The notes below the pieces were generated by a model that searched no databases, was not told the DNA's origin, and saw nothing but the letters and a program-made list of their open reading frames with translations. DNA of 64,000 bases from an uncultured Candidatus Saccharibacteria bacterium (GTDB taxonomy: Bacteria; Patescibacteriota; Minisyncoccia; JAHISW01; Tagabacteraceae), in assembly GCA_964601305.1 (NCBI GenBank), contig CAZRMW010000004.1:434-64433 (forward strand), in the 5' to 3' direction. The translations under genes and the position numbers were made by a program. Every line of letters begins with the position of its first letter. Positions within the stretch are counted from its first letter, which is position 1. Positions 1 through 64,000 of the stretch are shown here, piece after piece.

Positions 1-1
1 T

Positions 2-3000
2 TTTGCAAGAATTGCGTTTGGCGATGAAAGCGATGATGATGTTGGTTTAATTAAATATCAACATACAACAAATGACATGAGGTTCCAGACAAACGGTGCT
101 GAGCAAGTAATAATAGACTCCTCAGGCAACGTGGGGATAGGGACAACGACGCCGGACTTTTTATTGCAAGTAGCTCAAAATGCAAATGCATTAAAATTGT
201 CTAATTATGCTAATACAACGAACCCAATTGAGATGAGAGTTGTTAGACAAAGAACAAGCGGAGCAAACAATGGTTCAACCGACGATATCTTTACATTGTC
301 TGGGTACAAGAGAGCAAGTGGTACTGATGATGAAGTTGCTGCTATTAAATTTATCGGTACTGGTAGTTCAGCTGATGAAGCTAATATTACTTTTTCAACA
401 GCTAATACAGGAGGAGCTTTAACAGAACAAATGAGGATTCAAGATGACGGCAACGTGGGGATTGGGACGAATAGTCCAAACCAGAAGCTACATGTTAACG
501 TAGCTAATGCAGTTTCTGAGAATGTTAATTTCGCGGTGTATGGAAAAATTGCCGGGGCGGCTACATGGGATACAGCCGGTGGATCATTTGCAAATATTGG
601 TACAGGAACCGGAACAAATTATGGAGTTAGTGGAACTGCTTCAGGAGCGGGTACAACTAATATTGGTGGTCATTTTTTGGCTGCAGGAGCGACGAATAAC
701 TATGGTTTAATTGTAAGTTCTGGCAACGTCGGCATTGGTACCACAACACCAGAAACATTATTGAACATACGTGGTACGGATAATACAGAATTTTTGAGAT
801 TAACCGAATCGAATTTTAATTCAGATGCAGGATTAGGTATGGAAGTGCAAGGATCTCAAACAGGGATGAGCTTCTATGTAAATGGAACACAAAAAATGAT
901 GCTAGAAGCTGATGGAGGTGTATCTATAGGAACAAATTACCAAGGTGCGACTAATCCTCCAGCCAACGGTTTGATAGTGGAAGGCAACGTGGGGATAGGG
1001 ACTGTTAGTCCAGAATCAGCACTTACTGTTCAAGACGAAGACGCACAAACAAACGCAGTTCAAAATGTATTAAATATATGGAGGAGTACAACAGGAACTG
1101 CAGCAACAGGATTAGGTGCTGGGATAATGTTCCAACTAGAAGATGACGCAGATTCACTTAGAGGAGCAGGAACAATTGGTTCTAAATGGAAATCTGCAGC
1201 GAATGGTTCCCCTCAAGCTAATTTGTTTTTTGATGACCGTGCTGGAACTACTATTATGACATTAGAACATGGCGGCAACGTGGGGATTGGGACGACGAAC
1301 CCTAATTATAAACTGGAAGTAAATGGTACAGCCTCTACAACTCGTCTATTACTTCCTACAAATAATGACCCAACAACCCCAACAGTGTCTTTTGGGGATG
1401 GCGACACTGGTTTATATGAGGTTGGAGATGACACTATTTCTTGGGCTTTTGGTGGTGCAAGAATATGGACAATAACAAGTAGTAAATTCGCATCGGAAAT
1501 TACAGGTGGTGCTCTATTGGATAGAACTGCATCTAGCGCAACAAACCCAGCACATGCATTTTTTGCCGATGAAGACACTGGAATAGGTAGAGCAGCCGCA
1601 GATACTCTTTCACTTATTACTGCAGCTACGGAAAGAATGCGTATCGACTCCTCTGGCAATGTCGGGATTGGTGTTACAGACCCAGACGAAAAACTAGAAG
1701 TTGCAGGAGCATCTCATTTTGGTAATAGGATAGATATTTATAAGGGCGGAAATGCAACTAAGGTTGCAAATTTAGGTGCTAATGATGATATAGGTTTGTC
1801 TGGTCCAGCGTCAACTGATTTTGTAATTAAAACAACAGAAGCAACGTCAGGCTTTCATGTAAGCACTAGCGGTGATAGTACACCGAATTTTAGTATTATA
1901 GATAGTGGCAACGTCGGCATCGGTACGACGAGTCCAGATGCTGGGTTAGTTGTTAATAAGTCGGGGCTTAATGCTGGTATGATTATAGAAGGCACTTCGG
2001 CGTCGTTGGGTTTTAGGGATACAGAAGCTGGTCACGATGATTTTAGGATTTTAAATGATGCCGATAAATTAAAAATTGGAGTTGATACGGGTGATGTTTT
2101 TTCTAGCGTGTCAAATCTAGTTACAATTCAACAGGACGGCAACGTCGGCATCGGGACTACGGGTCCAGGATATCAATTAGAAGTTAATGTGGATGCAAAC
2201 AGTGAAGGAATAGGTTTAAAGACTGGAGGGACACTACTGGCAGCAATTGAACGTGAAGATACAGACGCAGGAAAACTAGTATTATATGATGGTGCAGCCG
2301 GCAAAATAAAGCTTAATGCTGATGCAGGTGAAGATAGTTGGATTAACAACGGTGGCAATGTCGGCATCGGCACGACGAGTCCGGCATATGTTTTCGAATC
2401 TTATACAAGCGGAAATAATTTTGCTCTAAGTGCAGATTGTGGTGGAGAAGGTGGTTGTGTTTCGATAAAGACCGAAGACGATGCCTCTGGAATTTCTTAT
2501 TATGTGCATGCTAGAGACAAAAATAATCTAGATACAGGATTTCTTTTAGCAGACGGAGGAACTTTTCAGCTGTCCGATGTATCTGACAGAAGATTAAAGA
2601 AAAATATTCGAGAGACTTCTATCAATGGGTTGGAGGTGATAAACAATATAGATGTAAGAGATTTTGAATGGATAGAAAATGATACTACGGTTGTGGGTGG
2701 TTTTATAGCGCAGGAATTACAGTTGGCATTTGCTCCAGCAGCATTTGGCGATCCAGATTCAGACCAAATGATGTCTATCTCCAGAGACAGGTTGGTGCCG
2801 GTTATAATTAAATCTATTCAAGAAATAAGCGACACAATACACATCTCTGAAGAAGGCTATGTAGGACTAGGAAACTTCGATGGACTCACAGCAAGCACAA
2901 CACCACAATACAAGATGCATGTACTAGGCGACGTAGCCGCAGAAAGCTTTGTAAACATCTCCACACAAGAATCTAAGAAAGACATAGAGTACTACACAGA

Positions 3001-3880
3001 AACTAAATACGAAAATGCCCTCACAAAGATAAAAGAAATGAAAGTAGCTAGCTATAACTATGTGAATGATGAATGTGGAATAACGAATGAAGAATGTGAG
3101 CCACAACGACTTGGCCTAATAGCAGAAGAATCCCCAGAAGAAGTACTATCTCTAGACGGCAAAGGAGTAGATCTCTACAAATTATCTTCTTTTATGCTCG
3201 CAGGTCTTAAAGAAACCATAAACAAAGTAGACGAACTAGAAGTGAGAGTAGATAGCCTGGAAGATTTAGTCTCAAACTATGGTAGTTCAACTACGATAGT
3301 TTTGGATGAGCCAGGGCTATTTGGCAGAATGGTAGTATGGCTTACAGACAAAATTCTTTATGTAAAAAGTTTAATTGTAAACGATAAAATTTGCGTAGGG
3401 GAAACTTGTGTAGACGAAAATACACTTAAGGCGCTACTAGAAAATGCAGGGCAAGTGGCTACGACGACACCGAACTCAATTAGCGAAGTTGAACTTCCTT
3501 CGGAAGTGTCAACTTCAACCCCTCAAGACACTACCCCACCAACAATAACCCTACAAGGAAACAACCCAGCTACAGTGAGTATTGGCGCAGAGTACCACGA
3601 CCTAGGAGTAACAATCACAGATAACATGGATAGCAACCTAGGCTACGAAGTATGGAGAAACGGAGAATACCTCGACAGAAACCTTACAGGAGTAAGTGTA
3701 GATACCCAGCCGCAACTTTCGGATGCAGGCGGGCAGGCCAGCACTACAATACATACCATAAGCTACGTAGCGCAAGACCAAGCTGGCAATGTAGCGACAA
3801 GTACGAGAACCATTATAGTATCTGTTGGAGGTCCGACCTCCCTCACAGAAGAAACTGCTACAACAACCCCAACAGAATAA
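2..3880 (+). CDS. Large secreted repeat protein, 5'-partial (open to the window edge). About nine ~100-aa repeats each carry a GNVGIGT(T/S)xP motif. The C-terminus has a peptidase S74 intramolecular-chaperone domain (SDRRLKKNI...GGFIAQEL) and an Ig-like DUF5011-type domain. Phage tail-fibre-like adhesin.
   Basis: ORF 77..3880 of 1267 aa. The frame stays open from nt 2 with no stop and no RBS before the ATG at 77, and Met77 sits in repeat register (MRF/MRI before SSGNVGIG). Matching DNA repeats GGCAACGT(G/C)GG(G/C)AT(A/T/C)GG occur at ~126, 451, 721, 975, 1273, 1656, 1905, 2137 and 2353. The motif SDRRLKKNI plus IAQE matches the endosialidase/tail-fibre chaperone signature. TITLQGNNPATVSIGAEYHDLGVTITD is DUF5011-like. 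Confidence 0.6.
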   Translation, partial: FARIAFGDESDDDVGLIKYQHTTNDMRFQTNGAEQVIIDSSGNVGIGTTTPDFLLQVAQNANALKLSNYANTTNPIEMRVVRQRTSGANNGSTDDIFTLSGYKRASGTDDEVAAIKFIGTGSSADEANITFSTANTGGALTEQMRIQDDGNVGIGTNSPNQKLHVNVANAVSENVNFAVYGKIAGAATWDTAGGSFANIGTGTGTNYGVSGTASGAGTTNIGGHFLAAGATNNYGLIVSSGNVGIGTTTPETLLNIRGTDNTEFLRLTESNFNSDAGLGMEVQGSQTGMSFYVNGTQKMMLEADGGVSIGTNYQGATNPPANGLIVEGNVGIGTVSPESALTVQDEDAQTNAVQNVLNIWRSTTGTAATGLGAGIMFQLEDDADSLRGAGTIGSKWKSAANGSPQANLFFDDRAGTTIMTLEHGGNVGIGTTNPNYKLEVNGTASTTRLLLPTNNDPTTPTVSFGDGDTGLYEVGDDTISWAFGGARIWTITSSKFASEITGGALLDRTASSATNPAHAFFADEDTGIGRAAADTLSLITAATERMRIDSSGNVGIGVTDPDEKLEVAGASHFGNRIDIYKGGNATKVANLGANDDIGLSGPASTDFVIKTTEATSGFHVSTSGDSTPNFSIIDSGNVGIGTTSPDAGLVVNKSGLNAGMIIEGTSASLGFRDTEAGHDDFRILNDADKLKIGVDTGDVFSSVSNLVTIQQDGNVGIGTTGPGYQLEVNVDANSEGIGLKTGGTLLAAIEREDTDAGKLVLYDGAAGKIKLNADAGEDSWINNGGNVGIGTTSPAYVFESYTSGNNFALSADCGGEGGCVSIKTEDDASGISYYVHARDKNNLDTGFLLADGGTFQLSDVSDRRLKKNIRETSINGLEVINNIDVRDFEWIENDTTVVGGFIAQELQLAFAPAAFGDPDSDQMMSISRDRLVPVIIKSIQEISDTIHISEEGYVGLGNFDGLTASTTPQYKMHVLGDVAAESFVNISTQESKKDIEYYTETKYENALTKIKEMKVASYNYVNDECGITNEECEPQRLGLIAEESPEEVLSLDGKGVDLYKLSSFMLAGLKETINKVDELEVRVDSLEDLVSNYGSSTTIVLDEPGLFGRMVVWLTDKILYVKSLIVNDKICVGETCVDENTLKALLENAGQVATTTPNSISEVELPSEVSTSTPQDTTPPTITLQGNNPATVSIGAEYHDLGVTITDNMDSNLGYEVWRNGEYLDRNLTGVSVDTQPQLSDAGGQASTTIHTISYVAQDQAGNVATSTRTIIVSVGGPTSLTEETATTTPTE

Positions 3881-3969
3881 TGTTAGTATTGGTATCCGAA
3901 GGAGATCAGATCTCCTTCAGAAAGGTGCAAAAGGTTGAATAAATTTTGTATTTTTGATAAGGTTATTTT

Positions 3970-4329
3970 ATGGTGAAAAAACAAAAAAAAGAGCCAACAT
4001 CAAGTGATATTTTAGATGCTATTAATAATTTTGCTACTGGTGTAGACAAACGTTTTGATGGTGTAGACAAACGTTTTGATAAAATCGAAGAGAGATTAGA
4101 CAATATAGAGGAGGATATTGTTGAAATGAAAGAAGACATTAGACAAATAAAACTTGAAATAAAAAGTGTTTGGGGTAAACTCGAGGAAATAGAAAAGAGA
4201 TTAGAAAGACTAGAAAAAACAACAAAAGAAGACACAGATACGCTTTCTATAGACGTTTTGAATTTAAGAAAAAAAGTAGAATTTTTAGAAGGCGAAATAA
4301 AGGAACTTCAATTAGTTAATGCAAAATAA
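3970..4329 (+). CDS. Small coiled-coil protein of unknown function, with an exact 21-nt tandem duplication (GVDKRFD x2).
   Basis: 119-aa charged heptad-rich ORF. The DNA segment ggtgtagacaaacgttttgat occurs twice in tandem at 4039-4080. Confidence 0.4.
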   Translation: MVKKQKKEPTSSDILDAINNFATGVDKRFDGVDKRFDKIEERLDNIEEDIVEMKEDIRQIKLEIKSVWGKLEEIEKRLERLEKTTKEDTDTLSIDVLNLRKKVEFLEGEIKELQLVNAK

Positions 4330-4332
4330 AAT

Positions 4333-5022
4333 ATGTCTGAATCAAAAAATAATTTAAAGATAAAAGCTGAAAAAAGAGATATCTTTGGTAAAAAGCTAAG
4401 AGAATCAAGAAAAGAAGGCAAGTTGCCTGCTGTTTTTTACCCGTCCAAAGGCCGGGCAGGCGGTTCTAAAAAAGAAAGCACCTCTATTTTTATAGATCAA
4501 AGCGAATTTGGCAGAGCTTGGAAGAAAGCCGGAGAGTCTACAGTATTAGATTTAGAAGTAGACAATAAAGTTATTCCAGTTTTAATTTACAAAGTAGATT
4601 TAAACCCTCTTACAAGTGAACCAATTCATGTAGATTTTTACGCAGTGGATATGACTAAAAAAGTTTCTACTACAGTGCCGTTTTCTTTTGTGGGAGAAGC
4701 TCCTGCAGTAAAGCTTGGAGGCACACTAGTTGAAGTGATGAGGGAAATAGAAGTAGAAGCTATGCCAGCAGATTTACCTCACGAGATAGAGGTAGATGTT
4801 TCTGTTTTAGAAAACTTTGAAAGTAAAATAACAATTGGAGATCTAAAAATACCAGAAGGTGTAAGTGTTTCCGCAGAAAAAGAAGATGTAATAGCTTTTG
4901 TAGAAGAAGCCAAGGAAGAAGAGGAAGAAGTGCTAGAAGAAGCTGTAAGTGTTGCTGATATTGAGGTAGAGAAGAAAGGAAAACAAGAAGATGAATCAGA
5001 AGGAGAAACTCCTTCTGAATAG
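4333..5022 (+). CDS. rplY: Ribosomal protein bL25 (general stress protein Ctc family) with an acidic C-terminal tail.
   Basis: The N-terminal KRDIFGKKLRESRKEGKLPAVFY motif is typical of L25/Ctc. 229 aa with an E-rich tail. Confidence 0.75.
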   Translation: MSESKNNLKIKAEKRDIFGKKLRESRKEGKLPAVFYPSKGRAGGSKKESTSIFIDQSEFGRAWKKAGESTVLDLEVDNKVIPVLIYKVDLNPLTSEPIHVDFYAVDMTKKVSTTVPFSFVGEAPAVKLGGTLVEVMREIEVEAMPADLPHEIEVDVSVLENFESKITIGDLKIPEGVSVSAEKEDVIAFVEEAKEEEEEVLEEAVSVADIEVEKKGKQEDESEGETPSE

Positions 5023-5054
5023 TAACTAGTAACAAGTAACGGGTAACTAGTAAA
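5021..5054. repeat. Heptamer array, about five copies of AGTAAC(N). Left arm of a ~30-bp imperfect inverted repeat that encloses the four-helix-bundle gene.
   Basis: The sequence agtaactagtaacaagtaacgggtaactagtaaa lies directly between the rplY stop and the 5055 ATG. It is the reverse complement of the array at 5433-5467. Confidence 0.8.
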
Positions 5055-5426
5055 ATGGAAAATAGTATAAAAAATTTCTATGATTTAGAGGCCTGGAAAA
5101 AAGGACATGCTTTGGTTTTGAGTATCTATAAAATTACAGAAAGTTTTCCTAAAGAGGAAACATACGGTATAATTAGTCAACTAAGGAGAGCTTCTAGTTC
5201 TATTACTGCAAATATTGCTGAGGGGTTTGCTCGTTATCATTTTAGAGACAAAATTAGGTTTTATCACAATGCACGCGGCTCAGTTGCGGAGGTTCAAAAT
5301 TTTTTACTTTTAGCAAAGGATCTAAAATTTATTGGTTTAGATATATGTAAAAATTTAGGGAGAGAAGCAGTAGGTGTAAGTAAATTAATAAATGGCTTAA
5401 TAAAATCAATTGAGAAACAAATATAA
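5055..5426 (+). CDS. Four-helix-bundle protein (TIGR02436-type; the family typically encoded in 23S rRNA intervening sequences).
   Basis: 123 aa with YDLEAWKKGHAL...ITESFPKEE..YGIISQLRRASSSITANIAEGFAR...ARGSVAEVQ, a signature of this family. Confidence 0.75.
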   Translation: MENSIKNFYDLEAWKKGHALVLSIYKITESFPKEETYGIISQLRRASSSITANIAEGFARYHFRDKIRFYHNARGSVAEVQNFLLLAKDLKFIGLDICKNLGREAVGVSKLINGLIKSIEKQI

Positions 5427-6810
5427 AAAAAATTACTTGTTACTTGTTACTTGTTACTTGTTACTTGTCGTAGGCGGTGGTTTTGTTTTTGCTGAAGAAA
5501 TTAATGTGGAAAAAGCTCGCGCAGAGCTAGAAGCTGAATTGGCAGAGCTTGAAAAGCAGATGGAAGGATATAATGAAATAATAAAAGGAAAGCAAAGAGA
5601 GGCCACTTCTTTTGAAAGAGACATATCTATATTAGACGCTAAAATAAACAAAGCAAAAGCTGCTATACGATCCAGAAATCTTTCTATAGGCAAGTTAAAC
5701 TCTGGCATAGAAGACAAGAAAATATTTATAGGAGATTTAGATAAAAAAATAGAAGCTGAAAAAATTTCTTTAGCAGAGCTGATAAGAAGAGTAAATGAAA
5801 TGGACACTACAAGTGTAGTAGAAATTCTTTTGGGGTATGATTCTCTCTCGGAATTTTTTGAAGACTTCAGTTCTTTTGAGTCTATACAAAAAGAATTGCA
5901 AGTTTCTTTAGCGGAAATCAGAGGAACCCAAGAGTTAACAGAGAAGGAAAAAGAACAGCTCGAAGAAAAAAAACTAGGAGAGGTTGAATTAAAATCTATT
6001 CAAGAACTTGAAAAGAGAGGGCTTGAAGTAAAAGAAAACGAAAAACAAACACTACTTAAAATTACAAAAGGCGAGGAAGAAAAATACCAGAAAATTTTGG
6101 AAGAAAAAGAGAAATCTGCAGCTGAAATAAGAACAAGAATTTTCCGCTTGTTTGGTGGGGGAGAGTTAAGTTTTGCAGAGGCTGTAAAAATAGCCAAGAT
6201 TGCTGAAAAGGCTAGTGGTATCAGATCTGCTTTCATTTTGGCAGTGTTGGCACAAGAATCGGCACTAGATGGAGTTATTGGTAGAAATTTGGGGCAATGT
6301 TTTTATAATACACACGCAAGCAATTCTAGTGGCACTGTAATGAGTAAAAGCCAAAAGCCTTCGTTTTTGGCAATTATGAAAGAAATTGGTATGGATCCAA
6401 ACAACACTCCGGTTTCTTGCCCAATAGTTTCCGATGGGGCTCATGGTGGAGCGATGGGGCCCGCTCAGTTTATGCCAAGAACATGGTGGGATATAAATTC
6501 TAAAACTGGATACAAAAAAAGAATAGCTCAAATTACTGGCAACAATCCCCCTTCGCCATTTAATAATTCTGACGCTTTTGTGGGAACCTCGCTCTATTTA
6601 AAAGATGCTTACAATTCGAGTGCCTGCAAAAAATATGGCACAGAAAATAAACACATTTCTCCAGAACAATTGCTTAGAGAAAGGTGTGCGGCTGCGAGAT
6701 ACTATGCAGGTGGCGCTTGGTATAAATTTAGATGGGCTTATGGCGAGCCTGTTGTGGAGAGAGCTGCAGAGTTTCAGAAAGATATAAATTTAATAACCAA
6801 TACTCAATAA
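5410..6810 (+). CDS. Secreted coiled-coil protein with a C-terminal MltB-like (SLT_2) lytic murein transglycosylase domain.
   Basis: It has a signal peptide and ~230 aa of E/K-rich coiled coil. The C-terminus carries LAQESAL (catalytic Glu context), GGAMGPAQFMPRTW and NNSDAFVGTSLYLKDA, matching MltB-family motifs. Confidence 0.6.
   Translation: MRNKYKKNYLLLVTCYLLLVVGGGFVFAEEINVEKARAELEAELAELEKQMEGYNEIIKGKQREATSFERDISILDAKINKAKAAIRSRNLSIGKLNSGIEDKKIFIGDLDKKIEAEKISLAELIRRVNEMDTTSVVEILLGYDSLSEFFEDFSSFESIQKELQVSLAEIRGTQELTEKEKEQLEEKKLGEVELKSIQELEKRGLEVKENEKQTLLKITKGEEEKYQKILEEKEKSAAEIRTRIFRLFGGGELSFAEAVKIAKIAEKASGIRSAFILAVLAQESALDGVIGRNLGQCFYNTHASNSSGTVMSKSQKPSFLAIMKEIGMDPNNTPVSCPIVSDGAHGGAMGPAQFMPRTWWDINSKTGYKKRIAQITGNNPPSPFNNSDAFVGTSLYLKDAYNSSACKKYGTENKHISPEQLLRERCAAARYYAGGAWYKFRWAYGEPVVERAAEFQKDINLITNTQ
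5433..5467. repeat. Heptamer array (TTACTTG)x5, the reverse complement of the 5021-5054 array. Right arm of the inverted repeat around the four-helix-bundle gene. It also encodes part of the signal peptide of the next gene.
   Basis: The sequence is ttacttgttacttgttacttgttacttgttacttgt. Translated in the frame of ORF 5410 it gives LLLVTCYLLLV. Confidence 0.8.
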
Positions 6811-6830
6811 TCAATATTCAATACTAAAAA

Positions 6831-7604
6831 CTACTTTTTCTTCTTTTCCTTAGACTTTTCTATATACTTTATTATTTTATCTAAATTTCCGTCTAAAATC
6901 TTGTCTATGTTATGCCAAGATTTTTTAAAGCGATGATCGGTAATTCTATCTTGCATAAAATTATAGGTTCGTATTTTCTCGGATCTATCTTGTGTGCCAA
7001 CTTGGTCTCTTCTAAGTTCGCTTACAGAGGCTACTTTTTCTTCTTGCATAGCTTGCATTAGTCTTGCGGTAAGTATTCTCATGGCTTCTTCCCTGTTTCT
7101 TTGTTGGTTTCTTTCCCCTTCGCACCTTACGACAAGCCCAGTTGGTTTGTGAGTAAGTCTTACAGCTGTTTCTACTTTGTTTACATTTTGCCCTCCTTTC
7201 CCCCCAGAGTGAGTAAAGCTCATTTCTATGTCTTCCGGTTTTATTTCCATTTTTTGCTCTGGAAATATTGGAAGTAAAGAAACAGAAGCTGTAGATGTGT
7301 GTATTCGCCCAGATTTTTCTGTTGATGGTATTCTTTGTACACGATGAACCCCAGATTCGTGCGCTAGTTTTTTTGGAGCTTCTGCGTTTTTTATTTTAAA
7401 AGCAACTTCTTTTATTCCCCCCAAGTCATCTTTGGATTTACTTATAAGGTTCATTTTCCAATTTTTAGATTCTGCGTACTTTGTGTACATTCTATATAAA
7501 TCATCAGCAAAAAGCGCAGCTTCTTTTCCTCCTGCGCCAGCACGAATTTCAACTATTACACCAGTTGGTGTGTCTGCATTGTTTTGTTGTATGTTATAGT
7601 CCAC
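6831..7604 (-). CDS. prfA: Peptide chain release factor 1, short form (257 aa) lacking the N-terminal domain 1.
   Basis: [18 protein letters not shown] is the RF1-type PxT tripeptide region. The GGQ motif is [24 protein letters not shown]. The PST-to-GGQ spacing matches RF1, and only a 124-nt intergenic region lies upstream. The gene sits next to rpmE, as in the canonical prfA context. Confidence 0.75.
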
Positions 7605-7728
7605 CTTATTTAACTTTAACTATTTAAAAAATTTACAATTTCTAATTTTTAATTTTCAAACGTTTTAAAATTGGATTTTTGAAAATTTGTTGAAAATTGA
7701 GAACTGAAAATTGAGAATTATAAAAAAC

Positions 7729-7989
7729 TTATTTTTTCGTTTTCGAGAGTTTTTTATCTGTTTTCGGTTTTTTAATAACCTTGAGTTGTTTTTTTGCTGC
7801 TCGAGTTTTGAATTTTTCAACTCTACCAGCGGTGTCTATAATTTTCTTTTTGCCAGTAAAAAAAGGATGACAGTTGGCACAAATCTCTACCTCCATATCT
7901 TTTTTGGTGGAGCCTGTTTTAATTTTATTTCCACAAACACACTTTATTGTAGTGTTTGTATTGTATTCCGGGTGTATATCTTTTTTCAT
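7729..7989 (-). CDS. rpmE: Ribosomal protein bL31 with a Lys-rich C-terminal extension.
   Basis: [10 protein letters not shown]...CxC...[11 protein letters not shown] matches the L31 zinc-ribbon pattern. Confidence 0.8.
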
Positions 7990-8085
7990 GATTTTGAATT
8001 AAAAATTAATAGACTTGCAAAAACTAGATTAATTGTCTAAACTAGTCCTTATGCTGTACTAAGTATAGCAACAAGCCAATATATT

Positions 8086-8895
8086 ATGGATACCAAATTA
8101 AAAGATAAAAAGCAAGCCATGCCTGCCGGAAGGCAGGAAGAAACATTAAAAGAAAGCGAAGAAATGTATCGCAGAGGTTTTCATTTTGGGTATTCTGGGG
8201 CTTCTAGCCATCCTAAGATGAAAAGCTATATTTTTGGAAATCGCAATAATACAGAGATTTTTAACTTAGAAAAATCTTTTTCGTGTCTTGAGGATGCAAA
8301 GTCTTTCGTCGAAGAACTGGGCTCTAGAAATGCAAAAATTCTATTTGTTGGCACAAAGCCAGGAATAAGGGGTCTTGTTGAAAAATTTGCAAATAGTATT
8401 GATATGCCATATGTGTCTGGAAGATGGCTTGGGGGTACATTAACAAACTTAAAAACTATTAGAAAAAGAGTAGGGTCTTTAAAAGATCTTAGGGAAGAAA
8501 AGGAAGCCACAAATTTTTCAAATTACATCAAAAAAGAGGCGGTAAGATTAGAAAAAAAGATGGCCAAACTTGAAAGATATTTTGGTGGTCTTCAGGATTT
8601 TAAAAATCTTCCAGCAGCGTTAGTTATAGTAGACCCAAAGGAGGAAAAATCTGCAGTAGCAGAAGCACAAAAAACAAATATACCAACTATATCTCTTTTG
8701 AATAGCGATTGTAATCCTGAAGGTTTGGATTATATAGTTCCTGGAAACGACAATACAAATTTAAGTGTTGAGTATTTTTTAGAAAAAATAGCGGCTGCAT
8801 ATGCAGATGGAGTGAAAAAACCTAAAAAAGAAGAAACCCTAGACGAACAAAGTTCGTCGGGTAAAGAAGAGGTTGTGGAAAAAACTGGAAATTAA
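8086..8895 (+). CDS. rpsB: Ribosomal protein uS2.
   Basis: FHFGYSG.SSHPKM...ILFVGTKP...GGTLTN motifs are present. Confidence 0.85.
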   Translation: MDTKLKDKKQAMPAGRQEETLKESEEMYRRGFHFGYSGASSHPKMKSYIFGNRNNTEIFNLEKSFSCLEDAKSFVEELGSRNAKILFVGTKPGIRGLVEKFANSIDMPYVSGRWLGGTLTNLKTIRKRVGSLKDLREEKEATNFSNYIKKEAVRLEKKMAKLERYFGGLQDFKNLPAALVIVDPKEEKSAVAEAQKTNIPTISLLNSDCNPEGLDYIVPGNDNTNLSVEYFLEKIAAAYADGVKKPKKEETLDEQSSSGKEEVVEKTGN

Positions 8896-8919
8896 TTAAA
8901 TAATTGCTAAAATAGCACT

Positions 8920-9372
8920 ATGGATATAGATACAAATAGAATTAAATCTTTGCGAGACAAAACAGGAGTTTCTATAATGCTTTGTAAAAAAGCGCTGGAG
9001 GATTCTGGTGGTGACGAAGACAAAGCTTTAGAATGGCTAAAGAAAAATGGAGTTAGTGTTGCTGAAAAAAAATCAAGTAGAGATACAAAATCAGGTTTGG
9101 TGGAAGCGTATATACACAACAACGGGCAAGTTGGAGTACTTTTAGAAATAAAATGCGAGACGGACTTTGTTGCAAAAAACCCAGACTTTAAAGAGGTGGC
9201 ACATAACATAGCTATGCAGATTGCTGCTTCAGATCCTGCAGATGTGGATTCTTTGTTAGAGCTAGATTACATAAAAAATTCTGATTTAACTGTTTCTGCA
9301 TATATAAACGAGGCAATACAAAAATTTGGAGAAAATATGGAGATAACTCGATTTGAACGTTTTGCATTATAA
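8920..9372 (+). CDS. tsf: Elongation factor Ts, short form (150 aa).
   Basis: IKSLRDKTGVSIMLCKKALEDSGGDEDKALEWLKKNGV is the UBA-like N-terminus, and GVLLEIKCETDFVAKN is the core. Confidence 0.8.
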   Translation: MDIDTNRIKSLRDKTGVSIMLCKKALEDSGGDEDKALEWLKKNGVSVAEKKSSRDTKSGLVEAYIHNNGQVGVLLEIKCETDFVAKNPDFKEVAHNIAMQIAASDPADVDSLLELDYIKNSDLTVSAYINEAIQKFGENMEITRFERFAL

Positions 9373-9388
9373 ATAAAACTATTTTAAG

Positions 9389-9751
9389 ATGTCTTTTTTA
9401 GGTCTTTTGATTTTATTATGCTCTTTATCCTTAATTGTGGTTTTTTCTGTTTTGGGGATAAATATTTTTCTAATTAGAAGTCTAAGTAGAAAAGAAATCA
9501 ACGAGGGTATTGTTTCTGGCGGAAGTTTCCTTTGTGGTTTTGAAAAACAGATAGGGTTTTTTAAAAAGATTATTTTTTCTTCCGCAAATAAATTGTTGTT
9601 TTTTCTAAGCGAGATTTCTAAGAGCAAATGGTTTGAAAAGCATCTAAAGCGGTTCAATGATTATGTGAATGGTAGAGAATTGTTGGAGAGTAATGGATGC
9701 AATGGGTACTGGGGCAAAATAAAAGGAAAAATTAAAGTTAAGAAAAAGTAG
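9389..9751 (+). CDS. Small hypothetical membrane protein. Gene existence is uncertain, and the overlapping minus-strand ORF 9379..9657 is an alternative.
   Basis: It has a hydrophobic N-terminus. A GC hairpin follows the stop, gcctaccggcaggtaggc at 9756-9773. Confidence 0.25.
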   Translation: MSFLGLLILLCSLSLIVVFSVLGINIFLIRSLSRKEINEGIVSGGSFLCGFEKQIGFFKKIIFSSANKLLFFLSEISKSKWFEKHLKRFNDYVNGRELLESNGCNGYWGKIKGKIKVKKK

Positions 9752-9771
9752 TGCCAGCCTACCGGCAGGTA

Positions 9772-9835
9772 GGCCGATGTAGCCCTGCCCGCAGTCGCTA
9801 AAGCGACAGCTTTTGCAGGCGGGTCAGTTGGTTAG
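9772..9835 (+). other. Partial duplicate of the tRNA-Thr 5' region (acceptor/D-arm, GCCGATGTAGC...TCAGTTGGTTAGA) split by a 40-nt GC-rich double hairpin.
   Basis: gccgatgtagc at 9772-9782 and tcagttggttaga at 9823-9835 are identical to nt 1-11 and 12-24 of the intact tRNA at 10109. The insert cctgcccgcagtcgctaaagcgacagcttttgcaggcggg at 9783-9822 contains the GTCGC-TAAA-GCGAC hairpin. Confidence 0.55.
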
Positions 9836-9851
9836 ATCACTTTAAATTTAT

Positions 9852-10100
9852 ATGTATTTTACTTATGTGTTAGTAAGCAAAAAAGATAGTAATTTATATA
9901 TAGGTTTTTGTATTGACTTAAAGAAAAGAATGAATGAGCATAATCAAGGATTAGTCGTGAGTACAAAACACAGAAGACCGATGGAATTAATTTATTATGA
10001 AGCTTGTAAAAACAAAAAAGATGCTATAAAACGAGAGAAGGTTTTAAAAACAGGTTTTGGAAGAGTTTATTTAAAAAAGAGGAATAGTTTAGAAGATTAA
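9852..10100 (+). CDS. GIY-YIG nuclease family protein (short, UPF0213-like, homing-endonuclease-type).
   Basis: 82 aa with YFTYVL...LYIGFC...KKRMNEHNQG, a GIY-YIG motif pair. Confidence 0.7.
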   Translation: MYFTYVLVSKKDSNLYIGFCIDLKKRMNEHNQGLVVSTKHRRPMELIYYEACKNKKDAIKREKVLKTGFGRVYLKKRNSLED

Positions 10101-10108
10101 TAAAAAGT

Positions 10109-10185
10109 GCCGATGTAGCTCAGTTGGTTAGAGCAACGGTTTTGTAAACCGTAGGTCGTCAGTTCGAATCTGACCATCGGCTCCA
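10109..10185 (+). tRNA. tRNA-Thr (anticodon UGU), with CCA encoded.
   Basis: The sequence is GCCGATG TA GCTC AGTTGGTTAGAGC A ACGGT TTTGTAA ACCGT AGGTC GTCAG TTCGAATC CTGAC CATCGGC T CCA. It folds as a cloverleaf with a 7-nt anticodon loop and TGT at positions 34-36. Confidence 0.85.
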
Positions 10186-10235
10186 AAGAGAAAGATATTG
10201 AAAAATTACTCATTTTTTTATATACTTATTTTATT

Positions 10236-10505
10236 ATGACAATACGAATGAGACATACTAAATCTCACACAAAAAATAGGCGTTCGCACCATGGTATGAA
10301 AAAAGCGAATATTTCTTTGTGTGAAAAATGTGGAGAGCCAAAACTTCCTCACAGAGTTTGTGCTAATTGTGGTACCTATAAAAAGAGAAGTATTTTGGAT
10401 GTGCTTAAAAAACTTACAAAAAAAGAAAAGAAAAACAAAGAAAAAGAACTAGAAGCACAAGAACAAGCAAAAGGCCTAAGTGCCGAAGAACTTTCAAAAA
10501 AATAA
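10236..10505 (+). CDS. rpmF: Ribosomal protein bL32 with a Lys/Glu-rich C-terminal extension.
   Basis: TKSHTKNRRSHHGM...CEKCGEPKLPHRVCANCGTY matches the L32 zinc ribbon. Confidence 0.8.
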   Translation: MTIRMRHTKSHTKNRRSHHGMKKANISLCEKCGEPKLPHRVCANCGTYKKRSILDVLKKLTKKEKKNKEKELEAQEQAKGLSAEELSKK

Positions 10506-10514
10506 AAACAATTT

Positions 10515-11444
10515 ATGGCAAATAGACATTTATCAAGAAGTATAGCAATGCAGGTTCTTTTTGAATTGGATTTTAACGATAGTAAAAAGAATAAAGCCGA
10601 AGAAATCTTAAAAAGAAATCTCAAAGAATTTGCGCCAGGTCTGGACGACAGTAAATTTGTTGAAAAGATTGTGAAAGGTGTTTTGAAAGAGCAAAAAAAG
10701 ATAGACACAATAATCAAAAAAACAGCCCCTGAGTGGCCTTTGGAACAGATTGCGATTATAGACAGAAATGTTTTAAGGATAGGTCTTTATGAGCTCCTTT
10801 TTGGTAATCCGAAAGATGTGCCTAAAAAGGTAGCTATAAACGAGTCAATTGAACTCGCAAAAAGTTTTGGCGGGGAAACATCCGGCAAGTTTGTTAATGG
10901 TGTTTTAGGGACTGTTTATAGAGAATTGCCAGAGTCTGAGAAGGAAGACGATGGGCCAAACAAAGATCCAGAAAAAATAGATTGTGAAGAAAAAAAAGGT
11001 GGTGCCGTTGTGTATAGAAAAGAGAACTTGCCCGACAAGGCGGGAGACGATGTCTTTCTTGCGTTGGTGCACGATGTTTTTGGATACTGGACTCTTTCAA
11101 AAGGCGGGATTGAAGAAGGAGAAGATGAAAAAGAAGGAACAATTAGAGAAATAAAAGAAAAGATGGGGATAGATATAAAAATAAAAGAAAGTTTGGGGGA
11201 AAATGATTATGTAGCATCTCACCCTGAAAAAGGCAGAGTGAAAAAGAGCGTGTTTTATTTCTTGGCAGAGACAAAAGACAAAGGCCTAAAGCTTGGTGAA
11301 TCTGGTGGGCTCGACGATGTTCGCTGGTTTAAATTGGAAGATCTTGAAGGATTAAAAATATACGATGATTTAAAACCAATAATTTTAAAGGCAATTAAGA
11401 TTATAAAAACCCCGCCGAGCGGGGCAAGAAAAATAAATGGATAG
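10515..11444 (+). CDS. nusB: Fusion protein with an N-terminal NusB antitermination factor domain and a C-terminal NUDIX hydrolase domain.
   Basis: The NusB part reads RSIAMQVLFE...VLRIGLYELLFG...KKVAINESIELAKSFGGETSGKFVNGVLG, close to E. coli NusB. The Nudix box is GGIEEGEDEKEGTIREIKEKMGI. It is a single 309-aa ORF with no internal stop. Confidence 0.7.
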   Translation: MANRHLSRSIAMQVLFELDFNDSKKNKAEEILKRNLKEFAPGLDDSKFVEKIVKGVLKEQKKIDTIIKKTAPEWPLEQIAIIDRNVLRIGLYELLFGNPKDVPKKVAINESIELAKSFGGETSGKFVNGVLGTVYRELPESEKEDDGPNKDPEKIDCEEKKGGAVVYRKENLPDKAGDDVFLALVHDVFGYWTLSKGGIEEGEDEKEGTIREIKEKMGIDIKIKESLGENDYVASHPEKGRVKKSVFYFLAETKDKGLKLGESGGLDDVRWFKLEDLEGLKIYDDLKPIILKAIKIIKTPPSGARKING

Positions 11445-12129
11445 CTTGAAAGAGTTAGAAAAAAAGATTGGAATAAAATTTAGTAACAAAGATTTATTGC
11501 AAGAAGCCTTAACTCACAGGTCTTTTTTAAATGAGATGAAGGGCGGTGTAAGACACAATGAAAGGCTAGAATTTTTGGGGGACGCTGTGCTTGAGCTTTC
11601 GGTAACTAGATTTCTTTTTTCAAAGTTTGACAAAAAAAACGAAGGAGACCTCACTTCACTGAGGGCAGCTTTAGTAAATTCGAAGATGCTTTTTGAGGTT
11701 GGTGACAAACTTAAAATTTACGATTTTTTAAGGCTCTCAAAAGGAGAGGCGAGAGATTCTGGGAAAGCCAAGAGTTTTATTTTAGCAAATGCTATGGAGG
11801 CTTTGATAGGTGCAGTTTACCTAGATCAGGGTTACGAAGTTGCAGATGATTTTATAATAAAAAACATTTGTTCAAATGTAGATACTGTTTTAGAAAAAAA
11901 GCTATGGCGTGATGCAAAAAGTTTATTTCAAGAAAAATCTCAAGAAGAAATGAGCACAACACCCGTCTACAAAGTTGTAAAAGAAACTGGCCCAGATCAC
12001 AAAAAACATTTTGTTATTGGCGTTTATTTAGGTAGTGAGTTGATTGCGGAGGGCGAGGGGTTTTCTAAGCAGGAGGCACAAATGAAAGCAGCTGAAAATG
12101 CACTAAAAGAAAAAGGTTGGGAAGAGTAA
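11437..12129 (+). CDS. rnc: Ribonuclease III.
   Basis: The ERLEFLGDAVLE catalytic signature and a C-terminal dsRBD are present. The rnc-smc gene order is conserved. Confidence 0.85.
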   Translation: MDSLKELEKKIGIKFSNKDLLQEALTHRSFLNEMKGGVRHNERLEFLGDAVLELSVTRFLFSKFDKKNEGDLTSLRAALVNSKMLFEVGDKLKIYDFLRLSKGEARDSGKAKSFILANAMEALIGAVYLDQGYEVADDFIIKNICSNVDTVLEKKLWRDAKSLFQEKSQEEMSTTPVYKVVKETGPDHKKHFVIGVYLGSELIAEGEGFSKQEAQMKAAENALKEKGWEE

Positions 12130-12132
12130 ACT

Positions 12133-14304
12133 ATGCGACTTAAAAGTCTAAAAATTTCTGGTTTTAAATCTTTCAACAAGAGCACAACTCTTGGTTTTTC
12201 TAATTCTATATCTGCTATTGTTGGGCCAAATGGTTCTGGTAAATCAAACGTTGCAGAGTCTATTGCGTGGGTTTTGGGTGAGCAATCTGTAAAAAATTTG
12301 CGCGGGAAAAAGGGGGAAGATCTAATTTTTAACGGATCAGTTTCTTCTCCAAAAATGAATAAAGCATCGGTGTCTTTAATTTTTTCGAAAACACCCCGCC
12401 GGGCGGGGCAAGAAGTCTCAGAAGAGATAGTCGTTTCTCGTACTGTTTATAGAGACGGAGTTAATGAATATTTTATGAATAATACCAGAGCCAGGCTAAA
12501 AGATATTATAGAATTTTTAAACAAAGAGGGTTCTGGAGTTGTAAAACACCATATTATTAGACAAGGGGAGGCCGACCACATTTTAAATTCAAGCATAAAA
12601 GAAAGAAGAGATTTAATAGAAAATGCTCTCGGTCTTAAAATATATAAGATAAAAAAAGAAGAGGCTGAGAGAAAACTACTAAAAACAGAAGAAAATATAG
12701 AGCAAGTAAATTCTTTAAGAAAGGAAATACAGCCTCATTTGCGTTTTTTAAAAAAACAAGTTGCAAAAGCAAACGAATCTGTGGAGCTTAAAGAAGAGTT
12801 AAAAAATATTTGCTCAGAGTATTTTTCTTGGTCAGAAAACTGGATAAATCAAAGTTTGGAGAAAATTCAAGTGAATTTAACAGAGTTTAATGAAAAGATA
12901 GAAGGAAAAGAAAAAGAAATAAAAAGTTTTGAGGGTGAGGTAAAAAATTTTGAAAAAGAAAGAGAGAGATCAAGCACCATAAGAAACAAAATAAGTGATT
13001 TGGAAAGAGAAATAGGTAGGCACGAGGGGGCACTTTTTCAGATGAGAAAAACAGTGGAAAATAAAAAAGAGAAAACCCTAAACTCACAAAGTGAGTTGGG
13101 CAAGGAAGAGATAAAAATTAGATTTAGTTTTAGAGAAGTAGAAAATTTTGCAAAATACTTAGAAAAAGAAATAGAAAGGGCTTTTGGGGTGAGCGATGTA
13201 GAAAGTATTAAAAAAATACTAATATCGATCAAAAAAGAAGCAAGGTTTCTTTTTAAAAAACCTAACAGCAACCAGAAAGAAGAGCAAAAAGAAAACAATG
13301 AGACAAAGGAGTCTCTCAAGAAAATGGAAGCAAAATACAAAGAATTGCTAGTGGCTTTGGGTGACGTGAAAAAAGAAGAAGAAATCTTGCAAAAAGAAAG
13401 CAGAAAAGTATTAGACTCAGAGAGACAGCTTTATAAAATAAAAATGGAGGCAAGCGAACTAACAAACAAGAGAAATAATTTTAAAAATAAAAAAGAAGAG
13501 TTTTTGTCTAAAAAAGACTTTGTTTTTAAATACAAAAGTGAGTTGGAAAAATTCTTAAAAGAAAAAATTAAATATAATCAGACAAAGACAGATGTTGGTA
13601 ATTTTTCAGAAGAAACTTTAGAGAGGAAGAAAATAAAAATAGAAAGATTAAGAATAAAGCTAGAAGAAAGCGGTGGAGTGGGAGAAGAAATGATAAAAGA
13701 ATATGAAGAAATTAGTGGGAGAGACAATTTTTTATTAAAGGAAACTTCTGATTTAGGAGAATCATCTAAGTCTTTAAGGGTGCTAATAAAACAACTCGAA
13801 GAAAGATTAGACACTGATTTTAAAAAAGGAATTTCAAAAATTAATATAGAATTTCAAAAGTTTTTTGAAGCAATGTTTAATGGGGGAAAAGCGGAGTTGA
13901 GAATTGTAAAAGGAAAAGCAAAAATTGTTGACGAAGATAGTTTTCAAGAAGAGGGCGTAGACATAAAAGTAAGTTTGCCGAGAAAGAAAATAAATTCTCT
14001 AGGCATGCTTTCTGGTGGAGAAAGGGCGCTTACCTCTATTGCTCTTCTTTTTGCTTTGTCTCAAGTTAATCCCCCGCCGTTTTTAATTTTAGATGAAACA
14101 GACGCGGCGCTAGACGAATCTAATTCTAGAAAATATGCACAGATGCTTAAGAAGTTGAGTAGTAAAACCCAATTGATACTAATTACACACAATAGAGAAA
14201 CTATGAACATCGCCGGTATTTTATACGGAGTTACCATGGGAGGCGATGGTATATCAAAATTGCTTTCTATAAAACTAGAAGACGCCGAAGAGATGGTAGT
14301 TTAA
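12133..14304 (+). CDS. smc: SMC-family chromosome segregation ATPase, condensed form (723 aa).
   Basis: N-terminal Walker A GPNGSGKSN. Long coiled coil. C-terminal signature LSGGERALTSIALLFAL and Walker B LILDETDAALD. It follows rnc as in Firmicutes. Confidence 0.7.
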   Translation: MRLKSLKISGFKSFNKSTTLGFSNSISAIVGPNGSGKSNVAESIAWVLGEQSVKNLRGKKGEDLIFNGSVSSPKMNKASVSLIFSKTPRRAGQEVSEEIVVSRTVYRDGVNEYFMNNTRARLKDIIEFLNKEGSGVVKHHIIRQGEADHILNSSIKERRDLIENALGLKIYKIKKEEAERKLLKTEENIEQVNSLRKEIQPHLRFLKKQVAKANESVELKEELKNICSEYFSWSENWINQSLEKIQVNLTEFNEKIEGKEKEIKSFEGEVKNFEKERERSSTIRNKISDLEREIGRHEGALFQMRKTVENKKEKTLNSQSELGKEEIKIRFSFREVENFAKYLEKEIERAFGVSDVESIKKILISIKKEARFLFKKPNSNQKEEQKENNETKESLKKMEAKYKELLVALGDVKKEEEILQKESRKVLDSERQLYKIKMEASELTNKRNNFKNKKEEFLSKKDFVFKYKSELEKFLKEKIKYNQTKTDVGNFSEETLERKKIKIERLRIKLEESGGVGEEMIKEYEEISGRDNFLLKETSDLGESSKSLRVLIKQLEERLDTDFKKGISKINIEFQKFFEAMFNGGKAELRIVKGKAKIVDEDSFQEEGVDIKVSLPRKKINSLGMLSGGERALTSIALLFALSQVNPPPFLILDETDAALDESNSRKYAQMLKKLSSKTQLILITHNRETMNIAGILYGVTMGGDGISKLLSIKLEDAEEMVV

Positions 14305-14344
14305 GCAATTGACTAGATTGGGTTTTTATATATAATATAGTCTA

Positions 14345-14746
14345 ATGTTAAAGATAAGATTTACAAGAATTGGTAGAAAGCACGACCCTACTTTTAGGAT
14401 CGTTTTAACCGATTCTAGAAAAGCTCCAAGAAGTGGAGCATATATAGAAAAGCTTGGTTTTTATAATCCTACCAAAAAAGGAGATTTTAGTGTGGATGGA
14501 GAAAGGGTAAAGCATTGGATTTCTCAAGGGGCACAAGTTTCTCCTTCAGTTTTTAATCTTTTAGTTTCAGAAAAAATAGTAGAGGGTAAAAAAGTGGATG
14601 TAAGTGCGAAGAGCAAGAAGAAAGTAGCTGAAGAGCCTAAGGAGCAATCAGTAGAATCAACTGAAAACAAAAAAGACGATTCAACCTCAGACGATAAAGC
14701 AGAAGAAGAGGTTGAGGAAAAACCAGAAGAGACAAAAGAAAAATAG
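14345..14746 (+). CDS. rpsP: Ribosomal protein bS16 with a C-terminal acidic/lysine extension.
   Basis: MLKIRFTRIGRKHDPTFRIVLTDSRKAPRSG..EKLGFYNP. Confidence 0.85.
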   Translation: MLKIRFTRIGRKHDPTFRIVLTDSRKAPRSGAYIEKLGFYNPTKKGDFSVDGERVKHWISQGAQVSPSVFNLLVSEKIVEGKKVDVSAKSKKKVAEEPKEQSVESTENKKDDSTSDDKAEEEVEEKPEETKEK

Positions 14747-14753
14747 AGGATTG

Positions 14754-14809
14754 ATCCCTCACCTTTGATTGAATTTTTATGAATAAAGAACTATGCAAAG
14801 GTGAGGGAT
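14754..14809 (+). promoter_or_regulatory. Perfect 14-bp stem hairpin between rpsP and the next gene. No U-tract follows it, and its 3' edge abuts the -35 element.
   Basis: ATCCCTCACCTTTG, a 28-nt loop, then CAAAGGTGAGGGAT. Confidence 0.5.
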
Positions 14810-14836
14810 TGACAAAGAGTAGTTTTTGTGTATAAT
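14809..14836 (+). promoter_or_regulatory. Consensus sigma70-type promoter (TTGACA-16-TATAAT) upstream of the KH-domain gene.
   Basis: ttgaca at 14809-14814, a 16-nt spacer, tataat at 14831-14836. Confidence 0.6.
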
Positions 14837-14879
14837 AAAAAGATAATTTAATTCAGGTCGATTTAATAAGTTAGAATTA

Positions 14880-15227
14880 TTGGTTAAACAGAATTCAAAC
14901 ATGGCAGAAAAATTCAAAGATGCAGAATTTCTTGAGTATGTCGTGAAGGCTTTGGTAGACAGTCCAGACGCCGTAGAGGTAGATCGTCAAGTAGACGAAA
15001 TGGGTGTTTTACTAAAATTGAAAATTGACCCAGCTGATATGGGTAAAATCATTGGCCGAAGCGGTAATACTGCTAGAGCTATCCGAAATCTTTTACGTGT
15101 AGTTGGCCTTAAAAACCAAGCTCGCGTAAACCTAAAGATTGAGGAACCAGAAGGTGGTAGGAGAGCTCCTGCTCCTCGTTCTGAAGAGCCTAGTGTAGAC
15201 GATGTGGTTGATGATTTGAAGTTATAA
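14880..15227 (+). CDS. khpA: KH-domain RNA-binding protein (KhpA/YlqC-like, UPF0109). The start is probably at the MAEKF ATG at 14901.
   Basis: GKIIGRSGNTARAIRNLLRVVG is the KH GxxG-type motif. The rpsP-KH-trmD neighbourhood is conserved. Confidence 0.6.
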   Translation: MVKQNSNMAEKFKDAEFLEYVVKALVDSPDAVEVDRQVDEMGVLLKLKIDPADMGKIIGRSGNTARAIRNLLRVVGLKNQARVNLKIEEPEGGRRAPAPRSEEPSVDDVVDDLKL

Positions 15228-15252
15228 ACACTTAACTTTTTAAATCTAAGAA

Positions 15253-15286
15253 AGCCGTTCCACTTGTGGGGCGGTTTTCTGTTTTT
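15253..15286 (+). terminator. Intrinsic terminator after the KH gene.
   Basis: CCGTTCCAC-TTG-TGGGGCGG, a stem with G-U wobbles, followed by TTTTCTGTTTTT. Confidence 0.5.
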
Positions 15287-15320
15287 ACTCATTTTGGTTT
15301 TTGAGAAAGAGTAAGTTAAC

Positions 15321-15428
15321 ACAAAACCAAAACTAATTTTTTACTTTCCCTAAATTATGATAATTTAGGGAAGTGTTCGTTTTAGACTCACAAGCACGTA
15401 AAAAATTGTTTTGATTTTGTGTTTTGTA
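15321..15428. repeat. ~100-nt noncoding repeat, copy 1 of 2 (the other is at 51596-51706). It contains the CCCTAAATTAT-GA-TAATTTAGGG hairpin.
   Basis: acaaaaccaaaac...ttttttactttccctaaattatgataatttagggaagtg.tcg.tttag.ctcacaagcacgtaaaaaattgttttg.ttttgtgtttt is nearly identical to the second copy. Confidence 0.8.
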
Positions 15429-15492
15429 ATTTCCTCACAAAAATAAAAGCCTTATCCTTGCTAGTTGAAGTTGTAAAAGATAAAATTAAGAT

Positions 15493-16158
15493 ATGACAAC
15501 ATTTCATATTTTTTCTATATTTCCCGAGTCTTTTAATAGCTATTTTAATAGCTCTATTTTGGCGCGGGCGCAGAAGAAAAAATTGATTAAAATAAAAGTT
15601 TACGATATTAGAAAATTTGCTAAAGATAAACACAAAACAACAGACGATAGGCCTTTTGGCGGTGGCCCAGGTATGGTGATGAAAGCAGAACCTATTATAA
15701 AAGCTGTTGAAACAGCTTTTAAGGGTAAAACGAAAAACGAAAAAAGCAAAATATTAATAGCAATTACTTCTGCTACGGGCAAGCAGTTTAACCAAAAAAC
15801 AGCACAAAATTTTTCAAAAAAATACAAAGACATAGCAATAATTTGTGGACGCTACGAAGGTATAGATGAAAGAGTAAAAAAGATTTTAAAAGATTTTGTA
15901 CACCAAGTGCAAGAATTATCAACAGGCCCATATATTTTAACTGGAGGAGAATTACCAGCAATGACTATCGTAGACTCTGTTTCTAGACACATAAAAGGAG
16001 TGCTTGGAAAAGAAGAATCTTTAGAAGAAAAAAGTGGATCGTATCCAGTTTATACAAGACCAGAAGTTTTAGAAATAAATAATAAAAAATACAAAACCCC
16101 AAAAGTTTTAATGAGCGGTGATCATAAAAAAATAAAAGATTGGCGTAAAAACAAATGA
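15493..16158 (+). CDS. trmD: tRNA (guanine37-N1)-methyltransferase.
   Basis: FHIFSIFPE...RPFGGGPGMVMKAEP...GRYEGIDERV...TGGELPAM motifs. Confidence 0.85.
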   Translation: MTTFHIFSIFPESFNSYFNSSILARAQKKKLIKIKVYDIRKFAKDKHKTTDDRPFGGGPGMVMKAEPIIKAVETAFKGKTKNEKSKILIAITSATGKQFNQKTAQNFSKKYKDIAIICGRYEGIDERVKKILKDFVHQVQELSTGPYILTGGELPAMTIVDSVSRHIKGVLGKEESLEEKSGSYPVYTRPEVLEINNKKYKTPKVLMSGDHKKIKDWRKNK

Positions 16159-17033
16159 CAAACTGGCTCGCATTTGCCATAATTGCATACTTTTTTGCAG
16201 CAGTTGTTGCTGTAATAGACAAATTTTTAGTCCATAGAAAAACTAGAAGTCCTATAGTTTATTCTTTTTATACGGCAATTTTAAGTGCAGTGGTTCTTGT
16301 GGCTTGGCCTTTTGATTTTTCTTTTCTTTCCATTCAAACAACACTAATAGCATTATTTTCTGGCGCAACATTTTTTTTGGCGACTTTTTTCTACTACTCT
16401 ACAATGATGAAGGGCGCTATTTCTCGTTCGGCTTCAATTATTGGTGGAATTTCTCCTATAATAATTTTATTTTTGTCTTACTTTTTGCTAGAAGAAAGAC
16501 TACCTGGTTTTTGGATTGTTTCTTTTTTTGTTTTGATTTTTGGAAGCTTTCTTCTTGCGTATGGAAAAGGAAAAATCTTTTCTGTTTATGCGCTACTTGC
16601 GGCAGTTTTTTATGCACTAACATTTTTTAGTGCAAAATTGGTTTATTTGGATAGTTCTTTTATAAATGGTTTAGTGTGGATAAGGGTTGGCGGGCTTTTG
16701 GTTGCTTTGGGGCTCCTGTTTTTTCCTTTTTTCAAGAAAATATTGAAAGCTAACCCTCTAAAAGTAAATAAAAAAATATTTTTATTTTTTGTGGCAAACA
16801 AGGGATTGAGTGCGGTTTCGATTTTAATTTTAAACTATGCAATTAGTTTAGGGCCAGTTTCTATAATAAATGCTGTTCAAGGGATTCAGTACGGCATGAT
16901 TTTTATTTTAGCAATATTTGTTTCTATTTGGTTTCCAAATTTTATAAAAGAATCTTTGGAATTTAAAATTGTTGCAAGAAAAATTATTGGCATTGCCTTA
17001 GTATCTGCTGGTATAATATTTTTAGTAATTTAA
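16155..17033 (+). CDS. Integral membrane protein, ~10 TM, possibly an EamA/DMT-type transporter.
   Basis: The sequence is hydrophobic throughout, with a two-repeat TM pattern. No catalytic motifs were recognised. Confidence 0.4.
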   Translation: MTNWLAFAIIAYFFAAVVAVIDKFLVHRKTRSPIVYSFYTAILSAVVLVAWPFDFSFLSIQTTLIALFSGATFFLATFFYYSTMMKGAISRSASIIGGISPIIILFLSYFLLEERLPGFWIVSFFVLIFGSFLLAYGKGKIFSVYALLAAVFYALTFFSAKLVYLDSSFINGLVWIRVGGLLVALGLLFFPFFKKILKANPLKVNKKIFLFFVANKGLSAVSILILNYAISLGPVSIINAVQGIQYGMIFILAIFVSIWFPNFIKESLEFKIVARKIIGIALVSAGIIFLVI

Positions 17034-17042
17034 ATAAAAACA

Positions 17043-18038
17043 ATGTTTAAAAAAATATTAAAAATTTTGTTAATAATAATTTTTTTGATGGTTTGTGCTG
17101 GGTGGTTTTTTGTTAGCCGTGTGCCAAAAGTTGAGCCAAAAAATTTTGGTATTACATATTCTGTAAAAATGGCAAAAGATTTTGGTATAGACTGGCAAGA
17201 AGCTTTTGAAGCATCTTTAGAAGATTTGGGAGTTAAAAAAATAAGGATCCCTGTGTATTGGGATGAAGTTGAAAAAGAGGAGGGAGTGTGGGATTTTTCT
17301 CAAATAGATTGGATGCTTGAGCAAGCAGAAAAGTATGATGCTGAAATTGTCCTTGCTGTTGGTAAGAAGGTGCCGCGGTGGCCGGAATGCCATACCCCGC
17401 ACTGGGTGCGGGAATTTTCAATTTCCAATTCTCAATTTTCAAACGAAAAACTACTAAACTATATAGAAACTACGATTAAACGATACGACGACAAAGAGGT
17501 GGTAAAATATTGGCAAATAGAAAACGAGCCATTTTTAAAATTTGGGATTTGCCCTAATTACGATCCATATTTTGTTGATGAAGAAATTAAGCTTGTAAAA
17601 AGTTTATCGGACAAAAAAATAATAATGTCCGATGGAGGTGAATTTGGAGATTGGGTTAGGGCGTACAAAAGAACGGATGTTTTTGGGTCTACTTTGTATC
17701 GTCACATAGTTTCTAGATTTATGGGAGAATGGACATATCCAATTCCTTCTTGGGTTTTTAGATTAAGGCAGGGAATAGTAAAAACTTTTTATGGGGATAA
17801 ACCAAGAATAGTGATAGAGCTACAATCAGAGCCGTGGATAGATGGTGTGGTAAAAGACTCTACTGTAGAAAGGCAGTACGAGGGCTTTGGCCCAGAAAGA
17901 TTTAAAGAAATGATGAAGTATATAGAAGGCACTGGTTTTGATACTTTTTATTTCTGGGGTGTTGAATGGTGGTACTTCTTAAAAGAGCAAGGCCACCCAG
18001 AAATGTGGGATTTGGCTAAGGAGAAAATAAGTTCTTGA
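17043..18038 (+). CDS. Membrane-anchored glycoside hydrolase, GH5-like TIM barrel with an IENEP acid/base motif.
   Basis: N-terminal TM, then IRIPVYWDEVE...AEIVLAVG...WQIENEP. Confidence 0.45.
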   Translation: MFKKILKILLIIIFLMVCAGWFFVSRVPKVEPKNFGITYSVKMAKDFGIDWQEAFEASLEDLGVKKIRIPVYWDEVEKEEGVWDFSQIDWMLEQAEKYDAEIVLAVGKKVPRWPECHTPHWVREFSISNSQFSNEKLLNYIETTIKRYDDKEVVKYWQIENEPFLKFGICPNYDPYFVDEEIKLVKSLSDKKIIMSDGGEFGDWVRAYKRTDVFGSTLYRHIVSRFMGEWTYPIPSWVFRLRQGIVKTFYGDKPRIVIELQSEPWIDGVVKDSTVERQYEGFGPERFKEMMKYIEGTGFDTFYFWGVEWWYFLKEQGHPEMWDLAKEKISS

Positions 18039-18085
18039 CTTTTTGTTATAAGAAAGTATGATAATATAATATTAAATTATCATAT
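18035..18085 (+). promoter_or_regulatory. Promoter region with an inverted-repeat operator (TATGATAAT...ATTATCATA) upstream of the parD-like TA operon.
   Basis: TTGACT at 18035-18040. The inverted repeat occupies 18057-18065 and 18076-18084, flanking a TATAAT-like box. Confidence 0.45.
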
Positions 18086-18102
18086 AATTTTTAAATAAAA
18101 AT

Positions 18103-18321
18103 ATGACCACATTATCTGTGCCACTTTCTTCTAAACTAGAAGAATTTGTAAAAAACTCTGTTAAGCAGGGGATTGCGCCAACGAAAGCAGAAGTTGTAAG
18201 AAAAGCCCTTAAAAAAATGGCGGAGGAAGAAGCCATAAATGATGTTTTAGAAGCTCAAAAAGAAGGAAGAGAGGGAAAAATTCTTTATGGTGATCTTGAT
18301 GAGTTGATCAAAAAGATATGA
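18103..18321 (+). CDS. parD: ParD/ribbon-helix-helix type II antitoxin.
   Basis: MTTLSVPLSSKLEEFVKNSVKQG..TKAEVVRKALKKM, 72 aa. It overlaps the toxin gene by 4 nt (ATGA). Confidence 0.65.
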   Translation: MTTLSVPLSSKLEEFVKNSVKQGIAPTKAEVVRKALKKMAEEEAINDVLEAQKEGREGKILYGDLDELIKKI

Positions 18322-18593
18322 ATAACTCAAAATTTATAGTTGGTTATTCTCCCAGATTTGCAAAAAAATACAAATCTTTTGAAAAAAATCTCAGAAGTGA
18401 AGTAAAAGAGAAGATAGAACTATTAAAAGATGCAAAAAATCATAAATATTTAAAAGTCCATAAACTTCATGGGGTCTTGAGGGGTTGTTATAGTTTTTCT
18501 GTAAATTACAAAATTAGGGCTGTGTTTGAGTATATTTCAAAGGAAAAAATTTTACTTCTTGGGGTTGGCGATCACGATGTCTACAAAAAATAA
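18318..18593 (+). CDS. parE: RelE/ParE-family type II toxin.
   Basis: YKIRAVFEY...ILLLGVGDHDVYK matches the RelE/ParE C-terminal motif. 91 aa. Confidence 0.65.
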   Translation: MNNSKFIVGYSPRFAKKYKSFEKNLRSEVKEKIELLKDAKNHKYLKVHKLHGVLRGCYSFSVNYKIRAVFEYISKEKILLLGVGDHDVYKK

Positions 18594-18708
18594 ACTCAAA
18601 AAACATTCCAACATTCTGCAGAATATCAGAATGTTTTGTGTTGCTTGTGTGGTGGTGTGTTTTATGATAGTTTGAGTAAAGAACAAAAAACAAGGAGGGT
18701 TATTTTCA

Positions 18709-19100
18709 TGGAGACACATCTTACAGATATTGGGAAAGAAAAAATTGAAAAAGAACTTGAAAGACTTAAGAAATTGCGTGAAGAGAAAATTCAAGAATTA
18801 AGAAAACTAGAAGATAGTAATCTTGGTGCATGGAATACATATGGAAGTGAATTGTGTGCAGGAAGCATGTCTAACGCAGAAGAAAAAAAAGAAAAAGAAA
18901 TTAAGAGAATAAAAGAAACCGTGGTTTTACTCAAAGATGTTCTTTCTGGGGAACTTGATATATCAGCAAAAAACGAATCTGCATTGCGGTTTTCTATGCG
19001 GGAAATACATTTGAAAATAGAAGGTCTAAAAACTAAGAAAAGTGTAATGGAAGCAGAACATACTAGAGTAATCCAAGCAAGAGGTATTATAATGAGATAA
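18709..19100 (+). CDS. Hypothetical coiled-coil protein, paralog of 19375..19722. The track ORF starts at 18636, but an AGGAGG RBS precedes the ATG at 18709.
   Basis: The shared block VVLLKDVLSGELDISAKNESALRFSM in this gene aligns with ICLLKTVLFNDLDISKEKENDFRETA in the paralog. Confidence 0.45.
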
Positions 19101-19374
19101 AATAAATGGACAGTTTTGAATTTAAAGGCGGGAATACCCTCGCCTTTTTTGTTTGGGTTATAGCACCGAGTCTGTGTTTTTTCTATTAGTTTTTCTATTG
19201 TCCCTAAAATTCACGATCCCGCCAGATTTATCCACCTTCGCCAGAGGCGGGCAGGCGTGAAAAAAAGGGAAGGATAGGGGTAAGAGGACAGAAAAAGAGT
19301 TGTACGCAGGGTGCTTTTTGTGGTAGCTTAGACAAAGAATGTAAAAACAACAAGAAAAAAAAGGGGGTTTATTA

Positions 19375-19722
19375 ATGACGTCTTTTGAAAATATAAAGCG
19401 TATGGCTCATTTGAGACAAGAGAAAGAAGATGACTTAAAAAAGAACAAAGAAAAGATAATATGCAGAAAAATAGAAGAGCTTGAAGACGAACTAAAAGAT
19501 AAATCAACAGATGAATGGGAAATCGATAAAATTGAAGAGTCTATTTGTTTACTCAAAACAGTGCTTTTTAATGACCTAGATATATCCAAAGAAAAGGAAA
19601 ATGATTTTAGAGAAACTGCCTTTAAATTGGATGGAAAGATAAGAAAATTACAAATAGATAAATTTTCTGCTGAAAGTTCACGTGAGTTTGTTTCGAAAAT
19701 AAGAAGCATAGTTCTTGGTTAA
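19375..19722 (+). CDS. Hypothetical coiled-coil protein, paralog of 18709..19100.
   Basis: RBS AGGGGG, then ATG. See the shared block above. Confidence 0.45.
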   Translation: MTSFENIKRMAHLRQEKEDDLKKNKEKIICRKIEELEDELKDKSTDEWEIDKIEESICLLKTVLFNDLDISKEKENDFRETAFKLDGKIRKLQIDKFSAESSREFVSKIRSIVLG

Positions 19723-19947
19723 CATAAAAACACCCTGACATACTTCCGCCAGAGGCGGACAGGTGAGAATGTTGGGGTTTTTATTTTACTCCCTAAGCAA
19801 TGCTATCACCCCAAATGTGTGGTGTTTTTCTATTCTTTCTAAAATTAACGATCGTGAGAAATGGGTAGGATAGAATAATTCCTTGATTTATACTGTATTT
19901 CTGATACTATGAAATTATGAGTTTTATAAATTCTAAATTTTATAAAA

Positions 19948-20229
19948 ATGACAAGAATACTAGAAAAAAATAAAATAATAGCCACAAGAGTAAAAAGAAA
20001 TTATCAAATAACTATTCCGCAAAATTTGCGTAAAAAATTTGATGTGGATATTGGTGATTATGTAGAGGTAGATATAAAGCCTGTTAAACTTATTTCTGCT
20101 GATCAAGAGTATTTTCATACAAAAGAATGGCAAAAAGGCGAAGCAGGAGCTGATAAAGATATTGCAGAAGGAAGAGTTGCTGGTCCGTTTAATAGTGTTA
20201 AAGATTTAGTTAAGGAATTGAAAAATTAA
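19948..20229 (+). CDS. AbrB/MazE/SpoVT-family type II antitoxin.
   Basis: ATRVKRNYQITIPQNLRKKFDVDIGDYVEVD is swapped-hairpin barrel-like. Confidence 0.6.
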   Translation: MTRILEKNKIIATRVKRNYQITIPQNLRKKFDVDIGDYVEVDIKPVKLISADQEYFHTKEWQKGEAGADKDIAEGRVAGPFNSVKDLVKELKN

Positions 20230-20235
20230 AACTGT

Positions 20236-20493
20236 ATGAAATTTTATCGTACAGAAAAATTCAAAAAAGACTATAAAAAATTGCCTACTAAAACTAAAAA
20301 ATTAGCTGAAAAACAATTGGTGTTTTTATTGTCCAATCCTAAGCACCCCTCTTTAAATATTAAAAAAATGCAGGACAAAAGGAACATCTGGGAGATTAGA
20401 ATAACAGATTCATATAGGCTGACTTTTCAAATATCAAAAGAAGGCTACTTATTGCGTAAAATAGGAACACATAAAATTTTAAAAAATCCATAA
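20236..20493 (+). CDS. RelE/ParE (YoeB-like) type II toxin.
   Basis: FKKDYKKL...NP.HPSLNIKKMQ...WEIRITDSYRLTFQI...LLRKIGTHKIL. Confidence 0.6.
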   Translation: MKFYRTEKFKKDYKKLPTKTKKLAEKQLVFLLSNPKHPSLNIKKMQDKRNIWEIRITDSYRLTFQISKEGYLLRKIGTHKILKNP

Positions 20494-20495
20494 TT

Positions 20496-20891
20496 ATGAA
20501 CTACATATATTTAATTATTGCTGGGGTGTTGGGATATCTTTTGGGTAAAAAAACAAATCAACCTCACTATTTTAAAACAAAATCAAAAAGTGAGCTTAGA
20601 GAAATTAGGAAAAGTGCTATAGAGGCGCTAGATAAAAGAACAGAAGAAAGAAAAGAAAAGATTTTGGAGTTTATGCGAGGCGAAGCCGAGCACGGAGAAA
20701 AACTCAAAGCATGTAACTTAGATCAGGGTTCGTCGCAGGTTACTCGTGGTGACATTGAGAAGCTTTTGGATGTTTCTGATGTTACGGCTAATAAATATCT
20801 AAACGAATTAGAGTCTGAGAACAAAATTAAACAAGTTGGAAATACCGGCAAAAACGTTTATTATATCTTAATTACACAAGAACCCATATAG
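20496..20891 (+). CDS. Membrane-anchored winged-helix (HTH) protein, hypothetical.
   Basis: N-terminal TM. The C-terminal VTRGDIEKLLDVSDVTANKYLNELESENKIKQV is wHTH-like. Confidence 0.4.
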   Translation: MNYIYLIIAGVLGYLLGKKTNQPHYFKTKSKSELREIRKSAIEALDKRTEERKEKILEFMRGEAEHGEKLKACNLDQGSSQVTRGDIEKLLDVSDVTANKYLNELESENKIKQVGNTGKNVYYILITQEPI

Positions 20892-20903
20892 GTTTTTGTG
20901 TAA
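20872..20903. repeat. Palindromic hairpin repeat, copy 1 (TTACACAAGAACC-CATATA-GGTTTTTGTGTAA). The second copy is at 21604-21633.
   Basis: Two near-identical copies flank the tandem-repeat gene 21036..21554. Confidence 0.7.
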
Positions 20904-21035
20904 TGTGTGTGAAGCTAAGCTTCCAACATATTGTTTTGGTATTGATTTAGGCCATTTTGTTTGACAAAATTAAGGATACCTGCTTAAATGAGTCAAAATA
21001 CAAAAACAGGTCTTTGAAAAGAAAAGGAGGGGTAT

Positions 21036-21554
21036 ATGGAAAACTTAAAACCTTTGTTTGAAAGTTTTTTAAATTTAGATATTAAAGAGAGTATTAATTT
21101 GGAAGAAGTTTCCAACATAGACAAACTTATATCCTATTGGAAAAACACTTCTTCAGATTCAAAGCCAGAAGAACTCATCGAAGCTAGAATGGTTGTGGTT
21201 TTGGAAGAAGTTTCCAACATAGACAAACTTATATCCTACTGGGAAAACACTTCTTCAGATTCAAAACCAAAAGAACTCATCGAAGCTAGAATGGTTGTGG
21301 TTTTGGAAGAACAGCTTCCAAACATTTCCGACATAGACAAACTTATATCCTACTGGGAAAACACTTCTTCGGACTCAAAGCCAAGAAAACTCATCGAAGC
21401 TAGAATGGTTGTGGTTTTGGAAGAAGTTTCCGAAAAGAATATTGAAGATATTCCCGACTGGTTTATTGGTTTATTAAAAAACGAGGTTAAAATACCCAAT
21501 TTTTTGAAAGAAAAATTTAAAGAGAAGGCAAAGAGTATTTATCGAAATTTTTAA
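21036..21554 (+). CDS. Hypothetical protein with three near-identical tandem ~35-38-aa repeats (EEVSNIDKLISYWENTSSDSKP.ELIEARMVVVLEE).
   Basis: Strong RBS aaaggagggg. The DNA tandem repeats span ~21101-21425 and are almost identical at nucleotide level. Confidence 0.55.
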   Translation: MENLKPLFESFLNLDIKESINLEEVSNIDKLISYWKNTSSDSKPEELIEARMVVVLEEVSNIDKLISYWENTSSDSKPKELIEARMVVVLEEQLPNISDIDKLISYWENTSSDSKPRKLIEARMVVVLEEVSEKNIEDIPDWFIGLLKNEVKIPNFLKEKFKEKAKSIYRNF

Positions 21555-21603
21555 AATTTAATATTCAAAGGCAGATCAGAAATGGTCTGCTTTTTGTATT
21601 AAC

Positions 21604-21633
21604 ACACAAGAACCTATATAGGTTTTTGTGTAA
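21604..21633. repeat. Palindromic hairpin repeat, copy 2 (ACACAAGAACC-TATATA-GGTTTTTGTGTAA).
   Basis: See 20872-20903. Confidence 0.7.
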
Positions 21634-21953
21634 TTGAGAGTTGCTACACAAGGTGTTGACACTATTTTACGGGGGTGCTAAGGTACTTATCAACAGTTTT
21701 GCTGTTTGCAAAACTTATTTTTAAAGGTAATATCAAATTTAAGGTGTTTACTACGCCAATATTTCAGTAATAATAAATTAAATAAATAAGAAACCCGTTT
21801 TTAAAAAGACAGGAGGGGCTGTTTTTGGTAGATTGCGCTTTAACTCACCAGTTTCTTATTTTCAATTATTGCTACATTAATTGTTTATACAAGTTACAAC
21901 AAAGCTTGTAGTAAAAAAGTTAACTCAATTTTTTAAACTTAAATAAATTTAAA

Positions 21954-24900
21954 ATGCAAAAAGCGCGAGAACAAAAATTTTTTTCAAAATATAAAGAGCT
22001 GTTAGCTGATGTACCATCTCTAACAGAAATACAGCTTCAGTCTTTTGACCAATTTAAAACAGATGGCTTGAAACAGTTGTTTAAGGAGTTTTCACCAATA
22101 AAAGACTATACAGAAAAAGAATACGATTTAGAATTTGTAAATTTTAACATTGGAGAGCCTAAGTGTGATGAGTATTATGCTAAGGCAAACAACATGTCTT
22201 ACGAAGCTCCACTTAAGGTGGATGTAAAATTGACAAATAAAGCTTTGGGAGAGACAAAAGAGCAGGAAATCTTTTTGTCTGATTTCCCTCTTATGACAGA
22301 TCATGGCACTTTTGTGATAAATGGAGTAGAGCGTGTGATAGTTTCTCAACTTGCACGCTCTTTTGGTGTGTACTTTTCCATGAATGTTTTTAGAGGAAAG
22401 AAAAATTTTGGAGCAAAAATCATTCCAAACAGAGGAGCTTGGATAGAGATTGAAACAGAGTCAGACAATGCAATATATGCAAGAATAGACAGAAAAAGGA
22501 AAATAGCTGTAAGTGCTCTTTTGAGGGCTTTTGGTTTTTCATCAGATACCCAAATTAAAACTGCCTTCAAACATATAAAGCCTGGAGATATAGATTATAT
22601 AAAAAATACTTTAGAAAAAGATGAGTCTAAAAACTCTGACGAGGCTTTTATAGAAATTTTTAAAAGAATTAGGCCAGGTGAACTGGCTACAGCAACGAAT
22701 GCTAGAGATCTTATAGAAGCTATGTTTGGTGAAGAAAGATATGATTTGTCTTTGGTGGGTAGGTACAAACTAAATCAAAGATTAGGGCTTTCTACAGATA
22801 ATGTAAAAAAAGAAAAGAAAGTAGTTACTAAAGAAGATTTGGTAGCTGTAATTGCAGAAGTGATTAGATTAAATGATGATCCAAAATCTGAACCAGACGA
22901 TATAGATCATTTGGGAAATAGGAGAATTAGGGCTATTGGAGAAATGCTTCAAGACAGGCTCCGAGTTGGTATGGCTAGAATGAAAAAAGCTATTCAAGAC
23001 AGAATGTCTACTGTGGATGCAGAGTTAGCAACTCCAAACCAACTTGTAAATGCTAGGCCGTTTTCTGCAATAGTTAAAGAATATTTTGCAACAAATCAAT
23101 TATCTCAATTTATGAGCCAAGAGAATGTTTTGGCAGAACTAGAGCACCTAAGAACACTTTCTGCACTTGGTCCAGGAGGACTTACTAGAGAAAGAGCTGG
23201 GTTTGAGGTGAGAGACGTGCACGCTTCTCATTATGGTAGAATTTGCCCTATCCATACACCTGAAGGTCCAAACATTGGTTTGGTTGTTCATCTTGCTACT
23301 TACGCCAAATTAAATGAATATGGAATTATAGAAACTCCTTATCGTAAGGTTAAAAATGGAAAAATCACCGGAGAAGTAGTGTACTTAGATGCTTTTGAAG
23401 AAACAAAATACAATATTGCGCATGCTGGTGTAGAATACGATAAAAATGGCAAATTGCTTGACGAAATGGTAGAAGCTAGAGTTGGTCAGGTGCCGGGCAT
23501 TGTTGAAAGAAAAGAGATTAATTTTATAGATGTTTCTCCGCAACAGGCTTTTAGTATTGCAACATCTCTTATTCCATTTTTGGAGCATGATGATGCAAAC
23601 AGAGCTTTGATGGGTTCAAATATGCAAAAACAGGGAGTACCTTGTTTAAACCCAGAAGCGCCGATTGTAGCAACGGGCTGGGAAGAGAGAGCAGCTCGAG
23701 ATAGTGGTCGCTTGGTTGTTGCTAAAAATCCAGGAAAAGTAAAATATGTGGACGGTAAAAAAATAATCATAAAAACTAATGCGGGAAAAAATGATGAATA
23801 TAGTCTAATTAGCTATGTGAGATCAAACGACTTTACAGCCATAGGTCAGAGACCAATAGTAGATTTGGGAGATAATGTAAAAAAAGGACAAGTTTTGGCT
23901 GATGCAAGCTCTACAGAAAATGGACAGGCTGCAGTTGGTAAAAATATTTTAGGAGCATATCTTTCTTGGAGCGGGTCTAACTTTGAGGACGCTATTATTA
24001 TTTCTGAGCGTTTAGTCAAAGACGACATTTTTACTTCTGTTCATATTGAAGAGTTTTCTGTAAAAGTTAGGGACACAAAGCTTGGCCCAGAAATTACAAC
24101 TTACGATATTCCAAATATTGGTGAAGATAAACTAAAAGACTTAGATGAAGACGGAATAATAAGAGTTGGAGCAGAAGTTAGAGCTGGCGATATTTTGGTT
24201 GGTAAAATTTCTCCAAAAGGAGAAGTAGAGCTTACACCAGAAGAAAGGCTTCTAAGAGCGATTTTTGGTGAAAAAGCAAGGGAAGTAAAAGATTCTTCTT
24301 TAAGACTAGAGCATGGTAAGCGAGGCAGAGTTACTGGAGTGAAGGTTTTTTCAAGAGACAAAGGAGATAAACTAGAAACAGGAGTTATAAAAGAAATTAA
24401 AATAGAGTTGGCACAACTTAGAAAAATTTCAGTGGGAGACAAATTAGCAGGTCGCCACGGAAACAAGGGTGTTATCTCTAAGATTTTGCCAGCAGAAGAT
24501 ATGCCATACCTTGAAGATGGTAGACCGCTCGATATTATTTTAAATCCACTCGGTATCGCAGGAAGGATGAATTTAGGGCAAGTGCTAGAATGTCATTTGG
24601 GTTGGGCAGCAGAAAGGTTAGGCTACCAGGCTATTACTCCGCCATTTAGAGGAGTAACAGAAGAAGAAATAAGTGATGAATTAGAGGCCGCGGGTCTTCC
24701 AAGAGAAGGAAAGGTAAAACTTTACGACGGCAGAACCGGAGAAAGTTTTGAGCAAGATGTGGCAGTGGGGCAAGTATATATGCTTAAACTTATACACATG
24801 GTGGAAGATAAAATGCACATGCGTTCTATTGGTCCTTACTCTCTTATTACTCAACAGCCACTTGGAGGTAAAGCGCAAGGAGGTGGTCAGAGATTTGGAG

Positions 24901-25127
24901 AAATGGAAGTCTGGGCTCTAGAAGGATACGGAGTGTCTCATGTACTTCAAGAAGTTTTAACTGTAAAATCAGACGATGTTTTGGGGCGAACTGCGGTTTT
25001 TGACGCTATAGTGAAAGGGGAAAATTTTAGGAGTCCAAATATTCCAGCATCTTTTCATGTGCTAGTAAACGAGCTTAAAGGCTTGGCATTAAATGTAATA
25101 TTAAAAAAAGAAGACGATGAACACTAA
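21954..25127 (+). CDS. rpoB: DNA-directed RNA polymerase beta subunit, compact form.
   Basis: Multiple Rpb2 signature blocks (GRHGNKGVISKI, NMQRQ-like regions). Confidence 0.9.
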   Translation: MQKAREQKFFSKYKELLADVPSLTEIQLQSFDQFKTDGLKQLFKEFSPIKDYTEKEYDLEFVNFNIGEPKCDEYYAKANNMSYEAPLKVDVKLTNKALGETKEQEIFLSDFPLMTDHGTFVINGVERVIVSQLARSFGVYFSMNVFRGKKNFGAKIIPNRGAWIEIETESDNAIYARIDRKRKIAVSALLRAFGFSSDTQIKTAFKHIKPGDIDYIKNTLEKDESKNSDEAFIEIFKRIRPGELATATNARDLIEAMFGEERYDLSLVGRYKLNQRLGLSTDNVKKEKKVVTKEDLVAVIAEVIRLNDDPKSEPDDIDHLGNRRIRAIGEMLQDRLRVGMARMKKAIQDRMSTVDAELATPNQLVNARPFSAIVKEYFATNQLSQFMSQENVLAELEHLRTLSALGPGGLTRERAGFEVRDVHASHYGRICPIHTPEGPNIGLVVHLATYAKLNEYGIIETPYRKVKNGKITGEVVYLDAFEETKYNIAHAGVEYDKNGKLLDEMVEARVGQVPGIVERKEINFIDVSPQQAFSIATSLIPFLEHDDANRALMGSNMQKQGVPCLNPEAPIVATGWEERAARDSGRLVVAKNPGKVKYVDGKKIIIKTNAGKNDEYSLISYVRSNDFTAIGQRPIVDLGDNVKKGQVLADASSTENGQAAVGKNILGAYLSWSGSNFEDAIIISERLVKDDIFTSVHIEEFSVKVRDTKLGPEITTYDIPNIGEDKLKDLDEDGIIRVGAEVRAGDILVGKISPKGEVELTPEERLLRAIFGEKAREVKDSSLRLEHGKRGRVTGVKVFSRDKGDKLETGVIKEIKIELAQLRKISVGDKLAGRHGNKGVISKILPAEDMPYLEDGRPLDIILNPLGIAGRMNLGQVLECHLGWAAERLGYQAITPPFRGVTEEEISDELEAAGLPREGKVKLYDGRTGESFEQDVAVGQVYMLKLIHMVEDKMHMRSIGPYSLITQQPLGGKAQGGGQRFGEMEVWALEGYGVSHVLQEVLTVKSDDVLGRTAVFDAIVKGENFRSPNIPASFHVLVNELKGLALNVILKKEDDEH

Positions 25128-28100
25128 AACAACAGATTTTGATTCAATAGTTTTAAAACTTGCTTCTCCGGAAGATGTTTTAGGGTGGTCGCATGGCGAG
25201 GTTACAAAAGCAGAAACTATTAATTATAGAACTCAGCGCGCAGAGCGCGAAGGTCTTTTTGATGAAAGAATTTTTGGCCCAGAAAAAGACTACGAATGTT
25301 ATTGTGGTAAATATCGGAGAATTAGATACAAAGGAATTGTTTGTGAAAAATGTGGAGTGGAAGTAACCAGATCTATTGTAAGAAGAGAAAGAATGGGGCA
25401 CATAGCTCTTGCCGCACCCGTGGCACACATTTGGTTCTTGAGGGGTATACCTTCAAGAATTGGCCTGCTTTTCGATATTTCTATAGCTAACCTTGAAAAA
25501 GTAATTTATTTTGCAGGATATATTGTTACCAAAGTAAACGATGATGAAAGGCAAGAAATATCTGCTCAAATTAAAAAAGAATATAAAGTAAAATCTAAAA
25601 CATTAACAGATGCGAAAGATAAGGTAAATCTAAAAAGTGCTTTGTCTACAGCAGAAAAAGAGCTTACAAGTATTTCTAAGCATAAAGTTTTAGATGAAAT
25701 AGAGTACAGAAAACTTAGTCTAAAATATGGAGAGCTTTTTGAAGCAAAGTCTGGAGCCGAAGCACTTCACGAAATTTGTAAAGATTTAGATTTAGAAAAA
25801 CTATTTCAAAGATTAGAAAAAGAATACGAAACAGCTTCGACACAAAACAAGAAAAAATTACTAAAAAGAATTTCTTTTGTAAGACTTATGAAAAAATCTG
25901 GTATAAGACCAGAGTGGATGTTTATGACTGTAATTCCTGTGATACCTCCAGCTCTAAGACCCATGGTTCAATTAGATGGAGGAAGGCACGCCACCTCAGA
26001 TGTAAACGATCTTTATAGAAGAGTTTTAAATAGAAACAACAGGCTTAAAAAACTTTTAGATTTAAATGCACCAGATGTAATTGTAAAAAACGAAAAAAGA
26101 ATGCTTCAAGAATCTGTGGATGCGCTTATAGACAACTCTATCAGAAGAAGTCAGGGAGCAGTTGTTAGCCAGTGGCAAAAGAGGCCACTAAAATCTTTGG
26201 CAGATTCTTTGCGAGGAAAACAGGGAAGATTTAGACAAAATCTTCTTGGAAAAAGAGTAGACTATTCTGGGCGTTCAGTTATTGTTGTTGGACCAAATCT
26301 AAAACTAGACCAGTGTGGATTGCCTAAACATATGGCACTAGAGCTTTTCAGACCTTTTGTTATTTCTCAGCTTATAAAAAGAGAATTTGCATATAACATT
26401 CGAGGCGCAAATAAACTTATAGATGAAAAAACAGACGATGTTTGGGAAATTTTAGAGCAAGTAATAGAAGACAAACATGTATTATTAAACCGTGCGCCAA
26501 CTTTGCACAGGCTTGGTATTCAGGCTTTTAGGCCAATTCTTATAGACGGCAAAGCTATTCAAGTTCACCCTCTTGTTTGTAGTGCGTTTAATGCCGACTT
26601 CGATGGAGACCAAATGGCTGTACATGTGCCACTAAGTAAAGAAGCACAAGAAGAGGCAAAAGAAATAATGGCTTCTGTAAAAAATCTTCTTCTTCCTAGA
26701 ACGGGTGCTCCAGTGGTAAATCCTTCTCAAGATATTGTTTTGGGATGTTATTTTATGACTCGTATTAAAAAGGGAGCTATTGGTGAAGGACAGTATTTTT
26801 CTGGCCCAAACGAGGCTATTACTTCTTACGATTTTGGCTTTACCGATCTACAAGCTTTAGTGAAAGTTAAAATAGGTAGTTCTAAAAAATATGCGCATCT
26901 TCTTAAAGAAGGTATTATAGAAACTACAGTTGGTAGACTACTTTTCAATAGTGTTTTACCTTCAGAATTTGATTTTATAAACGAGGAGTTTACAAAGAAA
27001 AAATTAGCAAAAACTATTCAAGATTTAATCGCAGAGTTTGGGGTAGATGCCGTGCCTGGTGTTTTAGATAAAATAAAAACTTTTGGATATGAATATGCTA
27101 CAAGGTCTGGCGTTTCTTGGGGAATGAAAGATATTGTGGAGCCTGAACAAAAAGAAAAAATTCTAAAAGAAGCAGAGGTAAAAGATCAAGAAAATTATGA
27201 TCAGTACAACGAAGGTCTTCTGTCTGAAGACGAACGTTATCAAAAATCATTAACTATTTGGCAAGATGCGCAGGGAAGAGTAAACGATTTAGTGCCAAAA
27301 TCTTTAAATGAATTTGGTCCAGTTAATAGTATGGTGTCTTGTGCAGCTAGGGGATCTTGGGGGCAAATTAGCCAGATGGCAGGAATGAAAGGATTAGTGA
27401 TGAATCCATCTGGGAAAATTATAGACTTCCCTATTCGCTCATCTTACAAAGAGGGACTAAATGTTTTAGAATATTTCATTTCTACTCACGGTGCTAGAAA
27501 AGGTACTGCTGACACAGCTCTTAAAACAGCTAAGGCAGGATATCTTACAAGGCGTCTTGTGGATGTGTCGCAAGATATAGTGGTTAGTGAAGAAAATTGT
27601 GGAACTAAAAAAGGTATCTTTTTAGAAAGACCGAAAGATGAAGCTTTTGGAGGAAGTTTTTCTTCAAGACTAAAAGGCAGGACTTTGCTTAAAGAAGTTG
27701 TTGTAGACAAAGAAAAACTAAAAGCTGGCCATTTGATTGCATTTAAAGATGCTGAAAATATAGAAAATTCTGATGTCAGTGGTGTTTGGGTAAGGTCTCC
27801 GCTCACTTGCGAATCTGGTTGGGGAGTATGTCAAAAGTGCTATGGATACGATCTTGGGTTTAATAAATTAGTAAAGCTTGGTGAAGCAGTTGGTATTGTG
27901 GCAGCTCAGGCTATTGGAGAGCCTGGTACACAGCTTACTATGAGAACTTTCCATGTTGGTGGTGTAGCCACAAAAAGTGGTGATATTACCTTAGGCCTTC
28001 CTAGGGTGGAAGAGCTTTTTGAAACAAGGACGCCCTCAAATGCTGCTCTTATAGCAGAGTTTGATGGTTCGGTTGTAGATATAAAAGAATCTGAAGAAGG

Positions 28101-28824
28101 AGGAAGAGAAAAAACAGTTACTATTTTACCAACTTCTGAAGATGTAAAAAAAGCCAACCTTGCAGCAAGGAGAACAAAAACAACCAAAAAAGATAAAAAA
28201 CCAACAGAATCTAAAGATTACACTGTGGTTTTTGGAAAGAGAGTTTTAGTTGAAAAAGGCAAAGATATAAAAGCAGGGGATCCACTAACAGATGGCCCAA
28301 TCGATGTAAAAGAATTGTTTAAAGTTGCCGGTGTTGAACCTGCTCAAAATTATATTCTAAAAGAGGTTGGAAGAGTTTATGATATACAAGGAGTGTCTAT
28401 AAATAGAAAGCATTTAGAAGTTGTTGTGCGTCAAATGTTTTCTCGAGTAAAAATAAAATCTTCTGGAGATACAAACTTAGATAAAGGGAAAATTATAGAA
28501 AAAACATTGTTTTTAGAAGAAAACAAAAAAGCAAAAGAAGCTGGCGGTGAAGAAGCTGTTGGTAAACAACTTTTAATGGGAATGACTAAGGTTTCTTTAA
28601 GCACTGTTAGTTTCCTTTCTTCAGCTTCTTTCCAAGATACTTCGAGAGTTCTTATTTCTACAGCAACAGAAGGTGGAGAAGACAAGCTAAGAGGATTAAA
28701 AGAAAATGTTATTATTGGGCGATTGATACCAGCAGGAACAGGTTTTAGGAGAGACTTAAAAAGTCAAAACAAAGAAGAAGAGGTAGAAAACGAAGATAAA
28801 GTTGAAGAAGAAGTAGAAGAGTAA
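25117..28824 (+). CDS. rpoC: DNA-directed RNA polymerase beta' subunit.
   Basis: Zinc-binding CxxC...CxxC N-terminus, NADFDGDQMAVH catalytic motif, acidic C-terminal tail. Confidence 0.9.
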   Translation: MNTKTTDFDSIVLKLASPEDVLGWSHGEVTKAETINYRTQRAEREGLFDERIFGPEKDYECYCGKYRRIRYKGIVCEKCGVEVTRSIVRRERMGHIALAAPVAHIWFLRGIPSRIGLLFDISIANLEKVIYFAGYIVTKVNDDERQEISAQIKKEYKVKSKTLTDAKDKVNLKSALSTAEKELTSISKHKVLDEIEYRKLSLKYGELFEAKSGAEALHEICKDLDLEKLFQRLEKEYETASTQNKKKLLKRISFVRLMKKSGIRPEWMFMTVIPVIPPALRPMVQLDGGRHATSDVNDLYRRVLNRNNRLKKLLDLNAPDVIVKNEKRMLQESVDALIDNSIRRSQGAVVSQWQKRPLKSLADSLRGKQGRFRQNLLGKRVDYSGRSVIVVGPNLKLDQCGLPKHMALELFRPFVISQLIKREFAYNIRGANKLIDEKTDDVWEILEQVIEDKHVLLNRAPTLHRLGIQAFRPILIDGKAIQVHPLVCSAFNADFDGDQMAVHVPLSKEAQEEAKEIMASVKNLLLPRTGAPVVNPSQDIVLGCYFMTRIKKGAIGEGQYFSGPNEAITSYDFGFTDLQALVKVKIGSSKKYAHLLKEGIIETTVGRLLFNSVLPSEFDFINEEFTKKKLAKTIQDLIAEFGVDAVPGVLDKIKTFGYEYATRSGVSWGMKDIVEPEQKEKILKEAEVKDQENYDQYNEGLLSEDERYQKSLTIWQDAQGRVNDLVPKSLNEFGPVNSMVSCAARGSWGQISQMAGMKGLVMNPSGKIIDFPIRSSYKEGLNVLEYFISTHGARKGTADTALKTAKAGYLTRRLVDVSQDIVVSEENCGTKKGIFLERPKDEAFGGSFSSRLKGRTLLKEVVVDKEKLKAGHLIAFKDAENIENSDVSGVWVRSPLTCESGWGVCQKCYGYDLGFNKLVKLGEAVGIVAAQAIGEPGTQLTMRTFHVGGVATKSGDITLGLPRVEELFETRTPSNAALIAEFDGSVVDIKESEEGGREKTVTILPTSEDVKKANLAARRTKTTKKDKKPTESKDYTVVFGKRVLVEKGKDIKAGDPLTDGPIDVKELFKVAGVEPAQNYILKEVGRVYDIQGVSINRKHLEVVVRQMFSRVKIKSSGDTNLDKGKIIEKTLFLEENKKAKEAGGEEAVGKQLLMGMTKVSLSTVSFLSSASFQDTSRVLISTATEGGEDKLRGLKENVIIGRLIPAGTGFRRDLKSQNKEEEVENEDKVEEEVEE

Positions 28825-28923
28825 TATTTATGTAAAAACTGATAAACACAAAAATTTCTGGCTTTTGCTGGAAATTTTTGTATTATGAAAGGAAAGATAT
28901 TTGAAAACTAGGAGGAAATTATC

Positions 28924-29760
28924 ATGAAATTTTTTATAGCTTTTATAATCATATTTCTTTTTTCCTTTAATGTTCAAGCGTCAGAAAGCGAACTAAATAT
29001 ATCAAGATCTTTTTTGGGTGCATATAAGAAAACAGTGCGTTTTGAAGAAGATATTAAAAAACACAGAAGAAAGTACGACATAAACAGAGAGCTGGCTTTT
29101 GCTATTGCCATGTTTGAGACAGGTGGGAATGAAGAACTTGTCTCTTCAATGGGTGCACAAAAACTTTTTCAGGTAATGCCCGCAACTTTTAGGGCAATGA
29201 ATGTTCCAAGCAACATTGAGGCTGGAATAAAATATTTAAAAATATTAAGCAAGATTTTTAAAAAAAGAGACGATATAATTATGGCTTACAATGGTGGACC
29301 GAGCAGAGTAAAAAGAAGAAAACCAAAAACAGAAACACAACAGTATCTTTTGGGCGTTAATGCTTATCTTGATTTGTTAGAAAACAAAAAATCAAGAATA
29401 AAAAAAATTATACAGGGCTTAAAAATTATAAAACTTGAAAAGGATTATGCTTGGGAAGATTTATCTAAAAAATTGCAGGTTTCTATTGTTGAACTTCGTT
29501 TATATAATCCCTTTATCGCGTACAGAAGCAAAAAAATAATAAAAAGTGGTGGGATTATTGTTTATCCTAAAATTTCACAAAAAGTTGTTAGCGACGATGG
29601 TTATTATACGGTGAGGCAAGGAGATATTCTGCATCACTTAGCAAATGCTTTTGGTTTTAGTTATGATGAAATGAGAGAAAGAACCAACACTGCTATGGTA
29701 GAGTCAATAAAACCAGGTACAAAGATAGATGTTTCTGATTCTCATTTCATACAAAAATAA
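28924..29760 (+). CDS. Secreted SLT-domain lytic transglycosylase with two LysM domains.
   Basis: Signal peptide. AMFETGGNEELVSSMGAQKLFQVMPATF is SLT. YYTVRQGDILHHLANAFG...IKPGTKIDV is LysM. Confidence 0.6.
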   Translation: MKFFIAFIIIFLFSFNVQASESELNISRSFLGAYKKTVRFEEDIKKHRRKYDINRELAFAIAMFETGGNEELVSSMGAQKLFQVMPATFRAMNVPSNIEAGIKYLKILSKIFKKRDDIIMAYNGGPSRVKRRKPKTETQQYLLGVNAYLDLLENKKSRIKKIIQGLKIIKLEKDYAWEDLSKKLQVSIVELRLYNPFIAYRSKKIIKSGGIIVYPKISQKVVSDDGYYTVRQGDILHHLANAFGFSYDEMRERTNTAMVESIKPGTKIDVSDSHFIQK

Positions 29761-29795
29761 AAAACCCTGTTCCAGGCTAGGAATGGGGTTTTGTG

Positions 29796-30191
29796 TTACA
29801 TTTTTTGAAGTACCTTAATTTTATAATAACTACAAGCATAGCTCACAATGTCTAGCGCCATTTGTCGCGTCAGTGTTTTGTTGGCCATGGCGTATTTTAT
29901 TTCTGAAAGAGTTGAGTCTATACTTGTCTTTTTAAAAACAGTCTTTGGGTCTCCCATTTTTGCTATAAAAATTTCTGTTGGCTTAATTTCAAATTTTGAT
30001 ATTAAAAGACCTGTTAGTTTTATAATATCTTTTTTTTCAAAGACCCTATATTTTATTTTGTTGTTTAGTTGAATAACCATTGTAGTGCAGTATTTGTTGT
30101 CAAAATTTGCTGCAGGAATAAAATTTTTTCTTCTTTCTTTTTTCTCTCTTTCTTTTTGTAGGTCTTCAAATTTTATTATATTATTTGCCAT
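29796..30191 (-). CDS. Hypothetical protein of 131 aa. The start is taken at the MANNIIK ATG, which overlaps the upstream gene's stop by 1 nt.
   Basis: The ORF is coupled to 30191..30799. No recognised motifs. Confidence 0.4.
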   Translation of the reverse strand: MANNIIKFEDLQKEREKKERRKNFIPAANFDNKYCTTMVIQLNNKIKYRVFEKKDIIKLTGLLISKFEIKPTEIFIAKMGDPKTVFKKTSIDSTLSEIKYAMANKTLTRQMALDIVSYACSYYKIKVLQKM

Positions 30192-30799
30192 TATTGCGAC
30201 ACCTTTTTTCTGTGTTTCTTTATTTTTGTTTTTATAAAAATTTTTAGAGCATTGTCTTGGCTTTTGCACTCAAGTTCTGAAATTTCTTCGGTAAGTTTGT
30301 TTAAAAATAAAAACAAAACAGAATACAAAACATTGAAATGAAGTTTTTTACATCCAAATTCTTTCAAATTTGGTTTTTCAATTTTTTCAAGAGAAAGATT
30401 CTCTTCTGTAAAAATATTAAACATCATACTAAGAAATTTTTGTTTTGCCATCTCTACAATAAAACCGACAACCATTTCACAACTTATATTTTCAGTATCT
30501 ACAACCTGGTCAATAAATGAACAACTTATACGATGGTCTCTTTTAAGTTCCATGGCAGTCATAGCAATTGCTCTTATAAGCATTGAATCTAGAGGACTTT
30601 TTGTAAAAGTTTCTTTTGTTTGTTCTGTATGAAAACTAAAAACTCTTTCATCTTTATTTAAATCAAGGCTGACTGGCAAATTCAATTCTGTCCATTTGCC
30701 TAGTATTTTTTCATCGTAGTTGATTTCTTTTTTCAAAAGATTAGTAAGCTCAAAAACAAAAGTGTCTTTATCTTTCAAGATGTTTTTTTGGAGCCTCAT
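30191..30799 (-). CDS. Hypothetical protein of 202 aa.
   Basis: Long ORF with a protein-like composition. No recognised motifs. Its upstream region contains GC palindromes at 30815-30860. Confidence 0.4.
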   Translation of the reverse strand: MRLQKNILKDKDTFVFELTNLLKKEINYDEKILGKWTELNLPVSLDLNKDERVFSFHTEQTKETFTKSPLDSMLIRAIAMTAMELKRDHRISCSFIDQVVDTENISCEMVVGFIVEMAKQKFLSMMFNIFTEENLSLEKIEKPNLKEFGCKKLHFNVLYSVLFLFLNKLTEEISELECKSQDNALKIFIKTKIKKHRKKVSQ

Positions 30800-30957
30800 T
30801 TTTGCACCTCGTATCCCGCCAGAGGCGGATAAATTTCAATGTTTACCCGCCTTTGGCGGGTTCTTTCTTCAGTATTCCACAATTTCACCAAAAATCAACC
30901 TTCTAGCAGGCGAGCAAGTCTTTTGATTTTTGGGGGGTAAAAAGTTAGTATAGATGT

Positions 30958-32637
30958 ATGAGCAGTTCTACTGTAGATCAAATAAAACAAAGGCTTAGTG
31001 TTGCGGATGTGGTGGGTTCCTATATCAAAATACAAAAGGCAGGTGCTAATTTTAGAGCTTGCTGCCCCTTTCATAATGAAAAAACACCTTCTTTTTACGT
31101 CTCTCCATCTCGTGAAATATGGCATTGTTTTGGGTGTGGCGCAGGTGGAGATTTGTTCGAATTTGTAAAAAGAATAGAGGGTATAGATTTTCCGGAAGCA
31201 TTAAAAGTGCTTGCCGACAGAGCCGGAGTTCAGATAGTTCACCAAAACCCAAAACTTTATAATGAAAAAACAAAGCTTTTAGAATTAATGAAAGAAGCAG
31301 TTCTTTTTTATCAAAAAAAACTTACAGAAAACAAAGAGGCTTTAAATTATCTTTGGGATAGGGGTCTAAAAAATGAAACTTTAAAAAATTTTAATATAGG
31401 CTTTTCTCCAGAAGAAGATGGAGGAAGCTGGAGGAACCTTTTTTATCACTTAAAAAACAAGGGCTATACTGGGCAGGAAATGGAAAAAGCCGGATTGGTA
31501 ATTAAAAAAAGTAGCGAGGATTTTTATGATAGATTTCGTGGGCGTATAATGTTTCCCCTAAAAGATGCTTCGGGCAGGTTTGTGGGTTTTTCAGGAAGAA
31601 TATTTAATGAAGTAAAAAAAGACGTGGGGAAATATATAAATACACCACAAACAATTTTATACGATAAGTCTAAAATTTTGTACGGGTTCGATAGGGCAAA
31701 AGTGGAAATAACAAAAGAAGATTCGTGTGTTTTGGTTGAGGGGCAAATGGACGTACTAATGTCTCATCAGTCGGGCATAGAAAACACCGTAGCTGTTTCG
31801 GGCACAGCTCTTACAGAAGGGCACCTAAGCATAATTCACAGACTAACTAACAATATTATTATGGCTTTCGACAGTGACGAGGCGGGGGAAAGTGCCGCAA
31901 AAAGAAGTATAGATATTTCTCTTCAGGAGGGGTTTGAAGTGGAGGCTATATCTTTACCAGAAGACGAGGACCCTGCAGATGTAATTTTAAAAGACAAAGA
32001 AAAATGGAAAGGGTTGGTTGAAAATTCAGTCCATATTATAGAATTTTATTTAACTGTTTTAAGAAGTAGGTACAAGGACGAAAGAAAGTTTAAACTAGCG
32101 GTGGAAAAAAGTGTATTGCCATATATTTTGTTTATACAAAGTGGGGTAGATAGAAGCCATTGGGTGAAAGAAATATCTAATCGTCTTGGGGTGAAAGAAG
32201 AAGTTATTTTAGAAGAGCTTAGAAAAATAAATAGAAACAAAAAAGACATTGTTGGTGCTCAAAAAAAAGAAAATAACAATATAAAAACTAAAAAAGAACT
32301 ACTAAAAGAAAAATTGGCAGGTATTTTTTTGTGGAAAAAGGAGAAGATAGAATTGCCAGAAATGGTTTTAAAAGAAATAAAAGAGTTTACAAAAAATCTA
32401 AAAGAGGAAAATAAAAATAAAATAATTTTGGAAGCAGAACTTTTTTATGGTGAAGATACGGGCTTGAAAAAAGAAGTTGAAAATTTGTCTAAAGAATTAA
32501 AAACAGAAATTACAAAAGAAAAACTGAATAATTTAGCTGAAGAGGTGAGGGGGCTGGAGGCAAAGGGTGAGTCTGAAAAACTAGAAAAAAAATTAGAAGA
32601 GTTTCAAACTTTATCCCGCGAACTCGCAGGGATATAA
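30958..32637 (+). CDS. dnaG: DNA primase.
   Basis: CHC2 zinc finger CPFHNEKTPSF..HCFGCGAGGD. TOPRIM VLVEGQMDVLMSHQSG. Confidence 0.85.
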   Translation: MSSSTVDQIKQRLSVADVVGSYIKIQKAGANFRACCPFHNEKTPSFYVSPSREIWHCFGCGAGGDLFEFVKRIEGIDFPEALKVLADRAGVQIVHQNPKLYNEKTKLLELMKEAVLFYQKKLTENKEALNYLWDRGLKNETLKNFNIGFSPEEDGGSWRNLFYHLKNKGYTGQEMEKAGLVIKKSSEDFYDRFRGRIMFPLKDASGRFVGFSGRIFNEVKKDVGKYINTPQTILYDKSKILYGFDRAKVEITKEDSCVLVEGQMDVLMSHQSGIENTVAVSGTALTEGHLSIIHRLTNNIIMAFDSDEAGESAAKRSIDISLQEGFEVEAISLPEDEDPADVILKDKEKWKGLVENSVHIIEFYLTVLRSRYKDERKFKLAVEKSVLPYILFIQSGVDRSHWVKEISNRLGVKEEVILEELRKINRNKKDIVGAQKKENNNIKTKKELLKEKLAGIFLWKKEKIELPEMVLKEIKEFTKNLKEENKNKIILEAELFYGEDTGLKKEVENLSKELKTEITKEKLNNLAEEVRGLEAKGESEKLEKKLEEFQTLSRELAGI

Positions 32638-32642
32638 AGCAG

Positions 32643-32678
32643 TTGACACAAGATACCATTAGTATATACTGATGGTAT
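32643..32678 (+). promoter_or_regulatory. Promoter TTGACA-16-TATACT, with an overlapping near-perfect palindrome operator (ATACCATTAGTA TA TACTGATGGTAT) for the relB/dinJ-yafQ operon.
   Basis: ttgaca at 32643-32648. The palindrome at 32653-32678 spans the -10 element. Confidence 0.55.
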
Positions 32679-32701
32679 ATAAGCAATAAAGTTAAAATTT
32701 T

Positions 32702-32971
32702 ATGAAAACACAAATTAATTTAAAAATAGACCCGGGTGTAAAAAAAATGGCTCAAAAAAAAGCTAAAGATATTGGTCTTTCTTTAAGTTCGGTTGTAAAT
32801 GCTTCTCTTAAACAATTTGCTAATACGGGAGAGTTGCATTTGTATTCTAGTTACAAAATGACTCCGAAGTTAGAAAAGATAGTTGAAAAGGCAAGAGAAG
32901 AATACAAAAAGGGAAAAAGTTTTGGTCCTTTTTCTACCGTCAGTGAATTGATGGATAGTCTAAATAGTTAG
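32702..32971 (+). CDS. dinJ: RelB/DinJ-family antitoxin.
   Basis: INLKIDPGVKKMAQKKAKDIGLSLSSVVNASLKQF. Confidence 0.65.
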   Translation: MKTQINLKIDPGVKKMAQKKAKDIGLSLSSVVNASLKQFANTGELHLYSSYKMTPKLEKIVEKAREEYKKGKSFGPFSTVSELMDSLNS

Positions 32972-32978
32972 AGTTTTT

Positions 32979-33236
32979 ATGAGACTAAGATATTCGAGTA
33001 ATTTTAAAAGGCAATACAAAAAACTACCTAAAAATATTAAAAAGAAGACTGGCGAAAGAATAAAAATATTTTTAGAGAATCCAAGAAATTCATTGCTTAG
33101 AGTTCACAGATTGTTGGGGAAATTACAAAATTCTTGGAGTATGAATATAACCGGCAATATTCGAATTGTCTTTGATTATGATAAAAACGGTCTTTTCTTA
33201 ATCGCAATTGGAACACATAGTGAGTTGTATAAATGA
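32979..33236 (+). CDS. yafQ: YafQ/RelE-family toxin (mRNA interferase).
   Basis: FKRQYKKLPKNIKKK...ENPRNSLLRVHRLLGKL...IRIVFDYDKNGLFLIAIGTHSELY. Confidence 0.65.
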   Translation: MRLRYSSNFKRQYKKLPKNIKKKTGERIKIFLENPRNSLLRVHRLLGKLQNSWSMNITGNIRIVFDYDKNGLFLIAIGTHSELYK

Positions 33237-33253
33237 ATATATAAAATAAATTT

Positions 33254-33730
33254 ATGAATGAAATTCCTAAAAATATCAAAATTGACAAAAACTTATCTTG
33301 CTCTCTTCATGACGACAAAAACAACAAAAAAATACTTGAAATATTAAAATCTGAAAATAGAAACTGGTATCATTATACAGATGTAAAAAAACCAGAATCT
33401 ATTGAAGATGTGAATAAATATACTGGGTCTGGGAAAATGTTTTTTGATATTTTTTATAAAAACAATTTGATTGGGATGGTTGAGTTTAACTCTGAAAAAA
33501 ATTATTTGAGCTATTGGTTGGCTTCAAAATTTCACAATAAAGGAATTATGTCGAAAATTCTTAAAAATATCTCGGACTTGTTTTTAGAACTAGGGCTTTC
33601 AGAAGTTTTTGTGCATATTCAGGATGAAAATATAGCGAGTATTCGCGTAGCAGAAAAAAGTGGGTTTAAACTAAAAAGAAGAAAAGTTTATGATGAAGAC
33701 GACATAATGCTTTTGTTTTCTAAAAAATAA
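33254..33730 (+). CDS. GNAT-family N-acetyltransferase.
   Basis: GLSEVFVHIQDENIASIRVAEKSGFK is the acetyl-CoA binding motif region. Confidence 0.55.
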   Translation: MNEIPKNIKIDKNLSCSLHDDKNNKKILEILKSENRNWYHYTDVKKPESIEDVNKYTGSGKMFFDIFYKNNLIGMVEFNSEKNYLSYWLASKFHNKGIMSKILKNISDLFLELGLSEVFVHIQDENIASIRVAEKSGFKLKRRKVYDEDDIMLLFSKK

Positions 33731-33782
33731 ATTTGTATATTTTGTATATAAAACAAGCGACCGCTTAAACTCTATATTTTTT

Positions 33783-33910
33783 AAAACCTACTCTAAGACA
33801 CGCTATCGCTCCAGTTAGGGTAGGTTTTGGAATTTTGACCTTGGTTTTAAAGTTTAATTTTTGAAAAGGTACAAAGTCTAGCGGTCGCGGAGGTTTGTAT
33901 CTTTTGTTTT
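33783..33910. repeat. Composite repeat R1, copy 1. A 12-bp-stem hairpin AAACCTAC.CTA...TAGGGTAGGTTT with a GCTATCGC loop core is followed by the AAAAGGTACAAAGTCTAGCGGTCGCGGAGGTTTGTA module.
   Basis: It matches 42601-42700 (both modules) and 58974-59019 (hairpin only). Confidence 0.8.
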
Positions 33911-34005
33911 TATAAACTATAGACAAGAAATATAATGTGTGTTAGTTTTGTCTGCAGAAACATAAAATAATTAACCAGCGCTACACAAAGAAAAGGAGGA
34001 AGAAA

Positions 34006-34482
34006 ATGGGCATTTTGAATAAATACCTGGTAAGAAAGGCAATTTGGTTGGCAACACCGAGCATCTTGAAAATTTTGGAACACAAAGGTGCAACTTGGGG
34101 TCCGAAGTGGGTAACAGGCTTTGTGTCGATCCCTGATCGTGAAGAATGGATTGATTTTCAGATAGGAGAAGATCCGGAAGAAAAATGGTCGTCGGAATGG
34201 GGGAATCCTGACAGGTTTTTTGAAATAGCTGGAAAGAAAATGGCTGTGGTTGAGAGAGAAGGAAAAGCGACCAGTGTTGTGGTTGCAACCCGGCCCTGGC
34301 GTTTGAAAGACGGAGAGTATCTTTATCCTGGCGGAGCAACTCGCGATGGTATATCCGTGGTGGCTTCGGGAGCGAAAGGACGAGCAGATGAGGCAATTTC
34401 TGAAATTATTCTTTCTGCTATTCGGATGCTTGCATTTCTTAAGGCTGATGTAAAGGTTGAAGCACACGAGATGAAAATTTAA
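34006..34482 (+). CDS. DUF336 (GlcG/HbpS-like, putative heme-binding) protein. It is markedly more GC-rich than its neighbours.
   Basis: YPGGATRDGISVVASGAKGRADEAI fits the DUF336 GG.P...G..vGAiGvSG...D core. Strong RBS aaaggagga. Codon usage is rich in GGC, CCG and GCG. Confidence 0.5.
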   Translation: MGILNKYLVRKAIWLATPSILKILEHKGATWGPKWVTGFVSIPDREEWIDFQIGEDPEEKWSSEWGNPDRFFEIAGKKMAVVEREGKATSVVVATRPWRLKDGEYLYPGGATRDGISVVASGAKGRADEAISEIILSAIRMLAFLKADVKVEAHEMKI

Positions 34483-34505
34483 TAAATTTGGTTATAAAAA
34501 CAAAC

Positions 34506-34530
34506 ACCGCCTGCAAATGCAGGCGGTGTA
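34506..34530. terminator. Bidirectional intrinsic terminator (CACCGCCTGC-AAAT-GCAGGCGGTG) shared by the DUF336 gene and the convergent rnpB.
   Basis: A perfect 10-bp GC stem with T-runs on both sides. Confidence 0.65.
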
Positions 34531-34935
34531 GTTCGTTTTGAGTATCATAAGCCGAATTCTGTTTTCACTAAATAGTGAATGTAGTCATTTATCTGTCGCG
34601 TTAGTTACCTAACGGATCAAGCGACACAGACTAGGCACTAGCCACTAGGGACTAGTTACTAGAATACGGTCTTGCACTTGGGTAGGAATTTAGCACGTTT
34701 CACCTCTAATATTACTATTAGAGCTCGCCCAGTCATTCGACTGGGCGATTTTATCTTTGCAGATAAAATCGTCTCTGTTCGCATCCCGTGGATTACTCCA
34801 GAAGGGTATTACCCTCTACCTTGCTGCTTTGTCTTGTTTTAACCACGCTTAGACAAAGCAAGTGTTCGGACTTTCCTCTCCGATGCTCGCCTTTGGCGAG
34901 AGCGGAGCAACTACTCAACTCAAAACTACTACAAG
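34531..34935 (-). ncRNA. rnpB: RNase P RNA (bacterial type A-like).
   Basis: On the minus strand the conserved elements appear in order. P4 5' strand GAGGAAAGTCCGAAC. P3 hairpin CTCGCCAAAGGCGAG. P8/P9 GGGTAATACCC and GGAGTAATCC. ACAGAGA junction. AGGTGAAACGTGC matches CR-III. The L15 region TAGGTAAC. AGATAAATGACT matches CR-IV. P18 hairpin. ACAGAATTCGGCTTATGA matches CR-V and completes P4. P1 pairs GTTTTGAGT with ACTCAAAAC. Confidence 0.8.
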
Positions 34936-35093
34936 CATACCATATATAAATAATATTGTAAATGGTTCTACAGGCGCTTTTTATCCCCATTTTATCATTT
35001 TGGAGATGCTTGCCCTGAGTTTAATCGAAAAGGTATAATAAAAAATAAGTTATTTGTTGTTTAAATTATTTTAAAAATTAAAAATAAAAATAT

Positions 35094-37493
35094 ATGAGGA
35101 AAAAAAAAGAAGAAACAGAGGTTTCTCTTGAGGAAACCATTATTGAAGATTATTCGCCTGGTAAAAATGCAAGCAAATGGAAGAATTTTTCTTACTATTT
35201 GTTTTTAGCACTTGCTTTTCTTTTGCCTTTTTGGGCAGTGCCTGTAGCAGGTTTTGGACTATCTGCAAGCAAAAGCCTCCTTACTTTTGTGTTTGTGCTT
35301 CTGGCTGCGGTTTTTTATTTAGTGCACATTTTACAGAAGGGTAAAATTAGATATCCCGGAAGCGTGGCTTTTTGGGCAATTGGCGCAGCACTGTTTATTA
35401 CTTTACTTTCTACTATTTTTTCTGTTTCTTTTGGTTCGTCTATGTTTGGAGCGGGCGTAGGAACTTTTAGCTCTTTGGTGATATTAAGCATTGCTTTTTT
35501 CTTAGTCGCTACACTTTTTCAGTCAGAAAAATACGTCCTTAATTTTTTCTTTTTGTTTATCGTTTCTTCTTTGATTGTGTTTGTTGCACAAGTTTTCAGG
35601 TCTATTTTTGGTATAAGTTTTTGGGGTCTTTTGCCAAATACGACAGATAGCTTGGTAGGTTCGTGGAACGAATTAAGTATATTTTTTGGTTTTATAGCTT
35701 TACTCTCTGTTATTGTCTTAGAGTTTTTTGGAGAGAAATTGGCAGAAATAGAATCTGGAAGAAAATGGAGAATATTTTTGTTTTTTATTTTAGGTGTATC
35801 ACTATTGGTGATGGTGTTTGTCAATTTTGTTTCAGCTTGGGTCGTTTTGGGGCTATTACTTTTAATTTTTCTTGTATATTTATTTTCTGCTTTTGGAGTT
35901 AAAAGGAGTTTTGTTAGATTACCCTTTTTTGTTATTCTTATTGCTTTGTTTTTTATTTTAGCAAGACCGCTTGTTGGAGATGTTGTTTCTTCTCTCGGCT
36001 TCGGTGTTTATGATGTAAGACCGTCTTGGGGGGCTACTTTTGCTGTGGTGAAGGACACACTTGGTGATGGTGCGAAAAATACTATTTTGGGTTCTGGTCC
36101 AAATACCTTTGTTTATGATTGGGTAAAATTTAAACCAGCAGAAATTAACCAAACAATCTTTTGGAATGTTAGATTTCAAAATGGAATAGGTCTTTTACCT
36201 ACATTTTTGGCAACAACGGGCGTGCTTAGTGTAATTGCTTGGCTTGTATTTTTAGGCTTTGTTGTTTTTTACGGTCTTAAAACGGTGGGATATTCCGAAA
36301 ACAGTATGACCAAGGGTCTGCTTTTTGGCTCTTTTCTAGGATCTGTTTATCTTTGGATTTTTTCTATTATTTATGTACCAGGCAATCTTCTTTTGTCTTT
36401 AACGTTTTTGGTTACTGGCTTATTCTTTGCCATGTTGGTAAAGACAGGCTTTCTTGAGATGAAAGAATTTTCTTTCGAAAAAAAGGCAAGCACTGGGTTT
36501 ATTTCTTCTTTAACGGTTGTGGTTTTGATTTTGGTGGGCGTCTCTAGTTTTTATACAGTTTTTCAAAAGAATTTTGCTTCATACTCTTATATTCAAGGAT
36601 TAAAAGCTTTCAACATTGAGGGCAATCTAGACAAAGCTGAGAAGTCTTTTTTGAGAGCTGCTCGCTTTGACAAAAAAGATGTTTATTATAGAACCTTAAC
36701 CGAACTTGGGATGGTTCGTTTATCTTTACTACTGCAACAAACAAACATGCCACAAGAAGAAGCTAGAACAGTTTTTCAAAATACTTTGGCGACAACAATT
36801 CAAAATGCAAAGACGGCAGCAAGTTTAAACAAGAATGATCCCAGAAACTGGATGATGTTGGGCAATGTGTATAGAGAAATAATCCCTTTTAATATAGAGG
36901 GGGCTAGAGAGGCAGCACTCGATGCTTATGCGAAGGTATTGGAGATTGCTCCTACTGATCCAAGTCCGTTTCTTTCTGCGGCTCAATTAGAACTACAGGC
37001 AAAAAATATTGATGTTGCAAAAAACTACCTAAACTCTGCTTTGACGTTGAAGGGTAATTATACCGATGCTTTGTTCTTACTGTCTCAAATTGCTGCACAA
37101 GAGGGAGATTTGGAAAGTGCAATTAGGCAGACGGAGATTGCTAGGCTTACCGCACCTAACGATGTGGGTATTCTTTTCCAGTTGGGGATGTTGTATTATC
37201 AAAACAAAGACCTTGCTAGTGCGCAAAGTGTTTTTGAAAGACTTGTTTCTGTAAGCCCGAGCTATTCTAATGCAAGATATTTCTTAGGTCTCATTTATGA
37301 AAAAAACGACAATATAAAGGGTGCTATAGAGCAATTTAAGACCATAGAATCATTAAATCCGGATAATGAGGAAATAAAAACAATATTGTCTAACCTAAAC
37401 AAGGGAAGATCTGCTTTGTCTAATATTTCTCCACCTCAGCCAGCACCAGAAGAAAGAGACGAAGCTCCAATAGATGAAGACGAAGAAGAATAA
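35094..37493 (+). CDS. Polytopic membrane protein with a C-terminal TPR domain, of the O-antigen ligase/polymerase (Wzy_C-like) plus TPR architecture.
   Basis: ~12 TM helices, then TPR repeats (AKVLEIAPTDPSPFL...), with an acidic C-terminus. Confidence 0.4.
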   Translation: MRKKKEETEVSLEETIIEDYSPGKNASKWKNFSYYLFLALAFLLPFWAVPVAGFGLSASKSLLTFVFVLLAAVFYLVHILQKGKIRYPGSVAFWAIGAALFITLLSTIFSVSFGSSMFGAGVGTFSSLVILSIAFFLVATLFQSEKYVLNFFFLFIVSSLIVFVAQVFRSIFGISFWGLLPNTTDSLVGSWNELSIFFGFIALLSVIVLEFFGEKLAEIESGRKWRIFLFFILGVSLLVMVFVNFVSAWVVLGLLLLIFLVYLFSAFGVKRSFVRLPFFVILIALFFILARPLVGDVVSSLGFGVYDVRPSWGATFAVVKDTLGDGAKNTILGSGPNTFVYDWVKFKPAEINQTIFWNVRFQNGIGLLPTFLATTGVLSVIAWLVFLGFVVFYGLKTVGYSENSMTKGLLFGSFLGSVYLWIFSIIYVPGNLLLSLTFLVTGLFFAMLVKTGFLEMKEFSFEKKASTGFISSLTVVVLILVGVSSFYTVFQKNFASYSYIQGLKAFNIEGNLDKAEKSFLRAARFDKKDVYYRTLTELGMVRLSLLLQQTNMPQEEARTVFQNTLATTIQNAKTAASLNKNDPRNWMMLGNVYREIIPFNIEGAREAALDAYAKVLEIAPTDPSPFLSAAQLELQAKNIDVAKNYLNSALTLKGNYTDALFLLSQIAAQEGDLESAIRQTEIARLTAPNDVGILFQLGMLYYQNKDLASAQSVFERLVSVSPSYSNARYFLGLIYEKNDNIKGAIEQFKTIESLNPDNEEIKTILSNLNKGRSALSNISPPQPAPEERDEAPIDEDEEE

Positions 37494-37515
37494 AATAAAG
37501 GATGAACCCCGTACG

Positions 37516-37584
37516 AAATATCTAGAATATTGTCTACGGGAAAAGTAAGTGAACAAAGATTAGTTAATCGAATTTCGTACGGGA
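37516..37584 (+). promoter_or_regulatory. Perfect 12-bp inverted repeat (CCCGTACGAAAT...ATTTCGTACGGG) whose right arm abuts the probable murJ start codon.
   Basis: The arms are at 37516-37527 and 37573-37584, and the ATG is at 37584. Confidence 0.4.
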
Positions 37585-39266
37585 TGAAGATTTTAAAATT
37601 TTTAGACAAAGAAGTAAATGGTTTGCACCAGGCCGCGTTTTTCTTAGCCTTTGCCTCAATAGGGGCAAAGGTTTTGGCTGTGCTCCGAGACAGATTACTT
37701 GCTTCTAGTTTTGGGGCAGGTGAAATGCTTGATGTTTATTATGCATCTTTTAGGGTGCCAGATATCATTTATGTATTTACTCTTTTTATCGTTTCAACTA
37801 CAGCTCTTATACCAATTTTCTTAGGAAAAAAAGATAAAAAAGGGGAAGCAAGGGTTTTTATAAATAGTATTTTCACCGTTTTTTTTATAGCCATAATTAT
37901 TCTTTTGGCGTTTTCTTATTTTTTAATTCCTTTTGTAGTAGATGTTATAGCCCCTGGTTTTTCCGAAGAAAATACCAACACACTAATTGATTTAAGTAGA
38001 GTCTTGCTTTTGTCTCCACTATTTTTAGGTATTTCGAATTTAGTCTCAAGCGTCATACAGTCTTATAGAAGGTTTCTGGCATATGCACTTAGTGGTGTCG
38101 TTTATAATGCAGGGATTATTGTTGGAGTGGTTTTTCTTTATCCTAAAATGGGCATATTAGGTGTGGCTTGGGGTGTTGTTTTTGGAGCACTCTTTCATTT
38201 TTTGATTCAAGTTCCTTCGATAATACAATTAGGATATTTCCCTGTTTTTAGTTTTTCTTTTTTAAGAAAAGAAATATTATTTGACATTAAAAGGGTTATA
38301 AAACTTTCTTTTCCAAGAACTTTAGGTCTGACATTAAATCAACTGGTCTTGGTGGTAATTACATCTCTAGCATCGTTTTTGGCAGCAGGGAGTATAGCTA
38401 TTTTTAACTTAGCTTCTAACCTTCAGGCAATACCTTTGGGGGTAATAGCCTTAAGTTATAGTGTTGCTGCTTTTCCATCACTGGCAAAAAGTTTTTTAAG
38501 AAAAGATATAAAAAAATTCGTATCGTCCGTGGTGTCTTCTTTAAGACATATTCTTTTTTGGCTTTTACCTGCTTCAGTTCTTTTTATTGTTCTTAGGGCT
38601 CAAGTTGTGAGAGTTGTTTTGGGTGCAGGAGAATTTAGTTGGGCAGACACCAGGCTAACAGCGGCGGCGCTGGCTTTGTTTGCAGTATCTCTTTTTGCTC
38701 AAGGACTTATTTTACTTTTGGTGAGAGCTTTTTATGCTTCAGGAGAAACAAAAATTCCTCTTTTTGTTAATATATTTTCTTCTTTAATTATTGTGATTTT
38801 TTCTTTTGGATTAGTTTATATATTTAAAAGCTTTGTTTTTGTTCAGACATTTTTTGACAGGATGCTCAGAGTAGAAGATGTTTCTGGTACTACTATTTTG
38901 GCTTTGGCGTTGGCTTTTTCTTTGGGGACTATCATTAACTTCTTAATTTTATTTTTATTTTTTGAGAAAAAGTTTGGGAATATATTGCCACATATAAAGA
39001 AGTCTGTTTGCCAGATTTTGTTTGTGTCTATTCTGATTGGAATTGTTGCATATCTGGGGCTGATAGTATTTGATGATTTTTTTAATCTAGACACCTTTTG
39101 GGGGATTTTTCTTCAAGGGTTATTATCTGGAATAATAGCAATTGCCTGCGGATTTATTTTGCTTAAAATTTTGAAAAATAAAGAGTTTGAAGAAATATCA
39201 GAATCTTTAAAGAAAAAGTTTTTCAGCAAACCAGCATCTGGGCCAGAAGTAGAAGACTTGTTATAA
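37584..39266 (+). CDS. murJ: Lipid II flippase MurJ (MviN). The ATG at 37530 is an alternative start.
   Basis: LAFASIGAKVLAVLRDRLLASSFGAG.MLDVYYASFRVPD is the MurJ N-terminal signature. ~14 TM. Confidence 0.7.
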   Translation: MKILKFLDKEVNGLHQAAFFLAFASIGAKVLAVLRDRLLASSFGAGEMLDVYYASFRVPDIIYVFTLFIVSTTALIPIFLGKKDKKGEARVFINSIFTVFFIAIIILLAFSYFLIPFVVDVIAPGFSEENTNTLIDLSRVLLLSPLFLGISNLVSSVIQSYRRFLAYALSGVVYNAGIIVGVVFLYPKMGILGVAWGVVFGALFHFLIQVPSIIQLGYFPVFSFSFLRKEILFDIKRVIKLSFPRTLGLTLNQLVLVVITSLASFLAAGSIAIFNLASNLQAIPLGVIALSYSVAAFPSLAKSFLRKDIKKFVSSVVSSLRHILFWLLPASVLFIVLRAQVVRVVLGAGEFSWADTRLTAAALALFAVSLFAQGLILLLVRAFYASGETKIPLFVNIFSSLIIVIFSFGLVYIFKSFVFVQTFFDRMLRVEDVSGTTILALALAFSLGTIINFLILFLFFEKKFGNILPHIKKSVCQILFVSILIGIVAYLGLIVFDDFFNLDTFWGIFLQGLLSGIIAIACGFILLKILKNKEFEEISESLKKKFFSKPASGPEVEDLL

Positions 39267-39271
39267 AAAGT

Positions 39272-39300
39272 AAAAGCTCCAACGCAAATTGGAGCTTTTT
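39272..39300. terminator. Bidirectional intrinsic terminator (AAAGCTCCAA-CGCAAA-TTGGAGCTTTT).
   Basis: A perfect stem with flanking A/T runs, between convergent murJ and the lipoprotein gene. Confidence 0.6.
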
Positions 39301-39314
39301 ATATAAATATTTTT

Positions 39315-39686
39315 CTAGAATTCTATTCTTATCAAAGCCTTTGCTTCGTTTTCAAAAGGCCTTATTTTTAGAGAGACAGAGGTTCTATCTAAAAGTGTTT
39401 TGATTTGTGTTTTTTCTTTTTTGCTATCTACGTCTGAAGTCTTTTTTATGCGATCACGAATCTCTCCTAAATTCCAATTGGGAGAAAATTTTTCTCCGTA
39501 GCCTTCAATTCTTTTTGCAACTTCTTCTATGTGAGGACCATAGTCTTTCCACGATGGGTTTTCTACCCGCACGACTTCTAGCGGTCTGTAAATACTCTTT
39601 TTGCCGACCGTCTTGCATCCTAACAACAAAAAAACACTAGATAAAACAAAACAAATCATTAATAACGCCTTATTTTTGGCATACAT
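39315..39686 (-). CDS. Lipoprotein, hypothetical. The start is taken at MYAKNK, because the longer ORF would overlap the divergent lepA start.
   Basis: Signal peptide with the lipobox LLLGC. Confidence 0.45.
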   Translation of the reverse strand: MYAKNKALLMICFVLSSVFLLLGCKTVGKKSIYRPLEVVRVENPSWKDYGPHIEEVAKRIEGYGEKFSPNWNLGEIRDRIKKTSDVDSKKEKTQIKTLLDRTSVSLKIRPFENEAKALIRIEF

Positions 39687-39764
39687 TTTTCTTTTCCTTG
39701 TCTTTTTAGTTGTGAAAGTCTCTGTTTTTTGCTCTAATATTAAGAAAGCATATAGAATGTAAAG

Positions 39765-42071
39765 ATGCAAGAGAACAAAAAAACAACTGAAAATATACGC
39801 AATTTTTGTATTATTGCACACATAGACCATGGTAAATCTACCTTGGCTGATAGGCTATTGGAATTAACAAATACAGTTGAAGAAAGGAAAATGAAAAATC
39901 AAGTTTTAGACCAAATGGAACTTGAGAGGGAAAGAGGTATAACTATAAAAATGCAGCCTGTTAAAATGATTTACCTGATAAACCATTTTAACCGCGGACT
40001 TACGCAGAAAAAGACGCAGAAAAACGCGGAAAAGCTTTTGTATAGCGATCTTACTTATAAGATTCGTGGGATATTATTTAATGTTAGAAAAAAAATTGGG
40101 TTAGGCCACAAAGAACAAGTTTATCATAATGCGTTAGAAATAGAATTTAAAAATGCAGGGTTGAGATTTGAGAGCAAAAAGAATATTCCAATTTTATACA
40201 ATAACAAAAAAATAGGCATGTACCAGCCTGATTTTTTGGTAGAGGATAAGGTTATGATTGAATTAAAAGCCCTGCCAGAAATAGGAAGAACGCAGAGAGA
40301 GCAGATTTGGTCTTATCTAAAAGGGTGTGAATATAAACTTGCTTTGTTGGTTAATTTTGGTTCTAGGGATTTGGAAATTAAAAGAATTGTTTACGATACA
40401 GCTCGGGAGTTTTCTGCGTCTTCTGCGTTAAGTCTGCGGGATTCAGCGGGAGTGGAAGATAAGATTGAGAATTATATTCTCAATCTTATCGACACTCCAG
40501 GGCATATAGATTTTTCTTACGAAGTTTCCAGGTCTTTAAAGGCTGTCGAGGGAGCAGTGCTTTTGGTTGATGCCACACAAGGAGTGCAAGCACAAACTAT
40601 TTCTAATCTAGAAATAGCAAGATCTCTCGATTTAGTAATTGTACCAGTGATAAACAAGATAGATAGTCCACTAGCAAGAACAGACGAGGTAAAGAAAGAA
40701 ATTGTGGAGATACTTAATTGTAAAGAAGAAGATGTTTTGGAGGTGTCAGCAAAAACTAGCGAGGGGGTAGAAAAACTTCTTGAAGAAGTCATCTCTCGTG
40801 TTCCTTCTCCGCGTCGAAGCCAGGCTTTGACGCAAAATTTGAAAGCTCTAGTTTTCGATTTTGAATACTCTTCGCATAAAGGGATAATACTTTATGTTAG
40901 GATTATGGGTGGATCTATAAAAAAGGGAGACAAAGTTTTTCTTTTTCAAACCGGCAAAGATTTTATTGCTAGCGAAGTGGGTATTTTTACCCCATCTCCA
41001 AAAAGTAAAAATAGTTTAGAAAATGGAGAAATAGGATATATAATAACTAGTCTGAAAGAAACAAACATTGCTTCTGTTGGTGATACTTTGTTTTCTTTTT
41101 CTGAAAAAAATAATCCAGATTTATTACCACTGAAGGGGTACAAAACACCCTCGCCAGTAGTTTGGGCTAGTATTTATCCAGAATCTCAAGATGATTTTAT
41201 GAGCCTGAGACAATCACTAGAAAGGCTTAGTTTGGCAGATAGCTCTTTAAGTTTTGAAGAGGAAGAAAGCGGTATTTTGGGGCGTGGATTTAGGTGTGGT
41301 TTTTTGGGAATGCTACACCTTGAGATTGTTGCAGAGCGTCTTAAAAGAGAGTTTAATCTTGATTTGATTGTAGCTACTCCAAGCGTCGTTTATAAAATTG
41401 AAGATCAAAATGGCAATGAGAAAGAAATATATTCAGCAGCACTTTTTCCAGAAAGTCATCAAATAAAAAAAATTTTTGAGCCGTGGGTAGACATAAAAAT
41501 AATGACTCCTTTTGAAAAAATGAATGACGTAATGCAGGTACTTAAAAGACACAAGGCAATAATTGGTGATACTGAAGATTTTGGTAGTGACAGAATAGTA
41601 ATAAAAAATCAAATGCCACTTAGAGAGATGATGAACAATTTCTTTGAGGATTTAAAGAGTGCTACATCGGGCTATGCATCACTTAGCTACGAAATTATAG
41701 ACGAAAGACCCGGAGACCTTGTTTGTTTAAAAGTTTTGTTAAACGATGAGGTTATTCCTGCTTTTTCAAAAATTGTAGAAAGGGGAGATATACAAAGAGA
41801 GGCGAAAAATTTAGCTGAAAAACTGAAGAAATTTTTACCTAAAGCTCTGTTTGTTATAAAAATTCAGGTAAAAGCCTTGGGAAGAATTTTGGCAGCTCAA
41901 AGAATTTCGGCTTTAAAAAAGGATGTGACAGGGCATTTGTACGGGGGAGATATAAGCAGAAAACAAAAACTTTGGAAAAAACAAAAAAAGGGTAAAGAAA
42001 AATTAAAAAAACACGGGAAGGTAAATATTCCTCACAGTGTTTTTATAAATATGATAAAAAATAGGGATTAG
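39765..42071 (+). CDS. lepA: Elongation factor 4 (LepA) carrying a ~165-aa in-frame insertion between the G2 and G3 motifs.
   Basis: FCIIAHIDHGKSTLADRLL, GITIKMQ, [insert], LIDTPGHIDFSYEVSRSL, VVPVINKID, plus the LepA C-terminal domain. The total is 768 aa against ~600 typical. Confidence 0.85.
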   Translation: MQENKKTTENIRNFCIIAHIDHGKSTLADRLLELTNTVEERKMKNQVLDQMELERERGITIKMQPVKMIYLINHFNRGLTQKKTQKNAEKLLYSDLTYKIRGILFNVRKKIGLGHKEQVYHNALEIEFKNAGLRFESKKNIPILYNNKKIGMYQPDFLVEDKVMIELKALPEIGRTQREQIWSYLKGCEYKLALLVNFGSRDLEIKRIVYDTAREFSASSALSLRDSAGVEDKIENYILNLIDTPGHIDFSYEVSRSLKAVEGAVLLVDATQGVQAQTISNLEIARSLDLVIVPVINKIDSPLARTDEVKKEIVEILNCKEEDVLEVSAKTSEGVEKLLEEVISRVPSPRRSQALTQNLKALVFDFEYSSHKGIILYVRIMGGSIKKGDKVFLFQTGKDFIASEVGIFTPSPKSKNSLENGEIGYIITSLKETNIASVGDTLFSFSEKNNPDLLPLKGYKTPSPVVWASIYPESQDDFMSLRQSLERLSLADSSLSFEEEESGILGRGFRCGFLGMLHLEIVAERLKREFNLDLIVATPSVVYKIEDQNGNEKEIYSAALFPESHQIKKIFEPWVDIKIMTPFEKMNDVMQVLKRHKAIIGDTEDFGSDRIVIKNQMPLREMMNNFFEDLKSATSGYASLSYEIIDERPGDLVCLKVLLNDEVIPAFSKIVERGDIQREAKNLAEKLKKFLPKALFVIKIQVKALGRILAAQRISALKKDVTGHLYGGDISRKQKLWKKQKKGKEKLKKHGKVNIPHSVFINMIKNRD
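39978..40478 (+). mobile_element. IVS-type insertion within lepA. It encodes a GxxExxY-family (TIGR04256-like, PD-(D/E)xK-like) domain and is bounded by ~30-bp imperfect inverted repeats.
   Basis: The GHKEQVY motif and NALEIEF are present. The left arm aaccgcggacttacgcagaaaaagacgcagaaaaacgcgg at 39990-40029 is the reverse complement, with ~85% identity, of the right arm gagttttctgcgtcttctgcgttaagtctgcggg at 40407-40440. Confidence 0.65.
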
Positions 42072-42214
42072 AACTTCTTAATAAAAAAGTGGTACAATTA
42101 AGTAGGCGACCATACTAATGATAACGATAACGCCTATAAATGACCAAATAATTCTATTTATTTTTTTACTTTTTTTAGAAAATAACATCCTTTAATTATA
42201 CCTCAAAACAATCT

Positions 42215-42601
42215 ATGAAAGAAATAAGACAAAGAAGCCGTTTTAGAAAGATGTTTTTTTCTTTGCCGGTTCTTTTGTTCTTTTTAGCTGTTTGTGTGTT
42301 TTTTTCTGTTTCCTTGCTAAAGATTTATAAAAAAAGTAGAAACGCAGTTTTAAGCAACGAATCAGTAATAGAAGAAATAGGGAAAATAGAAAAAAGAGAG
42401 AAGGATTTGTCGGCAAGCATTAATCAATTGAGGGGCGGGTTTGGTGCAGAAAAAGAATTACGCGAAAAATTTAATGTAAAAAAACCAGGAGAGGAGTTTG
42501 TGGTAATAATAGATAATAGTAAAAAGGGTGAAGAGGACACAGACAAAGAAAAGAAGGATCAGGGATTTTTCAAAAAAGTTTTAGAATTACTAAAGTTTTA
42601 A
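42215..42601 (+). CDS. Septum formation initiator (FtsB/DivIC-like) protein.
   Basis: N-terminal TM, a coiled coil, then LRGGFGAEKELREKFNVKKPGEEFVVI. Confidence 0.5.
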   Translation: MKEIRQRSRFRKMFFSLPVLLFFLAVCVFFSVSLLKIYKKSRNAVLSNESVIEEIGKIEKREKDLSASINQLRGGFGAEKELREKFNVKKPGEEFVVIIDNSKKGEEDTDKEKKDQGFFKKVLELLKF

Positions 42602-42700
42602 AAACCTACCCTATAGCACGCTATCGCCCGAGTTAGAGTAGGTTTCAAAAAAGGTACAAAGTCTAGTGGTCGCGGAGGTTTGTACTTTTTTGTTTTTGGT
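42601..42700. repeat. Composite repeat R1, copy 2.
   Basis: aaacctaccctatagcacgctatcgcccgagttagagtaggttt followed by aaaaaggtacaaagtctagtggtcgcggaggtttgtac. Confidence 0.8.
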
Positions 42701-42787
42701 GGCGTAAAGTAGTTTAATATGCTAGCTTTAGGATAGAAAAAATAAATTTTCTTTAACATTTAATGCGCTTAACAGGAGGGGTCGAAC

Positions 42788-44446
42788 ATGACGATATCCA
42801 GAGAAGATAAATTGTTAATAGCTTCAATGTCTGAAGCAGTTAATCATGCAAAAGAAATGGTTATTGAAGAGACAAGTAAGCTTTCTGGAGCAATAGAGAG
42901 AATTAAGCCATTTTTTATTTCTTTTTCTGCTTGTGAGCCTGGTGCTTTAAAACTCGAGCTTTCGAGAGGATCTGTGGTGGAAAAAAAAGAAGATAGAAAC
43001 GAAAAACAAAGGCTTAGTTCTAGAGCTGAATTAAGATTAGGTTCACCGACCCTAGGTGGACATATGGAGAAATTTACACCAGAAATTCCTTTCGATAGAG
43101 ACCCGGATTATTTAAAAAGATTTTTTTGGGTTAAAGCTAATGAAGCCATGTATGACGCAAGAGAGGCTTTTGGTAAAAAAATAAGCAAAGCTTCTCATAG
43201 GGAAAATAAGCTTTTTACTCCTTTTTCTTTTTTCTCTGAGGAAAAAATAATTAAAGATTTTTTGAGAGACAAGAAAATAGAAGTAGATCTTAATTTTTGG
43301 ATAGATGTTTTAAAGCCTGTCTCAAAGCTTTTTGAAAGAAAAGAAATAGTTATTTCCAAAGTACTTTTAGATTATACTTTTGAAAAATTTTTTTATGTTA
43401 ATTCTGAAGGGACACAAATAATTGAGTCTTTTCCTGTTTTGAGCATAAAGTTTCGCGCAGGAATTTTGGGAAAAAATAATTTGATTTTTGGAGACCAAAA
43501 ATCTTTTTATTTTAATGATTTAGATACATTGCCAACTCAAGAAGCATTAATGATTGCTGCTGAAGAATTTATTAGGGATCTGTACGAGATTAAGGATGCT
43601 CCCTTCCAAACAGCAGGTGCTTTCCCCACAATTTTAGACAGTGCTAATTCTGGTTTTATGCTGCATGAGATGCTTCATAGTGCCGAGGGTATCAGGCCAG
43701 ACGAAGACCAAAGAGACGACGAAGAAGATATTTGGGGCGGGTCTGAATTTTTACTTACTTTTAAAGGTAAAATTGGCGAAAGGGTTGCTCCTGAGTTTTT
43801 GTCTGTATACGATGACCCAGGGTTATTCGAAGGATTTGTAAATTCAAGATATGATGCTGAAGGTATTCCCATGCAAAAGACAAAAATTATTGAAAAAGGA
43901 GTTCTTAAAAACTTTTTACACTCAAGAGAAAGTGCGGGGTTTTTTACAAATTTGTATCGTAAAAAATTTAGATCAAATGGTCATGCACGATCTGATATTA
44001 CTGCTAATCCGATTCCCAGAATGACAAATTTGGTTCTTGATTCAAAAAAAGAACACTCTATGGATGAATTAAAAGAAATGCTTTTTAGACAATGCCACAA
44101 AGATGGAAAAAAATTTGGCCTGTTGTTAAAAGGTAATTTGATGGGGGAGGCAATGACAGGGTCTATAAAATTTACTCCTCGCCATATTTTTCGGTTGTAT
44201 CCCAACGGTAGAATCAAGAGGGTAAAGGGAGTATATGTACATAATTCTCCACATCAAATGCTTGAAAATATTGTTGCTACATCCAATGAGCACGGATTCT
44301 GTCGTGGTATATGTGGTGCTGAATCAGGTTATTTGCCGGTGTGTGAAAAAACACCCGATGTTTTTGTAAAACAAGTCGGTTTTGAAAAAATACCTTTGAT
44401 GGAGTATGAAAATTGGTATCCTTTTCTTTTACCTTCCCCTGTTTAA
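42788..44446 (+). CDS. TldD/PmbA-family metallopeptidase-like protein.
   Basis: An HEMLH zinc-binding-like motif, and a C-terminal [17 protein letters not shown] block resembling the PmbA_TldD C-terminal GxC motif. Confidence 0.45.
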
Positions 44447-44455
44447 ATTTATAAA

Positions 44456-44485
44456 AATAAAACGCGCCAAACGGCGCGTTTTTGC
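44456..44485 (+). terminator. Intrinsic terminator (AAACGCGCC-AAAC-GGCGCGTTTTTG).
   Basis: A perfect GC stem and a U-tract after the tldD-like gene. Confidence 0.6.
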
Positions 44486-44549
44486 TTGTATTGAGCTTGT
44501 CGAATGGCTTGTTTTTGGGTCTAAAAAATGCTACAATTTAAATACAAAC

Positions 44550-45272
44550 ATGAGTAATAAAACCGCTAAAAATAAGCCCCAAAGGGGGCATTTGCACGCA
44601 TTAACTCAAGTCACAAAAGAGATGACAGATATTTTTGAATCTATGGGTTTTGGTGTGGTTTTGGGCCCAGATGTAGAAACAGAACACTACAATTTCGATG
44701 CTTTAAATATTCCTAAAAACCATCCAGCTCGCGATATGTGGGACACTTTTTGGCTAAAAGATGGAAATCTTTTACGTACGCACACAAGCCCAATGCAGGC
44801 AAGATATATGGAAAGCAATCAACCTCCTTACAAAATTGTTGTTCCTGGAAGATGTTATAGATACGAAGCTACCGATAGTACCCACGAAGTCCAGTTTTAT
44901 CAATTAGAAGGACTTATGATAGATAAAAATATTACAATGGCGAATTTGAAGGGGACGCTAGAAGTTTTTTTAAGAAAACTTTTTGGTGACGATAAAATAG
45001 AAGTTAGGTTTAGGCCGAGCTATTTTCCTTTTGTGGAGCCTGGTCTTGAGGTAGATATGAAATGGAAGGGCGGTTGGCTAGAAATCGCTGGAGCAGGTAT
45101 GGTACACCCGCAAGTTTTAAAGAATATGAAATTAGATTCAAGCGCTAAAGAAGAAAGATGGCAAGGTTTTGCTTTTGGGATAGGTATAGATAGAGTAGCA
45201 ATGCTTAAATATAAAATAGAAGATATCAGGCTTTTTTATGGAAGCGATATGCGTTTCTTGAAACAGTTCTAA
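44550..45272 (+). CDS. pheS: Phenylalanine--tRNA ligase alpha subunit, short form. The start is at the MSNKT ATG.
   Basis: Class II motifs [12 protein letters not shown] and GAGMVHP..L, and [14 protein letters not shown]. Confidence 0.85.
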
Positions 45273-45281
45273 AAATAAAAC

Positions 45282-49354
<4,073 letters not shown>

Positions 49355-49370
49355 AGTTTTGATTTAAGGA

Positions 49371-51194
49371 ATGACTAAAACAAACAAAAACAAAAAACTA
49401 TCTTTTGATGCTGTAAAAAATATATTCATAAACGCTGGGCGTTTATGGAAAATTTTATGGCGAAAAAATAAAGGAATTATAGCTATTTCGTTTTTTACTA
49501 TCTTGCTGATTTCCACAACCCCATTCTTAAGTAGCGGTGTTTGGGGGCTTTTGATTAATGAACTTGTAAAAATGATTGGCGCAAAGGAAATATCTGACTA
49601 CTTTATTTTAATACTAGGAGCGTTTGTTTTTATAGCACTATTTAGTTCCTTAATAATCTCAGTAAGGAAATATCTAGATATGGTTTTTTGGTTTATTTTG
49701 GAAGAGAAGTTTGAATTTCTCATTTTAAAAAAGAGAGGAGGTCTTGATGTTGCTATACATGAGGATCCCAAGAAAAATGATTTATTAAATAAAATAAGCG
49801 AAAATGGTACTTGGAGAATAAAAAATTTTGTTGATAGACAATTTTATATTTTACAAGACATCATTAAGGTTGTGATTGCTTCTGTAGTTATAATTATATT
49901 TAATTGGTGGGTGTTTTTAGTTATTTTAATTGGTACATTTCCTGAATTTTTTGTAGAAGCCAAATATGGAAGAAGAGTTTGGGATATACACACTAGTGGT
50001 GCTGAAACAAGAAGAAAATATTGGAATCTGAGAAATCATTTTTTTGATATTTCTAGGGTGGTAGAATTAAAGCTTTTTCAGAATATAAAGTATTTTCTAG
50101 GTGAGGTAAAAAAACTTTTTGTTGTTTTTTTAAAAAAACAGAAGAAAAGCGAAAAAGAAAAATTTGCTTTTTCTTCAGTGGCGGCTGTTTTATCAGAAAT
50201 AGTAATTGTTTTTTCACTTATTTATTTTGTATTTCAGGTTATTTATGGAGACTTACAAATCGGTACATTAACTTTTATAAGTGCATCTATTGCTAGTCTA
50301 AGGAGTGCTTTTTCTGGTTTGTTTATGTCGCTTGGCAGACAATACCAAGACAGTTTATTTGTTAGTGATGTGTTTGAATTTTTAGATATTGAAAAAGCTG
50401 TAGAAGAGCCGGAAAAATCCATTAAACTTAAAAAAGGGAAAACTCCAGAAATAAATTTTGAAAATGTTTCTTTTGCTTACCCTGGTACAGATAGAGTAGT
50501 TTTAAAAAACCTAAATTTAAAGATAGAACCTGGCGAAAAAGTGGCAATAATTGGAGTAAATGGAGCAGGGAAGACGACTTTAATAAAATTGCTGTGCAGG
50601 TTTTACGATACTACAAAGGGGAATATTTCTATTGGCGGGCATAGCATTAAAGAAATAGATTTAAAAAGTTGGTATAAAAAAATTGGGGCAATTTTTCAAG
50701 ATTATGCCAATTATCATTTTTTAGTAAAAGATTCTATTGCAATTGGTAGAACTGGTAAAAAGACAGATCTACAAAAAGTAAAAGATGCAGCCAAAGCCAG
50801 CGAGGCAGATATTTTTATTGAGGAGTGGGAAAAGAAATACAAGCAAATGCTTGGTAAGCAATTTACTGGTGGGTTGGAGCCTTCTGTAGGCCAGTGGCAG
50901 AAATTAGCTCTTGCTAGAACTTTTTATAGAGATCCGCGCGTACTTATTTTAGATGAGCCAACATCTTCAATAGACGCGGAAGCAGAAGCAAAAATTTTTG
51001 AAAGGTTAGAAAAACTTCCAAAAGACAGAACAGTGATTTTGATTTCTCATAGATTTTCTACCGTGCGCCATGCAGACAAAATTGCAGTAATAGAAAAAGG
51101 AACTATAAAAGAATATGGCACACATGAAGAATTAATGAAACTAAACAAAACTTACGCCAAACTCTTCAAACTCCAAGCAAAAGGATACAAGTAA
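49371..51194 (+). CDS. ABC transporter, fused permease/ATP-binding exporter.
   Basis: Six N-terminal TM helices, Walker A GVNGAGKTT, signature-like GGLEPSVGQWQKLALAR, Walker B ILDEPTSSID. Confidence 0.7.
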   Translation: MTKTNKNKKLSFDAVKNIFINAGRLWKILWRKNKGIIAISFFTILLISTTPFLSSGVWGLLINELVKMIGAKEISDYFILILGAFVFIALFSSLIISVRKYLDMVFWFILEEKFEFLILKKRGGLDVAIHEDPKKNDLLNKISENGTWRIKNFVDRQFYILQDIIKVVIASVVIIIFNWWVFLVILIGTFPEFFVEAKYGRRVWDIHTSGAETRRKYWNLRNHFFDISRVVELKLFQNIKYFLGEVKKLFVVFLKKQKKSEKEKFAFSSVAAVLSEIVIVFSLIYFVFQVIYGDLQIGTLTFISASIASLRSAFSGLFMSLGRQYQDSLFVSDVFEFLDIEKAVEEPEKSIKLKKGKTPEINFENVSFAYPGTDRVVLKNLNLKIEPGEKVAIIGVNGAGKTTLIKLLCRFYDTTKGNISIGGHSIKEIDLKSWYKKIGAIFQDYANYHFLVKDSIAIGRTGKKTDLQKVKDAAKASEADIFIEEWEKKYKQMLGKQFTGGLEPSVGQWQKLALARTFYRDPRVLILDEPTSSIDAEAEAKIFERLEKLPKDRTVILISHRFSTVRHADKIAVIEKGTIKEYGTHEELMKLNKTYAKLFKLQAKGYK

Positions 51195-51195
51195 A

Positions 51196-51227
51196 AATAG
51201 TGAAGTCGAACTTCACTATTTTTACTT
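51196..51227 (+). terminator. Intrinsic terminator hairpin AATAGTGAAGT-CGA-ACTTCACTATT.
   Basis: A perfect 11-bp stem immediately after the ABC transporter stop. Confidence 0.55.
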
Positions 51228-51477
51228 TATTTTGGAGCTATATTGTGTAAGAAAAAGCTCCGTTTTAATATTGCTATCGCTTTATTAATACGATGGTTTT
51301 TGTCTTATCACATATACTGACCTATCGCACCAAATGTGTGACGGTTGAAAGGTTGAAAGAAAGATGGAAAATTTGGGTACATAGTTTATAATAAAGGTAG
51401 AAATTGAGTAGCTGGCCAGGCAGGTTAAAAACTTCTGAACAAAAGTAGCTTCGAAGTTCTGTCTGGCTATTACAAAT

Positions 51478-51576
51478 TGCGGGTGTATAAAATAGAAGAG
51501 TAAGCAATACAAATTAAGTGGCAACGCTTTCGTTCCCAACGGGAGTATGTGGGTTCAAATCCCGCCGTCCGCTCCA
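51478..51576 (+). ncRNA. tRNA-like module with a T-arm GTGGG-TTCAAAT-CCCGC, the 3' acceptor strand CGTCCGC, discriminator T and CCA. A candidate 5' acceptor strand GCGGGTG lies at 51478. It does not fold as a canonical 76-nt tRNA.
   Basis: GGGTTCAAATCCC is a T-loop. GCGGGTG pairs with CGTCCGC using two G-U wobbles. The ~62-nt body lacks recognisable D and anticodon arms. It may be a tmRNA-type or other tRNA-like domain. Confidence 0.35.
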
Positions 51577-51595
51577 GATTTTGTAAGTTTTTTTT

Positions 51596-51706
51596 ACACA
51601 AAACCAAAACCGAATTTTTTACTTTCCCTAAATTATGATAATTTAGGAAAGTGCTCGCTTTAGGCTCACAAGCACGTAAAAAATTGTTTTGGTTTTGTGT
51701 TTTTAC
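51596..51706. repeat. ~100-nt noncoding repeat, copy 2 of 2 (the other is at 15321-15428).
   Basis: Near-identical, including the CCCTAAATTATGATAATTTAGG hairpin and CTCACAAGCACGTAAAAAATTGTTTTG. Confidence 0.8.
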
Positions 51707-51712
51707 AGCCCC

Positions 51713-51740
51713 TTGACAAGAGTTGTTATATAAGTATAAT
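51713..51740 (+). promoter_or_regulatory. Perfect consensus promoter TTGACA-16-TATAAT.
   Basis: ttgaca at 51713-51718, tataat at 51735-51740. Confidence 0.65.
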
Positions 51741-51746
51741 AGAATG

Positions 51747-52330
51747 TAGACCTTGGCAAGATGAGTTGTTCCAAATTTCACCATTTCACCGTAACTTCAG
51801 CAATGGAGGCTAAAATGGTAGGTTTTCGAATAAGTTAGGGCTTACCAGTTGACCTGACCAACTGGTGCCCACGTCGCCGGGCTAGATGCGGTTTTTCGCG
51901 GGCGGCAAGAACATAGTCAACCTTTGTATTCTAGCCCCCGGCGGCTATTGTCGGGGGCATCCTTAAAAACCTTCAAAGAACCCGATGAAAGGCGGTAAAA
52001 ATGAATTTGTTACTTTACGAGTGATAGAACTTCGCGAAGAGCAAACACACTTTTTCGAACCATACAGCGTGCGATGATCCATCCGGCAAGGCGGGGCCAT
52101 GTAGTAAACCGAGTTTTGGTACCACTGGAGGGTGTTCTCGGGGTTTGATGTAGAGGCTTGGGCGGCCAATGCATAATTCAAAACACTGACACTTTGTGGG
52201 AACTCCGCGGCAGGCGGGCACGAGGTAGGACCTCAAAAGAATCCCGACTGGGGAATAAAAAGAGTACTCAGTCTAAACAAAATTAGTCAACAAGAAAGCC
52301 TCGGGCGCAAATGCGCTCCGGGGCTTCTCT
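51747..52330 (+). ncRNA. Candidate large structured noncoding RNA of ~580 nt. It is GC-enriched and ORF-free, lies between a consensus promoter and an intrinsic terminator, and is of unknown class.
   Basis: Its GC content is far above the genome background. Multiple complementary segments are present: GCCGGGCTAG with CTAGCCCCCGGC, GCCCCCG...CGGGGGC, and ACCAGTTGACCTGACCAACTGGT. Only short spurious ORFs occur on either strand. The terminator AAGCCTCGGGCGC-AAAT-GCGCTCCGGGGCTT plus a T-run is at 52286-52330. Confidence 0.5.
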
Positions 52331-52398
52331 CTTTTGTAAATTTAAATATGCCATACTCATACGATCGTGAGAGTTTGGCATTTTCTTTTTTTAATTAA

Positions 52399-52430
52399 TA
52401 AAGTCCGACTTCCTTTGGGAGTCGGACTTT
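52399..52430. terminator. Bidirectional terminator AAAGTCCGACT-TCCTTTGGG-AGTCGGACTTT, between the unknown RNA and convergent thrS.
   Basis: A perfect 11-bp stem with A/T runs on both sides. Confidence 0.6.
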
Positions 52431-52460
52431 GCTGGTTGAATTCCTAAACTTTTCGTCGAT

Positions 52461-52495
52461 TACTTGTTACTAGTTACTTTTTACTTGTTACTTCG
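52461..52495. repeat. Heptamer array, third copy of the AGTAACA-type array. It overlaps the last 7 codons and the stop of thrS.
   Basis: Plus strand tacttgttactagttactttttacttgttacttcg. The minus-strand reading gives D-E-V-T-S-K-K-stop. Confidence 0.75.
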
Positions 52496-53745
52496 TCTAT
52501 AATCTTTTCTACAAACTCTTCTAGCTTCATTGTTTCTTGCCCGCCTCGCGTCGATGAGTCTCCGCGAGTCGAGGCGGGCTCTCCATCGCGCGGATTTACT
52601 GCCACAGTGCCATCTTTTTCTTCTTTTTCGCCAACTACCAAAATGTATGGTAGTTTTTCTTTTTTTGTGTTAGCAATTTTTTTACCCAAAGTCTCGTTGT
52701 CTAAATCTATCTCCGCGCGAATATTATTTTCTTTCAAGATTTCTAAAACTTTATTTCCATAATCATTAAATTTTTCACTAACGGGAAGCACTTTTACTTG
52801 CACAGGCGAGAGCCACACAGGAAATGCCCCCTGATACTGCTCAATAAGCATGGCCATAGTACGCTCAAGAGCACCAATAGAAGATCTATGAATTATCATT
52901 GGGCGGTGTTTTCCTCCGTCTTTTCCTTCGTATGTCATATCAAATCTTTCTGGCAAGGCAAAATCTATTTGAATAGTAAAAATAGTATCTTCTTTACCAA
53001 AGACATTTTTCATTTCTACATCTAACTTTGGTCCATAAAAGGCGGCTTCGCCATCAGCTTCTTCGTACTTAAGACCCATCTTGTCAATAATTTTTTTCAT
53101 CATTTTTTGGGAGTTTTTCCAGGCCTCTGGATTGTCTATATATTTTTCTTTGTCTTTGGGATTCCATTTAGAAAATCTATACCAGTAGTTTTCAAAGCCA
53201 AGAGATTTCATTACATATTGTACCAAGTCTACAACATTTTCAAATTCTTCTTCGAGCTGTTCAGGTAGGCAAATAATGTGTGCGTCGGCCAAAGTAAATT
53301 GACGTACACGAATAAGACCGTGCATTTCTCCAGATTGTTCGTTTCTAAAAAGACTTGCAATCTCGGCGTATTTAATTGGTAGGTCTCTGTAACTTCTGGG
53401 CTTGGACTTGTAAATCATAAATTGGTGAGGACATGTCATTGGCCTAAGTACTAGTTCTTCGTCTCCACAATCAAAAACAAACATACTTTCTTTGTAGTGG
53501 TCTAAGTGGCCAGAAATTTTATATAAGTCACTTTTTGCTAGCACTGGAGTATCTGTGTATTCGTAGCCTCTTTTTATTTCTTCGTCTTCTATAAATCTTC
53601 TTAAAATTCTTTTAAGTGTAGCGCCCTTTGGAGTAAGAAGTGGTAAACCACGCCCAATAACATCGCTTTGCACAAAGAGATCTAATTCTTTCCCTATTTT
53701 TATATGGTCCTTCTTGTTTTCTTTATCCATTTTTATTTTCTTCAT
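52474..53745 (-). CDS. thrS: Threonine--tRNA ligase, short form (class II core plus anticodon-binding domain, no N-terminal editing/TGS domains).
   Basis: Motifs FRNEQSGEMHGLIRVRQFT, HRSSIGALERTMAMLIE, the anticodon-binding PVQVKVLPVSEK, and the characteristic ThrRS zinc-site context. Confidence 0.8.
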   Translation of the reverse strand: MKKIKMDKENKKDHIKIGKELDLFVQSDVIGRGLPLLTPKGATLKRILRRFIEDEEIKRGYEYTDTPVLAKSDLYKISGHLDHYKESMFVFDCGDEELVLRPMTCPHQFMIYKSKPRSYRDLPIKYAEIASLFRNEQSGEMHGLIRVRQFTLADAHIICLPEQLEEEFENVVDLVQYVMKSLGFENYWYRFSKWNPKDKEKYIDNPEAWKNSQKMMKKIIDKMGLKYEEADGEAAFYGPKLDVEMKNVFGKEDTIFTIQIDFALPERFDMTYEGKDGGKHRPMIIHRSSIGALERTMAMLIEQYQGAFPVWLSPVQVKVLPVSEKFNDYGNKVLEILKENNIRAEIDLDNETLGKKIANTKKEKLPYILVVGEKEEKDGTVAVNPRDGEPASTRGDSSTRGGQETMKLEEFVEKIIDEVTSKK

Positions 53746-53759
53746 TAATTTCTTTTCTT

Positions 53760-56700
53760 TTAATCCTTAAGTTCTAAAACTTGCTCACAAATAATACTTG
53801 CTTCGTCGTTTCTGGTACTAACTTTGCCCTTTATTATAACACATTTATCTTCCACTAAAAGATCTCCAAAATCGTTTAAAACTCTTGGAAAAACTACCAT
53901 TTCCATATCTCCACTAAGATCGGCAACTTTCATAAAAGCCATTGGATCTCCTTTTTTTGTTAAGATATTTTTCACACTTTCTACCATTGCCATAAAGGTA
54001 ACAGGTGTTTGGTTTTTAAATTTTTTGATTGCGGAAATATTTAGTTTTGTTTGTGCCATTTTTTCTCTGTACTTATCCATTGGGTGGCCGGATATATAAA
54101 GACCCAAAAGTTCTTTTTCGTGTTTTAGTCTTTCTTCAGGCTTCATTGGTGAAGTTTTTTCTAGTTGTATTGTTGGAAGCTCGATAGAGTTTTCTAGCCC
54201 TCCAAAGAGGGAAGATTGGTTAGAGGTTTTTTGGCTTTTACTTTCTTTTTGATAGGCTAAAATATTGTCGATATTTTGAAGCAGTGTGTTTCTTTCTTCG
54301 AATTTATCAAAAGCCCCAGCTTTTATTAAAGATTCCAAAGATTTTTTGTTTAAATCTCGAGATTGCACTCTTTCAAGTAAATCTTCTAGCGAAGCAAATG
54401 GACCGTTTTCTTTTCTTTCTGTAATGATATTTTTTACTACATTTTCGCCAACGTTTTTTACAGCTAAAAGTCCAAACCTTATAGCTCTTTCTCCATCGTG
54501 GTTTTCTTTGCTTGCTCCATCTTCTAGCTTTGCAGGGTTGACCAAAGAAAAATCGGTAAAACTTTCATTTATATCTGGCGGTAGTATTTTTATGTTCATT
54601 CTGTTGCATTCAGCGATTATTTCAGCCATTTTATCCATGTCTCCGGACTCTGCGGTTAATACCGCTGTCATAAATTCTCCAGGGTAATTTGCTTTCATAT
54701 ATGCGGTTTGGTAAGAGATCATTCCGTAGCTTGCGGCGTGTGCTTTGTTGAAGCTATAACCCTTGAAAGGATCAAGTAAACTCCAAAGATCTTCTGCTTT
54801 TTGTTTTGTGAGGCCACCATGTTTTTGGCAATCTTCTACAAAAGTTTTTCCTAACTTTGCCATTAATTCTGGTTGTTTTTTGCCAATAGCTTTTCTAAAT
54901 TTATCCACCGTTGCCCATGTATATCCAGCAAGCTCTATAGCTAAAAGCATTACATCTTCTTGGTAAGTGATCACTCCATAAGTTTTTTCTAGAATTTTTT
55001 CAAGTCTCGGATCTGGGTAGCTAATAGGTTCTCTTCCATGTTTCCTGTTTATGTAATGAGGAATATTGTCCATTGGTCCTGGCCTAAAGAGTGAAATCAT
55101 AGCAAAGATATCTGTAATGACAGTTGGCTTAAGTTCTTTTAGATATCTAGTCATTCCAGCGCCATTTAACTGGAAAAGCCCAATAGTTTCTCCACGAGCT
55201 AGAAGTTCAAAACTTTTTTTATCGTCTATTGGTATGTTTAATAAATCTACTTTTATATCTCTTAGTCTTTCTACAAGCTCCACGGCGCGTCCTAAAATAG
55301 AGAGGTTTCTAATTCCTAGAAAATCTAATTTTACAAGCCCAGCATCTTCCGTGGCGTGCATATCAAATTGGGTGATAACGCTATCTCCGCGAGACTCTGA
55401 TTGCAAAGGCAAAAAATCTGTAAGTGGCCCAGGGCTAATTACTACTCCCGCAGCGTGCACAGATACGTGGCGCGCGGAGCCTTCTATTTTTTGAGCAAAA
55501 TCCATAATCTCTTTTGCTTCTTTTTTGTTTTCATATAAATCTTTTAGCTCTGGCACTTGGTCTTTTGCTTTTTGAATGGTCATTGGGTTGCCTTGTGCGC
55601 CCAAAGGAATCATTTTGGCGATTTTGTCGCCAGTGCTGTATTCGTGCCCTAAAACTCTGGTTATGTCTCTTACCGCGGCGCGCGCCATCATAGTTCCAAA
55701 TGTGCCAATTTGCGCGACTTTGTCGTGGCCGTATCTTTGTTTGGCGTACTCAATAAGTTCATCGCGCCTATCATCTGCAAAATCTAAATCTATATCAGGC
55801 AAAGATGGTCTGTATGGATTTAAAAATCTTTCAAAAGGGAGCATATACTCTAGTGGGTCTACATCACTAATTCCGATGAGATAAGAAACTAAAGATCCAG
55901 CAGCAGAGCCTCTGGTGTTTGTAACCACACCTCTTTTTTTAGCTTCGTTTACAAAGTCAGCCACTATTAAAAAATACGCGGCGTATCCTTTGTCGTTTAT
56001 TATTTTTAATTCGTATTCTATTCTTTCAAGTGCTTCTTTTTTTCTTTCTTCATTAAAGTGGCTCCCCCGAGTTTTTAATCCTTCAAAGGTAAGCTTTTTT
56101 AGATAGCTTTTGTCTGTTTCTCCTTTTGGAAGTTCAAAAATAGGGAAAACCCAGTTTGCAATTTCTAATTCGGCATTGCACATTTCGGCAATTTTTAAAG
56201 TATTTTCTATAGCTTGTGGTGCATAGGAAAAATCTCGTATCATTTCTTCTGTTGTTTTAAAAGAAAAATCTTCGTCTTTCATGGAAAGGCGGTTTGTTTC
56301 GTTTACAAGAGTGTTTGTTTGGATGGCAATAAGCGCGTCTTGCGCGGCAGCGTCTTCTTTGTTTAGGTAATGCGAGTCTTGTGTAGCGATAACAGGTATG
56401 TCTAAATTTTTGCTAAGCTCCAAAATTCTTTTGTTTGCTAATTCTTGATGCTCTATGCTCGGGTGGTTTTGAATTTCTAGGAAAAAATTTTCTTTTCCAA
56501 AAATATCTTGATATTTTTTTGCAACCTCTTTGGCTTTCTCTATTCTGTCTGCTACTAGAAGGCGAGGGATTTCTCCACCAAGACAAGCTGTGGAAGCAAT
56601 AATTCCTTTTGAATACTTTTCTAAAATCTCTAAATCCACTCGAGGCTTATAATAAAAACCTTCAAGATGAGCGAGACTAGTGAGCTTGAGCAAGTTTTTA

Positions 56701-56996
56701 TAACCCTCCAAATTTTTTGCTAAAAGTAAAAGGTGATATGGCTTTACATCTACGTGGGCTTCTTTTTGGTGGCGAGAGCGATTGGCTACGTATGCTTCAA
56801 AACCTAAAATTGGTTTTACCTCTGCCTTTTTTGCGGTTTTAAAAAACTCGATAGCTCCATGCATATTGCCATGGTCTGTAAGCGCGACGGCGGGCATATT
56901 GTATTTTTTTGTAGCATCAACAAGAGGGCCAATCTTAGTAAGACCGTCTAAGAGTGAATAGTGAGAATGATTGTGTAAGTGTACGAATTTGGACAT
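53760..56996 (-). CDS. dnaE: DNA polymerase III alpha subunit. The probable start is at MSKFVHLHNHSH, since the track ORF extends to 57137 and overlaps the upstream NYN gene.
   Basis: PHP domain HLHNHSHYSLLDG, polymerase core, OB-fold C-terminus. Confidence 0.85.
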   Translation of the reverse strand: MSKFVHLHNHSHYSLLDGLTKIGPLVDATKKYNMPAVALTDHGNMHGAIEFFKTAKKAEVKPILGFEAYVANRSRHQKEAHVDVKPYHLLLLAKNLEGYKNLLKLTSLAHLEGFYYKPRVDLEILEKYSKGIIASTACLGGEIPRLLVADRIEKAKEVAKKYQDIFGKENFFLEIQNHPSIEHQELANKRILELSKNLDIPVIATQDSHYLNKEDAAAQDALIAIQTNTLVNETNRLSMKDEDFSFKTTEEMIRDFSYAPQAIENTLKIAEMCNAELEIANWVFPIFELPKGETDKSYLKKLTFEGLKTRGSHFNEERKKEALERIEYELKIINDKGYAAYFLIVADFVNEAKKRGVVTNTRGSAAGSLVSYLIGISDVDPLEYMLPFERFLNPYRPSLPDIDLDFADDRRDELIEYAKQRYGHDKVAQIGTFGTMMARAAVRDITRVLGHEYSTGDKIAKMIPLGAQGNPMTIQKAKDQVPELKDLYENKKEAKEIMDFAQKIEGSARHVSVHAAGVVISPGPLTDFLPLQSESRGDSVITQFDMHATEDAGLVKLDFLGIRNLSILGRAVELVERLRDIKVDLLNIPIDDKKSFELLARGETIGLFQLNGAGMTRYLKELKPTVITDIFAMISLFRPGPMDNIPHYINRKHGREPISYPDPRLEKILEKTYGVITYQEDVMLLAIELAGYTWATVDKFRKAIGKKQPELMAKLGKTFVEDCQKHGGLTKQKAEDLWSLLDPFKGYSFNKAHAASYGMISYQTAYMKANYPGEFMTAVLTAESGDMDKMAEIIAECNRMNIKILPPDINESFTDFSLVNPAKLEDGASKENHDGERAIRFGLLAVKNVGENVVKNIITERKENGPFASLEDLLERVQSRDLNKKSLESLIKAGAFDKFEERNTLLQNIDNILAYQKESKSQKTSNQSSLFGGLENSIELPTIQLEKTSPMKPEERLKHEKELLGLYISGHPMDKYREKMAQTKLNISAIKKFKNQTPVTFMAMVESVKNILTKKGDPMAFMKVADLSGDMEMVVFPRVLNDFGDLLVEDKCVIIKGKVSTRNDEASIICEQVLELKD

Positions 56997-57078
56997 TGAC
57001 TTTTTTTTTTGATTTGTTAGTATATAAGGACTAAACGTGGGGCGGATATTTCGTATGTCCGTCTCTTCTTTTGTCTGT

Positions 57079-57726
57079 CTATTTGAATTGTATATATTTT
57101 TTAAGCCTAGAAAAATCTCTAAACTTTCCACCAGCAAATTGCTTAATTTCTTTGGCAGTTCTAGAGCTTCTTGATAATATTATAATTTCTTTTTCCTCTT
57201 CTTTTAAGTATTTCAAAACTGGTAAAAAATCTCCATCTCCAGATAAAATAATAGCACGGTCAAAACTATCTTTTTCTTTCATTAAATAAAAAGCCATTTC
57301 TACATCGCAATTGGCTTTCTTTATGGTTTTTTCATTTTCTTGAGAATAGAGTTTTACAGGTTTTAATAAAAGTCTATAACCAAACTTTTTTAGTTTTGCA
57401 TAAAATTTAATGCGCTTAATATGTTGCTTGGCTTCGAGATTTTCTTTTTGAATTAGTTTGTCGAGGTATTTTTCTAATTTTTCTATTGGGATAGTCTCTT
57501 CTTTTAAATAATTATATTTAAAATTGTGTATTTCTGCACCACCAAAATAAAAAGCTTTGCTAACGCCATATTTATCTTCCAAATATTTTAGGAGTTTTTG
57601 ATAGTCTATTTTCCAGCCTAAACTTTTTTCTCCACCATAAAACAAATTGGAAGCGTCTATAAAAACATAAGTTGTCATTGATTTTATACTACAAGATTTT
57701 TCTAAATTTATCCAAATTTTATTCAT
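57079..57726 (-). CDS. NYN-domain (LabA/DUF88-like) predicted ribonuclease.
   Basis: VFIDASNLFYG...KANCDVEMAFYLMK...ILSGDGDFLPVLKYLKE. Confidence 0.55.
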   Translation of the reverse strand: MNKIWINLEKSCSIKSMTTYVFIDASNLFYGGEKSLGWKIDYQKLLKYLEDKYGVSKAFYFGGAEIHNFKYNYLKEETIPIEKLEKYLDKLIQKENLEAKQHIKRIKFYAKLKKFGYRLLLKPVKLYSQENEKTIKKANCDVEMAFYLMKEKDSFDRAIILSGDGDFLPVLKYLKEEEKEIIILSRSSRTAKEIKQFAGGKFRDFSRLKKYIQFK

Positions 57727-57961
57727 TTTTTATTTTTTATAAAAAGGTACAACTCTCGTGCTATAGCATAGGTGTTGTTCCTATTTACTTTTTTCTTAAG
57801 GTGTGGTAACTATAAATCAGTTAGTTTTTTGACAGCATCACATTGGCTAGAGTCGCGTTGTTTTTACAAAAAATTTTTTTTGCGAGAACAGGGCAGGTTG
57901 ATTGCTTAATTAACAGCAATTTTTTAACCAATCCCGCCGAGCGGGGCAAGGAGTAAACAAA

Positions 57962-58825
57962 ATGAGAACATTAAAAATTGATGATCCAGAAAAAAACAGT
58001 GTGAAAGAACAACAGAGTCGAGGATTTTTTGAGGATTTTTGTGTCTTTTGGAAGAGTAATGATAATTTATCTATAGCTCTTGTGTTTATAAGGGGTCTAT
58101 CAAAAGTCGGGCCTCTCAGTGAGTATCCTGGAGGGAGTGGCTCTATGTACGAGAAATTTGGGTGTTTACAACATGTGTTAAATACAAGTGGTTCTCATTC
58201 CCATGTTGTTAAAAATGGAATATATCGAGCTGTTTTAGAGACTTTTCTAGAATTAGATTCTAAATGGCCAGATAAAAAATATACGGTTTATACATCTTGT
58301 CGGTGCAAAATTTTAACTATTCTTTCTTCTTCAAATTTTCGCGAGTACACGATAGGTCTTGAGGGGAAAATAAAAAAGTTTATGCGGTCGTATCTCAATG
58401 CTGTAAAGAAAAAAGATATGGATGGGCACGATATTCTCCATGTTTTAATGAATTTCAGAATGTACAACGAGATGGAGACTTATGGCTTTACAAAAACTCA
58501 TCATCTTGCTTATTTGTGGGACCATGCTTTTTGGGGTTCTGTAGGGTATAAAAAGGAGTCTCACGACTCTAAATTTAACGGCGGGCTTGCTTGGAATTTG
58601 TTTGAAGTAAAAGATGGAGAAAGATATCTTGCAAATTTTTATGATAGAAAAATAGGGGAGGCATTTATAAAAATGCTTTTTACTCCATCTGAAAAAGTAA
58701 AAAATCCCAGAAGCTTGGAATTTATCCGCAAAGTAATGATCAATAAAGGAATCATTCACAATATTTTCAGGTTGGGTGATACTGATATTAAGGAGTTTCT
58801 TGAAGACAAAAGTTTTGCAGACTAA
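57962..58825 (+). CDS. Hypothetical protein of 287 aa. It is immediately preceded by the GC palindrome CCCGCCGAGCGGGG and an RBS.
   Basis: Long ORF with a protein-like composition and a GGAG RBS. No recognised domain. Confidence 0.45.
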   Translation: MRTLKIDDPEKNSVKEQQSRGFFEDFCVFWKSNDNLSIALVFIRGLSKVGPLSEYPGGSGSMYEKFGCLQHVLNTSGSHSHVVKNGIYRAVLETFLELDSKWPDKKYTVYTSCRCKILTILSSSNFREYTIGLEGKIKKFMRSYLNAVKKKDMDGHDILHVLMNFRMYNEMETYGFTKTHHLAYLWDHAFWGSVGYKKESHDSKFNGGLAWNLFEVKDGERYLANFYDRKIGEAFIKMLFTPSEKVKNPRSLEFIRKVMINKGIIHNIFRLGDTDIKEFLEDKSFAD

Positions 58826-58852
58826 ATGATATGTAGTCGGTTAAACAACATT

Positions 58853-58888
58853 GCCCTGCGAGCATTGCGCTCCGCAGGGCGTTTTTTG
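58853..58888 (+). terminator. Intrinsic terminator GCCCTGCG-AGCATTGCGCTC-CGCAGGGC followed by TTTTTT. Copy 1 of a duplicated terminator.
   Basis: The copy at 60648-60684 has an identical stem-loop sequence. Confidence 0.7.
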
Positions 58889-58973
58889 ACTTTAAAACCT
58901 AATGATTGAAGTTGGACTTCAATCATAAACCAGTCAAACCACCTAAATCTAGGGCTAGATTTAGGTGGTTCCA

Positions 58974-59019
58974 AAAACCTACTCTAAGCGGTGCTATCGC
59001 CCCAGTTAGGGTAGGTTTT
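58974..59019. repeat. R1 hairpin module, copy 3 (AAAACCTACTCTAAG...TTAGGGTAGGTTTT). It is preceded by two further perfect hairpins at 58901-58926 and 58937-58966.
   Basis: ATGATTGAAGT-TGG-ACTTCAATCAT and CCACCTAAATCTAG-GG-CTAGATTTAGGTGG. Confidence 0.7.
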
Positions 59020-59100
59020 ATTTTTCTTGACAGGAGTGTTTTTGTTGTGTTAATTTTTGTGTAGGTTTAAGTGATTTTGAAAATTGAATAAAAACTAACA
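59020..59100 (+). promoter_or_regulatory. Duplicated promoter/leader-like module, copy 1 (TTTTTCTTGACAGGAGTG...GTTAATTTTTGTGTAGGTTTAAGTGATTTTGAAAATTGAATAA).
   Basis: It is ~85% identical to 60808-60890. A TTGACA -35-like hexamer is present. Confidence 0.5.
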
Positions 59101-59198
59101 ATCAACCCAAACAGCCCGCCGCAAATTTATACCACGCCTGCAGAAGCTATGCTTCAGCATTGCGGGCAGGTATGCAGGCGGGCAAGAGCGAGGTAAAA

Positions 59199-60632
59199 AT
59201 GGAATTTACAGTAAGTACAGAGAGAAAATTTCCAAGCACGGTTCTTTTTGTTTCAAGCAGGGACGAGACATATACTTTTGCTAAAGATGTTGGTCATGGA
59301 GAAATTCAGATTGCTCTTGGAAAAGATTTTGAAAGAATTACTGAAGCAGAATTTGTAATGAAGTGCAGAGAAATTGTTTTGGAGGCGAGAAAGTTTAATA
59401 TAAAGTATCTTGATATAGATATCGAACATTTGCCCACGGCACTTAGTGGAAAAATTGCCTTAAGTAATTTAATCGAAATTTTGACGCTTAATCTTGTTTT
59501 GGCAGATTATGAGTTTAACAGGTACAAAAAAGAACCCAAAGATGGATGGAAAAATTTGAAGGAAGTAAATATTTTATCGAAAATGTTTGATTCGGATAGA
59601 TCGAAGGGCGTCCATAAAAAGATAATTGATAGACAAAAAATGATTGCCGAGGGGATTAATGCCTGTCGCGAGCTTTCAAACAGGCGTGGAAATGATGTAA
59701 ATCCAGGAGTATTTACGCAACATGTGTTAGACAACGTTCGTTGTCTGAAAATGAATCGTCCAGAGTATGAGCTAGATTTGAAAGTTTTTGAGGCAAAACA
59801 AATAGGAACAGGGGGTATGGGTGGAATTTTGGCTGTTGGAGGTGGCTCAGACAATGAACCCTATTTGTTGGTTTTAGAATACAATGGTGGTAAGTCAAAA
59901 GAAAAACCACTTGTTCTTGTAGGGAAAGGTGTAACTTTTGACTCTGGTGGTATCAATCTGAAATCTGATGGTGGCGAGGACATGCATTTGGATAAAACTG
60001 GTGCATGTGTGGCTCTTTATACAGTTTTGCTTGCTCAAAAACTGGGTTTAAAGAAAAACCTCGTGGCCGTAATTCCACTTGTGGAAAATATGCCGTCGGG
60101 AACATCGTACAAAAGGGGTGATGTGCTAACAATGTACGGCGGAAAAACTGTTGAGGTTGCAAATACTGATGCTGAAGGAAGACTTATCTTGGCAGATGCC
60201 ATTGCCTATGCTTGCGACAAGTTTGAGCCTTATGCGGTGATAGATATTGCCACGCTCACGGGCGCAGCGTGCGTAGCGCTTGGGAGCTATCGTACAGCAG
60301 TCTTTTCAAATGCCTCGGGAAGAGATATAAGGCTTGAGCTCAGTGGTTTAGGAGAGTTGGTTGCTGACCCTATGTGGCACATACCTCTAGATCCACAGTT
60401 TTCTAAAGAGATTAAGAGTGATGTGGCAGATATTAAAAATATTGGAGAAAAAATGGGCGGAGCGAGTAGCGCGGCAGCATTTTTGAAAGAGTTTGTTGAA
60501 AAAGATGTGCCGTGGATACATCTAGATGTTGCTCCCAGGATGAAGGCGCACAGTAGCGACAAACTTGTCGACAAAGGCTCTGTGGCACCGACAATGCTTG
60601 CCCTGATCAATATGATTTTGATAGCAGAGTAA
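59199..60632 (+). CDS. pepA: Leucyl aminopeptidase (M17 family). The start is at the MEFTV ATG, which follows a GAGG RBS.
   Basis: NTDAEGRLILADA is the M17 signature. VGKGVTFDSGG is the metal-site region. Confidence 0.8.
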   Translation: MEFTVSTERKFPSTVLFVSSRDETYTFAKDVGHGEIQIALGKDFERITEAEFVMKCREIVLEARKFNIKYLDIDIEHLPTALSGKIALSNLIEILTLNLVLADYEFNRYKKEPKDGWKNLKEVNILSKMFDSDRSKGVHKKIIDRQKMIAEGINACRELSNRRGNDVNPGVFTQHVLDNVRCLKMNRPEYELDLKVFEAKQIGTGGMGGILAVGGGSDNEPYLLVLEYNGGKSKEKPLVLVGKGVTFDSGGINLKSDGGEDMHLDKTGACVALYTVLLAQKLGLKKNLVAVIPLVENMPSGTSYKRGDVLTMYGGKTVEVANTDAEGRLILADAIAYACDKFEPYAVIDIATLTGAACVALGSYRTAVFSNASGRDIRLELSGLGELVADPMWHIPLDPQFSKEIKSDVADIKNIGEKMGGASSAAAFLKEFVEKDVPWIHLDVAPRMKAHSSDKLVDKGSVAPTMLALINMILIAE

Positions 60633-60647
60633 AAACAAAAAACAATA

Positions 60648-60684
60648 CCGCCCTGCGAGCATTGCGCTCCGCAGGGCGTTTTTT
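60648..60684 (+). terminator. Intrinsic terminator, copy 2 of the duplicated GCCCTGCGAGCATTGCGCTCCGCAGGGCGTTTTTT element.
   Basis: It is identical to the copy at 58853-58888. Confidence 0.7.
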
Positions 60685-60807
60685 ATGCCCCAAAACAGTT
60701 AATTCCATCAAATCTAGGGCCGTTTTGATAGAATTAGACCTTTTTTGCGGGATTTTACCCATATTTTCTGGAATATTTACATCGACATCCGATGTCGATG
60801 TAGACTA

Positions 60808-60890
60808 TTTTTCTTGACGAGGGTCTTTGGTTGTGTTAGTTTTTGTGTAGGTTTAAGTGATTTTGAAAACTGAATAACTAACAAAAAGAG
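60808..60890 (+). promoter_or_regulatory. Duplicated promoter/leader-like module, copy 2. It ends 8 nt before the ATG of the small ORF 60898.
   Basis: tttttcttgacgagggtctttggttgtgttagtttttgtgtaggtttaagtgattttgaaaactgaataa. Confidence 0.5.
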
Positions 60891-60897
60891 GCAAAAA

Positions 60898-61191
60898 ATG
60901 GATGCTTCGAGCGAACAAAAAGGCGATAAAAAAAATTTACAACACCCAACAAATGGAACAGTTCATGGGCAAGGTACTCCTTGGAGATTGTTTGGTCCGG
61001 CTTGTGGGGCAAAAAAAACTTCATTTTTGTCTCAGATAAATATTACTATTTCTAAGACAGGGATATTAATACAAAAAAAATTGTCGCCAAAATTTGTTGA
61101 AACAGAAAGAAAAATAAATTGTAAAAATTGTTTGAAAATATTTGAAAGAAGTTGTTTTTATAAAATTAAACAGAGAGGTTTTATATGTTAA
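60898..61191 (+). CDS. Small hypothetical Cys-containing protein of 97 aa.
   Basis: RBS aagagg. The ORF is translationally coupled to the next gene (the ATG overlaps the TAA). Confidence 0.35.
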   Translation: MDASSEQKGDKKNLQHPTNGTVHGQGTPWRLFGPACGAKKTSFLSQINITISKTGILIQKKLSPKFVETERKINCKNCLKIFERSCFYKIKQRGFIC

Positions 61192-61616
61192 AAAAATTTA
61201 GGTTTTGGTTGAGCAATCTTTTTTTTGAAAAGTTTTTGAAACGGGATCCAGTAAAAGATGTGGCAAAGAAAATTATTAAAGAAACAGATTTGTATAATGA
61301 AGAACATAATAGTCCTCGATGCCTTGGGATTACTTGTAATAATAAAGACGTTAGAGAGCAGCGAACTGGAAGCGAAGGCCTCTTTACTCAACCTCATAAA
61401 TATTGGGTATGTGTAGAATGTGGACACGTACAAGATAATAATGGAGCAAGCTACAAACGGGATTTTGAAGAATTAGACAAGAAAAGAATAATAAAAGATG
61501 GCGATACTTACAGGTATAGATTTTTTACAAATGAACAAATAGCTGGGATTTATGGTATTGGAACTGTTTTAATAGTTTTTTTAATATTTCTTTACTATAT
61601 TTTTAAAACTTTCTAA
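61185..61616 (+). CDS. Small hypothetical protein with zinc-ribbon-like CxxxxC...CxxC motifs and a C-terminal TM anchor.
   Basis: PRCLGITCNN...CVECGH, and C-terminal IAGIYGIGTVLIVFLIFLYYIF. Confidence 0.4.
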   Translation: MLKKFRFWLSNLFFEKFLKRDPVKDVAKKIIKETDLYNEEHNSPRCLGITCNNKDVREQRTGSEGLFTQPHKYWVCVECGHVQDNNGASYKRDFEELDKKRIIKDGDTYRYRFFTNEQIAGIYGIGTVLIVFLIFLYYIFKTF

Positions 61617-61639
61617 AATTTATCTCAAATTTAAAGGGC

Positions 61640-61672
61640 CCACGACTTTGCGTCGGGGTCTTTTGTTTTTTT
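61640..61672. terminator. Terminator hairpin between convergent genes (CCCACGAC-TTTG-CGTCGGGG plus a T-run).
   Basis: A GC stem followed by TCTTTTGTTTTTTTG. Confidence 0.5.
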
Positions 61673-61674
61673 GT

Positions 61675-62124
61675 TTATAGAGAAAAAAGGATCAAAGCTA
61701 AAATAGTTGTTAGGTAATACCCCCTTGGAAATGGTCCCCACCAGTTTTTGTGCCAAGGGATGTTTTTGGATTTAAATTTTGAAATACCAAAAGCTGGATT
61801 GAAAACAAACCATAAAAAATCTTCAACCATTAAAAAGAGCAAAAAACCTCCAACGATGGTTGTTTCTACAGAAATACTCCATTTTATTCCCCAAAACAGA
61901 GGTAAGTGGAAAAAGAAAAGCGTCAAAGCCCAGAGAGATAAATGGTATCCAGTGAGCTCTTTTTTATTTAGTAAAAAACATAAAATCCTTGAAGACAGTT
62001 TTTTTGGATTAGAGCGCCATGTGGGAAGATTTTTTGCCCAACCGCAAGGGCCTTCTATTTGTATTTCTAAAATAGCTAAAATAATGGCGGCAACAAAAAT
62101 AAAAATTAAAAATTGTATTAACAT
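61675..62124 (-). CDS. Hypothetical integral membrane protein, ~4 TM, Trp-rich.
   Basis: Its hydrophobic helix pattern is more convincing than the overlapping plus-strand ORF 61748..62131. Confidence 0.4.
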   Translation of the reverse strand: MLIQFLIFIFVAAIILAILEIQIEGPCGWAKNLPTWRSNPKKLSSRILCFLLNKKELTGYHLSLWALTLFFFHLPLFWGIKWSISVETTIVGGFLLFLMVEDFLWFVFNPAFGISKFKSKNIPWHKNWWGPFPRGYYLTTILALILFSL

Positions 62125-62146
62125 ATGTTAGAATTATAACAACAAT

Positions 62147-63394
62147 ATGAGAATTTTTAAGTGGATAATAATAGTTTTAATATTTTTGGCTTTGGTTTTT
62201 TCTTTGTTTCTTTTTGATGTACCTTTTTTGAGTAGGGCTCTAGATAATATCGCAGGTCCTTTTTTTGCACAAAAAATTACTACTGATGAATTGAGACATA
62301 AATACGATAGGGGCAAAATTAGTGTACTTGTAGTTCCTGGGCACGACAATATTTCTACAGGAGGGCAATACAAAAGACTTCAAGAAAACGATTTGAATAT
62401 AGAGCTAGCCCAGTATCTCCACGAGTATTTTTTAGAGGATGAAAATTTTTCAGTATTTAAAACGCGCGATAGGTGGGGGAATTATAACTCTTGGTTTTTA
62501 GAGTATTTGGAAAAAGAAGGAGAATCTGTAAGCAGATTTAGAGATAGTGTTAAAAAATATATGTCTTATGTGCTGGGGGAGGGGCTTGTGGAGCGCGCCG
62601 TGAAAGTTTTTCACAATCCAGCTGCAGATAACGTGTCTTTAAATCTGTATGCAATAAACAAATGGGCAAATGACAATAATATAGATATAGTTATTCACGT
62701 CCATTTTAATGATTATCCGACGAGGTATTATGGTTGGCCAGGTAAATATTCCGGTTTTTCTATTTATGTGCCTGAGAGTCAGCTCCCAAACTCTGAGGCT
62801 AGTATAGATTTGGCAAACAATATAAGGGGGAGGCTAGAAAAATATTTTGCAAAGAGCAATTTTCCTGGAGAGGCTGATACTGTTGTGGAAGATCAGCAGC
62901 TTATTGCGGTTGGTTCTAATGCGTCTAGAGATGGAGTATCCGTTCTTGTTGAATACGGCTATATTTATGAGCCACAAATTAGAAGTAATAGTCTTAGATC
63001 TACAACAATGAAAGAGATGGCTTTTCAGACCTTTTTGGGAACAAAAGATTTTTTTAGAAAAAATTTATCTGAGGGAGATTCCCGCCCGCCATCGCAAGAC
63101 TCAGGCGTTGCGGGCGCGGCGATCTCCAACAGAACTACTTTGTTGCCGTATAAATGGGAAAATGTTTTACAAAAAGGCATTAAAGATTCTTTAGACGTAT
63201 TGCATTTGCAGGCAGCTCTCCATGAAAGTGGTTTTTATCCTCCAAAAGGGAAAACTTTGTCTAACTGCCCAATGAGTGGAAATTTTGGAAATTGTACTTG
63301 GGAGGCGGTGTGTGAATTTCAGAAAAAATATGATTTGGGCTGCGTTGGCGTCGTAGGCCCAAATACACTTGAAAAGTTAAATGAGTTATATTAA
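62147..63394 (+). CDS. N-acetylmuramoyl-L-alanine amidase (Amidase_3-like) with a C-terminal peptidoglycan-binding domain.
   Basis: N-terminal TM. VVPGHDNISTGGQ...ELAQYL...IVIHVHFNDYP...GFSIYVP. The C-terminal LHLQAALHESGFYP...VGPNTLEKL is PG_binding_1-like. Confidence 0.6.
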   Translation: MRIFKWIIIVLIFLALVFSLFLFDVPFLSRALDNIAGPFFAQKITTDELRHKYDRGKISVLVVPGHDNISTGGQYKRLQENDLNIELAQYLHEYFLEDENFSVFKTRDRWGNYNSWFLEYLEKEGESVSRFRDSVKKYMSYVLGEGLVERAVKVFHNPAADNVSLNLYAINKWANDNNIDIVIHVHFNDYPTRYYGWPGKYSGFSIYVPESQLPNSEASIDLANNIRGRLEKYFAKSNFPGEADTVVEDQQLIAVGSNASRDGVSVLVEYGYIYEPQIRSNSLRSTTMKEMAFQTFLGTKDFFRKNLSEGDSRPPSQDSGVAGAAISNRTTLLPYKWENVLQKGIKDSLDVLHLQAALHESGFYPPKGKTLSNCPMSGNFGNCTWEAVCEFQKKYDLGCVGVVGPNTLEKLNELY

Positions 63395-63403
63395 TTTGCT
63401 TGA

Positions 63404-63710
63404 CTTTTTATTTTTATAGAATACAATTATTTGTACTAATAGATTATGTCTATTAGTTGTTTTTTGAGAACTGAATTAAGAGAAACACAATTTGTGCAAC
63501 AAATATTTTTTAACACATCATAATATCTTTTATTTTGTTCCGTTCTGATCTTACTCACGAATGAAGTGAGTGATTTGTAAGATCTGAACCCCGAGATAAA
63601 TTCTTAGAATTTATTTTTCGGGGTTCGTATTATTGCCACGAAAAATGAAATTATTTAAATAATTTCATCTCGTGGCTCTAATAAATACAATCACGATCCT
63701 CGTGAGTATT
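63404..63710 (+). promoter_or_regulatory. rRNA operon promoter and 16S leader. It contains several long hairpins that are likely processing stems.
   Basis: TTGACT-like box at ~63404. Hairpins GATCTTACTCAC...GTGAGTGATTTGTAAGATC, CCCCGAGATAAATTCT-TAG-AATTTATTTTTCGGGG and CCACGAAAAATGAAATTATT-TAA-ATAATTTCATCTCGTGG. Confidence 0.5.
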
Positions 63711-64000
63711 TATTGAGAGTTTGATCCTAGCTCAGGATGAACGCTGGCGACGTGGATAAGGCATGCAAGTCAAGGGGGTTTAATTTATTAAACAACCGGC
63801 AAACGGGGTAGTAACACGTAGGAATCTGCCCTAATCTCGGGAATAACCCATCGAAAGATGGACTAATACCCGATAGTCCCTTCGGGGTAAAGGTGCTCTT
63901 CGGAGTTTCCGGATTAGGATGAGCCTGCGGGCTATCAGCTTGTTGGTGGGGTAAAAGCCCACCAAGGCGATGACGGCTAGGGGAGGTGAGAGCCTGACCC
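63711..64000 (+). rRNA. rrs: 16S ribosomal RNA, 5' portion. It continues beyond the window end.
   Basis: The sequence begins TTGAGAGTTTGATCCTAGCTCAGGATGAACGCTGGCG, the universal 5' end and 27F site. GC rises downstream, and conserved helices such as ACACGTAGGAATCTGCC follow. Confidence 0.9.

Follow-up and report, generated by a model that had tools for sequence, protein, structure and literature searches.

Hairpin elements and their positions in the window

The window (the whole stretch of DNA analysed, 64 kb) belongs to an AT-rich Patescibacteria (CPR) genome and includes two paralogous ORFs (18708-19100 and 19375-19722) as well as rnc, smc, dnaG, pheT and proS. Tiny GC-rich hairpin elements, typically 18 bases or six codons long, were located inside essential genes as exact in-frame insertions and also between genes. 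Approximately nine copies of two motifs, families A and B, were detected (~1 copy per 7 kb), together with about five related hairpins. Each unit consisted of a single hairpin of 18 to 43 nt, the variants being longer (21-43 nt) or carrying an expanded loop, and elements were often placed in the loops of larger hairpins. Positions given in a preliminary description of the same DNA were largely correct, with shifts of 1-2 nt in places, and the copy at 45918-45935 had been missed. The following features were recorded:

3728-3737: solo half similar to that at 59177-59186
8122-8137, + strand: hairpin of family D (CCTGCCGGAAGGCAGG) coding for PAGRQE within the N-terminal extension of rpsB
11411-11428, + strand: family A copy, exact match (CCCGCCGAGCGGGGCAAG), in the C-terminal tail of the NusB-Nudix gene (codons PPSGAR), with a gap of 8 nt to the following rnc ATG at 11437
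12395-12412, + strand: family A copy in smc with one mismatch (its loop reads CGG), coding for (T)PRRAGQ
19219-19256, + strand: 38-nt composite in a conserved spacer block (partial 5' half, 12 nt and a full family B copy, with CGCCAGA present twice)
19746-19763, + strand: family B copy in the loop of a terminator-like hairpin (19732-19778) downstream of ORF 19375-19722
30816-30859, no strand assigned: two B-type hairpins in inverted orientation, both lacking the CARG tag (CCGCCAGAGGCGGATAAA ... TTTACCCGCCTTTGGCGG), upstream of dnaG
31214: doubtful family B match (up to two mismatches)
45318-45335, + strand: family B copy (CCGCCAGAGGCGGACAAG), a six-codon insertion (PPEADK) after pheT codon 12
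45531-45562, + strand: 32-nt near-perfect palindrome (GAGGTCGGACCTCC TAAG GGAGGTACGACCTC) overlapping a seven-codon pheT insertion
45918-45935, - strand: family A copy with tag CAGG, antisense inside pheT, a six-codon insertion (PAPLGG)
46920-46940, + strand: degenerate A-like variant of 21 nt (CCCGCCTTGATGTCGGGCAGA) with a weak hairpin, a seven-codon pheT insertion specific to the window
52536-52579, - strand: expanded-loop variant in proS (CCCGCCTCG...CGAGGCGGG, then CAAG), a 13-codon (39 nt) window-specific insertion
57933-57950, + strand: intergenic family A copy whose tag runs into the RBS of ORF 57962 (GCAAGGAGTAAACAAAATG)
59177-59186, + strand: isolated 3' half with its tag (GGCGGGCAAG), separated by 12 nt from the downstream probable ATG of an M17 peptidase gene
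63083-63116, + strand: longer element of family C (CGCCCGCCATCGCAAGACTCAGGCGTTGCGGGCG) within the amidase ORF 62147-63394

The 18-nt layout comprised a 5-bp all-GC stem and a 3-nt loop, mostly AGA or CGA, with RCARG as a conserved 3' tag set against the stem foot (seen as GCAAG, ACAAG, GCAGG or ACAGG; CYTGY on the other strand). Neither of the tetranucleotides GTAG and CGTC occurred at element ends. Folded as DNA, the unit formed the 5-bp stem and 3-nt loop at -5 kcal/mol. Rather than two families, as first proposed, A and B proved to be co-varying versions of this one hairpin-plus-tag design, in the same register, with stems that differ by a compensatory GC<->CG exchange. Pairs 3-11 and 4-10 were the ones exchanged, in seven of 15 distinct copies, and across the 15 copies 97% of stem cells were paired, against 43-53% with the partner slid, a count that is partly circular because the hairpin scans used to gather copies favour paired stems.

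Both motifs were repeated far above chance: family A (CCCGCCGAGCGGGGCAAG, up to three mismatches) had four matches for 0.01 expected, and family B (CCGCCAGAGGCGG, up to two mismatches) had six for 0.14, including the doubtful one at 31214. Perfect all-GC 5-bp hairpins with loops of 3-5 nt gave 15 partly overlapping matches at ~10 sites (0.34 in Markov simulations), and GC-rich hairpins with stems of at least 6 bp numbered 18 in the window versus 0-3 in simulated sequences. The motif GGCGGRCARG occurred six times (three in full copies, one in the proS variant and two as solo halves), with ~0.05 expected from a composition estimate. The solo half at 59177-59186 may be a decayed copy. Seven of the nine A/B copies were on the + strand, a bias confounded with gene orientation and not significant.

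Several elements formed part of larger folds. An outer stem enclosed the copy at 19746-19763 (-12.2 kcal/mol, z = -4.0), and the proS variant had a 10-bp stem (-15.9 kcal/mol, z = -3.5). The B-type pair, with matches at 30816 and 30847 (-), folded into one long hairpin (-17.8 kcal/mol, z = -6.1), an arrangement which, by analogy, resembles a REPIN (inverted REP doublet). Loops hosting elements were those of the terminator-like hairpin 19732-19778, of a locus in contig L159, and of the expanded-loop copies 19219-19256 and 52536-52579.

Other candidate identities were discarded. Intrinsic terminators do not fit, as the hairpins end in RCARG followed usually by A-rich sequence and not directly by a T-run. 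Real terminators with T-runs are separate features of the window (e.g. 58853-58880 and 60649-60678). An origin from a tRNA fragment was rejected, the sole tRNA lying at 10109-10185. Reading the G-rich tag as a Chi-like or KOPS-like signal (GGGCAGG is found nine times on the + strand and twice on the - strand) leaves the hairpin and the indels unexplained. The sequence CGCGCAGAGCGCG at 25237 in rpoC was not retained as an element; it encodes the conserved stretch RAEREGLF.

Insertions in coding sequences

Four of the nine A/B copies, as well as the variants at 46920 and 52536, were inside coding sequence, and reading frames remained intact around the copies. The peptides initially assigned to the SMC and PheT copies (TPRRAGQ and PPEADK) were correct. 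Copies were read in frames A+0, A+1, A+2, A-0, B+0 and B+2, which marks them as DNA-level elements and not as a peptide motif.

Comparison with orthologs supported insertion for most coding copies. In PheT, PPEADK and PAPLGG were exact six-codon insertions, both lacking in the closest relative (about 70% identity). Of 18 PheT sequences, that of the window alone had PPEADK (0/17 aligned homologs), and a comparison was also made at the codon level. PAPLGG corresponded to a six-residue gap in PDB homologs and in 15 of 17 close homologs, the site being filled in L178 and L180. The copy in the NusB-Nudix tail was absent from the relative L184, and removal of the 18 nt yielded a colinear tail with the rnc start retained. 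The earlier view of discrete elements that can lie inside coding sequences holds, with clean insertion in PheT and in this tail. In SMC the loop segment measured 33 aa in the window and 31 in the closest relative, the mode being 32 (106 of 121 aligned sequences). With a gain of just 1-2 residues over 120 homologs, this copy is no clean insertion of 18 nt. In rpsB, S2 homology begins only at residue 25.

An unbiased survey of nine gene sets against L176, L178, L180, L182 and L008 retrieved four window-specific GC-rich palindromic insertions, of which pheT contained three and proS the other. PAPLGG, the remaining pheT copy, was not picked up because L178 and L180 share it and the filter kept only window-specific cases. 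Non-palindromic internal insertions in the same survey were those of lepA (3-codon, 4-codon and 160-aa), gyrB (8-codon) and a TPR gene (3-codon). In-frame palindromic insertions in functional genes were found in PheT, ProS and the NusB-Nudix tail of the window, and in ArgRS of contig L126.

No direct repeats flanked the window copies, and neither a target consensus nor a consistent target duplication was found there; a 5' flank consensus was likewise missing among the copies compared.

Conserved spacers after two paralogous genes

The proteins encoded at 18708-19100 and 19375-19722 were 35% identical over 68 aa, and the spacers downstream of both genes were homologous, as had been noticed before. 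The block TTTTTCTATTnTnnCTAAAATTnACGATC was present at 19190-19218 and 19825-19853, its only two matches in the window (0 expected). Between ACGATC and GTGA the first spacer was broken by 38 nt (19219-19256), while its paralogous counterpart read ACGATC|GTGA uninterrupted, a difference that marks the 38 nt as an insertion. The interruption had been recognised in the preliminary description, with a length of ~34 nt in place of the 38 nt measured here, and had been interpreted as a tandem pair (19218-19255). It is better read as one element with extra sequence in its loop, or as a partial half (CCGCCAGA, 19219-19226) plus a full family B copy (TCGCCAGAGGCGGGCAGG, 19238-19255, one mismatch).

Occurrence in other contigs

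Exact 18-mer scans of public data returned mostly chance matches in GC-rich DNA (median 68% GC), and only AT-rich loci were used. Some 9 metagenome loci contained the exact family A 18-mer between AT-rich flanks, and it was in frame in phosphoglycerate mutase and, as two copies, in ArgRS; the exact family B 18-mer was recovered from two AT-rich "viral" contigs. Symmetric 23-nt forms were present in L058 and L141. Related designs also recurred: the family C element at 63083-63116 had a counterpart, ~90% identical over ~35 nt, that was inserted in ArgRS of the unrelated contig L186, and the family D design (CCTGCC...GGCAGG) appeared twice as insertions in the ArgRS of L185. The closest relative, L176, had 0 copies in 17.7 kb, and L008 had 0 tagged copies in 20.9 kb. 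Literature searches returned no report of such elements in Patescibacteria.

Contigs L183 and L187, with 90% DNA identity, differed by one 21-nt hairpin-plus-GCAAG element, which by this comparison would represent a recent gain. The element in L183 was accompanied by a 5-nt direct repeat, CAAGC, the only direct repeat found; it is ambiguous with the tag and could equally be explained as microhomology.

Recurrence at the same sites was observed in PheT. The carriers P0001, P0003 and P0008 were not sisters in a neighbour-joining tree, each having a non-carrier sister, and shared the same codon boundary, and P0105 carried a B copy at the same N-terminal PheT site in a different frame. The flanks of the common PheT site displayed ordinary synonymous divergence, without a recombination tract. 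Sites A and B of ArgRS showed the same pattern of recurrence as PheT.

In the strain comparison suggested at the outset, same-strain contigs from independent ENA, JGI and Logan assemblies were nearly identical in DNA and the same at every element, which leaves them uninformative on presence or absence. Several of these contigs break or have N-gaps at 19213 and 19755-19765. Among GTDB representative genomes the nearest PheT match was 56% identical, and the source species was not included.

Search for a mobilising enzyme and comparison with known repeats

The preliminary suggestion to look for a REP-associated tyrosine transposase was apt. No Y1/HUH or other transposase gene was detected among the window ORFs scanned (64 kb). 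In the relative L185, a 220-aa RAYT-like Y1_Tnp gene lies between ileS and a uracil-DNA glycosylase gene and matches the NCBIfam model REP_Tyr_transpos (E = 1.5e-11; 44 bits, under the curated cut-off of 80). On either side the gene has inverted hairpin repeats, CCAAGGG-NNN-CCCTTGG, a different hairpin that is absent from the window. No relatives of the L185 transposase were found in viral contigs. Judging from this gene, the putative enzyme class (RAYT-like Y1) is present in the clade.

The closest likeness was to REP/RAYT/REPIN systems, whose stem-loops are likewise short and GC-rich and end on one side in a brief conserved tag, with several sequence families per genome, dispersed copies and some copies in genes. 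For REPs, tagged stem-loops have been documented within genes, among them those for aminoacyl-tRNA synthetases and for replication or repair, and some REP families have no linked transposase (PMC3733652). REP superfamilies are tagged GTAG or CGTC, whereas the elements here carry RCARG, and the 18-nt unit falls at the bottom end of the REP size range. REPs are mostly extragenic and downstream of genes, while about half of the window copies are genic; moreover, the host here is an AT-rich reduced Patescibacteria genome, and no RAYT was seen flanked by these elements. REPs also form inverted doublets (REPINs); the one candidate doublet in the window was the inverted pair at 30816-30859, in which both units lack the tag, and the 23-nt forms of L058 and L141 are symmetric. 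Overall, the elements resemble REPs, yet are smaller and have a different end tag.

Other repeats shared part of these properties. Classic Rickettsia palindromic elements (RPE) of the RPE-1 type are ~100-150 bp long, far longer than 18 nt. RPEs are similar in being in-frame palindromes in still-functional genes of a small AT-rich genome, with peptides at tolerant sites (partly PMC3733652). The short RPE-4/6 types carry a CGTC tag that is absent here, so that both tag and length differ. Small dispersed repeats (SDR), hairpins of ~21-27 nt in heterocyst-forming cyanobacteria, were reportedly described by Elhai et al. in 2008 in Genome Research. SDRs are likewise reported to be hairpin-forming insertions, also in conserved genes, and to nest in one another, but their sequences and host phylum are unrelated, and the unit here is smaller with a defined tag. 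Yeast and fungal mitochondria harbour mobile GC clusters, palindromic islands rich in GC within very AT-rich genomes, which insert into spacers and occasionally into coding regions; these clusters are organellar, ~30-50 bp long and unrelated in sequence to the present elements.

The elements had also been called MITE-like. MITEs are similarly non-autonomous, dispersed and capable of in-frame insertion, but they measure 70-300 bp, with terminal inverted repeats of 15-30 bp and target-site duplications, and an 18-nt element without such terminal repeats or a consistent duplication does not fit this class. Mini-elements derived from IS200/IS605 (PATE type) possess two different subterminal hairpins and insert 3' of a fixed tetra- or pentanucleotide; membership was rejected, the elements here being single-hairpin with 5' flanks lacking a consensus.

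Origin of the elements

The elements probably constitute a family of miniature, non-autonomous REP-like palindromes spreading at the DNA level in a Patescibacteria lineage. This reading is grounded on repetition of the motif above chance, compensatory changes in the stem, exact insertions, presence in other AT-rich genomes and same-site hits in non-sister lineages, all regarded as established. Copying and insertion would be performed by a trans-acting HUH/Y1 (RAYT-like) enzyme recognising the folded single-stranded hairpin and cutting or joining at the tag, probably on the lagging-strand template, and single-stranded hairpin loops would be the preferred targets. Since 18 bases equal six codons and GC-rich sequence would give small Pro/Gly/Ala/Arg-rich peptides in any frame, copies falling in tolerant surface loops of proteins would survive. 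Surviving copies are seen in genes that are essential, namely pheT, proS, smc and the tail of nusB-nudix, and in spacers, where some abut an RBS or lie in terminator loops.

Identical 18-mers in divergent lineages, with two carriers in a single metagenome (ERZ23499057, the window strain and P0008), would also be expected if the motif were favoured by an uptake or recombination machinery common to co-resident Patescibacteria, spreading via transformation and homologous recombination without transposition. Filled orthologous sites in non-sister lineages, the SMC copy (which substitutes native sequence instead of adding 18 nt) and the inverted pair in a spacer agree with such a drive. Known uptake sequences occur at high density (~1 per kb) and without strand bias. 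Here density was only ~1 per 7 kb, with seven of nine copies on one strand, and most copies were clean indels, not a build-up of substitutions, so a DNA uptake sequence of DUS/USS type was rejected on density, strand bias and mode of origin. Furthermore, the PheT flanks lack any recombination tract and a hairpin with compensatory changes is unexpected in a double-stranded uptake signal, which makes this explanation improbable.

Placement near starts was considered in relation to a selected structural signal, that is, RNA or DNA structures (mRNA 5'/3' stabilisers, processing sites, terminator caps or RBS modifiers) kept or created in place, with mobility secondary. The preliminary impression that copies often lie just upstream of start codons held for two window copies (rnc and ORF 57962, gaps of 8 and 11 nt) and for one in a relative (L178:8796), but it was no general rule. 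Copies situated 8-12 nt before starts, the tag merging with the Shine-Dalgarno sequence (11411, 57933, L178:8796 and, similarly, the half-copy 59177), and the copy capping a terminator-like hairpin favour this view, as does the fact that REPs are transcribed and influence mRNA fate (PMC3733652, PMC12306157). It is nevertheless unlikely, given that identical 18-mers occur sense and antisense, in every frame and deep within unrelated coding regions of different organisms, that elements appear as indels between close relatives, and that a Rfam search at gathering thresholds found no family at the elements; selection in place cannot give the same 18 nt at unrelated sites. Later co-option of some copies for mRNA, terminator or RBS functions is plausible.

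Hairpins arising anew by template switching or fold-back copying (quasi-palindrome mutation), with no common mobile source, were deemed very unlikely as a general origin, because this process cannot yield the same 18-mer at ~9 unrelated window sites and in other genomes, and the arms of family A and B copies are not derived from their own flanks. It does suit the palindrome at 45531-45562 (-15.3 kcal/mol, z = -6.9), which exceeds the 21-nt insertion that it overlaps, so that part of it is native sequence copied inverted; it looks like a fold-back copy of neighbouring sequence and not a member of the 18-mer family. Chance, composition or assembly artefact, in spite of the many GC-rich matches in public scans, is refuted by window expectations of 0.01-0.3 against 4-15 observed, by intact reading frames and by the presence of the sequence in the independent ENA, JGI and Logan assemblies of the strain.

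It is conceivable, if rather doubtful, that an almost identical 18-nt hairpin has independently and repeatedly entered the same codon boundaries in divergent Patescibacteria (PheT sites 1 and 2, ArgRS sites A and B). If so, one implication would be machinery, directed by site or structure, that integrates the smallest mobile unit described in bacteria; the alternative would be spread among co-resident cells via DNA uptake and gene conversion. By either route the element would be a main source of the protein-length changes in these reduced genomes.

Patescibacteria have very small genomes and few recognised mobile elements. Together, the conserved RCARG tag and minimal hairpin make a compact substrate with which a new HUH-type enzyme, or another one acting on single-stranded DNA, could be sought and tested. 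If the proposed spread is true, the elements would explain part of the odd insertions in CPR proteins, could serve as strain-typing markers and would be a likely cause of assembly breaks. If widespread, 18-nt elements that write hexapeptides into core proteins, aminoacyl-tRNA synthetases among them, would represent a previously unreported force on Patescibacteria genes.

Enrichment and common design of the palindromic elements

The analyzed window had a GC content of approximately 35%, with a GC skew that was positive almost throughout, and its core genes were those of a bacterium of Patescibacteria type (rpoB/C, smc, rnc, pheST, gyrB, dnaE, dnaG, lepA and ribosomal protein genes). RNase P RNA and a single tRNA were also encoded, as was the first part of a 16S rRNA. 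Near-identical contigs of the same strain were present in the ENA, JGI and Logan assemblies, and source-named homologs of its PheT were labelled Patescibacteria, Pacebacteria or Parcubacteria.

The preliminary description had reported two families of short palindromes (A and B), and their counts exceeded chance: within the window, the A 18-mer matched four times (≤3 mismatches; 0.01 expected) and the B 13-mer six times (≤2 mismatches; 0.14 expected). One of the four A copies, located antisense within pheT (45918-45935), had been overlooked. Perfect all-GC 5-bp hairpins gave 15 hits at approximately 10 sites (0.34 simulated), hairpins with a tag gave seven matches (0.1 simulated), and GC-rich hairpins with stems of at least 6 bp numbered 18 (0-3 simulated), all within the window. 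The mini-elements are real, and wider in extent than first reported.

Both repeats were confirmed, but as versions of one design rather than two families, with the same architecture when placed in register (A, CCCGC-CGA-GCGGG-GCAAG; B, CCGCC-AGA-GGCGG-ACAAG): positions 1-5 pair with 9-13, with a 3-nt loop and a 5-nt tag, RCARG. When 15 distinct copies, drawn from the window as well as from other loci, were compared, the stem pairs 3-11 and 4-10 flipped jointly between GC and CG, and pairing held in 97% of stem cells vs. 43-53% with the 3' partner slid 1-3 columns, a count that leans to pairing because copies were partly gathered by hairpin scans; the consensus sequences of A and B had been detected as plain repeats. 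Folded as DNA, the 18-mers reached -5 kcal/mol. The G-rich 7-mer GGGCAGG, found nine times on the + strand and twice on the - strand of the window, and in some cases within element tags, was reminiscent of chromosome-orienting motifs in its skew.

Insertions in genes and spacers

Elements within genes of the window
PheT site 1, directly after codon 12: CCG CCA GAG GCG GAC AAG (PPEADK), family B
PheT site 2: CCT GCC CCG CTC GGC GGG (PAPLGG), reverse complement of A
46920-46940: degenerate 21-nt copy in pheT
52540-52578: 39-nt insertion in proS, 9-bp outer stem CCCGCCTCG/CGAGGCGGG, then CAAG
63083-63116: family C copy within an amidase gene
8122-8137: family D, rpsB N-terminal extension, CCTGCC-N4-GGCAGG hairpin

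The proposal that copies lie inside coding sequences held for PheT. At site 1, a 6-residue gap was observed in 17/17 aligned homologs, including the closest (P0002, ~70% identical), and PAPLGG at site 2 was an exact 6-residue insertion with respect to solved PheT structures and to 15/17 homologs. The copy in SMC was no simple addition, however, since the loop bearing it, at 33 residues, exceeded the commonest length by one (32, in 106/121 aligned sequences) and that of the closest relative by two (31); the element there either replaced native sequence or was inserted with a compensating deletion. In the NusB-Nudix tail, a relative (L184) lacked the 18 nt, and their excision yielded a colinear tail with the rnc start kept.

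The suggested insertion polymorphism between paralogous spacers was also confirmed: a block confined, within the window, to these two sites was broken by 38 nt (19219-19256) in the first spacer only. As a separate observation, independent assemblies of this strain were broken or scaffolded exactly at family B copies (L007 across window 19213-19765, L006 ending at 19755, L005 with an N-gap at 19764), a pattern consistent with repetition across the genome or with polymorphism of these sites in the population.

In an unbiased survey of nine gene sets against orthologs from five comparison contigs (L176, L178, L180, L182 and L008), four window-specific GC-rich palindromic insertions were found, three in pheT (the degenerate copy among them) and one in proS. 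Non-palindromic internal insertions comprised three in lepA (3-codon, 4-codon and 160-aa), one of 8 codons in gyrB and one of 3 codons in a TPR gene. The 160-residue in-frame insertion in lepA (39987-40466, residues 75-234) splits the GTPase domain and matches PF13366, the nuclease family PD-(D/E)XK_3, at E = 5e-32. It was absent from the L176 (602 aa) and L178 (598 aa) orthologs and may represent a mobile nuclease-domain insertion.

Nesting was observed as well: the element at 19746 occupies the loop of a terminator-like hairpin, and additional sequence is present within the loops of the proS copy and of the copy at 19219-19256. At 45531-45562, the palindrome seems to be adjoining sequence copied by fold-back, so that a second, local route to hairpins would also exist.

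Copies in other genomes and recurrence at the same sites

When metagenome contigs were scanned for exact matches to the A 18-mer, the matches listed were mostly GC-rich chance hits; at least ~9 AT-rich loci also carried it within AT-rich flanks. Given an estimated chance rate of ~1.5e-12 per position in 40% GC DNA, these AT-rich hits are not attributable to chance.

Element copies in comparison contigs
L126: two A copies within ArgRS (PPSGAS; NPLGGAS)
L115: A copy within a phosphoglycerate mutase gene (PAERGR)
L104: A copy, antisense in a NifU-like gene
L058, L141: symmetric 23-nt form, CYTGC-CCCGC-TCG-GCGGG-GCARG
L157, L159: B 18-mer (exact match) in "viral" contigs that are AT-rich; the L159 copy occupies a larger hairpin's loop

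Six different reading frames were used across copies, which indicates that the conserved unit is DNA and not peptide. No copies were found in 17.7 kb of the closest relative (L176), nor tag-bearing copies in 20.9 kb of L008; L178 had two in 22 kb, one immediately before a ribosome-binding site.

PheT site 2 was occupied at an identical codon boundary in three lineages (window, CCTGCCCCGCTCGGCGGG; L178, CTTGCCCCGCTTGGCGGG; L180, CTTGCTCCGCTCGGCGGG), with copies 1-2 substitutions apart and flanks showing ordinary synonymous divergence. In the PheT tree (neighbour-joining, no bootstrap), every carrier paired with a non-carrier sister (P0001/P0002, P0003/P0005, P0008/P0009). A distant PheT, P0105 (L182), had a decayed B copy near site 1, necessarily an independent event because it lies 1 base off and in another frame (LARGGQ). 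P0015 (L183) carried a 21-nt hairpin-plus-GCAAG element two codons from site 1, which was missing from its close sister P0016 (L187; 90% DNA identity). In ArgRS, 9/40 homologs had an exact 6-residue insertion at the first site, and their peptides form a decay series (NPLGGA, APLGGV, TSLGGA, TPPGGA, ASSFGI, AETAGI). The second site was occupied in P0241 (18 nt) and, independently, in P0272 (~40-nt element). The P0272 insertion was ~90% identical over ~35 nt to the family C copy of the window, and the family D design occurred twice in the ArgRS of another contig, L185. This recurrence points to target preference, very few permissive sites or lateral spread.

Other repeats and genes in the window

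Tandem heptamers (TTACTTG)n were found in inverted orientation at 5038-5054 (-) and 5432-5470 (+), on either side of ORF 5055-5426 ("23S rRNA intervening sequence protein", PF05635), and again at 52445-52507 (+), adjoining the proS 3' end; another heptamer, ATTACGG, was repeated three times in-frame in pheT genes of relatives (L183:1185-1215). These heptamers resemble mini-repeats of a second type. A 46-nt hairpin repeat, AAAACCTAC...GTAGGTTTT, with three spacer copies (33783-33828, 42601-42646 and 58974-59019), and an adjoining 48-nt repeat with two (33864-33911, 42649-42696) make up an intergenic family that has no relation to A and B.

A 103-nt sequence occurred twice with 91% identity (15323-15425, 51601-51703). 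Its second copy adjoins a tRNA-like 3' end, GGTTCAAATCCCGCC...CCA (51549-51576), for which the match to tmRNA was weak (11.5 bits) and ARAGORN gave no call, and after which 51860-52330 was GC-rich and structured-looking, with no Rfam match; this region may be a divergent tmRNA or other RNA gene. The M17 peptidase gene region was enclosed by near-identical terminator hairpins with T-runs (58853-58880, 60649-60678) and by 52-nt spacer repeats with 94% identity (59040-59091, 60826-60877).

Within ORF 21036-21554, a 107-nt unit was repeated three times in tandem (21109-21431, 91-93% identical); L001 showed substitutions and small indels there, and contigs L002 and L003 ended there. A 48-nt unit of the GGCAACGTGGGGAT type was dispersed in eight copies (125-2401) within ORF 77-3880, which encodes a repeat protein (1267 aa, Peptidase_S74 and surface Ig-like domains) similar to tail fibre or surface proteins. 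Two small toxin-antitoxin pairs were detected, one MazE-type with a ParE-like toxin (19948-20493) and one RelB/DUF6364 with a YafQ-type toxin (32702-33236), the latter also in the syntenic region of L176.

Candidate enzyme and relation to known systems

Neither a target consensus nor a consistent target duplication was found at copies in the window and other loci; the lone direct repeat, CAAGC (5 nt) in the L183/L187 pair, overlaps the tag, which makes the element boundaries ambiguous there. No transposase was found among the window ORFs scanned. L185, which is related to the L126 organism, has a Y1_Tnp gene of 220 aa (14764-15426) placed between ileS and the gene for a uracil-DNA glycosylase; it matched the NCBIfam model for REP-associated tyrosine transposases (RAYTs) with E = 1.5e-11 and 44 bits, below the 80-bit cut-off of that model. 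Its flanks (14690-14740, 15430-15470) carry inverted repeats of ~30 nt with a different hairpin, CCAAGGG-NNN-CCCTTGG, not found in the window and without further copy elsewhere in the 21.7 kb of L185. Judging from this match, a RAYT-like enzyme class is present in the clade, and we infer that it may be linked to families A and B. Recognition of REP DNA in single-stranded form, with cleavage at the GTAG tag, is reported for the RAYT of E. coli (PMC3733652); by analogy, the enzyme would recognise the folded single strand of the element, and cutting or joining would occur at the RCARG tag.

The elements were rejected as terminators, as uptake sequences of known type, as IS200/IS605 mini-elements and as MITEs, the last being the kind to which the spacer insertion had originally been likened. 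Like REPs, they are hairpins with a conserved tag at the stem foot, but they carry neither GTAG nor CGTC; their size is at the lower limit of REPs, and about half lie within genes. REPs within genes, including aminoacyl-tRNA synthetase and repair genes, as well as CGTC-type REPs without a linked transposase, have been documented (PMC3733652), and Patescibacteria are unmentioned in a 2025 REP survey. The elements are best filed, as a variant in Patescibacteria, among the miniature mobile palindromes of the REP-like class; their unit is six codons in size, which lets them colonise essential genes.

Follow-up and report, generated by a model that had tools for sequence, protein, structure and literature searches.

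The lepA (EF4) gene of this Patescibacteria genome encodes a protein of 768 residues whose GTPase domain is interrupted by a long in-frame segment, and it raises the question of what kind of sequence this is, how it came to lie there and how the gene is read in its presence. The initial annotation of the window (the whole stretch of 64,000 nucleotides that was analysed) had described an insert of ~500 nt between the G2 and G3 motifs and regarded it as a selfish element of the kind found as intervening sequences (IVSs) in 23S rRNA. The features on which our analysis draws are the following.

39765..42071, forward strand: lepA (EF4) open reading frame, 768 aa including the insert (TIGR01393, 726 bits)
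39960..39992, forward strand: left junction hairpin H1, arms 39960-39973 / 39979-39992, 14 nt, 93%
39975..40472, forward strand: inserted element, 498 nt, 166 codons, aa 71-236, free of stop codons and in frame with both host halves
39992..40034, forward strand: left repeat array, left arm of H2, four (A)CGC(A/G)GA copies at 39993, 40002, 40014 and 40024, spaced ~10-12 nt
40047..40388, forward strand: GxxExxY / PDDEXK_3 nuclease domain, aa 95-208, from HMM matches, conserved residues and predicted fold
40410..40449, forward strand: right repeat array, right arm of H2, TCTGCGT at 40413 and 40422, TCTGCGG at 40433, TCAGCGG at 40443
40449..40498, forward strand: right junction hairpin H3, arms 40458-40472 / 40476-40490, 15 nt, 100%

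The insert and its nuclease domain

The match of the open reading frame to the NCBIfam model TIGR01393 (726 bits, cut-off 534) is split into two stretches, with a clean break after about model position 66 and LepA residues 234-765 corresponding to positions 67-593. By combining this break with relatives in which the site is empty, and which read PVRM-x-Y-(0-6 aa)-Y-x-LNLIDTPGH, we could set the boundaries of the insert, which bears out the in-frame insertion first described: the 498 nt stand between G2 and G3 in place of the beta2-beta3 hairpin turn, with native residues Y70 on the left and Y237 on the right. The G1 (AHIDHGKS), G2 (GITIK), G3 (DTPGH) and G4 (NKID) motifs are all intact despite the insert, and in the predicted chimera the two element/LepA junctions are spanned by the peptides MIYLINHFNR and DSAGVEDKIENYILNLIDTPGH. 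The base composition of the element core is host-like (GC 31% vs 35% in the host). Besides the lepA copy, tblastn and blastn found no further copy of the element within the window; one candidate, the TTCTGCGT pair at 7380/7470, was rejected as a chance match within a release-factor gene.

An HMM search confirmed the proposed GxxExxY/PD-(D/E)xK identity of the encoded domain, with full-length matches to TIGR04256 GxxExxY (profile 1-116/116, E 1e-33, 116-119 bits, cut-off 35) and to PF13366 PDDEXK_3 (aa 95-208, profile 2-117/117, E 5e-32, 111-114 bits, cut-off 22). The GHKEQVY motif corresponds to aa 114-120, and the E ... PD ... ExK active-site residues of the PD-(D/E)xK fold are present as putative catalytic E117, D156, E166 and K168, all invariant or nearly so among related inserts. 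The insert core has a median dN/dS of 0.15 and is under purifying selection. In an AlphaFold2 model of the insert, pLDDT is 88.6 overall and 95-99 in the domain, and the values of 57-70 at the array-encoded ends fit flexible linkers. Foldseek relates this model to the PD-(D/E)xK nucleases Cas4 SSO0001, lambda exonuclease and RecE, and marginally to archaeal tRNA-splicing endonucleases (E 0.02-0.1), while a sequence search against solved structures gave non-significant matches only, the best (E 0.14, at the PD...ExK region) being T7 endonuclease I, a structure-specific PD-(D/E)xK nuclease. The insert has no match in PHROGs or PADLOC and is thus not of a known phage or defence family, and its nuclease gene has no start codon of its own. 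When LepA and insert were modelled together at full length, the LepA part was poor (pLDDT 58.8) and the model was left out of the geometry, so that the surface position of the insertion point rests on homology to other translational GTPases.

Repeat arrays and junction hairpins

The nuclease domain is bracketed by two translated arrays, the left one read as RGLTQKKTQKNAEK and the right one, which has the left motif in reverse complement, as FSASSALSLRDSAG. Their pairing arms (H2, 39992-40023 / 40410-40440) include 28 Watson-Crick pairs, 1 G.T and 4 gap columns, in agreement with the ~85% complementarity initially noted, and hold a 13-nt perfect core. The long stem that had been expected on folding is likewise predicted: the region 39950-40500 folds at -159.8 kcal/mol (z = -6.56), and 0/100 shuffles were as stable. 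Summed over the loci compared, however, the arms contain 1241 Watson-Crick pairs vs 139 mismatches and 115 gap columns, the pairing is confined mainly to the repeated 7-nt motif and leaves the spacers unpaired, and G.T (24) is rarer than A.C (51). These pairing statistics speak against a stem selected as RNA. Inverted motif arrays of this kind also flank free-standing GxxExxY genes in other phyla.

Two further hairpins, H1 and H3, lie across the junctions and had been missed by the initial annotation; H1 also appears in the predicted fold of 39950-40500. In H1, the exon arm GTTAAAATGATTTA, which contains the V-K-M-I codons, is separated by the loop CCTGA from the element arm TAAACCATTTTAAC; in H3, the loop TAT, which is the native Y237 codon, stands between the element arm GATAAGATTGAGAAT and its partner, the exon arm ATTCTCAATCTTATC (codons I-L-N-L-I), and the hairpin is extended outwards by GGAGTG paired with CACTCC. 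Unexpectedly, each end of the element carries a reverse-complement copy of the exon next to it. A direct target-site duplication of the type left by classical TIR transposons was sought at the junctions, where there is no direct repeat and each flank is instead duplicated inverted. The window holds 7 perfect hairpins of >=12 bp, vs 0.07 in shuffles; six of these are intergenic, and H3 is the sole one inside any coding region.

Among the 43 other lepA loci carrying the element, H1 is present in ~31 and H3 in ~36-39, H1 with locus-specific covariation and H3 likewise with covariation, and they are absent from some (L039, L041, L045 and L047). Other host genes differ in the same respect, with equivalent exon-complementary element ends in leuS, recG and gatB and no junction hairpins in the asparagine synthase and SecA hosts. 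Each site has its own version of the hairpins, which take in 10-24 nt of the host's coding sequence. Over the loci, Watson-Crick pairs outnumber other pairs by 414 to 10 in H1 and by 529 to 16 in H3, and the two hairpins together show 6 G.T in 959 pairs, no excess over A.C. At variable exon positions the cognate arms pair at 97.5-98%, whereas arms swapped in from other loci pair at 37-66%, and in the RNAalifold analysis two pairs show 13 and 9 double-sided changes and 0 one-sided ones. Near-pure Watson-Crick pairing with hardly any G.T, and perfect covariation at synonymous sites, point to a mechanism that would act on DNA rather than on RNA. When selection at the RNA level was tested by the asymmetry between G.U and A.C, no helix showed G.U enrichment, for which reason RNA structure was given up as the leading explanation. 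We also considered whether the arms could be P-nucleotides, copied from the bases directly next to them; loops of zero length occur in only 5-6 loci per hairpin, and since the loops are usually native x-Y or Y codons, and non-palindromic, this simple version is not supported.

Distribution among relatives and other host genes

The same lepA codon is occupied in 43 other Patescibacteria species, giving 44 GTDB species genomes with the element at this site, and in all 43 other loci, with the whole region present, the frame is open from GITIK to DTPGH. Close relatives of the window's gene are empty. Among the best 120 LepA relatives the domain occurs in the window's LepA only, and the nearest proteins (P0122-P0131, 66-71% identical, 594-613 aa), which share the gene order of the window's locus, have empty sites. 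The site could be read in 74 metagenomic relatives, of which 59 are empty, 15 hold ORF-less mini inserts with the same three-hairpin layout and 0 a full insert; the scan was also searched for a near-identical empty allele, and none was found, the best relative being 71% identical. The gene order of the window's lepA locus recurs at L084. N gaps adjoin the insert in two public scaffolds; such gaps, and contig ends beside the insert, explain why the first protein search yielded N-terminal fragments only.

The similarities of insert and host do not run in parallel. Mean identity is 0.654 for the insert vs 0.51 for the host LepA, the insert is the more similar in 526/561 pairs, and the two similarities are uncoupled (Spearman rho 0.15). 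At L006, L007 and L050 the inserts share 81-83% identity with that of the window, and the LepA proteins that contain them only 46-51% with the window's LepA. Synonymous sites between loci are saturated (pS 0.83), which together with the host-like base composition indicates that no transfer was recent; in principle, strong constraint instead of transfer could account for an insert that is better conserved than its host. In-frame copies related to it occur in LeuRS, RecG, GatB, asparagine synthase and SecA, and glycosyltransferases and others are also hosts among 58 long representative proteins.

The view that a selfish element has colonised a protein-coding gene is thus upheld by the empty nearest relatives, the 43 distant occupied loci, the uncoupled divergence and the other hosts. 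The initial annotation had also reasoned that the insertion would be called into question if comparable LepA orthologs carried the segment as a native domain without inverted repeats. Orthologs with the segment do exist, and answer to this description in form only: they are patchy, they carry the repeats, and the closest relatives are empty. In its distribution the element resembles homing endonuclease genes, being a nuclease ORF at a conserved site of a conserved gene, with empty sites in relatives and an occurrence incongruent with the host.

One could also speculate that in some Patescibacteria the nuclease has been domesticated, serving LepA as a functional domain that is passed on vertically, with the repeats and hairpins as relics. 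We consider this unlikely. The same domain and arrays recur in the unrelated proteins just listed, the closest LepA relatives lack the domain, and its divergence is uncoupled from that of the host; and although strong purifying selection, an intact active site, a host-like base composition and the long residence implied by saturated synonymous divergence are what domestication would predict, relic palindromes would decay at saturated synonymous sites, yet the arms are ~98% paired.

How the element may persist and move

The initial annotation had considered that RNase III might cut the array stem in the lepA transcript, thereby regulating or fragmenting the mRNA in the manner of 23S rRNA IVSs. 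Of this reading the stem-forming terminal repeats stand and the link to 23S rRNA is not supported. GxxExxY proteins had been taken to be typically encoded inside 23S rRNA IVSs, but 0/20 free-standing GxxExxY loci lie in rRNA genes, the element was found in rRNA at no locus examined, and the IVS protein is instead the four-helix-bundle family of the ORF at 5055, which belongs to a 23S_rRNA_IVP cassette with inverted repeat arrays (5021-5465). The sole rRNA in the window is a 16S gene starting at 63709, and the element itself is inside lepA. Cutting without ligation would moreover destroy the mRNA of lepA, and elsewhere those of leuS, gatB and secA, whereas the frame is open through the element into the host in 43/43 lepA loci. 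The predicted stem that closes the ORF, its stability far beyond that of shuffles and the presence of the sister cassette in the same window still speak for an RNA element of this type, but with arms that pair mainly at the motif and not at the spacers, and with G.T not enriched, we judge it quite improbable.

The topology of H1, H2 and H3, in which exon ends are paired to intron ends and the junctions lie in or next to loops, would also fit a new RNA intron resembling that of IRE1/HAC1, where an endonuclease (perhaps the encoded domain, in view of its marginal Foldseek matches to archaeal tRNA-splicing endonucleases) cuts both junction loops and an RNA ligase rejoins the exons to give normal LepA. 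Efficient splicing needs no frame continuous with the downstream exon, yet this is kept in 43/43 loci; the hairpins are almost purely Watson-Crick, unlike RNA helices kept by compensatory change, and they are absent from some loci, which together make such an intron very improbable.

The position in frame within a conserved motif region, as in inteins, and the N gaps beside the insert in two scaffolds notwithstanding, an intein, a group I/II intron and an assembly artefact are refuted and hardly merit consideration: Pfam detects no Hint or intein domain, the insert begins with L (H or K in orthologs) and ends ...EN followed by Y, so that, in accordance with the initial annotation, C/S/T splice nucleophiles are absent at both junctions, no Rfam match to a group I/II intron reaches the gathering score in the window, no Rfam family reaches even E <= 1 in 39700-40700, and independent assemblies of >40 genomes and many metagenomes yielded the same structure.

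We therefore favour, as the probable explanation judged from comparative sequence analysis, a mobile homing-type selfish DNA element that is in frame in lepA, translated through and removed at neither the RNA nor the protein level. In this explanation, a GxxExxY PD-(D/E)xK nuclease gene bracketed by inverted ACGCAGA repeat arrays would have inserted in frame at the beta2-beta3 hairpin turn of the LepA G domain. Ribosomes would read through it and produce a LepA carrying a folded nuclease domain, tethered by two flexible linkers that are the translated arrays. The loop position of the insertion would make the chimera tolerable, with the frame kept open by selection. The element would spread between lineages into the same site, flanked by highly conserved G2/G3 coding sequence, and would occasionally reach loops of other conserved genes. 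Its nuclease may drive mobility: it could cut empty alleles, into which recombination then copies the element, or its substrate could be hairpin or cruciform DNA; the arrays may serve as protein-binding sites, and the junction hairpins would be DNA-level structures, made or kept by templated copying, that form part of the insertion or maintenance mechanism.

Several known systems share some of these traits. Rickettsia palindromic elements (RPEs) lie in frame in protein-coding genes, are translated and are predicted to be compatible with fold and function (PMC10969869). Like them, the lepA element is selfish palindromic DNA with hairpin potential, in frame in unrelated housekeeping genes and translated, and RPEs seem to have direct counterparts in the ORF-less mini inserts of the lepA site. 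RPEs are however ~150 bp long, multicopy per genome and without an enzyme of their own, whereas the lepA element carries a complete nuclease domain, recurs in many species at one shared site, not at many sites of a single genome, and has ends that reverse-complement the neighbouring exon; with a nuclease ORF and, within the 64-kb window, a single copy, it departs from the non-autonomous, multicopy RPE/MITE kind. 23S rRNA IVSs are distributed sporadically, apparently by horizontal transfer, and a survey of insertions in CPR rRNA lists LAGLIDADG, GIY-YIG and 23S_rRNA_IVP and leaves PDDEXK unmentioned (PMC11270868). The element resembles ORF-bearing IVSs in its terminal inverted repeats, in the potential long stem around a small ORF and in its sporadic spread. 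IVSs lie in rRNA helices and are excised by RNase III without ligation, while the lepA element is in frame in a protein-coding gene, encodes a different protein family and gives no sign of RNA-pairing selection.

With homing-endonuclease inteins it shares an in-frame selfish insert by conserved motifs, a patchy occurrence, empty sites in relatives and a nuclease domain, which is PD-(D/E)xK here and LAGLIDADG or HNH in inteins; having no Hint domain or splice-junction nucleophiles, unlike inteins, the insert is presumably retained in mature LepA. The single-strand DNA elements IS200/IS605 and REP/RAYT depend on hairpins at their ends. Their end hairpins, and the pairing of element with flank, are paralleled here, and by this analogy one might conjecture a mechanistic link, although the element has no HUH/Y1 transposase and its hairpins take in host codons and vary by site. 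In a non-exhaustive search of the literature on GxxExxY, PDDEXK_3 and in-frame, palindromic or homing elements in Patescibacteria, we did not find this arrangement described.

Selfish elements in essential genes survive by splicing out, introns as RNA and inteins as protein, and very small palindromic repeats of the RPE type persist through their shortness and in-frame position. In the present case a whole nuclease gene, arrays included, appears to persist in a LepA loop simply because it stays in frame, as it does elsewhere in LeuRS, RecG, GatB, SecA and further proteins. On the practical side, such inserts break assemblies, with adjoining N gaps, and cause split or partial gene calls. If confirmed, the finding would represent a new lifestyle for homing-type elements, show how reduced CPR genomes gain large domain insertions in core proteins, offer a testable role for the function-unknown GxxExxY family and, in the exon-complementary junction hairpins, provide a concrete substrate for studying the movement of IVS-like palindromic cassettes. 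More tentatively, and with the odds against it, GxxExxY and by extension 23S_rRNA_IVP cassettes and ORF-less in-frame palindromes might form an unrecognised mobile class, in which the nuclease acts on DNA hairpins or cruciforms, insertion or upkeep by arm-to-arm templating writes reverse-complement copies of the flank onto the ends, and the copies in Patescibacteria stay in frame in surface loops of essential genes, without RNA or protein splicing. Were this so, it would explain how IVS-like and RPE-like palindromic insertions move, for which a mechanism has been missing, and would describe a route for adding whole domains to conserved proteins.

A nuclease domain inserted in frame in LepA

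The lepA gene of the window, across which G+C is 35%, encodes a protein that matches the NCBIfam lepA equivalog model with 726 bits (cut-off 534) in two pieces: aa 234-765 correspond to model positions 67-593, and an extra stretch of about 160 residues follows model position ~66. The relatives of this LepA are annotated as Patescibacteria, Pacebacteria, Tagabacteria and Terrybacteria, which places the organism in the candidate phyla radiation. Those with an empty site read GITIKMQPVRM-x-Y-(0-6 residues)-Y-x-LNLIDTPGH, and the window reads ...PVKMIY, then LINHFNRG...SAGVEDKIEN, then YILNLIDTPGH. Since the two align on either side of the gap, the boundaries of the insert can be placed as follows.

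39765-42071, plus strand: LepA/EF4 open reading frame, 768 aa (NCBIfam lepA equivalog model)
39975-40472, plus strand: insert in lepA, aa 71-236, 498 nt (alignment with empty-site relatives)

The insert is in frame with lepA on both sides and takes the place of the beta2-beta3 hairpin turn that lies between G2 and G3, with GTPase motifs G1-G4 all intact. From the general architecture of translational GTPases this turn would be solvent-exposed; in a full-length AlphaFold2 model of LepA with its insert the LepA part is poor (mean pLDDT 58.8) and exposure of the turn is not visible.

The insert holds a complete PDDEXK_3/GxxExxY domain (PF13366, aa 95-208, E 5e-32; TIGR04256, 1-116/116, E 1e-33), which, together with the split model match, confirms the in-frame insertion of such a domain proposed in the initial annotation. 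The family is listed as of unknown function (PMC3424549). An AlphaFold2 model of the insert, from an 80-sequence alignment, reached a pLDDT of 88.6 (95-99 in the domain, 57-70 in the array-encoded ends, which we read as probable flexible linkers). Foldseek against the PDB returned the PD-(D/E)xK nucleases Cas4 SSO0001, lambda exonuclease, LHK-Exo and RecE at modest TM-scores of ~0.45, and in a profile search of PDB sequences T7 endonuclease I matched the PD...ExK region without reaching significance (E 0.14). Residues E117, D156, E166 and K168 are invariant or nearly so in lepA-borne and free-standing homologues alike, and the median dN/dS among lepA-borne copies is 0.15, with synonymous sites saturated (pS 0.83), which argues that the domain is under purifying selection with its active site intact.

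Several other identities could be dismissed: no phage or defence family and no Rfam family, group I/II introns included, was matched, no ortholog has a Hint domain or the junction nucleophiles of an intein, and independent assembly in dozens of genomes rules out an artefact. In two public scaffolds (L001:3556-3653 and L002:1641-1651) runs of N immediately follow the insert, and the annotation splits lepA into two partial genes; the gaps are presumably due to the palindromes, and both short-read assembly and gene calling seem to break down at palindromic junctions.

Anatomy of the element and its hairpins

From 5' to 3' the element consists of five parts.

(i) left end: 14-nt segment TAAACCATTTTAAC, reverse complement of the last exon-1 codons GTTAAAATGATTTA, with which it forms hairpin H1
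(ii) left array: four copies of (A)CGC(A/G)GA, spaced 10-12 nt
(iii) nuclease domain, between both arrays
(iv) right array: four copies of the complementary motif TC(T/A)GCG(T/G)
(v) right end: GATAAGATTGAGAAT, perfect reverse complement of the first exon-2 codons ATTCTCAATCTTATC, with which it forms hairpin H3

Here exons 1 and 2 denote the lepA coding sequence before and after the insert. The predicted fold of 39950-40500 contains H1, a long closing stem of the arrays (H2) and H3, the loop of which is the native Tyr codon of lepA (z = -6.56; 0 of 100 shuffles equally stable). The initial annotation had described H2 correctly, including its ~85% complementarity, and had not seen H1 and H3. 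The window has seven perfect hairpins of at least 12 bp (0.07 expected), H3 being the sole intragenic one. The six others (12-18 bp; 15346-15372, 34504-34529, 51189-51227, 58937-58970, 60778-60802 and 63645-63668) are apparently intergenic and probably serve as terminators or in processing. They include one at an ABC-transporter gene's stop codon, one next to the RNase P RNA gene and one immediately 5' of 16S rRNA.

Among 43 other lepA loci H1 is recognisable in ~31 and H3 in ~36-39, with arms of 8-24 nt. As AAA/TTT, CGG/CCG, AGA/TCT and CGC/GCG are reverse complements, codon-level covariation is visible even in the protein, where VKM is followed by HF, and VRM by HP, HS or HA. At variable, mostly synonymous exon positions, agreement of the element arm is 97.5-98% with its own exon and only 37-66% with the exons of other loci, and RNAalifold on 37 sequences found pairs in which 13 and 9 changes are double-sided and none is one-sided. 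Watson-Crick pairs make up 414/424 in H1 and 529/545 in H3, with six G.T against eight A.C. With synonymous sites saturated, unmaintained palindromes would have decayed, so the arms are kept complementary by some means; the scarcity of wobble pairs favours upkeep at the DNA level, through templated copying from arm to arm or through selection for a DNA hairpin, over a compensatory RNA helix. A model in which each arm simply copies the bases right next to it finds no support, the loop usually being a native, non-palindromic x-Y or Y codon.

Exon-complementary ends of like kind were also found in leuS, recG and gatB hosts:

L034 (leuS): left 12-18 bp, right 13 bp
L024 and L026 (leuS): AAAAGTGTTGG/CCAACACTTTT against AAGAGTGTTGG/CCAACACTCTT
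L043 (recG): 11 bp
L068 (gatB): 16 bp

They are absent from four divergent lepA loci and from the asparagine synthase and SecA hosts. To our knowledge, element ends of this kind have no precedent.

H2 behaves differently across loci: its motifs pair and its spacers do not (1241 Watson-Crick pairs, 139 other mismatches and 115 gap columns), and A.C pairs (51) outnumber G.T pairs (24). A pair of 7-nt motif arrays in inverted orientation describes H2 better than a helix does, and periodic short motifs in inverted arrays suggest putative protein-binding sites. The proposal that the insert is an intervening sequence (IVS) excised by RNase III gains no support from the pairing statistics of the arrays or from the downstream frame, kept in every complete lepA locus; nor was the premise that GxxExxY proteins are typical of IVSs borne out (PMC11270868). 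Analogous arrays (CACAGA, ACACGGA, ACGGA) bracket free-standing GxxExxY genes in Flavobacteria, Pontiellaceae and another Patescibacterium. The window itself holds a further cassette.

5055-5426: 123-aa ORF of a 23S_rRNA_IVP four-helix-bundle protein (full-length match, E 3e-34)

This ORF is intergenic, adjoins an L25/Ctc-like gene and lies outside rRNA. Its cassette (5021-5465), with inverted GTAAC-type arrays of 33 nt at 5021-5053 and 5433-5465 (88%), follows the same logic as the lepA insert but is free-standing.

Distribution, probable spread and putative derivatives

An insert-only profile found 80 loci in GTDB species genomes, 44 of them with the domain in LepA at the same site; GITIK to DTPGH is open in all 43 lepA loci with the complete region. 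Other in-frame hosts are LeuRS (4), RecG (3), GatB (2), asparagine synthase, SecA and the N-terminus of MurB, all confirmed by Pfam except the MurB fusion, identified from flanking sequence only. In phyla outside the candidate phyla radiation the domain is encoded alone, by a gene of ~130 aa. When 1.8 billion representative proteins were searched with a profile, 15,549 were found to belong to the family; ~58 of the top 150 are long and have the domain embedded, their hosts including glycosyltransferases, RecG, EF-type GTPases, GatB, transketolase and Wzy. The LeuRS of L026 (2230-5973) and L031 have a second in-frame insert beside GxxExxY, a serine-hydrolase/alpha-beta-hydrolase domain (aa 659-822 in L026), an indication that core enzymes in these lineages commonly carry large inserted domains.

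Among the 120 best LepA relatives the window's LepA alone carries the domain. The nearest (66-71% identity) have 594-613 aa and an empty site, and one such near relative, L084, shares the window's gene order (MurJ, minus-strand ORF, lepA, DivIC-like gene). Few bacterial proteins are as conserved as LepA. In the 34 complete lepA loci compared, mean identity is 65% for insert cores and 51% for the LepA hosts; in 526 of 561 pairs the inserts resemble each other more closely than the LepA proteins do, with hardly any correlation between the two distances (Spearman 0.15). L006, L007 and L050 carry inserts sharing 81-83% identity with that of the window, and their LepA proteins share only 46-51% with the window's LepA. 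Because insert and host are uncoupled, the insert is more similar and the closest relatives' sites are empty, we read this pattern as probable horizontal spread into the same lepA site, i.e. homing. The transfers would not be recent, given that synonymous sites are saturated and core composition is host-like (GC 31% vs 35%).

Inserts of 7-70 residues occupy the same site in many other Patescibacteria. Of 74 metagenomic relatives with a readable site (among loci L083, L086 and L093-L166), 59 are empty, none has the full element and 15 (~20% of the Patescibacteria lepA sampled) have short ORF-less inserts at the exact beta2-beta3 turn, which is a hotspot for palindromic insertions. Many short inserts begin with the H1 signature W/Y-H-P-Q. 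The two ORF-less inserts inspected as DNA (L083, L086) share the H1/H2/H3 layout and differ in H2 motifs. LeuRS (L024) and GatB (L068) carry arms-only in-frame inserts, repeat-array peptides with no nuclease ORF (e.g. TDADYTQNYAEENFLHGSASSQRSSATS). These and the ORF-less lepA inserts look like non-autonomous derivatives, comparable to Rickettsia palindromic elements (RPEs; PMC10969869). In L087:960-1700, the contig of protein P0025, the left module is doubled (exon-like arm, complement and left array, then all three again), and protein P0008 has a mirror-image duplication on the right, including a second ILNLID segment; exon-derived arms can thus move or be duplicated along with the element. 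In L087, TGA also stands at the invariant Trp codon of the nuclease domain, and the lepA frame is disrupted further downstream.

A proposed mobile element read through by the ribosome

We propose that the element is of a homing type and that ribosomes translate straight through it. As the insert lacks a start codon of its own, the nuclease would be produced solely within a LepA chimera, with the translated repeat arrays as its tether, and the loop would tolerate this chimera. The nuclease may either cut the empty site or act on hairpin DNA, the junction hairpins belonging to this DNA-level process, and spread into empty alleles would be helped by the near-invariant G2/G3 coding sequence on either side. 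That this is a mobile element translated through is well supported, extending the earlier suggestion of a selfish, non-intein element colonising a coding gene in frame; the enzymology we infer. The element is in frame and palindromic like RPEs, has inverted arrays around a small ORF like IVS cassettes, and shares with intein- and intron-borne homing endonucleases a nuclease, a conserved target and a patchy distribution, but has no splicing step. We found no description of such an arrangement in the searchable literature, and there is a substantial chance that the mechanism is new. None of the six reading frames of the repeat motif ACGCAGAA/TTCTGCGT contains a stop codon, and hosts read the motif in differing frames (TQK/TQN, NAE and RR on one side; SA, LR and FC on the other); a stop-free motif would ease in-frame survival of the element.
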